Source of the DNA: an uncultured Muribaculaceae bacterium
Lineage (GTDB): Bacteria; Bacillota_I; Bacilli_A; RF39; UBA660
Length of the DNA stretch: 33,492 bases
Assembly (NCBI GenBank): GCA_964634785.1
Contig: CAZWKF010000002.1
Coordinates: 1 to 33,492, forward strand
Reading direction: 5' to 3'
Positions 1-33,492 of the stretch are shown one piece after another. The translations under genes and the position numbers were made by a program. Numbering within the stretch: position 1 is the stretch's first letter; every line of letters starts with the position of its first letter. Under the pieces are notes generated by a model. It did no database searches and had not been told where the DNA came from. It saw nothing but the letters and a program-made list of their open reading frames with translations.

Positions 1-1
1 A

Positions 2-109
2 AGTATCTGTAATACGTTTCCTCTCTTAAAAAGTGAAATTGATGTCTTATATGAGAATTATAAAAGGGCAATAACAGATACCCTTAAATCCGGAAGAAAT
101 ATGAAATAG
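2..109 (+). CDS. 3' end of an unidentified CDS entering from the left window edge (...LKSGRNMK*)
   Basis: Frame 2 is open from the first base to TAG at 107-109. A perfect hairpin plus T-run follows. Too short to assign a function. Confidence 0.3.
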   Translation, partial: SICNTFPLLKSEIDVLYENYKRAITDTLKSGRNMK

Positions 110-115
110 AGACTT

Positions 116-155
116 AAAACTTTTCATAATTTTCAATGAAAAGTTTTTATTTTTT
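116..155. terminator. Rho-independent terminator between convergent genes
   Basis: Perfect 12-bp stem, aaaacttttcat (116-127) / atgaaaagtttt (135-146), with a 7-nt loop, followed by tatttttta. It lies between the partial + strand CDS and the minus-strand ZIP gene. Confidence 0.65.
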
Positions 156-184
156 ATAATAAAACAAAAAGACACATTTGTGCC

Positions 185-946
185 TTATCCTAATGCAACA
201 TCTAAAACCATCATAATAACAAAACCAGCCATTACTCCTAGAACACCTAAGTAACTTTTTTTCCCCTCTTCTGCTTCGGGAATTAATTCTCTTGTGACAA
301 CATAAATCATAGCACCCGCTGCAAAGGAAAGTAAATACGGCAGTATTGGTACAATATATGAAGTTAATAAAATTGTAATCCCTGCACCAATGGGCTCTAC
401 AACACCTGATGCTACCCCAATCATAAAAGCTTTAGTTTTAGAAACCTTTTCACTCTTTAGAGGCATTGATACAATAGCGCCTTCAGGTAAATTTTGAATG
501 GCTATACCAATCGCTAAAGCTAAGGCACCTGCATAAGTAATTCCTGGTGTCCCTGCTAAAAAGCCTGCAAAGATTACTCCTACTGCCATTCCCTCGGGAA
601 AGTTATGAATAGTAACGGCAAGTACTAAAAGAGTTGCTTTATTTAACTTTTTTCCCTTTCTATTTTGATTCATATAATCTGTAAATTTATCTAGTAAAAT
701 GAGAAAGACAATACCTAATATAAAACCAACTGCAGCTGGTAAAAAAGGAATACTCCCATTTTCTGTAGCCATTTCAATAGCAGGAATAATTAAAGACCAA
801 ACAGATGCGGCAATCATAACACCAGCAGCAAATCCTAAGAGAATCTTCTCTAGTTTTTTATTCATTTCATTTTTCAATAAAAAGACAAACAAAGCCCCAA
901 TTGTCGTTCCTAAAAAAGGAATTAAAATTCCTATTATTACATCCAT
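185..946 (-). CDS. ZIP-family (ZupT-like) divalent metal transporter
   Basis: 253-aa polytopic membrane protein with the paired ZIP signatures HNFPEGMAVG and QNLPEG. Confidence 0.88.
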   Translation of the reverse strand: MDVIIGILIPFLGTTIGALFVFLLKNEMNKKLEKILLGFAAGVMIAASVWSLIIPAIEMATENGSIPFLPAAVGFILGIVFLILLDKFTDYMNQNRKGKKLNKATLLVLAVTIHNFPEGMAVGVIFAGFLAGTPGITYAGALALAIGIAIQNLPEGAIVSMPLKSEKVSKTKAFMIGVASGVVEPIGAGITILLTSYIVPILPYLLSFAAGAMIYVVTRELIPEAEEGKKSYLGVLGVMAGFVIMMVLDVALG

Positions 947-1011
947 AAAATACCATAATCCTTTCTTCTATGATATTCTATTCACTTTTTCTAATATGGG
1001 AACTCATTATC

Positions 1012-1035
1012 AAAAAAAGAAGCACTAAGCTTCTT
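1012..1035 (-). terminator. Rho-independent terminator closing the T4SS operon
   Basis: On the minus strand: AAGAAGC-TTAGT-GCTTCTT followed by TTTTTGAT. The stem overlaps the TAA stop of the coupling-protein gene. Confidence 0.6.
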
Positions 1036-3568
1036 AATCATCTAAATCAAAGAAATCATCAAAATAAGCATCATCGGAAACATCAGACTTGTTCTCAACC
1101 TTTTTTTCAGGAGTAACTTCCTCTTTTGGTTTATTCTCAATAACCGGTTCAGCCGCCATGTATTCTTTTTCAACTACTGGACTTTCCTCTTTTGATTCAA
1201 CTGGAGGAACAATAGGCTCTTCCTTCACTGGTTCTTCTACGCTTACTTCTTCTTTTGATTTCAAATTTAATAAATCGGAGAATGTTTCAATTTTGGAAGT
1301 TTCTTCACGTACAGGTTCCTTTTTTTCTTCAATAATTGGTGCCTTTATTGGGGAAGTTTCAATTGTTTCTATTCCCTCGATAAAGTCTTTCTTAGGTAGT
1401 TTATTCTCATTGATTATTGGTGTAATATTGGCAAATGGATTGGTCTCCACTACGTTATTTCTATCAATAGCTGCTTCTTTATTAATGGTGAGTGACGACT
1501 CCTCTGTTTCCTTTTTCTCAAGTTCCACTTTTTCAGGAAGTGGTGGAAAAATAGAAGGTGTAGCATTTGTCTCTTTTTTCTTCTTTTCCTCTTCTTCTTT
1601 TTCTTGTGCCTCTAATTCAGCAATTTTTGCATCTATTCTTTTTACCAAATCATCAACATCAAAATTTGGTCCTCCTGCTGGTTTTGGTAATGGAGATTTT
1701 GGTTTTGATGCAAATGGATCTTTTCCGGCATTACGTGCAGCCATAAATTCTTCAAAAGTTGGAATTTTAGGCATTGGTCTGTCCCCCGACATTCCTCCAA
1801 ATGGATTGAAATCTGGTAATCCTGGTTTCTTAGGATCAAAACCATCCATCATCTTACTCTTTTTGCGCAATTTTACATGCTCTTTAATATCAAATAATTG
1901 AATTTCTTTTTTCTCACGTGGAACAAATTCAGCTTTTCCAAAGTCTTTATCTCCCCAGTCAACATTAAATCCTTGTACTAGCTGGGTCTTAAATGGATGA
2001 TAACGGTTTCTTAAAATAATAACTTCATTCATCTTCATCTTCTGTAAATCAGAAATAGTTACAAGTGGTTGACTTGCCGTTTTATCATCTTTTTTCGATT
2101 TTACTTCACCACACATTTTCGAGATTTCTTCCAATGCTGAAAGTTCAGTGGTCAAAAGATAAATCAAATTACCACAGTTTGAACGAATCGTTTCCGCATC
2201 TTCCTTCCCATATACTTCATTTAACTGGGCAAAGTTTTGAATGATAAAAGTGAATCGTATTTGTCTTGAACGTGCAGCTGTAACCATTGTTGTAACATCT
2301 TTTAAAGGTGGCATATTAGCAAACTCATCAAGAATAAAATTTGTTCTTATAGGTAGTTTTCCACCCGATTCCTGTGCGACATCAATTAAAGTTTCATAGC
2401 ATTGTTTAATAAAAATAGTTGCTAAGGCATGATAAGTAGTCTTCTCATCATGGATAATCATAAAGACAGCTGTCTTTTGTTTTCCAATATCACGCATTTC
2501 AAAATCTGAATGCGAAAGCATCTCCGATAGTTGTTCACGTGATGCAAATAGACGAATCTTTTGACGGAAAACAGCTAAAATACTTCCCTTTGTCTCAGTT
2601 GGAGAATTAATCGTATTGCTTGCAAAGGTATAAGGACTTGATGATTCTCCCTTTAAGGTAAAATACTCTTTAATATAGTTAGAACCAGCACCAAACTTTT
2701 CTTCACCAACCGTTGTCATATAACTGATCGTATTGATATTAACTTCTTCCTCTTTGGCATCTTCAAACAATCCTAAAACACATCCTGAAAAATAGTCACT
2801 TGCTGAATTTGACCAGAAAGGATCCTGCGCTTTAGGATCAGCTAAAATATTTAGGGCAACGTCATCTACAAGCTCGATTGCTTTATCCACATTTCCCGCT
2901 TTATATAAGCGATAAGGAAGTGTAAGAGGATTCCATGCATTTCCAAGAGTTGGTTCACGGAAATTTAAAACAACAATTTTATAACCTAAAGATTTCATTA
3001 ATTCAGCATGGTTTTTATAGATCTCTCCTTTTGGATCGGTAAAAATCATACTTTCTCCATGTTTACATAAACTGTAAATCAATGGGTCAACGACTGCAGT
3101 TGTTTTACCCGAACCAGTAACACCAATAACCAAAGTGTGGTTTTCAGAATCATCTACCCACATATTCTTTCCATCATTGATGAAGACAATTCCTCCAACT
3201 TCAGCAGTAGTATCTTTTACGCCAACACGATAGATCTTATAGGCTTTTTTCATCTCTTTTTCAGTTAACCAACGAGAATATCCACCTTCATCAGATTTAC
3301 CAAAAGAAAGCCCAATTCCAAATCCTTTTTGATGCTCAAAAATAGTCGAAGATACACTAAAGAAGATCGCAATTAAAACAGCAAAAAAGACAAACAAAGT
3401 GACAGGCAAATAAGTTCCTGTAAAAGCTTCTATAGGATTAAGCCCTTTAAACCCATCCCCATTAATAAGAGCCAATACATTTAGTACAGCAATTGCACAA
3501 AAATAAAGTAATACGATACAAAAACCACTAAAGATAGCAGCATCTTTTGGTGAAACTTTAAATTTCAT
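1034..3568 (-). CDS. Type IV secretion coupling protein (VirD4/TraG family) with a ~280-aa low-complexity C-terminal tail
   Basis: Two N-terminal TM helices. Walker A GVTGSGKTT. TraG/VirD4-type FILDEFANMP box. E/K/P-rich tail ending DDAYFDDFFDLDD. Confidence 0.9.
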   Translation of the reverse strand: MKFKVSPKDAAIFSGFCIVLLYFCAIAVLNVLALINGDGFKGLNPIEAFTGTYLPVTLFVFFAVLIAIFFSVSSTIFEHQKGFGIGLSFGKSDEGGYSRWLTEKEMKKAYKIYRVGVKDTTAEVGGIVFINDGKNMWVDDSENHTLVIGVTGSGKTTAVVDPLIYSLCKHGESMIFTDPKGEIYKNHAELMKSLGYKIVVLNFREPTLGNAWNPLTLPYRLYKAGNVDKAIELVDDVALNILADPKAQDPFWSNSASDYFSGCVLGLFEDAKEEEVNINTISYMTTVGEEKFGAGSNYIKEYFTLKGESSSPYTFASNTINSPTETKGSILAVFRQKIRLFASREQLSEMLSHSDFEMRDIGKQKTAVFMIIHDEKTTYHALATIFIKQCYETLIDVAQESGGKLPIRTNFILDEFANMPPLKDVTTMVTAARSRQIRFTFIIQNFAQLNEVYGKEDAETIRSNCGNLIYLLTTELSALEEISKMCGEVKSKKDDKTASQPLVTISDLQKMKMNEVIILRNRYHPFKTQLVQGFNVDWGDKDFGKAEFVPREKKEIQLFDIKEHVKLRKKSKMMDGFDPKKPGLPDFNPFGGMSGDRPMPKIPTFEEFMAARNAGKDPFASKPKSPLPKPAGGPNFDVDDLVKRIDAKIAELEAQEKEEEEKKKKETNATPSIFPPLPEKVELEKKETEESSLTINKEAAIDRNNVVETNPFANITPIINENKLPKKDFIEGIETIETSPIKAPIIEEKKEPVREETSKIETFSDLLNLKSKEEVSVEEPVKEEPIVPPVESKEESPVVEKEYMAAEPVIENKPKEEVTPEKKVENKSDVSDDAYFDDFFDLDD

Positions 3569-3624
3569 ATTAGCCCTTCCTTCTCTTCGTTTATTATAAA
3601 CTATTTTTACGCATTTTTCTACTA

Positions 3625-4236
3625 TTATTTATTTGCATTCATGATTTTGATAAAAGCTCTTAAAAGAACAATAACAAGAACCACCCCTAAAATTGAAAAA
3701 ATAAAAATATAGATTCTATTTCTGGTTTTAGTCTCCTCCTGTTTTGTTTCTTTCTCTACGTCTTTTGTCGTTGTCGTTTCATTTGTCGTTTGTAAAAACT
3801 TAGTTGTTCGCGTTGTAGTCTTACTTGTCTTATTCGTACTTCCAATAATTCTTGCCCACTCTTCATCGGTTACCACTGGACGCGTTGTATTTTCCTTTTG
3901 TGGTGTATTCTTTACTAATACATCAATATAAAGATCATTATTTTCATACTTAGAGGTATAATCAAGACTATAGACACCTATATAGTCATCTTCTACGACA
4001 AGAGAATCAACAGTAAATCTTCCCTCTTTCATATTTTGGAGTGTATATGCATAATGATTCGTTTTTTCTAAAGCTACTTCAATCTCATCTTCATTAACAT
4101 CTGAGGTGAGTAAAACAATGGATCTTATTTTTTCCGTATCAACATTTTCTTCAAAAGAAGTCGAAAAATGAACATTCATAGCAAAACAAACTTCTGGAAA
4201 GGCCAATATCATCAATACAAAAAAAACTTTTTTCAC
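3625..4236 (-). CDS. Secreted, C-terminally anchored protein of unknown function (T4SS accessory candidate)
   Basis: GTG start 7 nt after AGAGG. N-terminal signal peptide (MKKVFFVLMILAFPEVCFA). Thr-rich stalk and a C-terminal TM helix. Confidence 0.55.
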   Translation of the reverse strand: MKKVFFVLMILAFPEVCFAMNVHFSTSFEENVDTEKIRSIVLLTSDVNEDEIEVALEKTNHYAYTLQNMKEGRFTVDSLVVEDDYIGVYSLDYTSKYENNDLYIDVLVKNTPQKENTTRPVVTDEEWARIIGSTNKTSKTTTRTTKFLQTTNETTTTKDVEKETKQEETKTRNRIYIFIFSILGVVLVIVLLRAFIKIMNANK

Positions 4237-4249
4237 TCTATCACCTCTC

Positions 4250-5374
4250 TTATTCTACACCTGCATATCGCAAAAAATAATCAAAATTATAATATTTTCC
4301 AGCAGTGACTCCCTTTATCCTATTTGCAGCATGAACGTATTTCCCATCCCCTATATAAACTCCAGTATGTCCATTGGCACTTCCCTTTGCTATTCTTAAA
4401 CCAATATCTCCTGGTTGTAAATCTTCTTCTCTTATTTGAATAAAGTTTTTTCCAATTAAACTATAAAGAGAACTTGTTCCTAGTCCGCCACCTTCATAAG
4501 GATTTACATCTGTTGCTGTCCACAATACCCATTGAACAAACCCTGAGCAGTCAAGTCCTGATGTAGGGAATCCAGTATCTCCAGGTCCAGTAGGTTTTCC
4601 TCCAAAATGATATTTTGACCCAACTTTTGAACTCGCTGTTAAAACAATAGCTTTTCTAATATCGCTTAACTCATTATAATTTATTCCCGTACTAGCTAAA
4701 ACCTGTTCTGATAAATCTTTTGATGTTTGGCTCGATACTGAACTGGATCCCGAAGAATTGCCATTCATATCTCCTTTAAAGGTATTTGTTAAATCAAGCA
4801 TTCCCCCAATGACAGGTCCTACTAAAATAGTGATAATAATAAGTAAGAGGGCAAATCCACTAGCAACAATAATAAGGGTATTCCTAAACCTCTTTTCCCT
4901 TATTGTCTTTTTTACCTTTTTTATATCTTTTATAGCATCAGTGACTTTTCCTTCTTTTAAATCCCCTACAACATCCATAGCACCATTTGCTACATCGGTT
5001 ACACCTGCTTTTTCTAAGACATCTGCTGTCATCTTTATCGCTTTATTATTTTCAGCAGCATCCGAAATAACTCCCACAGCTTGATCAACGGGACCACTTT
5101 CTAAGACTTCTTTGTCTTTTCCTAATGAAGCCCCTCCTGTTCCATAAGCAACAATTCCACGACCTCCAGCTTTTACAAGTTTTTTTACACTACTATCCTT
5201 TACTTCTCCATCTTTTCCAATTTCTTTCCCTGGTGCGACCTTATCTCCCACTTGATATTCTTCATTTTCAAGTATTTCGTTGTTTTGATACCCAAGGCCT
5301 CTATTTCCTAGTTTAAAGTTCATAGATGAACCTTTAGTATTCATCATTTTTCTATACCCCTTATCAAAGTTCAT
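4250..5374 (-). CDS. NlpC/P60-family peptidoglycan endopeptidase with a long N-terminal cytoplasmic region and a central TM helix
   Basis: GLDCSGFVQWV (catalytic Cys) and GHTGVYIGDGKYVHA (His). GGAGGTGA RBS 8 nt upstream of the ATG. Confidence 0.85.
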   Translation of the reverse strand: MNFDKGYRKMMNTKGSSMNFKLGNRGLGYQNNEILENEEYQVGDKVAPGKEIGKDGEVKDSSVKKLVKAGGRGIVAYGTGGASLGKDKEVLESGPVDQAVGVISDAAENNKAIKMTADVLEKAGVTDVANGAMDVVGDLKEGKVTDAIKDIKKVKKTIREKRFRNTLIIVASGFALLLIIITILVGPVIGGMLDLTNTFKGDMNGNSSGSSSVSSQTSKDLSEQVLASTGINYNELSDIRKAIVLTASSKVGSKYHFGGKPTGPGDTGFPTSGLDCSGFVQWVLWTATDVNPYEGGGLGTSSLYSLIGKNFIQIREEDLQPGDIGLRIAKGSANGHTGVYIGDGKYVHAANRIKGVTAGKYYNFDYFLRYAGVE

Positions 5375-5388
5375 CTATCTCACCTCCA

Positions 5389-5889
5389 TTATCTCACTTG
5401 TCCCCTCAAGGTAACTTTAACATTCATAACGCCTTTTTCAATGATTTCATATTGATAGTTCTCTGTATCAATAACAAGAAAACCATTCGCTGTTTTTCGA
5501 TAAACTTGAACCTTATTATTTTTACTCTTTACAGTTATTCGCTTCTTAAGCTCTTTTTGATATTCTTCTATTTTATCATGAAAAGCATTTTTTGTCTCAT
5601 CACTCAACATATCCCACGCTTCTTTTTCATTTACTAAAGTAGCATTCAAATACATTTGATAATATCTTTCCACCATGTCCACTTCCTCTATCTGCATGAC
5701 TTTATATTCATTATCCGCATAGTGATATTTAATATAATCTACTGTAGAATCATTCATAGCTTCACTTTGATAGATTTGATTTCCTTTAATAATACGTACA
5801 ATACCAAAGATAAAAAGAAAAAGAAGAACAATACCTAAAAGAACTAGAAGCCACTTATTCTCTTTTAAACTTATTTTAAACTCATTCAT
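5389..5889 (-). CDS. Small single-pass membrane protein (T4SS accessory candidate)
   Basis: An ATG at 5889 (MNEFKISL...) overlaps the upstream TGA as ATGAATGA and is preferred to the GTG at 5901. One N-terminal TM helix, then a ~120-aa soluble domain. Confidence 0.5.
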   Translation of the reverse strand: MNEFKISLKENKWLLVLLGIVLLFLFIFGIVRIIKGNQIYQSEAMNDSTVDYIKYHYADNEYKVMQIEEVDMVERYYQMYLNATLVNEKEAWDMLSDETKNAFHDKIEEYQKELKKRITVKSKNNKVQVYRKTANGFLVIDTENYQYEIIEKGVMNVKVTLRGQVR

Positions 5890-6403
5890 GACAAACCTCA
5901 CTAAAAGTCTTCTCTTCTATAGGCCGTATAGAAAAATGAAAGTTACTTTCATCTAACACGACTTGATAAAATACTTCTGATATCTTTTTTATTTCATTAA
6001 GATCCACTTTGTAACCTTTTACCACATACTGTGTCAAATCCTCTTTCACTCTTTTCTCACACATCGTTCGTGCCTCAAAGGAAATACTTGTTTTCTCGTT
6101 TTTTAATGTACTTATGACGTTTTTTTCTGTTAATTTTTTCTCTTCTTTGTATTCACTATCTAAAATATGAAGTACACTTTCCCTACTCCCAGCATTAAGA
6201 AATTGATAAAGCTTATCTATCGTAGCCGTTACGGTATAATAACGACTATAATCTTCTACAAGATGGTAAGTCTTATCATAAGTATTACTTCTTTTAAAGT
6301 CAATCTTAAAGAAACGAAGAAGGAAGAAAAGAATAAGAACAACAATTGCTAATATAAGCCAAAAGAATAAGACTTTTTTTTGTGTTTTATCTAAATCTTT
6401 CAT
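5882..6403 (-). CDS. Small single-pass membrane protein (T4SS accessory candidate)
   Basis: AGGAGGG RBS. One N-terminal TM helix, then a ~130-aa soluble domain. Confidence 0.5.
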   Translation of the reverse strand: MKDLDKTQKKVLFFWLILAIVVLILFFLLRFFKIDFKRSNTYDKTYHLVEDYSRYYTVTATIDKLYQFLNAGSRESVLHILDSEYKEEKKLTEKNVISTLKNEKTSISFEARTMCEKRVKEDLTQYVVKGYKVDLNEIKKISEVFYQVVLDESNFHFSIRPIEEKTFSEVCHE

Positions 6404-6411
6404 AGTCCCTC

Positions 6412-8751
6412 CTACAATCCAAAGATATTATGTCTTATTGGACTCATTTTGTCATTGACCTGCCAAAGGGCATAAGCTTTTTGATCTTCAGCAGTCGATT
6501 GAATGCAAGAGCCCGATCCGTTCTTTTCACATTTGGCCTCACGACAACTTTTTCCCACAATACTTGATCGTTCAGCAGTCATATATTTATTAATAGAAGG
6601 ATAATAGGCACATCCTCCAACTCCCCAATCGGTACTTCCATTAGAATTCTTTAACACTTTTACCCAATACTTTCCAATATAAGCATATTTTGACATCATA
6701 TCGGAAGCCGTATCATATTTTGAAACAACAGAGGCAAACCCTCGAATACCATCCGTAAGACTGCTATATTGACTACAAACCTTCGTTCCTTGCCCATTAT
6801 AGCAACGAATTCCCCAATAGTTATTAGAGCCATTACTTATTCCTGGAGAAAAACCTTCGACAACAGCGCGAACAACAACTAATTCTGGATTTACATTGTT
6901 TGCTATCGAAACATCATAGACTTCTTCGGCATGTCCAGCAAAAACATTTAAAAAGGTCTTGTCCTTTTTCGAAGAACAATTTCTCGTATTACAATAAGAG
7001 CGCATTTTAGAGACAAATTCAGCCCTCGTTAAGGAGGTTTGATGAACAGAAAAATCTCCTGATGCAAGTTTTGGCCTTGAATTGGATGCACTCATATAAT
7101 TCAAGACATCAACAGCATATGAAACACTTGCGCCTCCTTTGCGAAGTTCAAAATGTAGAGCATTTGTATTTGTTTTTCCTGTATTTCCCACATGACCAAT
7201 GACTTGTCCTTGTAAAACAGAATCGCCTACTTTGATATCTAGAACATCATTTAACTGAGCATAAATAGTATAATCTCCATTAGAATGAGAAATCATAACT
7301 TGATTTCCATATCCTTCATTACATTCATAATCCCCTACTTGGCAAGAATTAACAATACTTACAACTTCCCCACCATAAACAGCAATAACATTTGCTCCTG
7401 CTGGTGCACTGATGTCAATTCCATAGTTTATTTCTTCTTCGTTCGTTACAGCATTCTTTCTAGGACCATAATAGCTTGAAATTGTCGTACTTACAGGATC
7501 TTTAACGGCCAAAAGGACACCATTTTTTTCTTCCGTTTTACTACTTCCAATTGGCCAATAAAAACTCTTGCGTGTGGATTCTTCACTCGTAACATCGATA
7601 AAATCCCCATTCTCTCCAAATTCATCATAAGAAATACCATAGTTTTTTAAAACTTCAATAATATCATCAACTATGACTGAACGAACCTTTACAATTTGCT
7701 CTTCATATTCATCATAAAGTCCTTTTGCTTCTAGAGAATCACTACAAACATCATCTGTCATACATTTTACTCCAGCAGGTATCAGAACGTTTTCCTTAAA
7801 GCGCTCTTGCAAATGTGCCTTTCTATCAAAATAGATATTTTGTCTTAAAAAGTCAAAGTATCGATCTGTTGACACATGAGGATTATCATCATAGACGTAT
7901 TTTGAATTTTCAGGATAATCCTCTCCTAATTTCTCACATTCTTCATACTTTTTATCTTCAGGCACTCTTCCTAAAAATCCCACTGTTGCATTTCTTAAGA
8001 GTTTGGTATCATGAGCCCACTTACTGGAAAAATATTCCCAAAATCCATATTCATAACTTGAGAGACGATCGGCACATTTTTTTTCTTTAATAATTCCTAG
8101 TAAAGGAAGTTCAACCAAAGTCCCTTTTTCACAAGAAAGGTGTTCTGAGCCATCCTCTAATGTTTCTTCCTCAGGATCTCCATAGACCCCATAACATCCA
8201 GTATTATAGGCAATCATATTTTTAATAAGGATTTTTAAAGTATCCCTTTCTTCTTCATAATAGTTGGCTATTTCTTCTCCATCATATGTATATTTATCTT
8301 CTATATCAATATTGTCCATCTCTGATTCATCAATAACGTAAGCTGAATTTCCGCTTTGCCAATTTTTTTTATAATCTTCTCCATTATCTGAAAAGTCAAA
8401 AGGTGTCATATCAATAAAAACCGTTTCAATAATGAGATTGTCATTGATATAAAGACCATCTTCTTGATATTTAGCAAGTAATTTATATAGTTTTTTGTAA
8501 AATTTCTCTTGTTGTTTTAAAATAAGATCCTCACAAGAAGACTTATCTTCTTCATCTTTACAATATCCATACCAATAATCTTTATTGGCATCTTTAAATG
8601 TTTCCCAGTCAAAATCTTTATATTGAAAAGAGGCAGAAGAAATAGTTAACGGATTTAAGATGCATACAAAAAAAAGAACAAGAAAAGAAGACACAAGAAT
8701 TTTCTTGCTAATTATTGAACGTCTTATTTTTCTATTTGTTCTTAATTTCAT
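6412..8751 (-). CDS. Cys-rich secreted cell-wall protein: degenerate M23/LytM domain plus a C-terminal glucosaminidase/lysozyme-like domain
   Basis: N-terminal signal anchor. M23-like block SSYYGPR...NYGIDISAPAGANVIAVYGGEVV...GYGNQVMISHSNGDYTIYAQL...GHVGNTGKTNTNALHFELR. C-terminal NPELVVVRAVVEGFSPG...NNYWGIRCYNG. 18 Cys outside the anchor. Confidence 0.78.
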   Translation of the reverse strand: MKLRTNRKIRRSIISKKILVSSFLVLFFVCILNPLTISSASFQYKDFDWETFKDANKDYWYGYCKDEEDKSSCEDLILKQQEKFYKKLYKLLAKYQEDGLYINDNLIIETVFIDMTPFDFSDNGEDYKKNWQSGNSAYVIDESEMDNIDIEDKYTYDGEEIANYYEEERDTLKILIKNMIAYNTGCYGVYGDPEEETLEDGSEHLSCEKGTLVELPLLGIIKEKKCADRLSSYEYGFWEYFSSKWAHDTKLLRNATVGFLGRVPEDKKYEECEKLGEDYPENSKYVYDDNPHVSTDRYFDFLRQNIYFDRKAHLQERFKENVLIPAGVKCMTDDVCSDSLEAKGLYDEYEEQIVKVRSVIVDDIIEVLKNYGISYDEFGENGDFIDVTSEESTRKSFYWPIGSSKTEEKNGVLLAVKDPVSTTISSYYGPRKNAVTNEEEINYGIDISAPAGANVIAVYGGEVVSIVNSCQVGDYECNEGYGNQVMISHSNGDYTIYAQLNDVLDIKVGDSVLQGQVIGHVGNTGKTNTNALHFELRKGGASVSYAVDVLNYMSASNSRPKLASGDFSVHQTSLTRAEFVSKMRSYCNTRNCSSKKDKTFLNVFAGHAEEVYDVSIANNVNPELVVVRAVVEGFSPGISNGSNNYWGIRCYNGQGTKVCSQYSSLTDGIRGFASVVSKYDTASDMMSKYAYIGKYWVKVLKNSNGSTDWGVGGCAYYPSINKYMTAERSSIVGKSCREAKCEKNGSGSCIQSTAEDQKAYALWQVNDKMSPIRHNIFGL

Positions 8752-8768
8752 CTATTTCACCGCCTAAA

Positions 8769-10562
8769 CTATAGTCCTCCTCCACTACCGAAGGAATCTA
8801 ATTCATCTTGTGTAAGTTCTACATGAATACGCATTCTTCTTGATCCACAGACAAACAATGCTTCTCCTTGTGTATACGATTTAATACTTTCTTTTTCAGC
8901 ATCATTTAAATCAATTAATTTTGACAAATCTTCTACTGCTTGTTTACGAAGTCCCATGATTAAGTAATAAGAAGCATTATCAAAAATTGCTTTTCCATGC
9001 ATAATGACGTTTTCCGCTGCAAAGTCTGTCGGCTGTTGAGTAATAATAATCGTTCCTGTATTGTATTTGCGACTTCTTCTTTGCATCTGTGCTAAATATT
9101 CTGCTCCCAACTCGTTATTGCCAGAAAGAAGGATATGGGCTTCATCAACCATCATTACAGTATTCTTCGATTTATCTAAACAGAGTCCCCAAGCATATTT
9201 TAAAATATTGAAGAACAATGCATTGCGGATATTAGCATCACTGTTCATAACCTCTTTTATATTAAACACAATAAAGTCTGTATTCGGATCAACCGTTGTA
9301 TGTCCATTAAAGTAATAACGAAGTTCATTGACAAATGGGCGAACACGAAGTTCAAGTCTTTCCATCACATCTTTTTCTCTTGTAGCTTCTGGCATTGAAA
9401 GAAGTTTTCCCTTAATGGTAGCATAGACATCATCAAAGATTGGATAATTATCTGGTTTAAAATTAGCAAAGTTTGTATCGAAATCAATTCCAAAACGCTT
9501 ATAAGTCTCTTGAACGACCTCGGAAAACATAGCAAGCACATCATCTTCAATGGCAGGTGAATAATACTTCATGAAGGCTTTTAAAGACTGTAATGTTCTT
9601 GTTAATACAGTATAGCCAAGTCCTTGAGATAATTCCTCTTCATCTGAATCGACAATAACTTCAAGAGGATTAACCATACCATAAACGCCACCCTTACCAA
9701 GATCGACATTCGTTCCCCCATTTGTCTTACACAAATACTCAAGTTCATTTTCAGGATCAATACAGACAATCTGATATCCATTACGAATATGATTACGCAA
9801 CTGCAATTTAGCAGCTGTTGATTTTCCAGAACCTGATGTACCTAGCATAATCATATTGGCATTATTTCGATTATGTTCTTTTTTTATTTGATACAAGAAT
9901 TGATTAAATAGAACGACTCCACCTGAGAAATCAATTCCAAAAAGAGTCGATAGCCCAGGATCCTTTATGCTATCAAAAACAAAAGGATACATGGCAGCAA
10001 TCGTTGGTGCCGGAATAGGAATCCCAATACGTGACTCTACATCCTGTTTAGGGAATATTGGAAGCATTGATTTCAACACTTTTTCCTGTTCAAACATCAT
10101 AGGAATTGCACGCATATTTAAAGCAGATAAGAAGCTCTTAACCGATAATTTCTTTGCATCTAGTTCATCTTGTGTATCAGCAACTATCATAATATGCATT
10201 TGAAAATCAAAGATTTTTGATTGTGTTGCCGCAAGCATTTGAACAAAACTTTCCATTGATTCATAATCAATACGAATACGTTCCTTTAATGTCGCATCAT
10301 GCTCTTTTGACCAAGCTTCTTTTAATTCAGCAATCTCTTTATTAATCGTCTTTTGCATCGTGGCAAAGTCAATAGGAATGTGCTTAATACTAATTTTTAC
10401 TCCTGGAATAGAAGTAATATTGCTTAAAAAACCAGCTCCAATAATTTTAGGATATTCTAGCACAGTCAATATAGTAGCATATTTATCACTGATCATAAAT
10501 TCATTGATTTTAAAATTCATTCCCTTAGGAGCTATTTCACTTTTTAGTGACGCTTTAGACAT
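8769..10562 (-). CDS. virB4: VirB4-family T4SS ATPase, C-terminal (ATPase) part
   Basis: Walker A GTSGSGKST and Walker B MMVDEAH. The start overlaps the upstream stop by 8 nt (ATGTCTAA). Confidence 0.9.
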   Translation of the reverse strand: MSKASLKSEIAPKGMNFKINEFMISDKYATILTVLEYPKIIGAGFLSNITSIPGVKISIKHIPIDFATMQKTINKEIAELKEAWSKEHDATLKERIRIDYESMESFVQMLAATQSKIFDFQMHIMIVADTQDELDAKKLSVKSFLSALNMRAIPMMFEQEKVLKSMLPIFPKQDVESRIGIPIPAPTIAAMYPFVFDSIKDPGLSTLFGIDFSGGVVLFNQFLYQIKKEHNRNNANMIMLGTSGSGKSTAAKLQLRNHIRNGYQIVCIDPENELEYLCKTNGGTNVDLGKGGVYGMVNPLEVIVDSDEEELSQGLGYTVLTRTLQSLKAFMKYYSPAIEDDVLAMFSEVVQETYKRFGIDFDTNFANFKPDNYPIFDDVYATIKGKLLSMPEATREKDVMERLELRVRPFVNELRYYFNGHTTVDPNTDFIVFNIKEVMNSDANIRNALFFNILKYAWGLCLDKSKNTVMMVDEAHILLSGNNELGAEYLAQMQRRSRKYNTGTIIITQQPTDFAAENVIMHGKAIFDNASYYLIMGLRKQAVEDLSKLIDLNDAEKESIKSYTQGEALFVCGSRRMRIHVELTQDELDSFGSGGGL

Positions 10563-11148
10563 CGCTCATCACCGTCCCATATTCTATTCTTTTACTATCA
10601 TTTAAGAAACTATCCATTAAGACACGAACATCATCTTCATTAATTTGTCTTGAAACAAGTCCAGCTCCTGCTAACCCAGAAATAATGTTATGAATTCGCT
10701 TTTGCATCACTTCTAGATTTTTAGGTGTATCTTTAAATAATAGATAAAATTCTGTGTCAACAGCATTAATTGCTGGTCCTGTAAACATATCACACTTATT
10801 AATATCTTGGAGAATAAGTTTTCGTACTTGTGGAGATGTTTCTTCACGATTAAGCATTACCTCTAGTTCGGATTTATAAAGGTTAATATCGACTGGGCGA
10901 TCACAACAGATAAGCCAGAATTCAAAATTAAGTGTATTATAGAAATTTCTCAATTGATAAATAACTCTTGTTTGTGTTTCCTGATCACTAATAAAGATAT
11001 TTCGTGGTTCTATCTTAACTCCAGTTACAAGTTGTTTTCCTTCCAACATCTTTCCTTCTACTTCGATAAATCCTCCACGAATATTCGTTACTGGAAGCCA
11101 ATCTTCCGTATATTTAGAACTATCTGTCTTTTTGTCTTTCGTCTTCAT
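10555..11148 (-). CDS. VirB4 N-terminal-domain-like protein (separate ORF)
   Basis: WLPVTNIRGGFIEV...VTGVKIEPRNIF pattern, as in the N-terminus of Gram-positive VirB4 proteins. An ATG at 11148 sits 5 nt after GGAG and is preferred to the GTG at 11154. Confidence 0.65.
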   Translation of the reverse strand: MKTKDKKTDSSKYTEDWLPVTNIRGGFIEVEGKMLEGKQLVTGVKIEPRNIFISDQETQTRVIYQLRNFYNTLNFEFWLICCDRPVDINLYKSELEVMLNREETSPQVRKLILQDINKCDMFTGPAINAVDTEFYLLFKDTPKNLEVMQKRIHNIISGLAGAGLVSRQINEDDVRVLMDSFLNDSKRIEYGTVMSDV

Positions 11149-11440
11149 ACACACTCCAACCTTTCCAATAATAGGTTCTCCTATTACTTAAGAACCCATA
11201 GATATTTGCCGTTAATGTCCACATATTTCGATGGTTTGGAACGGGCAAAACCATCGCTCCTGTCACCAATGCAGGGGAAAAGCAGACAAGCAAATCACTG
11301 ATTGTATCTGTCGGTAACAAAAATAGCAAGATCGTCGTTATCCCTATTCCTGTACCAAAGATAATCAAATCAATGGGTTCAAACAATCCCAAAAGAAGCA
11401 TTGATCTTTTCGAATTTGCAGGAATCATATATTGATTCAT
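11120..11440 (-). CDS. PrgI/TcpE-like small two-TM T4SS membrane protein
   Basis: 106 aa. AAGGAGGAG RBS. Two hydrophobic helices. Positioned directly upstream of virB4, as in Tn916/pCW3-type loci. Confidence 0.55.
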   Translation of the reverse strand: MNQYMIPANSKRSMLLLGLFEPIDLIIFGTGIGITTILLFLLPTDTISDLLVCFSPALVTGAMVLPVPNHRNMWTLTANIYGFLSNRRTYYWKGWSVYEDERQKDR

Positions 11441-11455
11441 TTTATCTCCTCCTTT

Positions 11456-11881
11456 TTATTTTCTTTGATAAGCATCTAAAATCTTTTTTATCTTCTCTAA
11501 TTCTTTTACTAAGTATTCATAATTCACATAGATTTCCGTAGGTGATAAAGTTACTCCATCACCAAAGGCCAGTTGTAATCTTGCTCTTTCAATTTTGTGA
11601 AATCTCACATATTGACTCAATTCTTTTTGAACTTTTCTTAACGCCTTATTTTCATCAAGCATCTTAGCAATTAACTTCACTCTTTTTACACGATACTTCA
11701 GTTCAATATCTCTTTTTGAATATCGACTCTTGCCAAGAAGTACTTGATCTAAAAGCAATCTTTCTTCGTAGTCGATTTCTTCCATCGCATCTTTATCGAA
11801 AAGGACAATGTATTCAGCTAAACGATTGTATTCTTCTGCAAAGTTTTGTAATACGGGTAATTCAAATCGGTTATAGTCCAT
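11456..11881 (-). CDS. Hypothetical cytoplasmic, helical/coiled-coil protein
   Basis: 141-aa ORF tightly packed within the T4SS operon. No recognisable motif. Confidence 0.45.
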   Translation of the reverse strand: MDYNRFELPVLQNFAEEYNRLAEYIVLFDKDAMEEIDYEERLLLDQVLLGKSRYSKRDIELKYRVKRVKLIAKMLDENKALRKVQKELSQYVRFHKIERARLQLAFGDGVTLSPTEIYVNYEYLVKELEKIKKILDAYQRK

Positions 11882-11889
11882 AACTTAGC

Positions 11890-14076
11890 CTACTTACTTT
11901 CCTTTTTACTTTCTTTTTCTTGTTGTTTTATTTGACTAGTAATAATAATATTTTGTTGTTGTCTTCCCATCTCTTTAGAAACATCTTGTAGAACACCAAT
12001 TTCTTGAACTGTTGCTGTATGATTTTTATCACTCAATTTCTTTATTAATTGATCAACAGTGGTAAGACCCAAACTCTCCACTTTCTTATTCAACAACTTG
12101 GCATTATCACTGCTGATATTTGCCATATTCTTAGATAAATCTTTAAGCATTGTTGCCATATAAGTATTGGCAGCTTCTTTATACTCCCCATTAACAGCTT
12201 TTGTAATAGCTTTACGCTTTTTCTCTTTAAATAACGTCTCTAATTGTTCCTTACTCGTGTATGTTTGAAGATTTCCATTTTCATCTGCATACTTGGCTGT
12301 TCCATTACGTAATAATTCATCCTTTAAAGTTTTAAGTTCATTATCTAAGCTATCCATAGTTTTCTTAGCTAGCTCAGTATACTTTTTCAAATAGTCATTC
12401 ATTTCTTTTAACGAATCACTGGCAATATTGGCATTGACTTGAGCACCAATTATAGCATCTCTGAATTCACTAACATTTTCTGTAATGTTTTCGCCACGAT
12501 TGCGAATACGATTTGACACTCTTTCGCCAAAATTGGCTCCTAAGTTTTCATTGGCATTGTAAGCAGCTACTCCCGATGCTGACCCTCTAGTCGCCGCATT
12601 GGCAGTATCTTGTAAAGACACTTTTCCTGTACGATTTTTATAACCACCTTTTCCTCCAGCGATAATACCACGTGGAAGATCTTTAAGAGCATATCCAGCG
12701 GACCTTAGGCCAATATGTGAATGGTTGTCACTCGCATTATCATTGTTTTCCTTTAATACACTATAACGGTTCTTAAACGATTGATAAGTAGCAGCAATTC
12801 CACCACCTATAGCTCCTACACCAATTGCACCAGCTTTCATTCCATACTCATTTGATTCTAAGTTCTTCTTAATGCCTGGTTTAAAGTTCATTCCGGCAAA
12901 CATACCACTGTTGCTTGAGAAGACATCCTTGAAGAGTTGTGGACAATCTTTTGCAAATTTTAAAATACCAAGGATTAATAAAATATTTGCCAAACACTGT
13001 GTGGCTATACCGCCTGGCACTCCATCATTACTATCCCAAATAATATTCCAAAACGATGGAACTAATTGAATCAGTGTCACTGCAAGAAAGACAATAGCCA
13101 AACGAACAAATAGTTCGAGATAAGTCTTCTTCAACTGACCAAACCAAGCATCAAATGTTTTCTTTCCCGCAGGAAAGACATTCATAAGAACAGGGATTGG
13201 CGCAATAAGCTGTAACACACCCAATTTAACAGCACGTACACCTAAATCAATTGCAAAACTAATGAAGAACCAAGCCGCAATGACTGCTGTAATAACGCTG
13301 AGAATCCAACCGTAATACATTCCGCCTTCTTCATTAATGGCGAGTTGTAAAGTATCATTTAACGCAAGTGGTGCAATAGAAGTCATCAATGTTCTCTTAA
13401 GACCATTTTGTCCACTTGTATAGTTCTGATACCATGTATTCAAAGCTCCTGCATATGCTTCACAAGTTTCTGGATTTCCTGCTGTCTCATCATCTCCGCC
13501 ACCTTTTTTGCATACATCTATGGCAACTTGAATATCATCCTTCCCTATAAACTCGCCTTTTTCATCAAAATAATCCGAATACTGTGTATTTTCCGGATGG
13601 AAATTAGAAGAGAATAACATCATCGCGATTTGTTGTCCAGGGTCAGTTCCTAACGTTCCTCCTTCATCAAGAATTAATGCTTCAATCGTATGGTTGTCTA
13701 AAACATGCTGTTGGAATACAGAAAGATAGCCAAATATCGTAGGTAAGATAATGATCAAAAGGATGGAAATAATGGTCTGTTTCACTAACTGTGTGGCAGA
13801 TTTTCCTGATTTTCCATCTGGATCTATAATGAGCATAATCAAATAGTAGGCAAAGACAAAGATCATAACAATAGAAATCGTTTGATAAATACGTTCTGTA
13901 ATATGATTAAAAAGATCCTTTCCTCCAGGAGTTCCAAAAATATCAACTTTCGAAATGGCATAAAAAATAGAATAAGAAAAGGATACTAAAGAATAGGCAA
14001 TCACATCAAAAACTTCAAGCAACAACGAGGCAAAAAACTTTAAAAAATACCCAATAGCAAAAAAGGACACATTCAT
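11890..14076 (-). CDS. VirB6/TrbL/TcpH-like polytopic T4SS membrane protein with a Gly-rich and coiled-coil C-terminal half
   Basis: Multiple TM helices over the first ~400 aa. First gene after the promoter. An ATG at 14076 sits 8 nt after GGAG and is preferred to the GTG at 14085. Confidence 0.62.
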   Translation of the reverse strand: MNVSFFAIGYFLKFFASLLLEVFDVIAYSLVSFSYSIFYAISKVDIFGTPGGKDLFNHITERIYQTISIVMIFVFAYYLIMLIIDPDGKSGKSATQLVKQTIISILLIIILPTIFGYLSVFQQHVLDNHTIEALILDEGGTLGTDPGQQIAMMLFSSNFHPENTQYSDYFDEKGEFIGKDDIQVAIDVCKKGGGDDETAGNPETCEAYAGALNTWYQNYTSGQNGLKRTLMTSIAPLALNDTLQLAINEEGGMYYGWILSVITAVIAAWFFISFAIDLGVRAVKLGVLQLIAPIPVLMNVFPAGKKTFDAWFGQLKKTYLELFVRLAIVFLAVTLIQLVPSFWNIIWDSNDGVPGGIATQCLANILLILGILKFAKDCPQLFKDVFSSNSGMFAGMNFKPGIKKNLESNEYGMKAGAIGVGAIGGGIAATYQSFKNRYSVLKENNDNASDNHSHIGLRSAGYALKDLPRGIIAGGKGGYKNRTGKVSLQDTANAATRGSASGVAAYNANENLGANFGERVSNRIRNRGENITENVSEFRDAIIGAQVNANIASDSLKEMNDYLKKYTELAKKTMDSLDNELKTLKDELLRNGTAKYADENGNLQTYTSKEQLETLFKEKKRKAITKAVNGEYKEAANTYMATMLKDLSKNMANISSDNAKLLNKKVESLGLTTVDQLIKKLSDKNHTATVQEIGVLQDVSKEMGRQQQNIIITSQIKQQEKESKKESK

Positions 14077-14134
14077 GATCATCACTCCTGAAAAAACAGC
14101 TTATGTTTTCTTTCAATTACAATACACTAACATA

Positions 14135-14163
14135 ATTATAACGGAATTAAAAGTGTTTTACAA
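14135..14163 (-). promoter_or_regulatory. Sigma-A-type promoter for the T4SS operon
   Basis: Minus strand reads TTGTAA, a 17-nt spacer, then TATAAT. An 8-bp hairpin (14152-14173) followed by TTTTAATT overlaps the -35 and could terminate the upstream tmk-like gene. Confidence 0.5.
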
Positions 14164-14215
14164 TAAAAACACTCAATTTTAGACAAATAAAAAGGATAAT
14201 TTACAAAAATGCAAA

Positions 14216-15163
14216 TTATCTTGTCAATCTTTTCATCACTTTTTGATAAACTTCTTCACTTATTTCTTCTGGATTTTTGATATTTTCAAGTGTTGGAGCT
14301 TCTTCCGGTTCTCCTCTAAGGCATTCAATGGTTTCAAAGTCATAAAGATTAGCTACTTCAACAAAGGCTTTCTCAGCATGATATAAATGTTCCATATCTC
14401 GTTCATTTTCGTCCATCTTTTCAGCTCTTAATTTTTTAAGAAGATTAGCATAATCTGTTGGCATATGTAAAAATATTCGAGCATCACTTTGAGGAAGCCC
14501 TAAAGCCCTAAATTCTAAATCAGCAATCCATTCATATATTTCTTTTCTAATTTTATCATCCAGTATCTTTCCTCCTTGATGTCCCATATTTGAATACGTA
14601 TAACGATCTAACACAATGTTAAATCCCTGATTCAGAATGCTTTCCATAATAGGCATATTGGCTTTTCTATCTGCTGCATAGTAAAGAGTTGAAACCATAG
14701 CATCTACATTAGGTGCTCCCTCAGAAAACCAACCATGAGATAAAGAACTCATTACTTTATCTAAGGTTATTGAAACAAGCACCATATCCTCTAATGATAT
14801 TTGAGGTAATCTTTCTTTCAATGCATTCTTTAATGATTCTTTTATAACCATCATCTCTTCAGAAGAAAACTCCTCTGGATGAAACATCTTTAAAACATTA
14901 AAAATATGTTCTAGATTACAACTACCTGATTTTAATCCACTAAAGATATTTTTTGTTTCACTATAGATCATTTCTTCTGCTAAATAAGGTTTCCCTAGAT
15001 ACGGAAATCCCACAATTCTTCCAGTTGCTGAAGCATAATCTGGGAAACTATAGTAAACAGACTGTTTTCCATCCTTTTTTAATCTTTCAATTAGTTTTTT
15101 CGATTGTGTTTCTTTCCCTGATAAGTCAGTTCCTTCAATAACAATTAATTTTCCTCTTTCCAT
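14216..15163 (-). CDS. Thymidylate-kinase-family (dNMP kinase-like) protein with a ~75-aa internal insertion
   Basis: P-loop IVIEGTDLSGKETQ, then YYAADRKAN and VLDRYTYSNMGHQGG, which are Tmk signatures. 315 aa, against roughly 200-215 aa for typical Tmk. Confidence 0.72.
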   Translation of the reverse strand: MERGKLIVIEGTDLSGKETQSKKLIERLKKDGKQSVYYSFPDYASATGRIVGFPYLGKPYLAEEMIYSETKNIFSGLKSGSCNLEHIFNVLKMFHPEEFSSEEMMVIKESLKNALKERLPQISLEDMVLVSITLDKVMSSLSHGWFSEGAPNVDAMVSTLYYAADRKANMPIMESILNQGFNIVLDRYTYSNMGHQGGKILDDKIRKEIYEWIADLEFRALGLPQSDARIFLHMPTDYANLLKKLRAEKMDENERDMEHLYHAEKAFVEVANLYDFETIECLRGEPEEAPTLENIKNPEEISEEVYQKVMKRLTR

Positions 15164-15196
15164 GTTTAACTCCTTTGGTGTATACTTTCTAAATTC

Positions 15197-15225
15197 ATTA
15201 TAAAAAGAATTCCAACAAAATACAA
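15197..15225 (-). promoter_or_regulatory. Candidate promoter for the tmk-like gene
   Basis: Minus strand reads TTGTAT, a 17-nt spacer, then TATAAT, ~30 nt upstream of the AAAGGAG RBS. Confidence 0.4.
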
Positions 15226-15394
15226 GAAAAAAGCCACTTTTTCTAAAAAAATTCTAAAATGATGAGTAATTTCGATTTTTTTTGTGTATATATTAATTAG
15301 AAGGAGAAAATTCCTTCTAGAGAAGATTTACTGATAACTATCCTTTCTAGAAATCATGTACTACACCCTAAAATACTAGTGAATCTTCTCTTTT

Positions 15395-15838
15395 TTATTT
15401 TGTTTTAAAAAGAACACGATTCAAGAAAAGAGATTCCATATCTTCTAAATCCTTCTTTTTCCCTCTAATTATTTCTGTTTTATCAAATAGAATTTCTCCA
15501 TCAGAAAGAAGATAATCCATTCGAGAAAGACTTTCTCTTTCATAAAAAATTGTTTCTTCTACCATATTTCCATAGAAATGAATAGGTAAATCCATTGAAA
15601 TACTCTCTAAATACGCATTATAGGATTCCATTGAAAAATTGTCTATTGAATCTAAAATAACATAGAAGACAATATTTATTCCCTTTTTAACATTTGTTTC
15701 CATTCCTTCAAGATCGTCACACATAAAAACATTCATAAATACACTTTTAATTCCTTCATTCTGATAAAAAGTGTCTCTCACTTTTTCGATTGTTTCCTCA
15801 AGTAGACTTGCACTTTCTTCATTTAATCCAATTATCAT
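15395..15838 (-). CDS. Hypothetical protein (147 aa)
   Basis: GTGAGGG RBS. No recognisable catalytic motif. Confidence 0.45.
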   Translation of the reverse strand: MIIGLNEESASLLEETIEKVRDTFYQNEGIKSVFMNVFMCDDLEGMETNVKKGINIVFYVILDSIDNFSMESYNAYLESISMDLPIHFYGNMVEETIFYERESLSRMDYLLSDGEILFDKTEIIRGKKKDLEDMESLFLNRVLFKTK

Positions 15839-15875
15839 ATTCCCTCACTATCTTATATTTATTACTTAATACAAG

Positions 15876-15894
15876 AAAAAAGAAGCTATTCATT
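15876..15894. repeat. Direct repeat copy 1 (aaaaaagaagctattcatt) flanking the Fic cassette
   Basis: Perfect 19-mer identical to 16621-16639. Imperfect similarity extends ~12 nt further left. Confidence 0.85.
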
Positions 15895-15900
15895 CACTTC

Positions 15901-16570
15901 TTATTCATTCAAAGCTATTCCATCAATACTGGTTTCATATAGCCATTCTTTTAAATCAATATTATCTCCTACTTCATAAAATTTAATCAACTTTTCAAAA
16001 AATAGACTCTGATTATCTTGAGAAATGGAAATAATTCCACAACCATGGTCAATCATAATCTTATTGGCAAACAACATAGCAACACGTTTATTTCCATCGA
16101 TAAACATCTGTCTTCTCATCACCCATAACATAATTTCAATGGCAATTTCAGTTTTACTTTTTTCAGGTTGTCCCAATATCCCTTCCATCTCTTCTTTAAT
16201 CTGACTTTCAATAGGAAATGGAGGTTTCCATGTAGTTCCTCCTATTAACAGGAGTTGTTCTAACTCTTCCTAGTGTTTGTTCTAACACTAATTTATCACA
16301 AGTAAGTTTATGAAGTTGACATAAAAATTTAAAGTCATACTCAAGTCCTTCATTTTCTAAAATAAATTGCCAAGCATATTTTAAATTATTAATGGCAATA
16401 ATATGATCAACAGTAAGACCATTTACAACACCACCATCGTAGATAACCTGTGTTTCTGAATAAGTAACAGCAATTCCTTCTAAATTGGCACTTTTCCAAA
16501 TATAATCTACAATGTTTCTCTTAGCAACAAAAATATTTTGTTCTCTTGTTAAATGATATTTATCTTGCAT
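15901..16570 (-). pseudogene. Fic/Doc-family gene disrupted by a frameshift
   Basis: ORFs 16208-16594 and 15901-16188 join as ...GRVRTTPVN-IGGTTWKPPFPIESQIKEEMEGIL... if the frame is shifted near 16243. Fic motif present as QMFIDGNKR. Own RBS (GGAGGA, ATG at 16570) and an extended -10 (TGgTATAAT, 16593-16601). Confidence 0.75.
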
Positions 16571-16620
16571 ACTCAAGTCCTCCAATAAAATCATTATACC
16601 ATTTTAATAAAACTTATACT

Positions 16621-16639
16621 AAAAAAGAAGCTATTCATT
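16621..16639. repeat. Direct repeat copy 2 flanking the Fic cassette
   Basis: Perfect 19-mer identical to 15876-15894. Each copy lies 7-8 nt downstream of a stop codon and forms the distal arm plus U-run of a weak hairpin. Confidence 0.85.
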
Positions 16640-16646
16640 AGCCTCT

Positions 16647-17348
16647 TTACTCTGTTTCTTTTTTCTTCGTTGTTTTCTTTGTTGTTGTCTTCTTCTTTGT
16701 TGTTTTACTTGCTGTTTTTTCTTTTTTAGGTTCCTCTTTTTCGACAGTAGAAGTTTCTTCTATCATTTCATCCATTTCTTTTTTATTTTTCATACTGGCT
16801 ATGATAATGATAAGAACAATAACGCCAGTAATACCAAGAATAATATAACCTGCTACATTTTGATTAGGTCCTTCAGGTAAACAGTTATTCTTTCCCTCTT
16901 CTATACAGGTAACGACGTCTTTATCTCCTTTTTCATACGCTTCATCAATGACAGCTTCTAGATCACTGCTATAAGCCGTCTGGGCATAAATGTCACTGAT
17001 AACGACAAAAGGTGTTCCATCATAAGAAGCATCTTTAAATCCAGCTGCGTTAAAAGCATTGGCTACTTTAACCCCTAGATTATAATCCTCTCCATGAGCC
17101 CAAGACTCCGTTTCTGTCGTTTTATAAAGTTCTTTTTTTACAATCGTAAACTTCTTATTTAAAGATTCTAATCCTTCTAAGTATTCCAATTGTAATTCAC
17201 AATATTGACATCCATCCTTTTGAAAGACATAAACCTTTACTAAGTCCTCAGGAAGTTTTGTCGTTGTCGTAGTTGTTTTTCCTTTTGCAAAAGTAGTCAT
17301 TGGTACTAAACAAAGTACAGCAAGTAAAGCAATTATATATTTTTTCAT
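16647..17348 (-). CDS. Extracytoplasmic thioredoxin-fold thiol-disulfide oxidoreductase, C-terminally membrane anchored
   Basis: Signal peptide. VYVFQKDGCQYCELQ (CxxC). GTPFVVI (cis-Pro loop). C-terminal TM helix and a K/T-rich tail. Confidence 0.72.
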   Translation of the reverse strand: MKKYIIALLAVLCLVPMTTFAKGKTTTTTTKLPEDLVKVYVFQKDGCQYCELQLEYLEGLESLNKKFTIVKKELYKTTETESWAHGEDYNLGVKVANAFNAAGFKDASYDGTPFVVISDIYAQTAYSSDLEAVIDEAYEKGDKDVVTCIEEGKNNCLPEGPNQNVAGYIILGITGVIVLIIIIASMKNKKEMDEMIEETSTVEKEEPKKEKTASKTTKKKTTTKKTTKKKETE

Positions 17349-17420
17349 TTCATTCTTTCCTTTCTGTACATTATTATATCACATATTCAAAAATTGTTCA
17401 TAAAATTAGAGATTTACACT

Positions 17421-18242
17421 TTATTCTCCATTATTTTTCGTATAAACTTCACTCTCTTTAACATAGCCTTCACTTACACGATATGGGGCTTTGGCATTAG
17501 GAATCACTTCTTCAATACGATAAAGAGTATCACAAACACTTTTTCTTTCTCTTATCGCGTCACTCTCTTCATAGATAGGCCCAGAGACATACACTTCATC
17601 TCCTACGCGATATTTTAAAGGTTCATCCTCCAAATGATTAAGATGGGCATCGCGGATAATGGTAGGATAGTCATAAAAAGCAATATCCCCATCGACTCTT
17701 CCACGAATACCTGCTAATTCTTCATAAGAAGTATGTTGCCACATTCCCGCTTTTCCTTGATAAGTAAAGCGATCATTCCATTCTGCTACCCATTTATCAA
17801 AGGCATCTAGTTCACGAGAATCTAAGTTACTTTTAAAACGATCTAAACTGGCATAGATTCCTACATAATAGCCATGACGTTCCATCTCCTCACAATAATA
17901 TTTGACAATCTCAACTAAATCCTCTTTCTTTAATGCCATTTGTCTTCGCGATTCGACATCTAAAAAGACCGGATACTCTAACTTTTTATCACGAATTAAT
18001 CTTAATGTATGATCCACTTCACTTCGCGCTTCATCTAAAGTCGTCGCATAGCTGAATAAATAGACGCCAAAAGGAATACCTAACTCTTTACACATTCTAG
18101 CATTTCTTTCAAAATAAACATCGTCTTGACTTCTCACATTATTTCCAAAACCACATCTTATAATAGCAAAATCAATATAAGGTTTTACTCTCTCCCAGTC
18201 AATTCTTCCTTGGTAAGAAGAGACATCAATTCCCTTTTTCAA
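17421..18242 (-). CDS. GH25 muramidase (endolysin-like) with a C-terminal SH3-like domain and no signal peptide
   Basis: GIDVSSYQGRIDWERV, FAIIRCGFG, GIPFGVYLFSYA and FLDVE. A TTG at 18242 sits 8 nt after GGGAGG and is preferred. The longest ORF starts at the GTG at 18251. Confidence 0.82.
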   Translation of the reverse strand: MKKGIDVSSYQGRIDWERVKPYIDFAIIRCGFGNNVRSQDDVYFERNARMCKELGIPFGVYLFSYATTLDEARSEVDHTLRLIRDKKLEYPVFLDVESRRQMALKKEDLVEIVKYYCEEMERHGYYVGIYASLDRFKSNLDSRELDAFDKWVAEWNDRFTYQGKAGMWQHTSYEELAGIRGRVDGDIAFYDYPTIIRDAHLNHLEDEPLKYRVGDEVYVSGPIYEESDAIRERKSVCDTLYRIEEVIPNAKAPYRVSEGYVKESEVYTKNNGE

Positions 18243-18311
18243 TATATTCACCTCCCTACATTAATAATGTATGAAGATGAGTATTAAGCGTCTTTACACT
18301 TACCCTAAGAA

Positions 18312-19139
18312 TCAGGTAAGTTTCACAAAATGGGGATGCCTAAGACTTCCATTCTCACTTCTTTCTAAATAAGTAATGAGGCATTTTAAAGATGCTTTTG
18401 GAGCCTCTTTTACTTTCCTTAAAATTTCTTGATTTTTTCCTAGTAGCACTTTTCCACAAGAAATGATTTTGCCACTTCTATTTTCTCCAAGTAAAAGACT
18501 CACTGTTTCATTTGCATTTTCTAAACAGTCGAGAATCAAAAATACACCTTCTTGCCTATTTTTAATTTTAATCCATTTATCTGTACGTACCCCTACTTCA
18601 TAAAGACTATTTTTTTCTTTCGCAACAATTCCCTCTAAGGATTGTTTTTTCACTTGTTTAAATAAAGCCTTTCCCTTCTTTTCGATATAGGGAACAATCA
18701 TGATGCTCTCATTTTCTCTCATCTTCTCTAAGATTCTCTTTCGCCTTATTAAAGGTAAATCCACTAAAGAATGCTTCTTATAGAGAATATCAAAAGCCAT
18801 AAATAAAACGGGATTTTCATCTCTTCCTCGATTTATCTTAGAAAGTGTTTTGCTATTGACACGTTCCATGACTTTCTTAAAGTTCGGTTTCCCATCCTGT
18901 AAAGCAATAATTTCCCCATCTAGGATGACTTCCTCTTTCACCAATTCTTTAATCCTTTTTAATTCTGGAAACTTACTTGTTAAATCAACACCTTTGCGAC
19001 TCTCAATACGGATAGTTGTTGGACTGACAAATAGAATGGCTCTTATGCCATCATATTTCACTTCAAAGAGATAATCTTTATGATCAAAAGGGGAAAAAGC
19101 TTCACTTAGTAACATAGGATGAAGAATAGAATTAAACAT
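18312..19139 (-). CDS. ligD: Minimal ATP-dependent DNA ligase (LigD ligase-domain-only type)
   Basis: Motif I EVKYDGIRA. Also LDGEIIAL, MAFDILY, EGIVAKEK and KWIKIK. The ATG directly abuts the ku stop (TAGATG). Confidence 0.85.
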   Translation of the reverse strand: MFNSILHPMLLSEAFSPFDHKDYLFEVKYDGIRAILFVSPTTIRIESRKGVDLTSKFPELKRIKELVKEEVILDGEIIALQDGKPNFKKVMERVNSKTLSKINRGRDENPVLFMAFDILYKKHSLVDLPLIRRKRILEKMRENESIMIVPYIEKKGKALFKQVKKQSLEGIVAKEKNSLYEVGVRTDKWIKIKNRQEGVFLILDCLENANETVSLLLGENRSGKIISCGKVLLGKNQEILRKVKEAPKASLKCLITYLERSENGSLRHPHFVKLT

Positions 19140-19886
19140 CTAATTTGCTTCCAAACTCTTTTGCAAGGAAGTAATCAAATCTTTACCTGTTGGACTCTTC
19201 GTACTCTTTTTTTTACGAATGGATTTTCCCTCTTGTTTTTTTTGAATGGCATCTTTTATTTGATTTTGATAATCATCTTGATATTCTGATGGTGTAAAGT
19301 GACTTTCTAATTGTTCGACTAACTTTAATGCAAGATCAAATTCTTGTTTACTAAAGCTAGCAGTCGATACCGTATCGGGAATTTCAATTTCCTCTTCAAA
19401 ATACATGGTGGACATAAGAATTGTTCCTTCATAAAAACGTAAAAGGCAATAATAAAATTTAGTTCCTAATGTGGTCTTAGCAACGGCCACTTTTCCACTC
19501 TTTTTTAAGACTTCTAAAAATAAGGAATAGGCTTTTTCTTTCTTTGGTGGCGTAAGAACATAACTTTTTTCATAGTAAAAGCTCGGAATTTCTTTTTCAG
19601 GAACAAAGGCAACGACTTCAATGGTACCCTTTAAATCAATACGCATATTGGCTAGTTCCTCTTTCGTAAACGTGATAAAGTTTCCATCTTCTACTTCATA
19701 TCCTTTGACTAAATCGATTTCTTTAACTTGTTTCTTACAATGGTTACAATATTTTTGATATTGAATACGATGCCCACATTTTTTATGGAGTTGATGAAAA
19801 GTCATATCATTGTTATGAATAATGGGAGTATATAAAACAGGAATATTGACTAAACCAAAAGAAATTGCACTTTTTATATTGGCCAT
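19140..19886 (-). CDS. ku: Ku DNA-end-binding protein
   Basis: N-terminal hallmark SAISFGLVNIPV. Cys/His cluster CGH...CNHC. K-rich C-terminal tail. An ATG at 19886 after AAGGTGA is preferred to the GTG at 19895. Confidence 0.9.
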   Translation of the reverse strand: MANIKSAISFGLVNIPVLYTPIIHNNDMTFHQLHKKCGHRIQYQKYCNHCKKQVKEIDLVKGYEVEDGNFITFTKEELANMRIDLKGTIEVVAFVPEKEIPSFYYEKSYVLTPPKKEKAYSLFLEVLKKSGKVAVAKTTLGTKFYYCLLRFYEGTILMSTMYFEEEIEIPDTVSTASFSKQEFDLALKLVEQLESHFTPSEYQDDYQNQIKDAIQKKQEGKSIRKKKSTKSPTGKDLITSLQKSLEAN

Positions 19887-19897
19887 ATTGATCACCT

Positions 19898-19968
19898 TTT
19901 TTTAGTTTATGTAAAAGAGATTATTCTATACAAAGTATAATAATTAAGCTTTTGCATAAACTAAAAAA
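19898..19968. promoter_or_regulatory. Long inverted repeat filling the ku-tspO divergent intergenic region
   Basis: ttttttagtttatgtaaaag (19898-19917) and cttttgcataaactaaaaaa (19949-19968) are reverse complements at 19 of 20 positions. The 31-nt spacer contains TATAAT. Confidence 0.6.
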
Positions 19969-19983
19969 GAAAGGAAGATTCCT

Positions 19984-20442
19984 ATGAAAAAATCATGGAA
20001 AAAATATGTCTATTTATTCACTCCTTTAGCAGTGGGTGGATTTGTATCTCTTCTTATTGCTAAACACATCGATTATACGAGCTTAGTAAAACCCCCATTT
20101 GCCCCTCCTAAGATGCTTTTCCCTATTGCATGGACACTTTTTTATCTTTTAATGGGAATCTCGTATAAACGCTTAAAATCACATGAAAAGCTAAATTTAA
20201 CTTTAGAATCTGTTGTCTATTATGGACAATTAATCATCAATGCTTTTTGGTCTATTATCTTCTTTACATTAAAATGGCGTTATTTAGCTTGCTTCTGGAT
20301 TGTCTTCTTAGATTGTCTTATTGCCTATATGCTATTACTCTTTTATAAGAAAGATGAAACTTGTGCATATTTAAATATTCCCTACTTCCTATGGAGTCTA
20401 TTCGCGACTTATCTAACCATTGGTATTTATATTTTAAATTAA
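19984..20442 (+). CDS. tspO: TspO/MBR-family tryptophan-rich sensory protein
   Basis: 152 aa with five TM helices. PPFAPPKMLFPIAWTLFYLLMG and NAFWSIIFF signatures. Confidence 0.9.
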   Translation: MKKSWKKYVYLFTPLAVGGFVSLLIAKHIDYTSLVKPPFAPPKMLFPIAWTLFYLLMGISYKRLKSHEKLNLTLESVVYYGQLIINAFWSIIFFTLKWRYLACFWIVFLDCLIAYMLLLFYKKDETCAYLNIPYFLWSLFATYLTIGIYILN

Positions 20443-20475
20443 AAAGAAGAGATCTAATCTTTCATCTCTTCTTTT
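20442..20475. terminator. Bidirectional Rho-independent terminator (tspO and the fibre operon)
   Basis: Perfect 12-bp stem, aaaagaagagat (20442-20453) / atctcttctttt (20464-20475), with a 10-nt loop and T-rich tracts on both strands. The right arm lies in the last codons of the 669-aa gene. Confidence 0.7.
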
Positions 20476-22454
20476 TGTATTTCTAATTTTGTCTCTTCCT
20501 CTTCTTGTTTAATAAGAGGTTGTTCTTCTTTTTTCTCTGGTGTTTGTTTTTCTCCCTCTTGTTCTTCTGTTTGTTCATCTGTTATCTCTTCAGGAGTATC
20601 AACGATTGGCTCTTGAGTACCAATTTCTGTATTTGGTATTTCACCATCAAATGGCTCTACCACAGGAACTTTTTCTTCTTCAAGTGGTTTTGTTTCATCA
20701 GGTTCTGCAGGTTCATCTACTACTGGTTCATCTACAACTGGAGTCTCAGGAGTTGGTGTAGTTTCTTGACTAGGATTCTCTACAGTATTCGTTACTTTTG
20801 TATGAGCAAGTGTAATCTCTACTTTTTGATTTGTTAAATCTCCCTTATCATTTGTAATCGTAACTGTTATAGCATCTTCAAAGTCCCCATTTGTAACTTT
20901 TCCAGTTCCTCCATTTGCAAGAATTGTATCTAAATCAGGAATAGTATGATATAAAGTATCATCAAGTGTAGCACTCCTTGCATTTTCTTCATCAATCTTT
21001 GCAATAAATTCTTTTATTGAAGTGATGTCGTAATAGGCACTACTGGTACGTGTTGTTAATACAATTGGTTCTGTATTTGAAAGCTTAACAGCCGATACAT
21101 AGATATTATTATTTGCGTTAAAGATATGAATTAAAACAGGTATGTTAGTTTCTGGTACTACATAAGAAATGTACTCACTAACTTCACCTTTTTTTATCTT
21201 TTGAGCAAGAGCATATAATGTAGAAACAATTTTAGTATCTTTAGAAATAGTATCTGGAATATAAGAATACTTCAAACATAGTACATCAATTATAGCATAA
21301 ATCATATCTGTATAATTTGTTTGTGAATTATATTCAATTGATTTTTCTTCTCCATTAAAGATATCTATAAATGTTAGTAAATTTTCTGATAACAAAATCT
21401 CATCATCAGTAGCACCACGAGTCACTCCTCTTATAGTTCCTGTCCCCTTAATAACTTGATAAATACCCCCATTATCATAAATATAAGTTCTAATCTTTAT
21501 AAATTCTTCACTAGCGGTTCCATCCTCATTATTTGGATAGAAGAACTTCAAATAGTCATCCAATACCTCATTTGCTCTCGATTCTGTAATATTGGCATTT
21601 GAGAAATATATCTTGTCTCTATTATTTCTAAATCTATAGGTTTTTACATATCCTATAAAGTCATCTGTTATATGGAAAACATAATATTTTTGTCCATCTA
21701 TAGTTGTATCTGACACGTCAATCCCACTTAGTGTAAGTGATGTAATAATATCAGTATTTGTACTTTGTAAATACTCAAGAATACTAGCTGACATATCCGA
21801 AATTCCATTTGCTTCTGGATATGTTACAGTAATCCAATCTTCTATTTCTTTTTTACGTGTTGCTGCATCAAGTTCAGGTATATCAGGTAAGTAATAATAT
21901 TCTGATTTATCACCATCAACATAACCGTGTGGTTTTCTTACAGTCGTAATACGATCCCCTTTAAAAAATAAGAATTTAAAGTCATCCATTGTTTCATAGA
22001 TTTTCGCATAAGTTGTAATTTTTGTTGTATTTGCATCAACAACTGTTCCATTTAAATCAGCTACTTGACAAGTATAGGTAACCCCTACTTGGTCAGCAGA
22101 CTTATCATGATATTCTAACGTTACTTTATTCTTATTAATAGTAGAAGTAGCCCTACTACTTATTCCATTTTTATCAATCAAACAACCACTTGGTACTTCT
22201 ACTTCATACTTATCATTATCAACATAAGTATTACGATCAAATGTTAATTTATATTGTATCTCTGTCCAACTTCCTCTTAAAAGAGTCATGTTAGCACTTC
22301 CTGATGGATTGACAAATGATATATCAGATTCTAAGGCAACATAATTATCCTTAACGTACTTGGAAGTCGTTTTAGAATAATTCGCAAATGTAGGAATACT
22401 AAAAACTAAAAGAGTTGTCATTAACACTTTATTGATAAGTTTTAAATTACTCAT
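20454..22454 (-). CDS. Large secreted protein of unknown function with an acidic/Pro-rich C-terminal tail
   Basis: Signal peptide ...LLVFSIPTFANYSK. ~560-aa globular region, then an E/P/T-rich tail. An ATG at 22454 sits 8 nt after AGGAAG. An alternative GTG lies at 22463. Confidence 0.6.
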   Translation of the reverse strand: MSNLKLINKVLMTTLLVFSIPTFANYSKTTSKYVKDNYVALESDISFVNPSGSANMTLLRGSWTEIQYKLTFDRNTYVDNDKYEVEVPSGCLIDKNGISSRATSTINKNKVTLEYHDKSADQVGVTYTCQVADLNGTVVDANTTKITTYAKIYETMDDFKFLFFKGDRITTVRKPHGYVDGDKSEYYYLPDIPELDAATRKKEIEDWITVTYPEANGISDMSASILEYLQSTNTDIITSLTLSGIDVSDTTIDGQKYYVFHITDDFIGYVKTYRFRNNRDKIYFSNANITESRANEVLDDYLKFFYPNNEDGTASEEFIKIRTYIYDNGGIYQVIKGTGTIRGVTRGATDDEILLSENLLTFIDIFNGEEKSIEYNSQTNYTDMIYAIIDVLCLKYSYIPDTISKDTKIVSTLYALAQKIKKGEVSEYISYVVPETNIPVLIHIFNANNNIYVSAVKLSNTEPIVLTTRTSSAYYDITSIKEFIAKIDEENARSATLDDTLYHTIPDLDTILANGGTGKVTNGDFEDAITVTITNDKGDLTNQKVEITLAHTKVTNTVENPSQETTPTPETPVVDEPVVDEPAEPDETKPLEEEKVPVVEPFDGEIPNTEIGTQEPIVDTPEEITDEQTEEQEGEKQTPEKKEEQPLIKQEEEETKLEIQKEEMKD

Positions 22455-22477
22455 AAACTTCACTTCCTTTCCTTTTA

Positions 22478-23128
22478 TTAATCTTTTTGAATAGCAGAGA
22501 ATCCAACTTGAATGGCTTTCGATATATTAGGATTTACTTGACTAAATACATAATCTCCATCACTATTGGTTTGTCCCCCACCAGTATATTGAATATCAAC
22601 TTCATACGTATATGTTATTGGTCTACTTGTATCACTTATTTTAACATCGTGATCTACTACAATACTGTTATATTTTGCTGTTGATTGATTATTTGTTCCC
22701 GTATTCTCATGATAACTTGTATCACTTGTTAAGACGCCATCTTTTGAATAAATTGTTCGACTTCCACTTCCTGCTGTCTCCACCACTCTTATAATTTCAA
22801 AGTTGCTATCCACACCTATTCTTGTAAAGAGATCAGCCGATACTTCTAACTCGGTTGTATCTAATGAAAACGTATAAGTAATCACTTCTCTTGGTCTTAA
22901 TCCATTATAATTTAAATTACATGTTTCATTATTTTCGTTACAGACCATACCATCTTTTAAAATTTTAACATTGAATTTGGCAGGACTTGCTTTTGTCGTT
23001 CCCTGTAGTTTTGACATATATCGTGAATAGGTTATTACTGTTGTAGCTAAGCCAATAACCGCGATATACATAAAAACCCATTTGATTAACTTTTGTCTAA
23101 ATAACTTACTATGTAATAACCCTTTCAT
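22478..23128 (-). CDS. Small secreted TasA/CalY-like protein (candidate minor fibre subunit)
   Basis: Hydrophobic N-terminus ending TTVITYSRYMSK, matching the motif in the 26720-27331 protein. Beta-rich. Ends ...VGFSAIQKD. Immediately downstream of a SipW-like gene. Confidence 0.5.
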   Translation of the reverse strand: MKGLLHSKLFRQKLIKWVFMYIAVIGLATTVITYSRYMSKLQGTTKASPAKFNVKILKDGMVCNENNETCNLNYNGLRPREVITYTFSLDTTELEVSADLFTRIGVDSNFEIIRVVETAGSGSRTIYSKDGVLTSDTSYHENTGTNNQSTAKYNSIVVDHDVKISDTSRPITYTYEVDIQYTGGGQTNSDGDYVFSQVNPNISKAIQVGFSAIQKD

Positions 23129-23137
23129 AATATTTTC

Positions 23138-23692
23138 CTACTTTCTTTTCTTTTTCTTATACTCTAAGAATTCTTTTTCTTCTTCACTTAAATCTTTTGG
23201 TACTAAGTCTTTATCTGTACTTCCTAAGAAGCAAATGACGATACCAATGATTAAGATAAGAATCATGACGATGGGATTTTGAATAGACTTTAGAAGAATT
23301 CCTAATCCCTTAAATCGTCTTACATATTTTCCAACAATGACTTTTGTTTCCATCTCTTCATCAGGAGAATTATTGGCATCTCCTTGTGTAATCATTTTAG
23401 AACCATTAATCTCGATAATACGGTGTGTGACAAAAGAACCATTGACGTCTCGAAATGTCACAATATCATTTTCTCTAAATCTTTTCTCATTCGTATCAAT
23501 GATGATGATATCCCCTATATCAAGTGTTGGTTCCATCGACCCTGAGATGACTTCCAACATGGCATAACCGCCAACCGTTGATAAGTCTTGTTTTAACACT
23601 TTAATACTTACAAACTGATAGACATTAAAAGCTACTAATAAAACTAAGAGTACATAGACAAATTTCACTAGTATTTTCTTTGCTAACTTCAT
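23138..23692 (-). CDS. sipW: ER/archaeal-type signal peptidase I (SipW-like), copy B
   Basis: VISGSMEPTL (Ser), VTHRII (His) and TQGDANNSPD. Extra C-terminal TM helix and a charged tail containing EFLEYK. Confidence 0.85.
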   Translation of the reverse strand: MKLAKKILVKFVYVLLVLLVAFNVYQFVSIKVLKQDLSTVGGYAMLEVISGSMEPTLDIGDIIIIDTNEKRFRENDIVTFRDVNGSFVTHRIIEINGSKMITQGDANNSPDEEMETKVIVGKYVRRFKGLGILLKSIQNPIVMILILIIGIVICFLGSTDKDLVPKDLSEEEKEFLEYKKKKRK

Positions 23693-23709
23693 AAGTACAC
23701 CCCTTTATT

Positions 23710-26616
23710 CTAATTTTTCATGCAGGCTTTGTTTTCCTTTGTATAAAGGATACTTACCCTTAAGAAATACTCATTATTATCCTCATCTACATTACTTCCA
23801 ATTAAGGTATCTACAGCGTCATTATCAAACCATTTCCACAAAACCGTAAGTTGAGTAGACTCCCCATTTTGTAGACGAATCTCATCACTACCTAATTCAA
23901 TAGTATTTTCTGTATAGAAACGCTTCAATTTTGAAGTGTAGTTAATTGGTGTAAACTTAGTATTCGCATCTTGATTTAAGATTGTATATCCAGAACGTGT
24001 TTGTAAGAAGAACTTATCATTAGCTTCTCTTGTCGTCTGTCTTATCATATAACCAAGATTAACACATTCTTTTTCGCGAAGACACATCGTATCTTCTTCT
24101 AACTTAATACCCGTAATGGTTAGAACTTGTCCCGTATCATTTGTAAAGTTCATCTCTTGAGCTCCACTTAATCCAGGATAGATAAGATTTGATATATTTT
24201 GTTCTGATTGAGATTTTGCATTTTTAAATAAATCTAAGTTATCAAATACAACAAGTCCCTCTTCTTTTACAATTTCTAACTGACTATCATCAACTGTCTC
24301 ATCAAAGATTGCATAGAGAGTTAAATTGCTATTTATCGTAATCTTATCATCTATTGCATAAGCTGTTCCCTTGCCATCTGCTTGTGTATTCCATGTTGCC
24401 TTATAATAGAGACATTGATCAGGTTTTGCTGGTTTATAAGCTTTATAAAGACTTAAGTCTAATTCATCTCCCGGTTTCATAACGAATTCTTTATTTGCTT
24501 GTAAAGAATTGATAAACCCGCCATTTACTTTGGCATTTAAGATAACATTATATTCTGCTTTAATCGTTGCTGTAAAGGAAACTTCTTTCACTGTATCTCC
24601 AAAAGCAGATCCTTTAATCTTAATATCAGCACTTCCTGTATTTTGTAAAGCATTTAACGTAAGTACATAAGATTCACTGCCATCACTATTGATCTTTTTA
24701 GATACAGCTACACTTACAACACTTGGATTTGAACTTGTAATAAGGATTTCCCCTTGTGTATCAACAACACCCGTATTCTTAGGTGTTAACTTGATTCCAC
24801 CAGGAATGTTTTCGGTATTAAAATCACTACCTAAGATATTTGTATTAAAGATGATATTTCTTGACTTATTATCATCTGTATAAGTAATATCATAATTCTT
24901 ACAAGCATCACTTTCACAAGTAGTAAGATAATAAGGTACAGTTTCTACAGTAACTTTTACTTCTGCCTTATGTCCATTATAATCAATGGTAATTGTATGC
25001 GTAGACCCAATATCATCTTTAGTAGGTGTTACTTTAATTAAATCTTGTTCTACTTTTACTTCACCCTTAAAAGTTCCCTTATCAGGTGTTACATTATAAT
25101 TTCCGCTTAATTCTTCCCACTTTCCAGAATCAATCGTTTTTTCATAAATCTTATAGCCAAGATCTTTTGTTCCATTTTCAACTTGAATCGTAATAGTTGA
25201 TTGGTTAAATTCGATTTTTCTTTCTGGTCTATAGATATTTACTGTAACATCTGCTTTTGTTCCATCTGCAGTTGTTACTGTTAAAGTGAATGTATTTTTT
25301 CCTTCATTTAATGTAAGATTATTTAATACTGGTGATGATGAAGTATTATCAGATGGAGTCGCTTTTAATTCACCAATAGAAGTTTTATCATAATCAACTT
25401 TTAATGTATAAGTTCCATCACTTTCTAATGTTAAATCTTGTCCATCAGCTGTTACTTTATCAATAGATAAGTCACTATTTAAATCTTTCTTAATGACAAC
25501 CGTATATGTCTTCTCTGATCCATCTTCAGCAATAACCTTAATTTGAGTTTCTGTTGTATTTGAAGTAAGGGTAATATTCTTTGTATATTCTATTGTAGCT
25601 TTGCTATCTTCTGGTGTAGCTGTAAGAGTAATTTCATTTACATTCTTACCTACTGTAATTTCATATCTCGTATCACTTACTTTTTTCACCGTTCCTGTTG
25701 ATGATGTAAGTGAACCAAGATTCTTATTACTTGATTTATCTGTTGGTTTATTTGGTTCTTCTGATTCACCTGGTTTATCAGAATTGCCTGGTTTATTGGA
25801 TTCATTTGGTTTATCTGAATTACTAGGTTTATTTGGCTTATTTGGTTTTTTCTTCTTTGTTTTCTTCGTTGTCTTTGTACTTTGATTTGTACTCTTCTCT
25901 TGAACATTCAATGTATATTCCGTTTGATAACTTCTTCCATTAGCACTAACTTCAAGAGTAATAGTAACTTTACCTGCTTTTTTAGCAGTAACGGTCAAAA
26001 TTCCATTTTTCGCCTCAGCTGTAGCGATGCTTTCATCACTTACAGTAACTTTAACTTCATCTTTAAGTCCTTTTAAATCATAAGGAATTCTTTTTGTTTT
26101 TCCATAACTTAAAATGATATTTCCATTTGTACTATCTAAAGTAATTCCATTCGTTCCTTCTTTTATCTTAAGTCTTGCTTCAGCTCTATAGAGAATATCA
26201 TTTTTCTCTGTTTCAGCAAATATCTTAACAGTACCCTCTTTTTTAGGATAGATAACAACATAATCTTTTTCAGCTACACAAGTAGCTATATTAGCGTCAC
26301 TCGTTGTACAATGAACATCATCACCCTTAATATTCTTAATTGTATAAGCTAACTTATATCCTGTATCATCTAATGTAATTTCGCTTGATTGCGATACAAA
26401 TACTAAATTTGTATTGGTACTAACATTTTTATCTTTTGAATCTTTATTAAAGATATAGTTAATTGATTCAAATAGATTTCCAATACGTCCCCAAAATGAG
26501 GAAGTACAACTCGTAATCAATAATAAAATAATAATGATAATAATGATAATACATATCGTGAGTTTTGTTTTCGTATGATTATTTTCTTCTTCATTCTTTT
26601 GAACATCTTTTTTCAT
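23710..26616 (-). CDS. Giant multi-domain surface protein (Big_2-like, cadherin-like beta-sandwich, Listeria-Bacteroides-type repeat, C-terminal TasA-like domain)
   Basis: N-terminal TM with a lipobox-like LITSC. Big_2-like ESIATAEAKNGILTVTAKKAGKVTITLEV. Cadherin-like LGSLTSSTGTV...YEITVGKNVNEITLTATPEDSKATIEY. ATWNTQADGKGTAY...LTLYAIF. AGGAGGTG RBS. Confidence 0.7.
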   Translation of the reverse strand: MKKDVQKNEEENNHTKTKLTICIIIIIIIILLLITSCTSSFWGRIGNLFESINYIFNKDSKDKNVSTNTNLVFVSQSSEITLDDTGYKLAYTIKNIKGDDVHCTTSDANIATCVAEKDYVVIYPKKEGTVKIFAETEKNDILYRAEARLKIKEGTNGITLDSTNGNIILSYGKTKRIPYDLKGLKDEVKVTVSDESIATAEAKNGILTVTAKKAGKVTITLEVSANGRSYQTEYTLNVQEKSTNQSTKTTKKTKKKKPNKPNKPSNSDKPNESNKPGNSDKPGESEEPNKPTDKSSNKNLGSLTSSTGTVKKVSDTRYEITVGKNVNEITLTATPEDSKATIEYTKNITLTSNTTETQIKVIAEDGSEKTYTVVIKKDLNSDLSIDKVTADGQDLTLESDGTYTLKVDYDKTSIGELKATPSDNTSSSPVLNNLTLNEGKNTFTLTVTTADGTKADVTVNIYRPERKIEFNQSTITIQVENGTKDLGYKIYEKTIDSGKWEELSGNYNVTPDKGTFKGEVKVEQDLIKVTPTKDDIGSTHTITIDYNGHKAEVKVTVETVPYYLTTCESDACKNYDITYTDDNKSRNIIFNTNILGSDFNTENIPGGIKLTPKNTGVVDTQGEILITSSNPSVVSVAVSKKINSDGSESYVLTLNALQNTGSADIKIKGSAFGDTVKEVSFTATIKAEYNVILNAKVNGGFINSLQANKEFVMKPGDELDLSLYKAYKPAKPDQCLYYKATWNTQADGKGTAYAIDDKITINSNLTLYAIFDETVDDSQLEIVKEEGLVVFDNLDLFKNAKSQSEQNISNLIYPGLSGAQEMNFTNDTGQVLTITGIKLEEDTMCLREKECVNLGYMIRQTTREANDKFFLQTRSGYTILNQDANTKFTPINYTSKLKRFYTENTIELGSDEIRLQNGESTQLTVLWKWFDNDAVDTLIGSNVDEDNNEYFLRVSILYTKENKACMKN
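25723..25896 (-). repeat. In-frame degenerate tandem repeat encoding a K/P/N/S linker
   Basis: Encodes KKKKPNKPNKPSNSDKPNESNKPGNSDKPGESEEPNKP. Iterated ggtttatt/ggtttatc units are visible in the DNA. Confidence 0.7.
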
Positions 26617-26651
26617 ACGATTTTACACCTCCTCTTAACAACTTTTAAATC

Positions 26652-26704
26652 CCAACAAAATCTATGAATTTCATAGACTTTGTTGGAAGTTAAAATTAAC
26701 TTCC
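26652..26704 (-). terminator. Two tandem stem-loops (partial terminator/attenuator) between the small-subunit gene and the 968-aa gene
   Basis: ggaagttaa-aa-ttaacttcc (26685-26704, perfect). ccaacaaaatctatgaa / ttcatagactttgttgg (26652-26686, one G-U pair). Only a short U-tract follows on the minus strand, then the AGGAGGTG RBS. Confidence 0.55.
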
Positions 26705-26719
26705 ATAACTAAATTGAGA

Positions 26720-27331
26720 TTAGTCAACTTGGTTAACGATAATCTTAGCATCAACAGATACTGTTTTAGCATCAGTAGCAGTTGAAGCAAATGTAGTATC
26801 ATCTACACCATCAGTTACAAATGGCCATTCCCAATCAACTTTGATATCAGCTTCACCGTTACCATTCATATCTAAGTTTTCAGTTGAAGCAACAGTAAAT
26901 TTACCATCAGTAAGTGTAGCAGCAACATCATTTACCTTAAAATTAATTGGTAATCCATTTACCGTAGGAGTAAATTCAGCAACATAAGAAGCTTTAACTT
27001 CAGAATTGTTTTTTAATTTAATAGTAAATGTTCCTTTAGTACCAGGTGCGATAACAGTATTTTTTGTACCATTGTTTGCTACCTCTGTATCCATGCTTCC
27101 ATCAGTTTCTGTAATAGTTTCAAATAAATCAAATTTGAAATCATTTGCAGCAGTTACATAGTTCCCAGCAGCATCACCAATTTCGAATGCCCATTTTGCT
27201 ATTGTAGCAGTACTAGTTTTACCTGTAAATGTACTTGTATATTTAGCGTAAGTTCCACTTACTGAGTAAGCAGTAACAACAACTAACATAACTAATACAG
27301 CTAAGATTGACATCTTTTTATTTTTCATCAT
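26720..27331 (-). CDS. Small secreted TasA/CalY/BsaA-like protein (candidate major fibre subunit)
   Basis: Signal ...VVTAYSVSGTYAKYTSTF, resembling SipW-cognate signals. IAPGTKGTFTIKLKNNS and VDWEWPF...VSVDAKIIVNQ beta-sandwich-like signatures. An ATG at 27331 follows GGAGGTG; the longest ORF starts at 27346. Confidence 0.6.
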   Translation of the reverse strand: MMKNKKMSILAVLVMLVVVTAYSVSGTYAKYTSTFTGKTSTATIAKWAFEIGDAAGNYVTAANDFKFDLFETITETDGSMDTEVANNGTKNTVIAPGTKGTFTIKLKNNSEVKASYVAEFTPTVNGLPINFKVNDVAATLTDGKFTVASTENLDMNGNGEADIKVDWEWPFVTDGVDDTTFASTATDAKTVSVDAKIIVNQVD

Positions 27332-27454
27332 TTTCACCTCCCTCATTGTAAACTTCTTTCATATAGTGCATAAGTCGACACTATGCGTTCGGAAGCATAT
27401 GCTTTTACTTCCTATATATGTAAACAATCTTGCGATTGGTTACACCAATGTTGG

Positions 27455-28138
27455 TTAGTTTTTCTTCTTTGTATTCTTTGCTTTCTTTTCTTTTGATTCC
27501 TTATCCTCAGTTGTTTTTTCTTCTTTTATTTCATTCTTTTGCTTTTCTTCTAATTCTTTTTGTCTTTTATACTCTAAGAATTCAAGCTTTTCTTGATCGA
27601 TTTGTTTTTTATTCGAAACCATGAAAGCTGCGGCGAATACAACTGTAATACCTAAGATGACAATAATTATGGTTGTTGGATTGGCAAGTCCATTAAGAAT
27701 ATTACCAATACTAGGAATACGTGTGACATAAATTCCTTCAACATCACTTAGTTCAACTAAGTTTTGGTCTTGACTTGTATTGTTATCCCCCTTTGTGATG
27801 AAATAATCAACACCTTCACGATTCACGATTTCTATAATACGGTGAGTCGTTACAGTTCCTTCATTATCACGGAAGGCAATAACATCGTCTACCTTTAAAG
27901 TGGTTGGATCGACTATTTTTGTAATAATTAAGTCTCCCACTTTGATTTCTGTTTCCATTGAACCAGAGAGTACGATAAATGGTTTATAGCCAAACACACT
28001 AGGGACTTTGTCTTTATCGGTATTGGCTTGAATCATAATGGAAACGTTTACGGTAAGTATTCCAACAAGAACTGTACAGACAACGACCATTAACCAATTC
28101 GTCCATTTTTTGTACCACTTCTTATTTCCTTTCTTCAT
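27455..28138 (-). CDS. sipW: ER/archaeal-type signal peptidase I (SipW-like), copy A
   Basis: VLSGSMETEI, VTTHRII and TKGDNNTSQD. Extra C-terminal TM helix and a long K/E tail containing EFLEYK. An ATG at 28138 sits 10 nt after GGAG and is preferred to 28147. Confidence 0.85.
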   Translation of the reverse strand: MKKGNKKWYKKWTNWLMVVVCTVLVGILTVNVSIMIQANTDKDKVPSVFGYKPFIVLSGSMETEIKVGDLIITKIVDPTTLKVDDVIAFRDNEGTVTTHRIIEIVNREGVDYFITKGDNNTSQDQNLVELSDVEGIYVTRIPSIGNILNGLANPTTIIIVILGITVVFAAAFMVSNKKQIDQEKLEFLEYKRQKELEEKQKNEIKEEKTTEDKESKEKKAKNTKKKN

Positions 28139-28170
28139 ATCACACATTCTCCTTTTTATTTGTTTTTTTC

Positions 28171-31146
28171 TTAAGAAAGTTGTAACACTTTGTTTGTATT
28201 TGTATCTTTATTTTGACTATCTAAGAATTTTAAGAGTTCCGCATATTCAGCTTCCATCGTTTTCATTTCTTGCGCACGACTCTGTTGATAACTTTGTAAT
28301 TTGCCAATATCATCATTTCTCTCTTCAATAACTGGAGCTGACTCTTCAACTTTCTCTTCAGTTTGCGTTTGAACAACTTCTACAACAACCTCAGTGACTT
28401 TTACTTCTGTAACTTGAGAGACAACTGGTGTTTCTACTGGTACAGGTTCAATATCGTCCTTCACTTCTCCATTACCTAATAATTTTAAGAGCTCTGCATA
28501 TTCGGCTTCCATCGCTTTCATTTCTTGTTCACGATTTTGTTGATAAGCGGCTTGTAATTTACCCATCTCATCAAGTTCTTCTTCCTCTTCTTCGACAACT
28601 TCTTCTACTGCCGATTCTTCAGTGTTCCCTTTTTCTTCTTCTATAACTACAGGTGTTTCTCCTACAGGATCAGTATCTTGTTTTAACTTTTTATCCTTAT
28701 CAGGATCATCACCCATTGGCCATTCTTCATCATGATCATCTGGAAGAATCGCATCTTCTTTTTTATATATGATATCTTGTTTCTCTAATATAACATCAGT
28801 TGTTTCTTCCATTATAATATTTGCTGTTGCAATTTTTGCTTGAGGATTATTGGCTGCAATAAAAGCATCAATATCGGTTTCTGGTAATCCATGTTCTCTT
28901 TCAAATTCATGAATAGCATCTATTTCATCAATACCAAATTCAACAACTTTAGGGCAACCATTTCCATTATTACAACTATATTGTAAACCTAATAACATAT
29001 CTAATATAATCACTGGTTCTGGAGTACTATAAGTATGTTCTTTTGGAACTCTACTAATTTCTACACCATCAATTGATCTAACTTCTTCATAACAATAAGT
29101 TACAAAACGCGGATCATCTTTTCCGATTAAAGGATAAGTTACATCTTCTTCTGGTGTTTCTGTAATAACATGTTCATAATGACAGTTTTCACAAATCTCT
29201 ACACCATCAATTATATCTCCATATTGATGACTTTCTCTATTTGTGTTTGGACATCCTGTAACTAAACATACTTGTTCACAGTAGTTATCATCTACTTTAA
29301 TCCATTCACCAAACTGATCAATATGTGGATAAATATGAACATGGCCACATATTGGATCTACTTCATATTCATATCCATTTTGAACATATGGATCATCATA
29401 TGTACAAGCTTCTTTTGAGCCTTCTTTTACAACAGTAACGACTTCCCCACAAGTACAAGTATATGTCCCTATTTGATAATGTTCTGCACGATCATTTGGC
29501 GTTGATCCTGGAACAGTAACAGTTGTATAGACTAAATCTTCTGGTGCTACATCATGAACATGAACTCTTTCAACTTCTTGTCCACAATCTGGGCAAATAC
29601 CATAGTCTTTACCATCTTTATAAGTCCAGCTTGTTGGTTCACAGTTTACTGGTTTATTTGAAATTACTTTTACATGCTTACAATTTGAACAAACTTGTGT
29701 TATCTTCATTTGATGAGTTTTTCCATCCCCATTTGAAGTAATGGTTACATTTTCTTCTCCATATTCATGTGGTCTCTCACCAAGAACCGTTTGACAATCT
29801 GGACAAATAAGTTGTTCTTTTTCATCATCTTTAGAAATCCATTCAGGTTTCTTATGTTTTTCTCTTGTTTCTTGATATCCACAATCTTTACAATCACGTT
29901 CTTCTGTACAAGCATTTGGATTTTCTGCCCAATTGCCATAACGACAATCTTCACTATCGGTAACTTCTGATTCAAAGATATGATGGCATCCAGAACACTC
30001 TTCTTGTTTATATTTTTTATGTGTTCCATCATCATTACTATGAAAGAGATTCTTAATAAAGCTTAATTTACCATGTTTTCTTGTTTCTTTATAGTTACAA
30101 TTTGGATCTTCACATGTTCTTTCTTCTAAATCATTATTTAAGAACTTCCAATCTCCAAGTTTATGTTCATGGTCTATTTCTTGTGTTATTGTATGTCCAC
30201 AATTCTTACATTTCTTTTGTTTATGAGTATCAGAGATAATTTCCCATTCTCCATATTTATGATCTTGATATTGGATAAGTCCACAACTATCACAAATACC
30301 ATTTTCTTGAGTATCACTGATGGAAACCCATCTTATTGCTGGATGTTCTCTCTTTTCTACTTTACCACTCTTAGAAACTCTTTGTTCATACTTATCATCA
30401 AGTGCTTCCCATCGCCCCCATTCTTCTTTTTCTTCTACTGGTTTTTCTGGTTGAGTAGAAGCATTCGAGTTTGAATTTGATCCATGATTATGACTGTGTT
30501 CTTCGCTTTTCGTTTCTTCTTCTATCTTATCAGTATCTTCATTTGTAATTTCATCTTCATCAATATAAAGACTTCTTAAGATACTTAATAATAATGTATT
30601 TTGAGGAATTGTTCCCTTATATGGAACTAAACTTCCATACATTTCTGGATTTTCATTTGCAAAATGTTCAGCTAATTTCTTACGATAAGCTAAATCATTA
30701 GGATATCCAGCTGTTTCTAAAGCTTTGTTAATTGAATTTCCATCATAATCCTTAATATTTAAAACAGGAATAACTAATGCAGTATCTTCGATAATTGATT
30801 CTTCGTGTTTTGAATTGGAAATACGATTTGGTTTAGGATCATTTTCTGATACTGTAGTTTCTGGATTTTCTTCTGAATCATTCTTTCCTTTTCCAAATTT
30901 TTCTGCTGCAAGTTCAGTTGGATCTACGGTATCAATAATTTCAATTTCTGATGGATTCTTTTCTGGAAGTTCTTCAGGGACTTCGCCAATATGTTCTCCA
31001 TTCTCCCCAGATAAATCATGATTCTTATCATAAACATATCCACATGATGCTCCGGCAGTTGCCAATGCAAGCACTGCAGCTAAGCCACGGATAAGTTTTC
31101 TTTTTCCACTATTATTAGTAGTTTTTGTACTGTTTTCTGTTTCCAT
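28171..31146 (-). CDS. Giant secreted Cys/His-repeat protein with a duplicated C-terminal helical motif
   Basis: Signal/lipobox-like ...LALATAGASCG. About 10 units of [YF]-G-x-W ... C-x2-C ... H between aa ~240-735. E-rich C-terminus with two copies of GKLQ..QEMK.MEAEYAELLK. Confidence 0.6.
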   Translation of the reverse strand: METENSTKTTNNSGKRKLIRGLAAVLALATAGASCGYVYDKNHDLSGENGEHIGEVPEELPEKNPSEIEIIDTVDPTELAAEKFGKGKNDSEENPETTVSENDPKPNRISNSKHEESIIEDTALVIPVLNIKDYDGNSINKALETAGYPNDLAYRKKLAEHFANENPEMYGSLVPYKGTIPQNTLLLSILRSLYIDEDEITNEDTDKIEEETKSEEHSHNHGSNSNSNASTQPEKPVEEKEEWGRWEALDDKYEQRVSKSGKVEKREHPAIRWVSISDTQENGICDSCGLIQYQDHKYGEWEIISDTHKQKKCKNCGHTITQEIDHEHKLGDWKFLNNDLEERTCEDPNCNYKETRKHGKLSFIKNLFHSNDDGTHKKYKQEECSGCHHIFESEVTDSEDCRYGNWAENPNACTEERDCKDCGYQETREKHKKPEWISKDDEKEQLICPDCQTVLGERPHEYGEENVTITSNGDGKTHQMKITQVCSNCKHVKVISNKPVNCEPTSWTYKDGKDYGICPDCGQEVERVHVHDVAPEDLVYTTVTVPGSTPNDRAEHYQIGTYTCTCGEVVTVVKEGSKEACTYDDPYVQNGYEYEVDPICGHVHIYPHIDQFGEWIKVDDNYCEQVCLVTGCPNTNRESHQYGDIIDGVEICENCHYEHVITETPEEDVTYPLIGKDDPRFVTYCYEEVRSIDGVEISRVPKEHTYSTPEPVIILDMLLGLQYSCNNGNGCPKVVEFGIDEIDAIHEFEREHGLPETDIDAFIAANNPQAKIATANIIMEETTDVILEKQDIIYKKEDAILPDDHDEEWPMGDDPDKDKKLKQDTDPVGETPVVIEEEKGNTEESAVEEVVEEEEEELDEMGKLQAAYQQNREQEMKAMEAEYAELLKLLGNGEVKDDIEPVPVETPVVSQVTEVKVTEVVVEVVQTQTEEKVEESAPVIEERNDDIGKLQSYQQSRAQEMKTMEAEYAELLKFLDSQNKDTNTNKVLQLS
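28226..28305 (-). repeat. Coding direct repeat, copy 2 (see 28481-28564)
   Basis: ~85% identical to 28481-28564 by eye, with a 3-nt indel. Encodes GKLQSYQQSRAQEMKTMEAEYAELLKFL. Confidence 0.8.
28481..28564 (-). repeat. Coding direct repeat, copy 1
   Basis: Encodes GKLQAAYQQNREQEMKAMEAEYAELLKLL. Paired with 28226-28305. Confidence 0.8.
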
Positions 31147-31178
31147 AATATCCCCTCTAAAATAAAATTTTGTTTGCT

Positions 31179-31207
31179 ATTATACATACATTTATTCATT
31201 TTGTCAA
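31179..31207 (-). promoter_or_regulatory. Consensus sigma-A promoter of the fibre/adhesin operon
   Basis: Minus strand reads TTGACA (31207-31202), a 17-nt spacer, then TATAAT (31184-31179), ~30 nt upstream of the ATG at 31146. Confidence 0.7.
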
Positions 31208-31255
31208 ATTTTATCAAACTTTCAATAGAGTCTGTTTTCATTATACTATTATTCT

Positions 31256-32470
31256 TTATCTCTTGCAATTCATTTCGTAAGTTTTTCTAAGACAAATTTC
31301 TGAACCAGTATCTCCACTTCGATATTTTTCTAATACCTCTTTATTTGTAATTTTATAATGTCTTATAAACTCTTTTTCTCCTAAGAATAAAGCTCGACTT
31401 GAACAGCTACCGCAAAAATAATAGAATCTCGCTAAAGTTAGTTCTGCACTTTGCATTAAATTTTTAGGATTATTATAAATATAATCTAAACTGTTAGTAA
31501 AGAAAGCTACATATAGTTTCTCATTAATGCTATTTTCACTCATTGTAAAGTAAGCAGGAAAGCGAAGTAATATATCCAGCGCTTTTTTCTCATCATAGTA
31601 ATTTACTAGAATATCTTTTTTCTTTTTTAAAGTTTTATAGTCTATAGCTATAACAACTAGAGAATTTTCCATAGCCGATCTCATCCCATCTTCATCAAAC
31701 CCTAGTTTTTTAAAATTTTTTGAGAATTCATAAAGAACTTGAGGTGAGCAATTTAAACAGTTAGGATTTGCAAAAAGGCTCTTCTTAAATTTGTCTTTAT
31801 CAACTTTTAAAGCATTTGCAATATCAAAAAGGGCAAAAAGGCCATCAAAATTAAAATTTGCTCTTTTTTTCATTTTTATTCTGAGAATGTCTACTAATGG
31901 AATATGATAAGGTGCTATTACCTCTTCAACACTTTGATAGAAATGCTCATCTAATTCCAATATTTTACAGTTATACCCAGCACAAGTAGCAATCTCTTTT
32001 TTACTTAATCCAATTCCCATTAAATAGGAAATAATCTGTTGTACATGATGCGGTTCATCAAAAATAACAGCGACATTTTCATAAAACATTCTTTCAATTC
32101 GTTCTTCTGCTAAGCCTAGTTCTCTTAGTAAGTCTCTGATTCTTTCCATATTTACGCGATAGACCTTATCACTTTCTACTACTCTATCTTTAATGCTCGC
32201 TAACACACTCGGATAACGTTTATAGTAAGTGCTTTGCTTTTTATAAGTCATTGCCTTGGGATAATTAGCAGCTAAATCTCTTATTTGTTCTTTCGTATAG
32301 TTTAAATCTAATAAGTATTGTTCAAAAGTAGGAAAGTTCTCTTTCATTGTATCTAGATCATTTTTTATCGTATTCCATTTTTTAAGAATCATAATAATCT
32401 GCTCGTCACTAAATCCTAATGGCCTAAATAATTGAAAAGCTTTCATTGTCTCAACATTACTTATAAACAT
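31256..32470 (-). CDS. Helical-repeat protein, mTERF-like (paralog 1)
   Basis: Iterated L..LG[FL]s..ei units (PLGFSDEQII, ELGLAEERIE, GIGLSKKEIA, KLGFDEDGMR) and LLRFPAYFTMSENSINEKL. An ATG at 32470 is preferred to the TTG at 32473. Confidence 0.45.
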   Translation of the reverse strand: MFISNVETMKAFQLFRPLGFSDEQIIMILKKWNTIKNDLDTMKENFPTFEQYLLDLNYTKEQIRDLAANYPKAMTYKKQSTYYKRYPSVLASIKDRVVESDKVYRVNMERIRDLLRELGLAEERIERMFYENVAVIFDEPHHVQQIISYLMGIGLSKKEIATCAGYNCKILELDEHFYQSVEEVIAPYHIPLVDILRIKMKKRANFNFDGLFALFDIANALKVDKDKFKKSLFANPNCLNCSPQVLYEFSKNFKKLGFDEDGMRSAMENSLVVIAIDYKTLKKKKDILVNYYDEKKALDILLRFPAYFTMSENSINEKLYVAFFTNSLDYIYNNPKNLMQSAELTLARFYYFCGSCSSRALFLGEKEFIRHYKITNKEVLEKYRSGDTGSEICLRKTYEMNCKR

Positions 32471-32476
32471 CAAAAA

Positions 32477-32530
32477 TACACCCCTTCTTTTTATTGAGGT
32501 GTATTATAGCACAATTTAATAAAATTGCAA
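32477..32530 (-). promoter_or_regulatory. Candidate promoter overlapping a terminator-like hairpin between the two paralogs
   Basis: Minus strand reads TTGCAA, a 16-nt spacer, then TGcTATAAT (32530-32503). This is followed by TACACCTC-loop-GGGGTGTA + TTTTT (32503-32477), which also contains the RBS. Confidence 0.4.
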
Positions 32531-32535
32531 ATTTT

Positions 32536-33492
32536 TTACTTTATAGATTTCACTTTACCTAATCTTTTATGATAGAACTCAATAATCTCTTGATTACTCG
32601 CCCCATACAGTTTTTCAAATTGGTTCTCACCCATAAAAAGAATACGTGGAAAGCAACCATTAAAATAAGCATATCTTGCCAAAGTAAGTTCAGCACTTTG
32701 AATTAAATTTTTAGGATTCTCACAAATAAATTCTAAACTTTCCGTTTTTTTACAAGCCTCTAATTTTGATCGAATGTTTTCTTCACTCATTGTAAAATAA
32801 GCTGGGAATCTTACCATAATCTGCATGGCTTTATCTTCTTCTACATATTCCATCAATATTGATTTTTTAGCTTTCATGACTTCTTCATCTGTAATCATGA
32901 GTTTAATTGACTTTTCAAGCATTTCACGTATTTCTTCATCAGAAAATCCTATCTTATGACATCTTTCTATACATCCATAGCTCACTTCTTCCCCACTACT
33001 AATGACTTCTACATATTGTAAAAATTGTTTTCTAAATTTTGCTTTATTTACATTTAACTTATTTGCTACTTGAAAGACAGCTAAAATATTTTTTAAATTT
33101 AAAGCCCTTTTCTTTCGCATTTGACTTCTTAAAATATCGATAAGCGGAATATGATAAGGCGCAATTATTTCAATGATGTCACGATAATAAAGTTCATCAT
33201 AAACAAGTATTTTATAATTCAAGGTAGCCATCTTTCCTATTTCTTCTTTTGTTAGTCCCAATTGAATAAGGTAATCAATAATTGCTTTCAAATGCTCTGG
33301 ATCATCAAATATAAAAGATATATTCTTATCAAAGAAATACTCCATTTTCTTTTCAGGAATATCTAAATCGACTAATATCTTTCTTATTTCATCCATATTC
33401 ACTCTATATTCATTTACATTATCAACAACAGCATCTCTTATATTATTTAATACTTCTATTCGTTTTTGGCAATAATTTTTAACATCTTTTAC
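32536..33492 (-). CDS. Helical-repeat protein, mTERF-like (paralog 2), 5'-truncated by the window edge
   Basis: The frame stays open from 33402 to 33492 (VKDVKNYCQKRIEVLNNIRDAVVDNVNEYRVN-MDEIRK). This extension aligns with IKDRVVESDKVYRVNMERIRD of paralog 1. Shares IAPYHIPL[IV]DILR, RFPAYFTMSE and NPKNL[MI]QSAELTLAR. Confidence 0.5.
   Translation of the reverse strand, partial: VKDVKNYCQKRIEVLNNIRDAVVDNVNEYRVNMDEIRKILVDLDIPEKKMEYFFDKNISFIFDDPEHLKAIIDYLIQLGLTKEEIGKMATLNYKILVYDELYYRDIIEIIAPYHIPLIDILRSQMRKKRALNLKNILAVFQVANKLNVNKAKFRKQFLQYVEVISSGEEVSYGCIERCHKIGFSDEEIREMLEKSIKLMITDEEVMKAKKSILMEYVEEDKAMQIMVRFPAYFTMSEENIRSKLEACKKTESLEFICENPKNLIQSAELTLARYAYFNGCFPRILFMGENQFEKLYGASNQEIIEFYHKRLGKVKSIK

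Follow-up and report, generated by a model that had tools for sequence, protein, structure and literature searches.

Seven co-directional ORFs, separated by gaps of 9-123 nt, occupy the minus strand between nucleotides 20454 and 31146 of the window, i.e., the whole 33,492-nt stretch of DNA that was analyzed (Table 1). Their coordinates agree with those of the initial annotation. The promoter in front of the first gene had been described as perfect, and its match to the σ70-type consensus was confirmed at every position of both elements; between it and the ATG at 31146, with which the p991 ORF starts, lies the ribosome-binding site GAGGGGA. At the other end of the operon, a bidirectional terminator had been proposed. 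A scan for terminator consensus sequences found none there. A 13-bp hairpin nevertheless spans the last stop codon, and the scan missed it since its loop is 10 nt long. The hairpin is AT-rich, is flanked by A and U runs, and has a folding energy of -14.4 kcal/mol (z -4.0), with none of 200 shuffled sequences folding equally well. A role as a bidirectional terminator is therefore plausible.

Table 1. Coordinates of the operon genes and associated features in the window.
Feature	Position	Strand	Description
Promoter, σ70-type	31179..31207	(-)	TTGACA-17-TATAAT, 12/12 match, 33 nt upstream of the first ATG
p991, 991 aa	28171..31146	(-)	Predicted large lipoprotein
SipW-A, 230 aa	27455..28147	(-)	Archaeal/ER-type (S26B) signal peptidase I
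small-A, 208 aa (203 aa with start at 27331)	26720..27346	(-)	Predicted secreted β-sandwich subunit
p968, 968 aa	23710..26616	(-)	Predicted membrane-anchored surface protein, lipobox-like N-terminus
p968 C-terminal domain, ~aa 783-968	23713..24270	(-)	Homologous to the small-A core
SipW-B, 184 aa	23138..23692	(-)	Second archaeal/ER-type signal peptidase I
small-B, 216 aa	22478..23128	(-)	Predicted second-class secreted β-sandwich subunit, small-A homologue
p669, 669 aa	20454..22463	(-)	Secreted; signal/cleavage motif shared with small-A and small-B
Hairpin, 13-bp	20441..20476	(-)	Spans the p669 stop codon, faces the convergent TspO gene

A regular-expression search for LPXTG was negative in all seven proteins, as had been noted before, and no sortase family was recognized in the window. 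Sortase-dependent pili were rejected as an explanation of the operon, since its products lack LPXTG.

Signal peptidases and small secreted proteins

Both putative peptidases match TIGR02228, a model of the archaeal/ER-type signal peptidase I with a curated cut-off of 51.85 bits; SipW-A scores 90.0 and SipW-B 80.4 bits, and their annotation as SipW-like enzymes thus stands. SipW-B also matches Peptidase_S24 (29.1 bits against a cut-off of 23.3). The two proteins are 32% identical to each other, and both remain under the cut-off of 190 bits of the Bacillus SipW equivalog model NF046067 (102.8 bits for SipW-A and 76.7 for SipW-B). Judged by these scores, they are SipW-like and not orthologues of SipW. 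The serine motif SGSME and the histidine motif THRI can be read in both translations and, by analogy, probably supply Ser/His rather than Ser/Lys catalytic residues. At its C-terminus, SipW-A carries a transmembrane helix followed by a charged tail.

As the initial annotation described, each peptidase gene lies directly upstream of a gene for one small protein, and the two pairs alternate with genes of giant surface proteins; the small proteins are predicted to be secreted β-sandwich subunits. The signal helix of small-A ends with SGTYA↓KYTS (here and below, arrows in small-A and small-B mark predicted cleavage). In the family alignment (A1), residues T27, Y28, A29, Y31, A45, W47, A95, P96, G97, G100, W167, W169 and Q201 are invariant. 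The AF2 model of small-A is a β-sandwich (pLDDT 72) in which residues 25-42 are disordered, and with them the N-terminus past the predicted cleavage site. The exact sequence of the window small-A had no record in the contig index; the family profile retrieved 8367 clusters at E ≤ 1e-3 among the 50%-identity cluster representatives of the library searched. About six species-level loci encode small-A twice, and its sequence changes quickly, as is the case for major pilins. Small-A is a candidate major fiber subunit.

In the small-B family (alignment A2), the signal helix ends with ITYS↓RYMS. Its cytoplasmic N-region is nearly invariant, which is odd for a signal peptide that is to be discarded; the helix may be retained, or it may be recognized by something else. 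The AF2 model of small-B has a pLDDT of 75.5, and a PDB fold search with it gave no significant match. BLASTP did not match small-A with small-B, and their homology is visible at the profile level only: hhalign of A1 against A2 gives a probability of 95.4% (E 1.7e-8), and reciprocal HMM matches span nearly the full length of both proteins. Neither protein matches a Pfam or NCBIfam model, and phmmer and profile searches of PDB sequences yielded chance matches only.

At the sequence level, the designation of these proteins as TasA-like was not borne out. PF12389, present in all genuine TasA homologues, matches none of 113 members of the two families (65 + 48), even at E ≤ 1, and was not found in the window small-A and small-B at E ≤ 0.01. 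When A1 and A2 were compared by hhalign with a 44-sequence TasA/CalY alignment (A3), the probabilities were 1.4 and 0.1%, respectively, and in the A1-A3 comparison (E 0.038) only the signal peptide was aligned. A greedy alignment of A1 with A3 is collinear, pairing GTYA with GTWA and TQ with TQ, but is not significant, and no local, global or greedy hhalign run against a single TasA sequence or the TasA-family alignment produced a significant match. The expected SipW-cognate signal was not found either: the NCBIfam model TIGR04088 matches no A1 member at E ≤ 1; in its place there is the motif TY[AS][KR][YF], which is related to that signal but distinct from it. In fold searches, the TasA fiber (8aur_A) was the top PDB match of the small-A model and the sole one at E ≤ 1e-3 (6.8e-4), with a TM score of 0.31 and an rmsd of 8.4; TasA was not among the top 50 matches of the small-B model. 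Most matches of both models were generic β-sandwich, carbohydrate-binding (CBM) and adhesin domains.

The motif [TS]-x-[AS]↓[KR]-[YF], located after the signal helix, is common to small-A, small-B and p669. In p669 it reads FANYS KTTS↓KY; after it come an unrelated large domain and a tail that is acidic and rich in Pro, Glu and Thr. Homologues of p669 are encoded in 77 loci; of the 73 compared, 72 have T/S at position -3, 70 S/A at -1, 62 K/R at +1 and 72 Y/F at +2. When p669 was compared with A1 by hhalign, the motif alone was aligned (E 7.8e-5). We regard p669 as a candidate for a donor-only tip or nucleator. The motif in its strict five-residue form was found in 82/82 small-B and 73/78 small-A proteins and in 0/612 other ORFs of the loci. 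Residue -1 is alanine in small-A, serine in small-B, and serine in 60 of the 73 p669 homologues, so that the split tracks gene order, with Ala(-1) behind peptidase A and Ser(-1) behind peptidase B.

These observations bear on whether the two SipW-type enzymes are simply the general signal peptidases of the lineage and cluster with surface genes incidentally. Enzymes of the ER type are the general signal peptidases of archaea, and the genomes concerned seem small, with one operon locus found on a 1.26-Mb contig. However, the first peptidase is the SipW-A orthologue and the second the SipW-B orthologue in 62/62 loci; the fixed positions of both enzymes, the confinement of the motif to operon proteins and the Ala/Ser split that follows gene order all speak against such a housekeeping function, which we regard as very unlikely. 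The view of the locus as a plasmid-borne novelty made by duplication is not supported either; by the same positional orthology, the arrangement with two peptidases is ancient and fixed.

Large surface proteins p991 and p968

The description of p991 as a Cys/His-repeat protein holds: it contains 32 cysteines and 35 histidines, and its residues 285-655 include eight CxxC motifs. This central region is followed by two C-terminal coiled-coil repeats, and neither Pfam nor NCBIfam models match the protein. Its gene is the most variable of the operon, with homologues holding the first position in 50 loci. In 19 of the 33 homologues that were aligned, a cysteine stands behind the N-terminal hydrophobic stretch (LTGC, IGSC, VSGC); the window p991 has a non-canonical GASC.

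The N-terminus of p968 (...LLLITSC↓TS) is also lipobox-like, and 60 of 66 homologues have a cysteine after the hydrophobic run (ITSC, SCSC, LTSC). As lipobox calls here are matches to the pattern [LVI][ASTVI][GAS]C behind a run of hydrophobic N-terminal residues, p991 and p968 are best described as putative membrane-tethered lipoproteins. The gene for p968 is present in 76-79 loci. Its product had been annotated as Big_2/cadherin-like; it received only sub-threshold matches, to Cadherin-like (22.4 against 24.2 bits) and Flg_new, and Big_2 had no match.

The C-terminal domain of p968 is homologous to small-A. An hhalign comparison of 73 p968 C-termini with A1 gave a local probability of 94.8% (E 5e-8), and in the global alignment (E 4e-7) the motifs FDLF, I-x-PG-x-x-G-x-F...N, WKW and DTxIG are matched; the A1 HMM itself gave marginal matches at the C-termini of five large homologues. 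The N-terminal segment of small-A, TYAKYTS...ARVAKW, is missing from this domain, which is thus a candidate acceptor-only anchor domain.

One can suppose that the operon encodes surface or secreted proteins (adhesins, coat or binding proteins) that are matured by two dedicated peptidases and do not polymerize into a donor-strand fiber. The generic fold matches described above agree with this, as do the adhesin-type repeats of the large proteins (Cadherin-like and Flg_new, both weak), and proven fiber subunits have no significant homology to small-A and small-B. Yet such a scenario leaves unexplained why p968 ends in a domain that resembles small-A but lacks precisely the N-terminal segment, and why p669, an unrelated large protein, has the N-terminal motif alone. 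The pilin-like duplication and divergence of small-A also speak against it, as does the disorder of the N-terminus behind the predicted cut, which BsaA and TasA show too. We find this scenario rather unlikely and favor a membrane-anchored fiber.

Distribution of the operon and the neighboring T4SS

About 80 genomes at the species level share this seven-gene order, and the operon is carried by at least 93 species. The genomes belong to uncultured gut Bacilli of small genome size, which their depositors labeled as Bacilli, Tenericutes, Mollicutes or “Mycoplasma sp.” Since it recurs in so many genomes, the arrangement is far beyond chance. Elsewhere the operon is flanked by housekeeping genes, including nusA-infB-truB and genes for a MurC-like ligase, IleRS and other tRNA synthetases, MutL, NrdD, EzrA and RelA. 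Between the window and its closest relative, locus L005, the surface parts are 50-72% identical and the peptidases and flanks 85-92%; the surface parts thus diverge faster.

Neither the operon nor the remainder of the window matched PLSDB plasmids by megablast. Among 2.9 million viral contigs, a pattern scan with the small-A family (A1) detected no relative, and a phage origin was rejected for this reason.

The T4SS genes of the window are on the same strand as the operon, as reported by the initial annotation, and the nearest of them, a VirB6-like gene, is 6.4 kb downstream. The coupling protein (T4CP) matches PF02534 (T4SS-DNA_transf) with an E-value of 5e-53, the VirB4-like ATPase matches AAA_10 and P-loop_TraG, the VirB6-like protein matches TrbL weakly (21.9 against 25.9 bits), and M23 and NlpC/P60 hydrolases are encoded within the cluster. 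The system had been called complete. While the components just listed are present, Pfam families of relaxases, integrases and replication proteins were not recognized in window ORFs of at least 80 aa, and the contig ends may truncate the element. No circular overlap of the contig and no att-like direct repeats around the T4SS block, which measures 19 kb with Ku and ligase, were found. Metagenome scans with the VirB6-like protein, alone or as a two-sequence alignment, gave no matches in other contexts.

The initial annotation proposed that the operon encodes a SipW-processed mating fiber or adhesin that serves the adjacent T4SS; such an operon would travel with the T4SS on a conjugative element. 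In addition to the shared strand and short distance, this is favored by the closest relative L005, where the operon adjoins the same Ku-ligase-GH25-T4SS block as in the window, and by the finding that matrix fibers or biofilm indirectly promote transfer of ICEBs1 (PMC6158512). Our literature search for this operon or for a link between SipW and T4SS returned only work on TasA, BsaA and AbpA and this indirect effect.

To the contrary, when window T4CP, VirB4, M23, VirB6, Ku and ligase proteins were compared with the loci by phmmer, only the close relative L001/L002/L005 was matched. In about 75 other species-level genomes, the operon has housekeeping neighbors and no homologue of VirB4, T4CP, VirB6, Ku or ligase within 10 kb. 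A functional link to the T4SS fails on this co-occurrence analysis, since homologous operons occur mostly in contexts without T4SS genes, the outcome that the proposal itself had named as its refutation. Furthermore, a tblastn search of 72,556 plasmids with the small-A family gave no match, while the window VirB4 protein matches 2683 plasmids; the window lacks a recognized relaxase or integrase, the contig has no circular overlap, and small-A found no relative in the viral contigs scanned. Finally, small-B and a ZIP homologue downstream of it are 3.7 kb apart in locus L052, but in the window the ZIP homologue is 21 kb away; an insertion of the T4SS block would fit this difference. We consider it highly improbable that the operon serves and travels with the T4SS. 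Since the close relative keeps the operon next to the Ku-ligase-GH25-T4SS block, the T4SS may have co-opted the operon locally, in a genus-specific manner.

The reading that we prefer, with a probability of roughly 0.6 for all of its parts together, is that the operon is chromosomal and a fixed feature of a lineage of uncultured gut Bacilli with small genomes, that its products form a structure on the cell surface, most probably a membrane-anchored fiber, as a new variant of the SipW-dependent fiber systems, and that the T4SS is a separate conjugative module beside it in the genus of the window. With two pairs of SipW-type peptidases and small proteins and with giant surface proteins free of LPXTG, the earlier idea of a fiber or adhesin apparatus was in this respect reasonable.

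Proposed assembly and known SipW-dependent systems

Donor-strand assembly is documented for SipW-processed TasA, TapA and BsaA and for archaeal AbpA (PMC9674648, PMC10151520, PMC11580942, PMC9245690), and a comparable pathway can be drawn for the membrane-anchored fiber. The single σ70-type promoter would drive all seven genes. Exported p991 and p968 would be tethered to the membrane through their lipobox-type N-termini, while small-A, small-B and p669 would be cut by the dedicated ER-type peptidases at the family-specific motif, the Ala(-1) class (small-A) probably by SipW-A and the Ser(-1) class (small-B and p669) by SipW-B. The cut would free a flexible N-terminal segment that could insert as a donor strand into the β-sandwich of the next subunit, as in TasA, BsaA and AbpA. 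Having a small-A-like C-terminal domain and no such segment, p968 may be the acceptor-only base that ties the fiber to the membrane; p669, with the segment and an unrelated body, may be the donor-only tip or nucleator, similar to TapA or AbpB. Thus we propose, tentatively, an undescribed lineage-wide fiber with two peptidases and two pilin-like classes, assembled by donor-strand exchange onto an acceptor-only lipoprotein and carrying a donor-only tip; at this level of detail the model is possible rather than probable.

The closest parallels are tapA-sipW-tasA of B. subtilis and sipW-calY1-bc1280-calY2 of B. cereus, in which, as in the window, an ER-type peptidase is encoded beside small β-sandwich subunits. 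The TasA/CalY signal end GGGTWA↓AF and the small-A sequence SGTYA↓KY share a G-T-aromatic-A pattern, and the invariant glutamine of the last strand is part of EATQ in the TasA/CalY systems and of VTQ or SATQ in the window. TapA and p669 are both accessory proteins and potential N-terminal strand donors, and the Bacillus sipW loci and the window operon are both chromosomal. In contrast to the Bacillus loci, PF12389 homology is undetectable in the window subunits, a second peptidase is encoded, as are two giant lipoprotein-like proteins, one of them with a subunit-like acceptor domain, and the hosts are uncultured small-genome gut Bacilli.

The sipW-bsaA-bsaB-bsaC locus of C. perfringens (PMC11580942) similarly combines SipW, two remote TasA-like subunits and a large secreted protein. 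The disordered N-terminal loop of BsaA is the proposed donor strand, assembly is proposed to occur on the membrane surface before release, and BsaA is locked by an N-E-K isopeptide triad (PMC11580942). Unlike the window operon, the bsa locus has one peptidase, BsaC is a vWA protein, and BsaA secretion is aided by type IV pilus proteins, genes for which are absent from the window. The archaeal bundling pili AbpA/AbpB (PMC9245690) also have a very divergent TasA-like jelly-roll subunit and a donor strand; the relationship of AbpA to TasA can be detected solely by the most sensitive comparisons, and the larger, TapA-like AbpB is a proposed filament initiator and adhesin (PMC9245690). They differ from the window system in their archaeal host, in an operon without a dedicated peptidase and in that no lipoprotein anchor is described. 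The PrgB-type conjugation adhesins resemble the large window proteins in that the latter are encoded near a T4SS, but the window proteins have neither LPXTG nor PrgB-like domains, and other species show no linkage of the operon with a T4SS.

In chaperone-usher pili, fiber polarity is set by a donor-only or acceptor-only tip or terminator subunit, and FimH-type adhesins are fusions of a receptor domain with a pilin domain. The parallel with the window operon is one of analogy and not homology; neither a chaperone nor an usher nor an outer membrane takes part here.

The tempting claim that Gram-positive T4SSs use a polymerized mating fiber is thus left unsupported by this locus and can be set aside. 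Our analysis defines a very large subunit family that is completely unannotated, having no Pfam or NCBIfam model, and the operon, with its two paralogous enzymes and two classes of cleavage site, offers a clean natural experiment on how ER-type signal peptidases select their substrates. To our knowledge, the known ways of tethering fibers in monoderm bacteria are sortase-linked pili and TapA-anchored TasA. If the proposed assembly is true, a lipoprotein that serves as the base and contains its own acceptor domain would be a third, and the anchor, shaft and tip logic of chaperone-usher pili would operate without sortase, usher or type IV pilus machinery. It would also provide the first functional handle on the surface biology of these abundant uncultured gut Bacilli.

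Gene order and control signals

The contig that makes up the window (33,492 bp, ~32% G+C) carries nearly all of its genes on the minus strand. It has no terminal overlap, and neither a relaxase nor an integrase was recognised in it. The seven open reading frames of the operon were found exactly where the initial annotation had placed them, with intergenic gaps of 9-123 nt (see the table below). The perfect TTGACA-17-TATAAT promoter was likewise confirmed (12/12 match at 31207-31179, minus strand) and lies directly 5′ of a GAGGGGA ribosome-binding site and the first ATG of the operon. As to the proposed bidirectional terminator, a 13-bp hairpin (20441-20476; ΔG -14.4 kcal/mol, z -4.0) does extend across the p669 stop codon and faces the convergent TspO gene, but the terminator scan detected none at the operon 3′ end.

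Further downstream are several ORFs without an assigned family, genes for a thymidylate-kinase-like protein and a Fic fragment, and a Gram-positive T4SS set coding for a VirB6-like protein, a VirB4-like ATPase, M23 and NlpC/P60 hydrolases and a VirD4-type coupling protein. Directly upstream are two paralogous genes for mTERF-domain proteins, one of which is kept in a close relative (locus L001, 5007-6203); mTERF domains are uncommon in bacteria.

Features of the operon and its flanks
Feature	Position	Strand	Remarks
mTERF-domain protein	32536-33402	minus	PF02536, E 3e-12
mTERF-domain protein	31256-32473	minus	PF02536, E 2e-15
p991	28171-31146	minus	ORF
SipW-A	27455-28147	minus	ORF; 230-aa peptidase
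small-A	26720-27346	minus	ORF; 203 aa with start at 27331
p968	23710-26616	minus	ORF
SipW-B	23138-23692	minus	ORF; 184-aa peptidase
small-B	22478-23128	minus	ORF
p669	20454-22463	minus	ORF
TspO		plus	downstream of operon
Ku and ATP-dependent ligase (NHEJ) pair, GH25 muramidase	17421-19895	minus	between operon and T4SS
ZIP transporter	185-946		downstream of operon, beyond T4SS

Peptidases and their candidate substrates

Both peptidases exceeded the curated cut-off of TIGR02228 (archaeal/ER-type signal peptidase I; 51.85 bits), with 90.0 bits for SipW-A and 80.4 bits for SipW-B, but scored under the cut-off of the Bacillus SipW equivalog model, and the designation "SipW-like" is therefore valid for the type and not for orthology. 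Each contains SGSME and THRI motifs, and the two are 32% identical. Since the first peptidase is nearer to SipW-A and the second nearer to SipW-B in all loci that hold both (62/62), the duplication is older than the radiation of the lineage. Each peptidase ends in a transmembrane helix followed by a common charged tail, EFLEYK(K/R); the C-terminal region of B. subtilis SipW has a separate function.

The small proteins gave no Pfam or NCBIfam matches, and the same was true, even at E<=1, of all members of the small-A (n=65) and small-B (n=48) family alignments. No relation between small-A and small-B was detected by BLASTP. At the profile level they are homologous: hhalign aligned the two families with a probability of 95.4% (E 1.7e-8), and each family HMM matched members of the other over nearly their full length. 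In both families, the signal helix ends in T-Y-[A/S]-[K/R]-[Y/F] and is followed by a (D)xARVAK[W/F] segment, and the last strand ends in [A/T]-Q. The cytoplasmic N-region of small-B (MKGLLHSKxFKKNLxKW...), placed by AlphaFold2 within one long confident helix, is near-invariant across 48 divergent homologues, a degree of conservation unusual in a merely discarded signal peptide, which suggests that the region is specifically recognised or retained. Within the group of loci L011, L015, L052, L063, L069 and L059, several species have small-A in tandem copies, and small-A homologues reach 350-420 aa in some lineages.

The description of these proteins as TasA-like is borne out by their context and layout, which are like those of TasA/BsaA-type subunits, but the comparisons did not establish that they belong to that family. 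Profile-profile comparison with 44 aligned TasA/CalY homologues was not significant for either family (probability 1.4% for small-A, 0.1% for small-B); all collected TasA/CalY homologues carry PF12389, and the TasA query sequence is identical to PDB entries 8aur and 5of1 across residues 28-261. A greedy alignment with TasA was collinear (GTYA with GTWA, TQ with TQ), without statistical support. The AlphaFold2 model of small-A (pLDDT 72) is a beta-sandwich with residues 25-42, directly past the predicted cleavage site, disordered; its best and only PDB fold match at E<=1e-3 was the TasA fibre (8aur_A), with a TM-score of just 0.31. The small-B model (pLDDT 75.5) matched only generic beta-sandwich, CBM and adhesin domains, TasA being outside the top 50.

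Two of the large proteins have features of lipoproteins. The strongly conserved N-terminus of the p968 family (...IIIILLLIT(SC)SC-TS-x-FFGKIG) contains a Cys in 60/66 sequences that would fit a lipobox, and 19 of 33 p991-family sequences have a Cys past the hydrophobic segment (LTGC, IGSC or VSGC). Lipid anchoring of p968 and p991 would explain the absence of LPXTG signals, which the initial annotation had already noted. The p991 centre contains eight zinc-ribbon-like CxxC motifs, odd in an extracytoplasmic lipoprotein, and at its C-terminus a coiled-coil-like sequence, GKLQ..YQQ.R.QEMK.MEAEYAELLK.L, occurs twice (about residues 830-870 and 930-970). In locus L059 the large protein is split.

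In its last ~185 residues p968 has a domain homologous to the small-A core (local hhalign probability 94.8%, E 5e-8), and in a global alignment (E 4e-7) the FDLF, I-x-PG-x-x-G-x-F...N, WKW and DTxIG motifs line up. This domain begins directly past a Flg_new-type repeat and is without the N-terminal TYAKYTS...ARVAKW segment of small-A. What the p669 family, conversely, has in common with the small proteins is limited to the signal helix and cleavage-type motif; among 73 p669 homologues, T/S is found at -3 in 72, S/A at -1 in 70, K/R at +1 in 62 and Y/F at +2 in 72. The strict five-residue motif was found in none of 612 other ORFs in the loci, nor in p968, p991 or the peptidases. The -1 residue is Ala in small-A (73/73), which sits behind SipW-A, and Ser in small-B (82/82) and most p669 homologues (60/73), both of which sit behind SipW-B.

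Distribution and relation to the T4SS

A small-B profile scan of one genome per GTDB species yielded 93 relatives, and 80 loci were retrieved. All came from gut MAGs (mouse, rabbit or ruminant) deposited as Bacilli, Tenericutes, Mollicutes or "Mycoplasma sp.", and several lie on contigs between 200 kb and 1.26 Mb long. Eight loci with the Bacilli-type operon (L007, L014, L018, L043, L048, L069, L072, L079) are in MAGs labelled "uncultured Muribaculaceae" and are probably mis-binned contigs. As revealed by tblastn, phmmer and clustering of all ORFs, the gene order is nearly universal among these loci: p991-like (50 loci), peptidase, small-A (usually single, in a few loci double), big protein, second peptidase, small-B (82 loci) and p669-like (77 loci).

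The initial annotation proposed a polymerised mating fibre serving the neighbouring T4SS. Homologous operons, however, lie mainly among housekeeping genes without T4SS genes, and homologues of the window T4CP, VirB4 and M23 proteins were present in 0/84 loci, which leaves the proposal unsupported. The flanks include nusA-infB-truB (9 loci), MurC-type ligase, IleRS and other tRNA synthetases, MutL, NrdD, EzrA, RelA/SpoT and UvrD, as well as sigma factors, transporters and PrsW. While the window VirB4 matches 2683 plasmids, a tblastn search of 72,556 plasmids with the small-A family gave no match, nor did its alignment, used for a pattern scan, retrieve any relative from 2.9 million viral contigs. 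VirB6, Ku, ligase, GH25, TspO and mTERF homologues were confined, among 84 loci, to L001, L002 and L005, which stand for a single close relative that shares the overall arrangement and has 50-92% protein identity to the window. Since the adjacency of operon and T4SS is kept in this relative, and matrix fibres can promote conjugation indirectly (PMC6158512), the mating fibre retains some weight, but we consider it very improbable.

A ZIP homologue (54% identity) located 3.7 kb downstream of small-B in locus L052 (9633-10289), against 21 kb in the window, provides a weak, single-locus hint that the 19-kb T4SS-Ku-ligase block (1034-19895) is an insertion. The Ku-ligase pair and GH25, conserved only in the close relative, may belong to the same block. 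Cargo is variable in the stretch that separates the GH25/h233 genes from the VirB6-like gene: in the window (14216-16594) this stretch codes for the thymidylate-kinase-like protein, a 147-aa ORF, the 95-aa Fic fragment and a 128-aa ORF, and in L005 (16524-17574) for a single 223-aa ORF.

Divergence between the window and L005 is much faster in the exposed components (identity 59% for small-A, 50% for p991, 65% for p669, 72% for small-B) than in the peptidases (85-88%) or the flanking genes (87-92%). Such a pattern is a mark of diversifying pressure acting on a surface structure. Rapid divergence and two small-A copies are typical of exposed major subunits.

Candidate architecture and related systems

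Gene content and order, homologies, motif statistics and context are established, and we read the locus as a chromosomal operon that is unrelated to the T4SS and codes for a SipW-dependent surface structure (probability about 0.6). In TasA/TapA, BsaA and AbpA/AbpB, an N-terminal segment cleaved by signal peptidase or SipW enters the next subunit as a donor strand (PMC9674648, PMC10151520, PMC11580942, PMC9245690). By analogy, small-A, small-B or both would form the shaft, p968 would be an acceptor-only base tethered to the membrane, p669 a donor-only tip or nucleator, and each peptidase would mature its own substrate class. This full anchor, shaft and tip scheme is tentative. The main alternative, that the genes code for non-polymerising surface proteins with dedicated peptidases, appears unlikely.

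The surface-structure operon is not categorically new and belongs among SipW-associated fibre or matrix systems. It differs from them in its two fixed peptidase-substrate modules, in its lipoprotein-type giants, one with a subunit-like acceptor domain, and in a very large, unannotated subunit family of uncultured gut Bacilli: among 1.84 billion cluster representatives, the small-A profile matched 8367 clusters at E<=1e-3 (4667 with the stricter limit of E<=1e-10), the only source name found being "hypothetical protein [Bacilli bacterium]".

What the first reader, a model, noticed from the sequence alone, without database searches (positions are those of the whole stretch)
28942..30429. About ten tandem Cys/His mini-domains in the 991-aa exported protein
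Between aa ~240 and 735 a ~30-40-aa unit recurs: [H]-x-[YF]-G-[ED]-W, then 6-12 residues, then C-x2-C, then 6-10 residues, then H.

Examples: KYGEWEIISDTHKQKKCKNCGHTITQEIDHEH; RYGNWAENPNACTEERDCKDCGYQETREKH; KKPEWISKDDEKEQLICPDCQTVLGERPH; QFGEWIKVDDNYCEQVCLVTGCPNTNRESH.

I count 8 C-x2-C pairs and 32 Cys in total. Zinc-ribbon-like units are unusual in a protein with an export signal. They could be metal-binding or disulfide-knotted spacer modules in a surface stalk. I cannot assign them to a named family.
Basis: seen in the sequence. Interest (0 to 1): 0.6.

Follow-up and report, generated by a model that had tools for sequence, protein, structure and literature searches.

The report
Exported Cys/His hairpin-repeat stalk protein
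The 991-residue exported protein contains about a dozen small all-beta Cys/His units that probably form a metal-clasped rod, belong to no described family, and are encoded by the usual first gene of a TasA-like fibre operon in uncultured gut Bacilli.

Summary
The 991-aa ORF (28171-31146, minus strand) has 32 Cys and 8 CxxC, and residues 240-735 match the stated coordinates exactly.

The repeats are real. An HMM built only from other proteins scores the region at 114 bits, against at most 4.2 bits in 1000 shuffles.

There are 12-13 units of two types, A and B. Together they form a ~65-aa super-unit. AlphaFold2 models it as all-beta at pLDDT 90.

No Pfam, NCBIfam, PDB-sequence or Foldseek match is significant, and no paper was found.

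Ligand columns are 96-100% Cys/His, and one column swaps Cys (55%) with His (42%). All 31 array Cys are kept in a homologue that is 56% identical at other positions. No DsbB, DsbA-like protein, VKOR or cytochrome-c maturation gene was found in the genome. Metal binding is therefore more likely than disulfides or haem.

Predicted strand geometry and array-end asymmetry indicate that each site joins the last ligand of one hairpin to the CxxC of the next.

Relatives nearly all carry export signals. In 23 of 26 loci the gene sits directly before SipW and a TasA-like gene.

The stalk or anchor role and the metal identity are inferred. The scan had not noted this on other DNA.

The parts
28171..31146 (-). 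Complete gene for the 991-aa Cys/His-repeat protein (P0001)
   Evidence: ORF list and translation. It is the only gene in the 1.6-Mb genome that matches the super-unit profile.
31042..31098 (-). N-terminal export signal or anchor (aa 17-35): basic n-region KRKLIR, hydrophobic core GLAAVLALATAGA, then lipobox-like AGAS-C35
   Evidence: Read from the sequence. It matches the lipobox part of the G+LPPv2 pattern when a longer n-region is allowed. Lgt and Lsp are present in the genome. The Cys is absent in the closest homologue P0002, so lipidation is uncertain.
30562..30804 (-). DUF3597-like domain (aa ~115-195), with conserved SI..AL ... R..LA..F ... Y.G...QN..LL..L
   Evidence: It aligns with the same domain in P0002-P0004 and P0007. 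P0007 passes the PF12200 cut-off at 33.3 bits; P0003 and P0004 reach E about 0.01; P0001 alone gives no hit. There is a weak PDB hit to 2gqb (E 0.11).
30343..30423 (-). Cys-less N-terminal pseudo-unit (aa 242-268) ending in His268; proposed cap that supplies the leading ligand for the first CxxC
   Evidence: Weak A-type match to profile positions 37-64. Across the family, 57 of 59 first knuckles have a C/H 13-30 aa upstream.
30073..30342 (-). Three tandem A-type units (aa 269-296, 297-328, 329-358) with knuckles C285/C288, C313/C316 and C345/C350
   Evidence: hmmsearch domains. AF2 long model gives pLDDT 72-87 here, all beta, with each first Cys at the end of a strand.
29854..30072 (-). Super-unit 1 (aa 359-431): B unit (H376, C384/C387, C401) plus A unit (C413, C419/C422, H431)
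   Evidence: 66.8 bits with the family HMM and 47.8 bits with the leave-out HMM. AF2 on aa 356-435 gives pLDDT 90.1 with six strands.
29767..29853 (-). Extra A-type unit (aa 432-460), knuckle C448/C451, end ligand H460
29554..29766 (-). Super-unit 2 (aa 461-531): B unit (H478, C486/C489, C502) plus A unit (C518/C521, H529/H531)
   Evidence: 63.8 bits with the family HMM and 36.5 bits with the leave-out HMM. AF2 long model gives pLDDT 74-87.
29152..29553 (-). Degenerate units (aa 532-665): a B-like unit (H556, C564/C566, C581), a half-knuckle (C600, H602), an A unit (C623, C627/C632, H640) and a short unit (C652/C655)
   Evidence: Weaker HMM matches. AF2 confidence is low here, pLDDT 36-70. All Cys are conserved in P0002.
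28942..29121 (-). Terminal cap of the array (aa 676-735): C685, H704, C725/C731
   Evidence: It aligns with the cap 'CY..V..C..C ... P..H ... Y.C..C' of P0003, P0006 and P0007. In P0001 and P0002 the internal CxxC of the cap is lost.
28174..28914 (-). Cys-free acidic C-terminal region (aa 745-991) with a duplicated helical motif and the tail ...KVLQLS
   Evidence: Translation. The tail pattern [KR]-x-L-x-L recurs at the C-termini of many family members. Its function is unknown.
27455..28147 (-). SipW-type signal peptidase 1, immediately downstream
   Evidence: TIGR02228 at 90 bits, above the 51.85 cut-off. The same position is conserved in 22 other loci.
26720..27346 (-). TasA-like small subunit 1 with the motif SVSGTYAKYTS after the signal core
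   Evidence: The family HMM and the motif are conserved in about 20 loci. No Pfam or NCBIfam hit.
20454..26616 (-). Rest of the conserved operon: 968-aa protein, SipW 2, TasA-like 2 and a 669-aa protein
   Evidence: Homologues of the 968-aa protein occur in 20 loci.

Best explanation
Residues ~240-735 form an extracellular array of 12-13 small beta-hairpin units held together by metal sites, most likely Zn(II).

Each unit is strand, C-x2-C knuckle, strand, then a terminal His or Cys. The terminal ligand lies at the far end of the hairpin from its own knuckle. It therefore most likely pairs with the knuckle of the next unit. The fourth ligand is probably a His or Cys placed 5-8 residues before the previous knuckle, or the second His of an H-x-H. 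The roughly 13 sites would then clasp consecutive hairpins into one elongated all-beta rod.

The protein is exported and held at the membrane by its N-terminal signal anchor or lipid. The rod acts as a stalk. The gene is the conserved first gene of a SipW/TasA-like fibre operon, so the protein probably serves as the cell-proximal accessory or anchor component of that fibre system, in the position tapA holds in tapA-sipW-tasA.

Shown here: the repeats, their conservation, the all-beta prediction, the export signals and the operon linkage.

Inferred: the identity of the metal, the bridging geometry of the sites, and the stalk or anchor role.
For: Repeats are real:
- The leave-out HMM scores 114.3 bits against at most 4.2 bits in 1000 shuffles.
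- 232 cluster representatives among 1.84 billion proteins match the super-unit profile at E<=1e-3.

Metal ligands:
- Over 746 unit matches, the ligand columns are H 96%, C 99%, C 89%, C 99%, C 98% and H 100%.
- The 'end of B' column is C 55% / H 42%.
- All 31 array Cys and 21 of 25 His are conserved in P0002, which is 56% identical at other array positions.
- No DsbB, DsbA-like Thioredoxin_4 or VKOR was found in the genome.

Fold:
- AF2 on aa 356-435 gives pLDDT 90.1 and six strands.
- The long model of aa 236-745 is all beta, with pLDDT 71-87 for aa 236-535. Every first knuckle Cys ends a strand, and every terminal H/C follows the return strand of 5-11 residues.

Bridging sites:
- 57 of 59 first knuckles have a C/H 13-30 aa upstream. 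The internal rate is 97% and the background 15%.
- Only 23 of 59 last knuckles have a C/H 6-17 aa downstream, against 98% internally.
- The Cys-less pseudo-unit aa 242-268 still keeps its terminal His.

Export:
- The basic n-region lies before the hydrophobic core.
- Nearly all relatives start with a signal, transmembrane segment or lipobox. Distant ones carry dockerin, cohesin or a C-terminal transmembrane segment followed by a KKK tail.

Operon:
- In 23 of 26 testable loci the gene is directly followed by SipW and a TasA-like gene.
- Starting instead from the TasA-like gene, 35 of 52 loci have a profile-matching ORF upstream and 6 more have a Cys/His-rich ORF with at least 4 CxxC.
Against: - No metal was measured and no model coordinates were available, so ligand distances could not be checked.
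- Many A-type junctions show only three obvious protein ligands.
- The long model has pTM 0.27 and low confidence beyond aa 540, so rigidity of the whole rod is not established.
- The lipobox is not conserved: 9 of 60 family representatives have one and P0002 has none.
- The 968-aa neighbour also has a lipobox, so P0001 is not the only candidate anchor.
- The protein has no detectable similarity to TapA and lacks the TYAKY motif of the fibre subunits.
- 3 of 26 loci lack the operon context. In the reverse test 7 of 52 loci have an unrelated upstream gene.
Confidence: 0.55

Rival explanations
1. The units are disulfide-knotted spacer modules with no metal. The Cys pair oxidatively after export.
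For: The array is extracellular. Cys-rich extracellular repeats are commonly disulfide-bonded in other organisms (general knowledge). A weak profile hit to the factor H complement module, a disulfide-bonded domain, appeared at E 0.17.
Against: - His is as conserved as Cys at defined columns, and one column swaps C with H at 55%/42%.
- The array has 31 Cys, an odd number.
- No DsbB, DsbA-like Thioredoxin_4 or VKOR was found in the 88.5%-complete genome.
- The host is a gut anaerobe MAG lineage.
Confidence: 0.12
2. The metal sites are functional rather than structural. The array would be a high-capacity extracellular metal-binding or scavenging protein, or a sensor that couples fibre assembly to Zn, Ni or Fe availability.
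For: There are about 13 predicted sites per chain. Many junctions have only three firm protein ligands, which leaves a position open or labile. A ZIP zinc transporter gene lies in the same window at 185-946.
Against: The ligands sit at hairpin junctions, as expected for structural clasps. The ZIP gene is 27 kb away and absent from the flanks of other loci. The array length varies freely between relatives, as stalks do.
Confidence: 0.15
3. The array is the binding (adhesin) part of the protein and recognises a host or bacterial ligand. It is not a passive stalk or fibre anchor.
For: Distant relatives combine the units with cohesin, dockerin, LRR and Peptidase_C1 modules typical of surface-interaction proteins. 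No other obvious adhesive domain was found in P0001.
Against: Unit number and order vary strongly even within one bacterial family, which is typical of spacers. Apart from the ligand columns, surface positions are poorly conserved.
Confidence: 0.1
4. The protein is a multihaem c-type cytochrome or another cytoplasmic zinc-finger protein, and the export prediction is wrong.
For: Two knuckles read CxxCH: C384-H388 and C652-H656. The profile weakly matches C2H2 zinc-finger arrays in the PDB (Aart at 7e-5).
Against: - Both CxxCH His residues are lost in P0002, H388 to D and H656 to K.
- The column after the second Cys is mostly Gly.
- No CcsA/CcmF family gene was found in the genome.
- AF2 predicts no helix, so the fold is not beta-beta-alpha.
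- Relatives carry lipoboxes, dockerins and C-terminal stop-transfer anchors.
Confidence: 0.03

Closest known systems
Zinc ribbon / zinc-knuckle mini-domains (Pfam zinc-ribbon families such as Zn_Ribbon_YjdM, Zn_ribbon_6, A2L_zn_ribbon)
   Same: Both have a C-x2-C knuckle at the tip of a beta-hairpin, an all-beta fold and a small size. Sub-threshold matches cover the knuckle segments at E 0.001-0.1. Foldseek gives partial 35-45-column overlaps with the NrdR zinc ribbon.
   Different: - There is only one CxxC per unit; the remaining ligands are single His or Cys residues far from it along the strands.
- Every Pfam score is below the gathering cut-off.
- The array is extracellular and tandem.
- The sites appear to bridge consecutive hairpins.
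Tandem C2H2 zinc-finger arrays (e.g. designed Aart, CTCF)
   Same: Both show a periodic H-x7-C-x2-C spacing across unit boundaries. The profile gives a summed E of 7e-5 against Aart, and eukaryotic zinc-finger proteins appear among the weak library hits.
   Different: - The predicted fold has no helix.
- The ligand order and spacings differ: there is no C-x12-H-x3-H.
- The proteins are bacterial and exported.
- The similarity is one of pattern, not of fold.
TapA (YqxM) of the Bacillus subtilis tapA-sipW-tasA operon
   Same: Both are the first gene directly before sipW and the fibre subunit gene, and both are exported proteins containing Cys. TapA is membrane-associated and starts TasA filaments by donor-strand complementation (PMC10151520).
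   Different: - No sequence similarity: P0001 gives no NCBIfam match at all, although I did not confirm that a TapA model is in that library.
- P0001 is four times longer.
- It lacks the fibre-subunit-like N-terminal motif that TapA shares with TasA.
- It has a general signal or lipobox rather than a SipW-type signal.
Stalk repeats of Gram-positive fibrillar adhesins, including Zn-dependent G5-E repeats of Aap/SasG (recalled from memory, not tested)
   Same: Both are tandem small beta-rich modules of variable copy number that project a distal region from the cell surface.
   Different: Those stalks are essentially Cys-free. In Aap, zinc mediates contacts between molecules rather than folding of each module. 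No sequence or fold match was found here.
PF19079 CFSR (collagen-flanked surface repeat)
   Same: There are weak matches to the B-type unit of relatives: P0006 at 21.6 bits and P0014 at 14.6 bits.
   Different: All scores are below the 27-bit cut-off. P0001 itself gives no match even at E<=10.

Membership tests
Zinc ribbon (Pfam zinc-ribbon families) | Score above the gathering threshold of a zinc-ribbon family model | tested here: not met
   The best match is Zn_Ribbon_YjdM at 19.3 bits against a 30.8 cut-off, on one super-unit. The whole protein gives none at E<=0.01.
Zinc ribbon (Pfam zinc-ribbon families) | Two CxxC (or CxxH) knuckles from two hairpins that bind one zinc within one domain | tested here: not met
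   Each unit has one CxxC, and the other ligands are single residues. AF2 strands place them at the opposite end of the hairpin.
C2H2 zinc finger | Beta-beta-alpha fold with C-x2-4-C-x12-H-x3-5-H | tested here: not met
   AF2 models contain no helix. The spacings are C-x2-C-x13-C and C-x2-C-x8-9-H.
c-type multihaem cytochrome | Conserved CxxCH motifs and a cytochrome-c maturation system | tested here: not met
   Only 2 of 9 knuckles read CxxCH, and both His residues are lost in P0002. PF01578 was not found in the 88.5%-complete genome.
TapA / YqxM | Sequence match to a TapA family model | tested here: inconclusive
   P0001 matched no NCBIfam family at E<=0.01. I did not confirm that the library holds a TapA/YqxM model, so this is a general negative rather than a specific test.
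TapA / YqxM | Gene immediately upstream of sipW and the fibre subunit gene | tested here: met
   This holds in the window and in 23 of 26 loci. It shows positional analogy only.
TapA / YqxM | N-terminal segment resembling the fibre subunit's donor strand, with a SipW-type signal | tested here: not met
   The TasA-like proteins carry SVSGTYAKYTS or TVITYSKYIS. The Cys/His proteins do not.
PF19079 CFSR | Score above the 27-bit gathering threshold | tested here: not met
   P0001 gives no hit at E<=10. The best relative, P0006, reaches 21.6 bits.
PF12200 DUF3597 (N-terminal domain only) | Score above the 29.8-bit gathering threshold | tested here: inconclusive
   P0001 aa 111-195 gives no hit. The aligned domain of P0007 scores 33.3 bits, and P0003 and P0004 score 16.9 and 16.7 bits.
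Bacterial lipoprotein | Lipobox [LVI..][ASTVI..][GAS]-C after a signal core, with Lgt and Lsp in the genome | tested here: inconclusive
   AGAS-C35 fits the lipobox part of G+LPPv2 only if a longer n-region is allowed. P0002 has no Cys at that position, and only 9 of 60 relatives fit. Lgt and Lsp are present.
New Cys/His super-unit family defined here (alignments A2 and A4) | Significant match to a super-unit profile built without the query | tested here: met
   114.3 bits against at most 4.2 bits in shuffles. Two full super-units and several half-units are detected.

The most novel reading that the evidence does not exclude
This would be an undescribed extracellular fold principle: a continuous beta-hairpin rod in which every junction is clasped by a zinc site shared between neighbouring hairpins. 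The rod would span the cell wall as the membrane-anchored base of a SipW-dependent TasA-like fibre. It would engage the fibre through its conserved C-terminal [KR]-x-L-x-L tail, so that zinc availability could govern fibre display in uncultured gut Bacilli.
Probability: 0.2. Interest if true: 0.75.

Novelty: new variant of a known kind. Interest (0 to 1): 0.58.

Why it matters
- Exported proteins of Gram-positive bacteria usually avoid cysteine, and structural zinc sites outside the cell are rare. A conserved stalk made of metal-clasped hairpins would add a new building block to the known repertoire of bacterial surface stalks.
- The family has no Pfam entry or solved structure. It also reaches into cellulosome-type surface proteins that carry dockerin and cohesin.
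- It marks the first gene of a fibre operon that is widespread in small-genome, uncultured gut Bacilli (MAGs labelled Bacilli, Tenericutes or Mycoplasma). Their surface biology is essentially unknown.
- An 80-residue fragment already gives a confident model, so metal analysis and structure determination are directly feasible.

Tried and rejected
- Pfam and NCBIfam on the whole protein and on single super-units, even at E<=10. Only sub-threshold zinc-knuckle noise appeared.
- PDB sequence search with the protein and with the profile. Only C2H2 arrays matched, through Cys/His periodicity.
- Foldseek against the PDB with the 80-aa model. The best E was 0.2, to EF-P at rmsd 17 A. The 510-aa model hit beta-propellers at TM 0.06-0.1 and rmsd about 46 A, which is meaningless.
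- Word-indexed homologue searches found only 7 relatives. The exhaustive profile search was needed to find more.
With P0001 alone it found nothing. It worked only when seeded with the TasA-like gene.
- An MSA of 178 aa with fragment rows (A3) was discarded because MAFFT tore off the terminal His residues.
- Model coordinates are not exposed, so ligand distances could not be measured. I used DSSP strand limits and array-end statistics instead.
- The c-type haem reading of CxxCH was rejected.
- A conserved lipoprotein reading was rejected for the family as a whole.
- The Cys/His protein does not share the SipW-type TYAKY signal.
- Literature searches for SipW with cysteine-rich and zinc, and for zinc-binding stalk domains, found nothing relevant.
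Full report
**1. Observation**

The finding lies inside one ORF, window 28171..31146 on the minus strand, encoding 991 aa.

- The four quoted example strings are present at aa 297-328, 402-431, 432-460 and 611-640.
- Cys plus His make up 11.3% of aa 240-735 and 2.2% of the rest of the protein.

To test for chance, I built a profile from repeat units of other proteins only, with no P0001 or P0002 rows. It scores aa 240-735 at 114.3 bits. The best of 1000 composition-preserving shuffles scores 4.2 bits.

**2. Anatomy of the repeats**

Anchoring all sequences on the CxxC knuckles shows two unit types.

- Type B reads Y-x-S-N-x-D-G-T-H, 7 residues, C-x(1-2)-C, about 13 residues, then C.
- A B unit followed by an A unit forms a super-unit of 63-68 aa. 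This super-unit recurs in all relatives.

In P0001 the profile finds the following:

| Element | Residues |
|---|---|
| Full super-units | aa 365-431 and 466-529 |
| Partial super-units | aa 307-358 and 552-602 |
| A-only units | aa 272-296, 297-328, 329-358, 432-460, 611-640 |
| Short unit | around C652/C655 |
| Cys-less pseudo-unit that keeps its terminal His | aa 242-268 |
| Terminal cap | aa 676-735 |

This makes 12-13 units. All 31 Cys of the array can be given a role: 25 are in knuckles and 6 are single 'pre' or 'end' ligands.

**3. Relatives**

- Word-indexed searches found only seven relatives.
- An exhaustive profile search of 1.84 billion cluster representatives found 232 proteins at E<=1e-3, 103 at E<=1e-10 and 22 at E<=1e-30.
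- Nearly all begin with a basic n-region followed by a hydrophobic core, and some have a lipobox.
- More distant members end in a transmembrane segment plus a KKK tail, or in a dockerin. Pfam finds dockerin, cohesin, Peptidase_C1 and LRR domains beside the repeats.
- A few eukaryotic C2H2 zinc-finger proteins appear among the weak hits. This shows that the periodic Cys/His pattern alone gives some score.
- In the window's own genome (a 1.6-Mb MAG, 191 contigs, 88.5% complete) this is the only gene with the repeat.
- In a sample of 301 genomes of the same order, 23 genomes in 16 of 127 genera have it.
- Named records with the same operon are MAGs labelled uncultured Bacilli, Tenericutes, Mycoplasma or Erysipelotrichaceae. 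They come from mouse, rabbit and ruminant gut.

**4. Known families**

- No Pfam or NCBIfam model matches P0001.
- At E<=10 only sub-threshold zinc-knuckle families and CFSR appear, all below their cut-offs.
- PDB sequence searches give nothing for the protein. With the profile, only C2H2 arrays match.
- Foldseek finds no credible structural match.
- Literature searches found no description.
- The N-terminal domain (aa ~115-195) is a likely DUF3597 relative. The aligned domain of P0007 passes the Pfam cut-off, but P0001's own sequence does not.

**5. Structure prediction**

- With a 24-row super-unit alignment, AlphaFold2 models aa 356-435 at mean pLDDT 90.1 as six beta-strands: model residues 6-15, 20-29, 35-45, 52-54, 59-64 and 70-74.
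- A 510-residue model of aa 236-745 is entirely beta, with pLDDT 71-87 for aa 236-535 and poor confidence beyond. Its pTM of 0.27 means long-range geometry is undefined.
- In both models the first Cys of every knuckle ends a strand. The terminal His or Cys follows the return strand of 5-11 residues.
- The 'pre' ligand and the 'end' ligand of a unit therefore lie at the opposite end of the hairpin from that unit's own knuckle, 16-35 A away if the strands are extended. They cannot share a metal with it.
- They are instead placed next to the knuckle of the following unit.

**6. Sequence test of the bridging model**

If a site is made of a leading ligand plus the next knuckle, two things follow. 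Arrays should start with a ligand before the first knuckle, and they should end with a knuckle that has no trailing ligand.

- In 59 family proteins, 57 first knuckles have a Cys or His 13-30 residues upstream. The internal rate is 97% and the background is 15%.
- Only 23 of 59 last knuckles have one 6-17 residues downstream, against 98% for internal knuckles. Most of those 23 belong to a sub-family with a further Cys-containing cap.
- First units typically begin H-x-H-x-[YF]-G-x-W directly after a low-complexity linker.
- In P0001 the Cys-less pseudo-unit still ends in His268.
- In P0004, knuckle-less units keep their terminal His, while the unit that precedes a knuckle-less unit has lost its own.

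These observations fit bridging sites. They do not fit self-contained units.

**7. Metal, disulfide or haem**

- Over 746 unit matches the ligand columns are 89-100% Cys or His. The 'end of B' column is C 55% / H 42%. Such interchange is expected for metal ligands and not for disulfide partners.
- The position four residues before the A knuckle is E, H or D in 79% of units. It may supply the fourth ligand where no Cys or His is available.
- All 31 array Cys are identical in P0002, and 21 of 25 His are conserved. Other array positions are 56% identical.
- The genome shows no DsbB, DsbA-like Thioredoxin_4 or VKOR gene. Absence in an 88.5%-complete MAG is not proof.
- The two CxxCH motifs are not conserved: H388 becomes D and H656 becomes K in P0002. 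No cytochrome-c maturation gene was found.
- Zinc is the most probable metal by analogy with Cys/His knuckles in general (established knowledge). It was not measured.

**8. Location**

- The N-terminus has five basic residues before a 13-residue hydrophobic core and acidic residues after it. By the positive-inside rule this puts the bulk of the protein outside the cell (inference).
- AGAS-C35 fits a Gram-positive lipobox if a longer n-region is allowed, and Lgt and Lsp are present.
- P0002 lacks this Cys and only 9 of 60 relatives have a lipobox. The conserved feature is export with an N-terminal anchor or signal, not lipidation.

**9. Genomic context**

- In the window the gene is followed by a SipW-type peptidase (TIGR02228, 90 bits), a small TasA-like protein, a 968-aa protein, a second SipW, a second TasA-like protein and a 669-aa protein.
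- The same order is seen around P0002, P0006 and P0003.
- It is also seen in 23 of 26 loci with enough downstream DNA among genomes of the same order. The exceptions are L006, L037 and L049.
- Starting instead from the TasA-like gene, 52 loci have at least 2.5 kb of upstream sequence. Of these, 35 have a profile-matching ORF directly upstream and 6 more have a Cys/His-rich ORF with at least 4 CxxC. About seven have an unrelated gene there.
- The TasA-like subunits carry invariant SVSGTYAKYTS or TVITYSKYIS motifs. The Cys/His proteins lack these.
- The gene therefore occupies the position of tapA in tapA-sipW-tasA but is not a TapA homologue. TapA is a membrane-associated initiator of TasA filaments (PMC10151520). 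In Clostridium perfringens the sipW-bsaA operon also holds accessory secreted proteins that improve polymer yield (PMC7395162).
- The anchor or accessory role proposed here is an inference from gene position and the N-terminal anchor. The 968-aa neighbour also has a lipobox, which weakens the argument.

**10. Verdict**

The repeats are real, conserved and unassigned. The best-supported reading is an exported rod of beta-hairpins clasped by inter-unit metal sites, serving as the stalk of an accessory protein of a TasA-like fibre system. The metal identity, the site geometry and the biological role remain to be shown.

The earlier-findings index held notes only on this same window. The feature had not been reported on other DNA.

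Noticed in passing
window 185-946 (-): A ZIP-family zinc transporter gene (PF02535, 101 bits) lies at the far end of the same contig as this putative zinc-rich exported protein. It is 27 kb away and was not seen in the flanks of other loci.
   Followed up: partly
window 1034-14085 (-): A Gram-positive type IV secretion gene set: VirD4-type coupling protein (1034-3568), VirB4/TraG-like ATPase (8769-10562), TrbL/VirB6-like protein (11890-14085), and NlpC/P60 (4250-5374) and M23 (6412-8751) wall hydrolases. The contig may be a conjugative element.
   Followed up: partly
window 31256-32473 (-) and 32536-33402 (-): Two tandem paralogous proteins match the mTERF family (PF02536, E 2e-15 and 3e-12). 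This family is known mainly from organelles, so it is unusual in a bacterium. They lie directly upstream of the fibre operon.
   Followed up: no
window 28174-28200 (-), and the C-termini of relatives P0002-P0079: Many family members end in a short tail of the form [KR]-x-L-x-L-[KRQI], for example KVLQLS, PVLSLQS, KVLVLK, YTLVRKLY and KTLSLIP. It could be a docking strand or a sorting signal. It is unexplained.
   Followed up: partly
window 28226-28564 (-): The Cys-free acidic C-terminal region holds a duplicated helical motif of about 30 aa (..GKLQ..YQQ.R.QEMK.MEAEYAELLK.L). P0002 has one copy.
   Followed up: no
window 23710-26616 (-): The 968-aa protein in the middle of the operon also has a lipobox-like signal (LLLITS-C). 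It has weak cadherin-like and Listeria-Bacteroides repeat matches, and homologues in 20 loci.
   Followed up: partly
window 26720-27346 (-) and 22478-23128 (-); loci L031-L056: The two small TasA-like proteins carry near-invariant motifs just after the signal core: SVSGTYAKYTS in copy 1 and TVITYSKYIS in copy 2. These hold across about 20 genomes, yet the proteins match no Pfam or NCBIfam SipW-substrate model.
   Followed up: partly
loci L006, L007 and L037; proteins P0005, P0019, P0026, P0027 and others: A sub-family of the repeat proteins ends in a different conserved cap, C..CG..Y.[IV].Y.H.F.[DN]G.C.R...C. In the loci examined it is not next to SipW.
   Followed up: no
window 18312-19895 (-): Adjacent Ku and ATP-dependent DNA ligase genes (PF02735, PF01068) lie between the fibre operon and the T4SS. 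The locus of P0002 has the same pair.
   Followed up: no
proteins P0083, P0098, P0101, P0029, P0037 (distant hits): Large surface proteins with dockerin, cohesin or LRR domains carry many A-type units of the form H.W....V....TCT..G.....C..CG......H. The hairpin unit is therefore probably much more widespread in Firmicutes than the 232 hits of the two-unit profile suggest.
   Followed up: no

Follow-up and report, generated by a model that had tools for sequence, protein, structure and literature searches.

A tandem pair of mTERF-fold proteins encoded on the chromosome of a gut bacterium with a reduced genome

Introduction

Human MTERF1 is a mitochondrial transcription termination factor in which residues R162, F243 and Y288 are responsible for base flipping. 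Two other human members of the family, MTERF3 and MTERF4, are rRNA-binding proteins of ribosome biogenesis. The mitoribosomal protein mS93 is likewise counted among the RNA- or ribosome-binding mTERFs, and the plant proteins mTERF4 and mTERF15 assist intron splicing.

Reviews and a 2026 survey of the family (PMC12977773) still describe mTERF proteins as absent from bacteria. Prokaryotic mTERF-like DNA binders have nevertheless been reported in one paper (Nucleic Acids Res 2024; PMC11417379). The proteins described there, pTERF1 (MBQ3414883.1) and pTERF2, are built of 3–11 near-identical tandem units of 35 residues and bind specific dsDNA in vitro with a Kd of ~2 nM. An initial sequence-only reading of the locus analysed here had called the family overwhelmingly eukaryotic, which reproduces the textbook view but is outdated since the publication of pTERF (PMC11417379).

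Here we describe two neighbouring genes, mT-A and mT-B, at the end of a 33,492-nucleotide contig from an uncultured gut bacterium; this contig is analysed as a whole and is referred to below as the window. Their products are a real, but not the first, example of bacterial mTERF relatives, the first having been reported in 2024. With this locus, a defined lineage of gut Bacilli with reduced genomes gains a well-supported mTERF homologue at the sequence level, for which we also map the distribution and describe independent duplications, a natural fusion and a C-terminal module specific to the family. Its genes are concrete constructs with which the binding and the function of bacterial mTERFs could be tested, and a starting point for the question of which way the mTERF fold moved between bacteria and eukaryotes. 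The locus alone reveals no new mechanism.

Results and Discussion

Organisation of the mT-A and mT-B genes

Both genes are located on the minus strand and are co-oriented, with open reading frames spanning 31256–32473 and 32536–33492. The features of the locus are as follows.

31256..32470, minus strand: mT-A, complete gene for a 404-aa mTERF-fold protein (open reading frame, Pfam PF02536, AlphaFold2 model, Foldseek)
32536..33492, minus strand: mT-B, the 3' 318 codons of a paralogous mTERF-fold gene whose reading frame is open at the 5' end and cut by the contig end
32503..32531, minus strand: promoter-like signal of mT-A, TTTGCA, 17 bases and an extended -10 (TGC-TATAAT), from a consensus scan
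~32481-32487, minus strand: ribosome-binding site of mT-A, GAAGGGG, from the sequence

The most likely start of mT-A is the ATG at 32470, which agrees with the N-termini of both paralogues (MFIS...) and gives the 404-residue product, also found in a protein collection (P0001). The end of the window overlaps another contig of the same assembly, C143, by 55 bases. The first 75 codons of mT-B (280 down to 56, minus strand) and its promoter-like signal are present on that contig and hence outside the window, and the full-length protein is 393 aa long. mT-A and mT-B are 43% identical across 316 residues (E 4e-88), which bears out the earlier description of tandem paralogous repeat proteins. Each gene is preceded by its own extended -10 promoter-like signal and Shine-Dalgarno sequence (TGTGYTATAAT ... 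GGGTG ... ATG). This block is conserved upstream of mT-A, of mT-B and of the orthologue in a sister species (G012), so that the separate promoter-like signals first noticed in the sequence also hold. Rfam and tRNA scans across the window gave no hits.

mTERF homology and fold

Both proteins pass the gathering threshold of Pfam family PF02536 (cut-off 23.1) with 56.9 bits for mT-A and 46.0 bits for mT-B, and they are the only matches to this family in their own genome. A third paralogue considered on contig C134 was rejected, as the weak match there is a MerR-type membrane regulator and a false positive. Searched against PDB chains, a profile of the family (A1, 31 members) matches MTERF4 (1e-20), MTERF3 (2.8e-18), MTERF1 (6e-18) and also the mitoribosomal protein mS93. 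Single-sequence phmmer toward characterised mTERF members gave no match, an NCBIfam search gave no meaningful one, and a word-indexed homologue search returned just one close relative. For pattern scans the family alignment was too diverse until it was reduced.

The AlphaFold2 model of mT-A is all-helical (pLDDT 85.9, pTM 0.70). In a Foldseek search of the PDB with this model, the top 16 matches are all mTERF structures (MTERF1, MTERF3, MTERF4 and mitoribosomal mTERF) with a probability of 1.00, and TALE structures come next. Sequence and structure thus support the view that mT-A and mT-B are mTERF-like helical-repeat proteins and true mTERF relatives in a bacterium, as had been proposed from the repeats.

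Comparison with individual structures reveals a shared fold with considerable divergence. MTERF1 (PDB 3MVA, 3N6S) has a similar number of motifs and is the top Foldseek match of the mT-A model over ~380 aligned columns. However, sequence identity to MTERF1 is only 14–16% and the global TM-score 0.36–0.45, which indicates that the geometry of the superhelix differs. The best target-normalised TM-scores, 0.56–0.62, are obtained with chains of MTERF3 (3M66) and MTERF4 (4FP9, 7O9K); MTERF4 also has the best profile E-value. The two proteins differ from this pair in their accessory, not essential, distribution, and the window carries no methyltransferase partner of the NSUN4 type. With TALE and other modular DNA-reading solenoids the two proteins have the helical solenoid in common. 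The TALE structures match only weakly (E 0.02, TM ~0.2), and the window proteins have neither repeat-variable diresidues nor regular repeats. Organellar mTERFs are nuclear-encoded and imported into mitochondria or plastids; the genes described here are, in contrast, bacterial chromosomal genes, and their products have no organelle targeting.

Repeat architecture and the C-terminal module

In the AlphaFold2 model, about ten degenerate 35-residue motifs of three helices (helix-helix-short helix) can be recognised, and each of the two proteins has approximately this number. All of the motifs quoted in the sequence-only reading are present in the translations, namely the repeat motifs LGFSDEQIIMILKKW, IGLSKKEIATCAGYNCKIL, IGFSDEEIREMLEKSIKLM and LGLTKEEIGKMATLNYKIL and the further shared motifs RFPAYFTMSE, IAPYHIPL.DILR and NPKNL.QSAELTLAR. 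A loose repeat-start motif is present in five copies in mT-A and in six in mT-B, and their positions correspond (18, 56, 118, 153, 221 and 256). Shuffled sequences contain it 0.3–0.4 times, and none of 2000 shuffles reached the observed count. Neither protein gives a periodic signal, the best lag identity being 0.08–0.10. Because the repeats are degenerate, with identity of 10% or less at any lag, a modular reading of one repeat per base is not indicated. The solenoid of mT-A is closed by a family-specific C-terminal cap (NPKNLMQSAELTLAR ... F..E..F...Y), and such a cap is absent from MTERF1. The window proteins have an additional region at the N-terminus that includes a disordered linker (residues 92–107). 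Overall charge is weak, with a pI of 8.7 for mT-A and 6.3 for full-length mT-B, and neither sequence shows a signal peptide or a membrane segment.

The window proteins have several features in common with pTERF. Both groups are encoded in Bacillota MAGs from animal guts and consist of mTERF-type three-helix units of ~35 residues in variable number. Moreover, the C-terminal module (PKxL[IM]QS.EL[ST].AR ... F..E..F..Y) is common to mT-A and to proteins with regular 35-residue units of the published pTERF architecture. In these relatives, lag-35 identity reaches 0.47 in a protein of 682 aa (L042) and 0.33 in one of 516 aa (L040), and they fit the pTERF class of DNA binders; pTERF1 itself was not recovered among the homologues of the regular-repeat relative, and the comparison rests on the published description of pTERF. 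The window proteins, in contrast, lack near-identical 35-residue units, carry the extra N-terminal region and linker, and occur as a paralogous pair.

Distribution, duplication and fusion

Eight of the 22 species in the genus carry genes for mTERF-fold proteins, as do 22 of 200 other genera; none of ~350 genomes from other families of the class was found to have them. Record titles of the relatives refer to MAGs of uncultured Bacilli, Clostridia and Mycoplasmatota from animal guts. The genes have been duplicated at least two times. Tandem pairs are found in two sister species (G006 and G014), and fused versions are known from another sister species (805 aa in G007) and from a metagenome collection (802 aa, P0003). 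The N-terminal half of each fusion falls in the clade of upstream copies and the C-terminal half in that of downstream copies, with support of 100/100.

The MAG of the window consists of 191 contigs with an estimated contamination of 3.8%, and a eukaryotic mTERF gene misplaced during assembly or binning might be suspected. However, the 33-kb contig is full of bacterial genes with matching GC content, and the mTERF genes have no introns and carry bacterial promoter and Shine-Dalgarno signals. The eight species of the genus share orthologous positions, and this synteny is seen in independent MAGs and in Logan assemblies, which refutes an artefact; we consider its probability practically nil.

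Predicted function

Taken together, we favour with moderate confidence the view that mT-A and mT-B are chromosomal mTERF-fold solenoids with their own promoters that bind nucleic acid, probably DNA, and act as a pair. They would be cytoplasmic alpha-solenoid proteins closed by the C-terminal module, which is the hallmark of a bacterial mTERF-like family in small-genome gut Bacillota. Nucleic-acid binding, probably of DNA, is the most likely activity, predicted because of the homology to MTERF1, MTERF3, MTERF4 and pTERF. The nucleic acid, probably duplex DNA at particular sites, would lie along the inside of the solenoid, and the bound proteins might serve as a roadblock or regulator that needs no catalytic activity. 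We infer a DNA rather than an RNA target and a regulatory role. The two paralogues probably act together, since equivalent tandem pairs have been fused into a single 805-residue protein in a sister species.

Binding to RNA is a live option, because some of the eukaryotic relatives bind RNA or ribosomes and because MTERF4, as seen in mitoribosome assembly intermediates, gives the best sequence match in the PDB. The proteins could in that case be assembly or processing factors for rRNA or another structured RNA, or could assist intron splicing. The mTERF genes lie directly downstream of infC-rpmI-rplT in six sister species, as might be expected of ribosome-related factors. However, the patchy distribution described above does not fit a core role in the ribosome, the rplT-tdk location is a variable slot which holds unrelated genes in other species, and no gene for an NSUN4-like partner adjoins. 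In addition, the only prokaryotic relatives that have been tested bind dsDNA (PMC11417379). An RNA-directed role therefore appears rather unlikely to us.

A further elaboration of the DNA-binding view is that the degenerate-repeat clade might be a bacterial branch whose sequences are nearer to organellar mTERFs than those of the published pTERFs are, and in which paired or fused double solenoids (~20 motifs) act as roadblocks at specific chromosomal sites. If true, mitochondrial transcription termination would have a counterpart in bacteria, but we regard this as quite doubtful. The mTERF fold might, moreover, have been exchanged between gut bacteria and eukaryotes, with this family as a marker of the event.

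Genomic context

It had been proposed from the sequence that the two proteins are regulators of a mobile element or accessory factors replacing missing relaxase-associated proteins. In all 8 carrier species of the genus the mTERF genes are indeed located on the same strand as a T4SS block, upstream of it and 3.5 to 16 kb away, which is compatible with a regulatory or DNA-processing accessory role in a conjugative element. However, this T4SS is not a mobile one but a trait inherited vertically throughout the bacterial family: of 60 sampled genera, 56 have its VirB4, at 62–78% identity and in a pattern that tracks taxonomy. mTERF genes are missing from most genomes that possess the T4SS, and those of other genera are not located anywhere in its vicinity. 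No relative turned up when 72,556 plasmids and 50,697 phages were searched with mT-A by tblastn, and a scan of viral contigs was likewise empty. The proposal is thus not upheld and we judge a role in a conjugative element highly improbable; mT-A and mT-B are accessory genes of the chromosome with a patchy occurrence and form neither the cargo nor the machinery of a mobile element. A functional link to the neighbouring fibre operon was also rejected, the adjacency being confined to the genome of the window and one sister species (G012).

The same T4SS linkage within the genus could suggest that the proteins are eukaryote-derived effectors that leave the cell, for instance through the T4SS, and act on organelle nucleic acids of a host or of a protist. 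Such an origin would suit a domain family that is otherwise eukaryotic, and genes that are confined to gut-associated bacteria with reduced genomes, patchy, fast-evolving and arranged in tandem arrays, with about 17 copies in one 1.5-Mb MAG. On the other hand, the linkage holds for a single genus only, the T4SS belongs to the Gram-positive conjugation type, nothing points to an intracellular lifestyle, and no export or translocation signal was identified in the proteins. Furthermore, a conserved gene for an acidic mini-mTERF partner (p10) is located beside long copies in other genera, though absent from the genome of the window, and together with the operon organisation there it resembles a cytoplasmic complex. 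An effector function is accordingly very unlikely in our opinion. No gene neighbour of the mTERF genes is conserved across genera, and the context therefore gives no target for the DNA binding that we favour.

A role in a defence system is not supported. PADLOC matched none of the proteins submitted to it (mT-A, mT-B, the fused version and the p10 partner), and classic defence genes are not among the contents of the variable rplT-tdk slot in sister species. The slot instead contains genes of metabolic type, such as a NUDIX gene and one with a spermidine-synthase-like fold, and also a reverse transcriptase.

Two paralogous mTERF-like genes

The source MAG is 1.6 Mb in 191 contigs and 88.5% complete, and the window is one complete contig of it (C2, 33,492 bases). 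Two paralogous genes, here named mT-A and mT-B, are located at the right-hand end:

31256–32473, minus strand: mT-A (ORF); likeliest start ATG at 32470, giving 404 aa
32536–33492, minus strand: mT-B (ORF), 5' end open at the contig edge

The 404-aa product of mT-A is identical to the metagenome protein entry P0001. The end of C2 shares 55 bases with the start of C143, another contig of the same MAG, which encodes the 75 N-terminal residues of mT-B (MFISYEETNMAFTFF...), so that full-length mT-B is 393 aa. The two proteins share 43% identity across 316 residues (E 4e-88). Each of the peptides quoted in the sequence-only reading was found in the translations. The iterated units it described are also real: a loose repeat-start motif occurs five times in mT-A and six times in mT-B at equivalent positions, as against 0.3–0.4 occurrences in shuffles, and 0 of 2000 shuffles reached the observed count.

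Each gene had been credited with its own promoter-like signal, and a near-identical block of extended -10 and Shine-Dalgarno elements indeed precedes both. The block is also kept upstream of the single orthologue in a sister species (G012), which suggests that it was copied in the duplication; mT-A and mT-B are therefore predicted to be capable of independent transcription. A perfect TTGACA-17-TATAAT promoter consensus is present at 31179–31207 (minus strand), within the 109-base spacer after mT-A and just upstream of the gene for a 991-aa Cys-rich protein, so the fibre-side genes probably have a strong promoter of their own.

Fold and homology

The proposed resemblance to mTERF was upheld by Pfam, family-profile and structural matches. 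The mTERF model (PF02536) matches mT-A with 56.9 bits and mT-B with 46.0 bits (gathering score 23.1); NCBIfam and PADLOC gave no match for either. A single-sequence search of PDB chains found nothing, whereas a profile of 31 family members matched MTERF4 (1e-20), MTERF3 (2.8e-18), several MTERF1 chains (6e-18 to 1.5e-16) and Tetrahymena mS93. The AlphaFold2 model, built from a 16-row alignment (mean pLDDT 85.9), is all-helical, with about 10 helix/helix/short-helix units, a disordered linker at residues 92–107 and a C-terminal cap. In a Foldseek search of the PDB the first 16 places are all taken by mTERF proteins with probability 1.00 (best E 1e-5, about 380 aligned columns), followed by TALE proteins. 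Global TM-scores are modest, 0.36–0.45 against DNA-bound MTERF1 and 0.56–0.62 when normalised to MTERF3 or MTERF4, as is usual among solenoids of differing pitch. We regard it as nearly certain that mT-A and mT-B truly belong to the mTERF fold family.

C-terminal module and relation to pTERF

Prokaryotic mTERF-like tandem-repeat proteins of gut MAGs, named pTERF, were reported in 2024; they consist of 3–11 units of 35 residues, and pTERF1 binds ACTNNNAGTC with a Kd of 1.9 nM (PMC11417379). Proteins of this kind are thus already known, while a 2026 survey still calls mTERFs absent from bacteria (PMC12977773). The most conserved part of mT-A and mT-B is a C-terminal module (NPKNL[IM]QSAELTLAR ... 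F.GE..F...Y) located beyond the region alignable to eukaryotic mTERFs. The same module closes proteins built of highly regular 35-residue units, such as a Clostridia MAG protein of 682 aa in which identity at lag 35 is 47%. The module is common to both groups but the repeats of mT-A and mT-B are degenerate, and a lag-identity scan of the two revealed no such 35-residue periodicity. One row of the 400-aa family alignment (metagenome protein P0058) is also a strong match of the 682-aa protein. Together with the shared module, this suggests that the window's proteins form a degenerate-repeat clade of a bacterial family containing pTERF-type proteins; we infer from it their direct membership in the pTERF family. 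The contribution of this locus is a clade whose homology to organellar mTERFs is clear at the sequence level, together with the clade's occurrence across one family of reduced gut Bacilli, its shared C-terminal module, its repeated duplications and a natural fusion.

Distribution and duplication history

When 1.84 billion representatives were searched exhaustively with HMMER, 126 clusters were returned at E < 1e-3, all metagenomic and some on contigs of 40–88 kb, including about 25 full-length relatives (390–415 aa) and one 802-aa fusion. The named records with relatives are MAGs labelled uncultured Bacilli, Clostridia or Mycoplasmatota and one Paratractidigestivibacter bin, all with genome sizes of 1.1–1.5 Mb. 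The Pfam model matches 7 of 21 other species of the genus, none of 19 other genera sampled and none of 14 control genomes. With a family-specific profile, relatives, often in tandem arrays, turn up in 22 of 200 other genera within the family, and in none of about 350 genomes from 29 other families of the class. The Bacilli MAG RGIG8542 (G722; water deer cecum, 1.5 Mb) has 40 profile matches, equivalent to about 17 genes (C1:191-11359, C13:17997-22213 and C33), at least 11 of them in a tandem array on one contig, and represents a lineage-specific expansion.

The maximum-likelihood tree has the topology (mT-B, (mT-A, G012 single copy)) with 100/100 support, which indicates that the window's pair predates the split of the two species and that G012 kept one copy only. 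The upstream and downstream copies of arrangement 1 (below) form two separate, older clades; tandem duplication has thus occurred at least twice. Fusion proteins of 805 and 802 aa each join an upstream-copy to a downstream-copy member, which argues that the tandem partners may act together.

Proposed function

Besides their established features (fold, homology, independent promoter-like signals, accessory distribution, pairing and fusion), mT-A and mT-B are cytoplasmic in character, judging by their sequences, and neither has a visible signal peptide or membrane segment. By analogy with MTERF1, MTERF3 and MTERF4, they probably bind nucleic acid, which would lie along the solenoid. Duplex DNA would be a likelier target than RNA: dsDNA is what the only prokaryotic relatives tested bind, and so patchy a distribution speaks against a core role in the ribosome. 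Sequence-specific DNA binding is put forward more tentatively. The effect would be non-catalytic, either roadblock or regulatory. Caution is advised by the degenerate repeats, the small net charge (mT-B is slightly acidic), the best PDB sequence match, which is an rRNA-binding mTERF, and the genomic context, which points to no binding target.

Genomic context

The window also contains a Gram-positive-type T4SS block with a coupling protein, VirB4, a VirB6-like protein and cell-wall hydrolases:

1034–15163: T4SS block
1034–3568: T4CP
8769–10562: VirB4
11890–14085: VirB6-like protein
14216–15163: TMK-like protein

The mTERF genes had been proposed to be mobile-element regulators or relaxase-accessory factors. 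VirB4 is present in 56 of 60 sampled genera of the reduced-genome family at 62–78% identity, so the T4SS is a vertically inherited lineage feature rather than a conjugative element. With the T4SS family-wide and no mTERF-like relatives found among the plasmids, phages and viral contigs searched, that proposal does not hold. The T4SS looks like a domesticated chromosomal system, perhaps with a role in DNA uptake or nucleotide scavenging. In the species of the genus whose T4SS surroundings were read, it adjoins nucleotide-salvage genes (tdk, histidine phosphatase, AAA_28 kinase, TMK-like).

Two arrangements were observed. Arrangement 1 (six species of the genus and one metagenome contig) runs P-type ATPase, infC, rpmI, rplT, p10 (152 aa), mTERF, tdk, histidine phosphatase, AAA_28 kinase, TMK-like, VirB6 and the remaining T4SS, its mTERF slot holding one gene, a tandem pair or a fused gene. 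Arrangement 2 (the window's genome and G012) runs 2189-aa giant surface protein, 172-aa protein, 505-aa cadherin-like protein, mTERF (two genes and one, respectively), 991-aa protein, fibre operon, TspO, Ku, ligase, GH25, thioredoxin-like protein and T4SS. The rplT–tdk slot is an accessory-gene hotspot: in species of the genus without mTERF genes it holds an unrelated spermidine-synthase-like protein, and in two species a reverse-transcriptase cassette is inserted.

L055:5627-6703 (G003), L056:5414-6640 (G008): spermidine-synthase-like methyltransferase-fold protein (358–408 aa)
L017:12414-14153 (G006), L023:1016-2764 (G018): RVT_1 cassette, between rplT and the p10/mTERF genes

Given these arrangements and slot contents, the mTERF genes are accessory cargo carried in variable slots of the chromosome, and no functional meaning can be demonstrated for their proximity to the fibre operon or the T4SS. 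The one neighbour conserved in other genera is an acidic mini-mTERF (about 130 aa, pI 4.1–4.4) adjoining long mTERF-like genes, which was not found in the window's genome:

L033:8493-8903, L034:8871-9254, L035:9252-9671, L036:5372-5776, L037:9235-9630, L047:665-1087: acidic mini-mTERF

The RVT_1 cassette resembles a diversity-generating retroelement: it comprises a 348-aa reverse transcriptase and two proteins, each about 120 aa long, and is flanked by a protein of 566 aa and a same-family fragment of 107 aa. In P0164 (588 aa, ENA metagenome) a complete cytidylate kinase (240 bits) is joined to some nine regular mTERF-like units of 35 residues and to the family's C-terminal module. Taken with the genus's tdk, TMK-like and AAA_28 neighbours, this protein hints that bacterial mTERF proteins and nucleotide kinases may be linked. 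In six sister species p10 directly precedes the mTERF gene and appears translationally coupled to it. A weak p10 homologue (24.7 bits), a 147-aa ORF with no Pfam match at 15395–15838 (minus strand), adjoins the TMK-like gene in the window rather than the mTERF genes.
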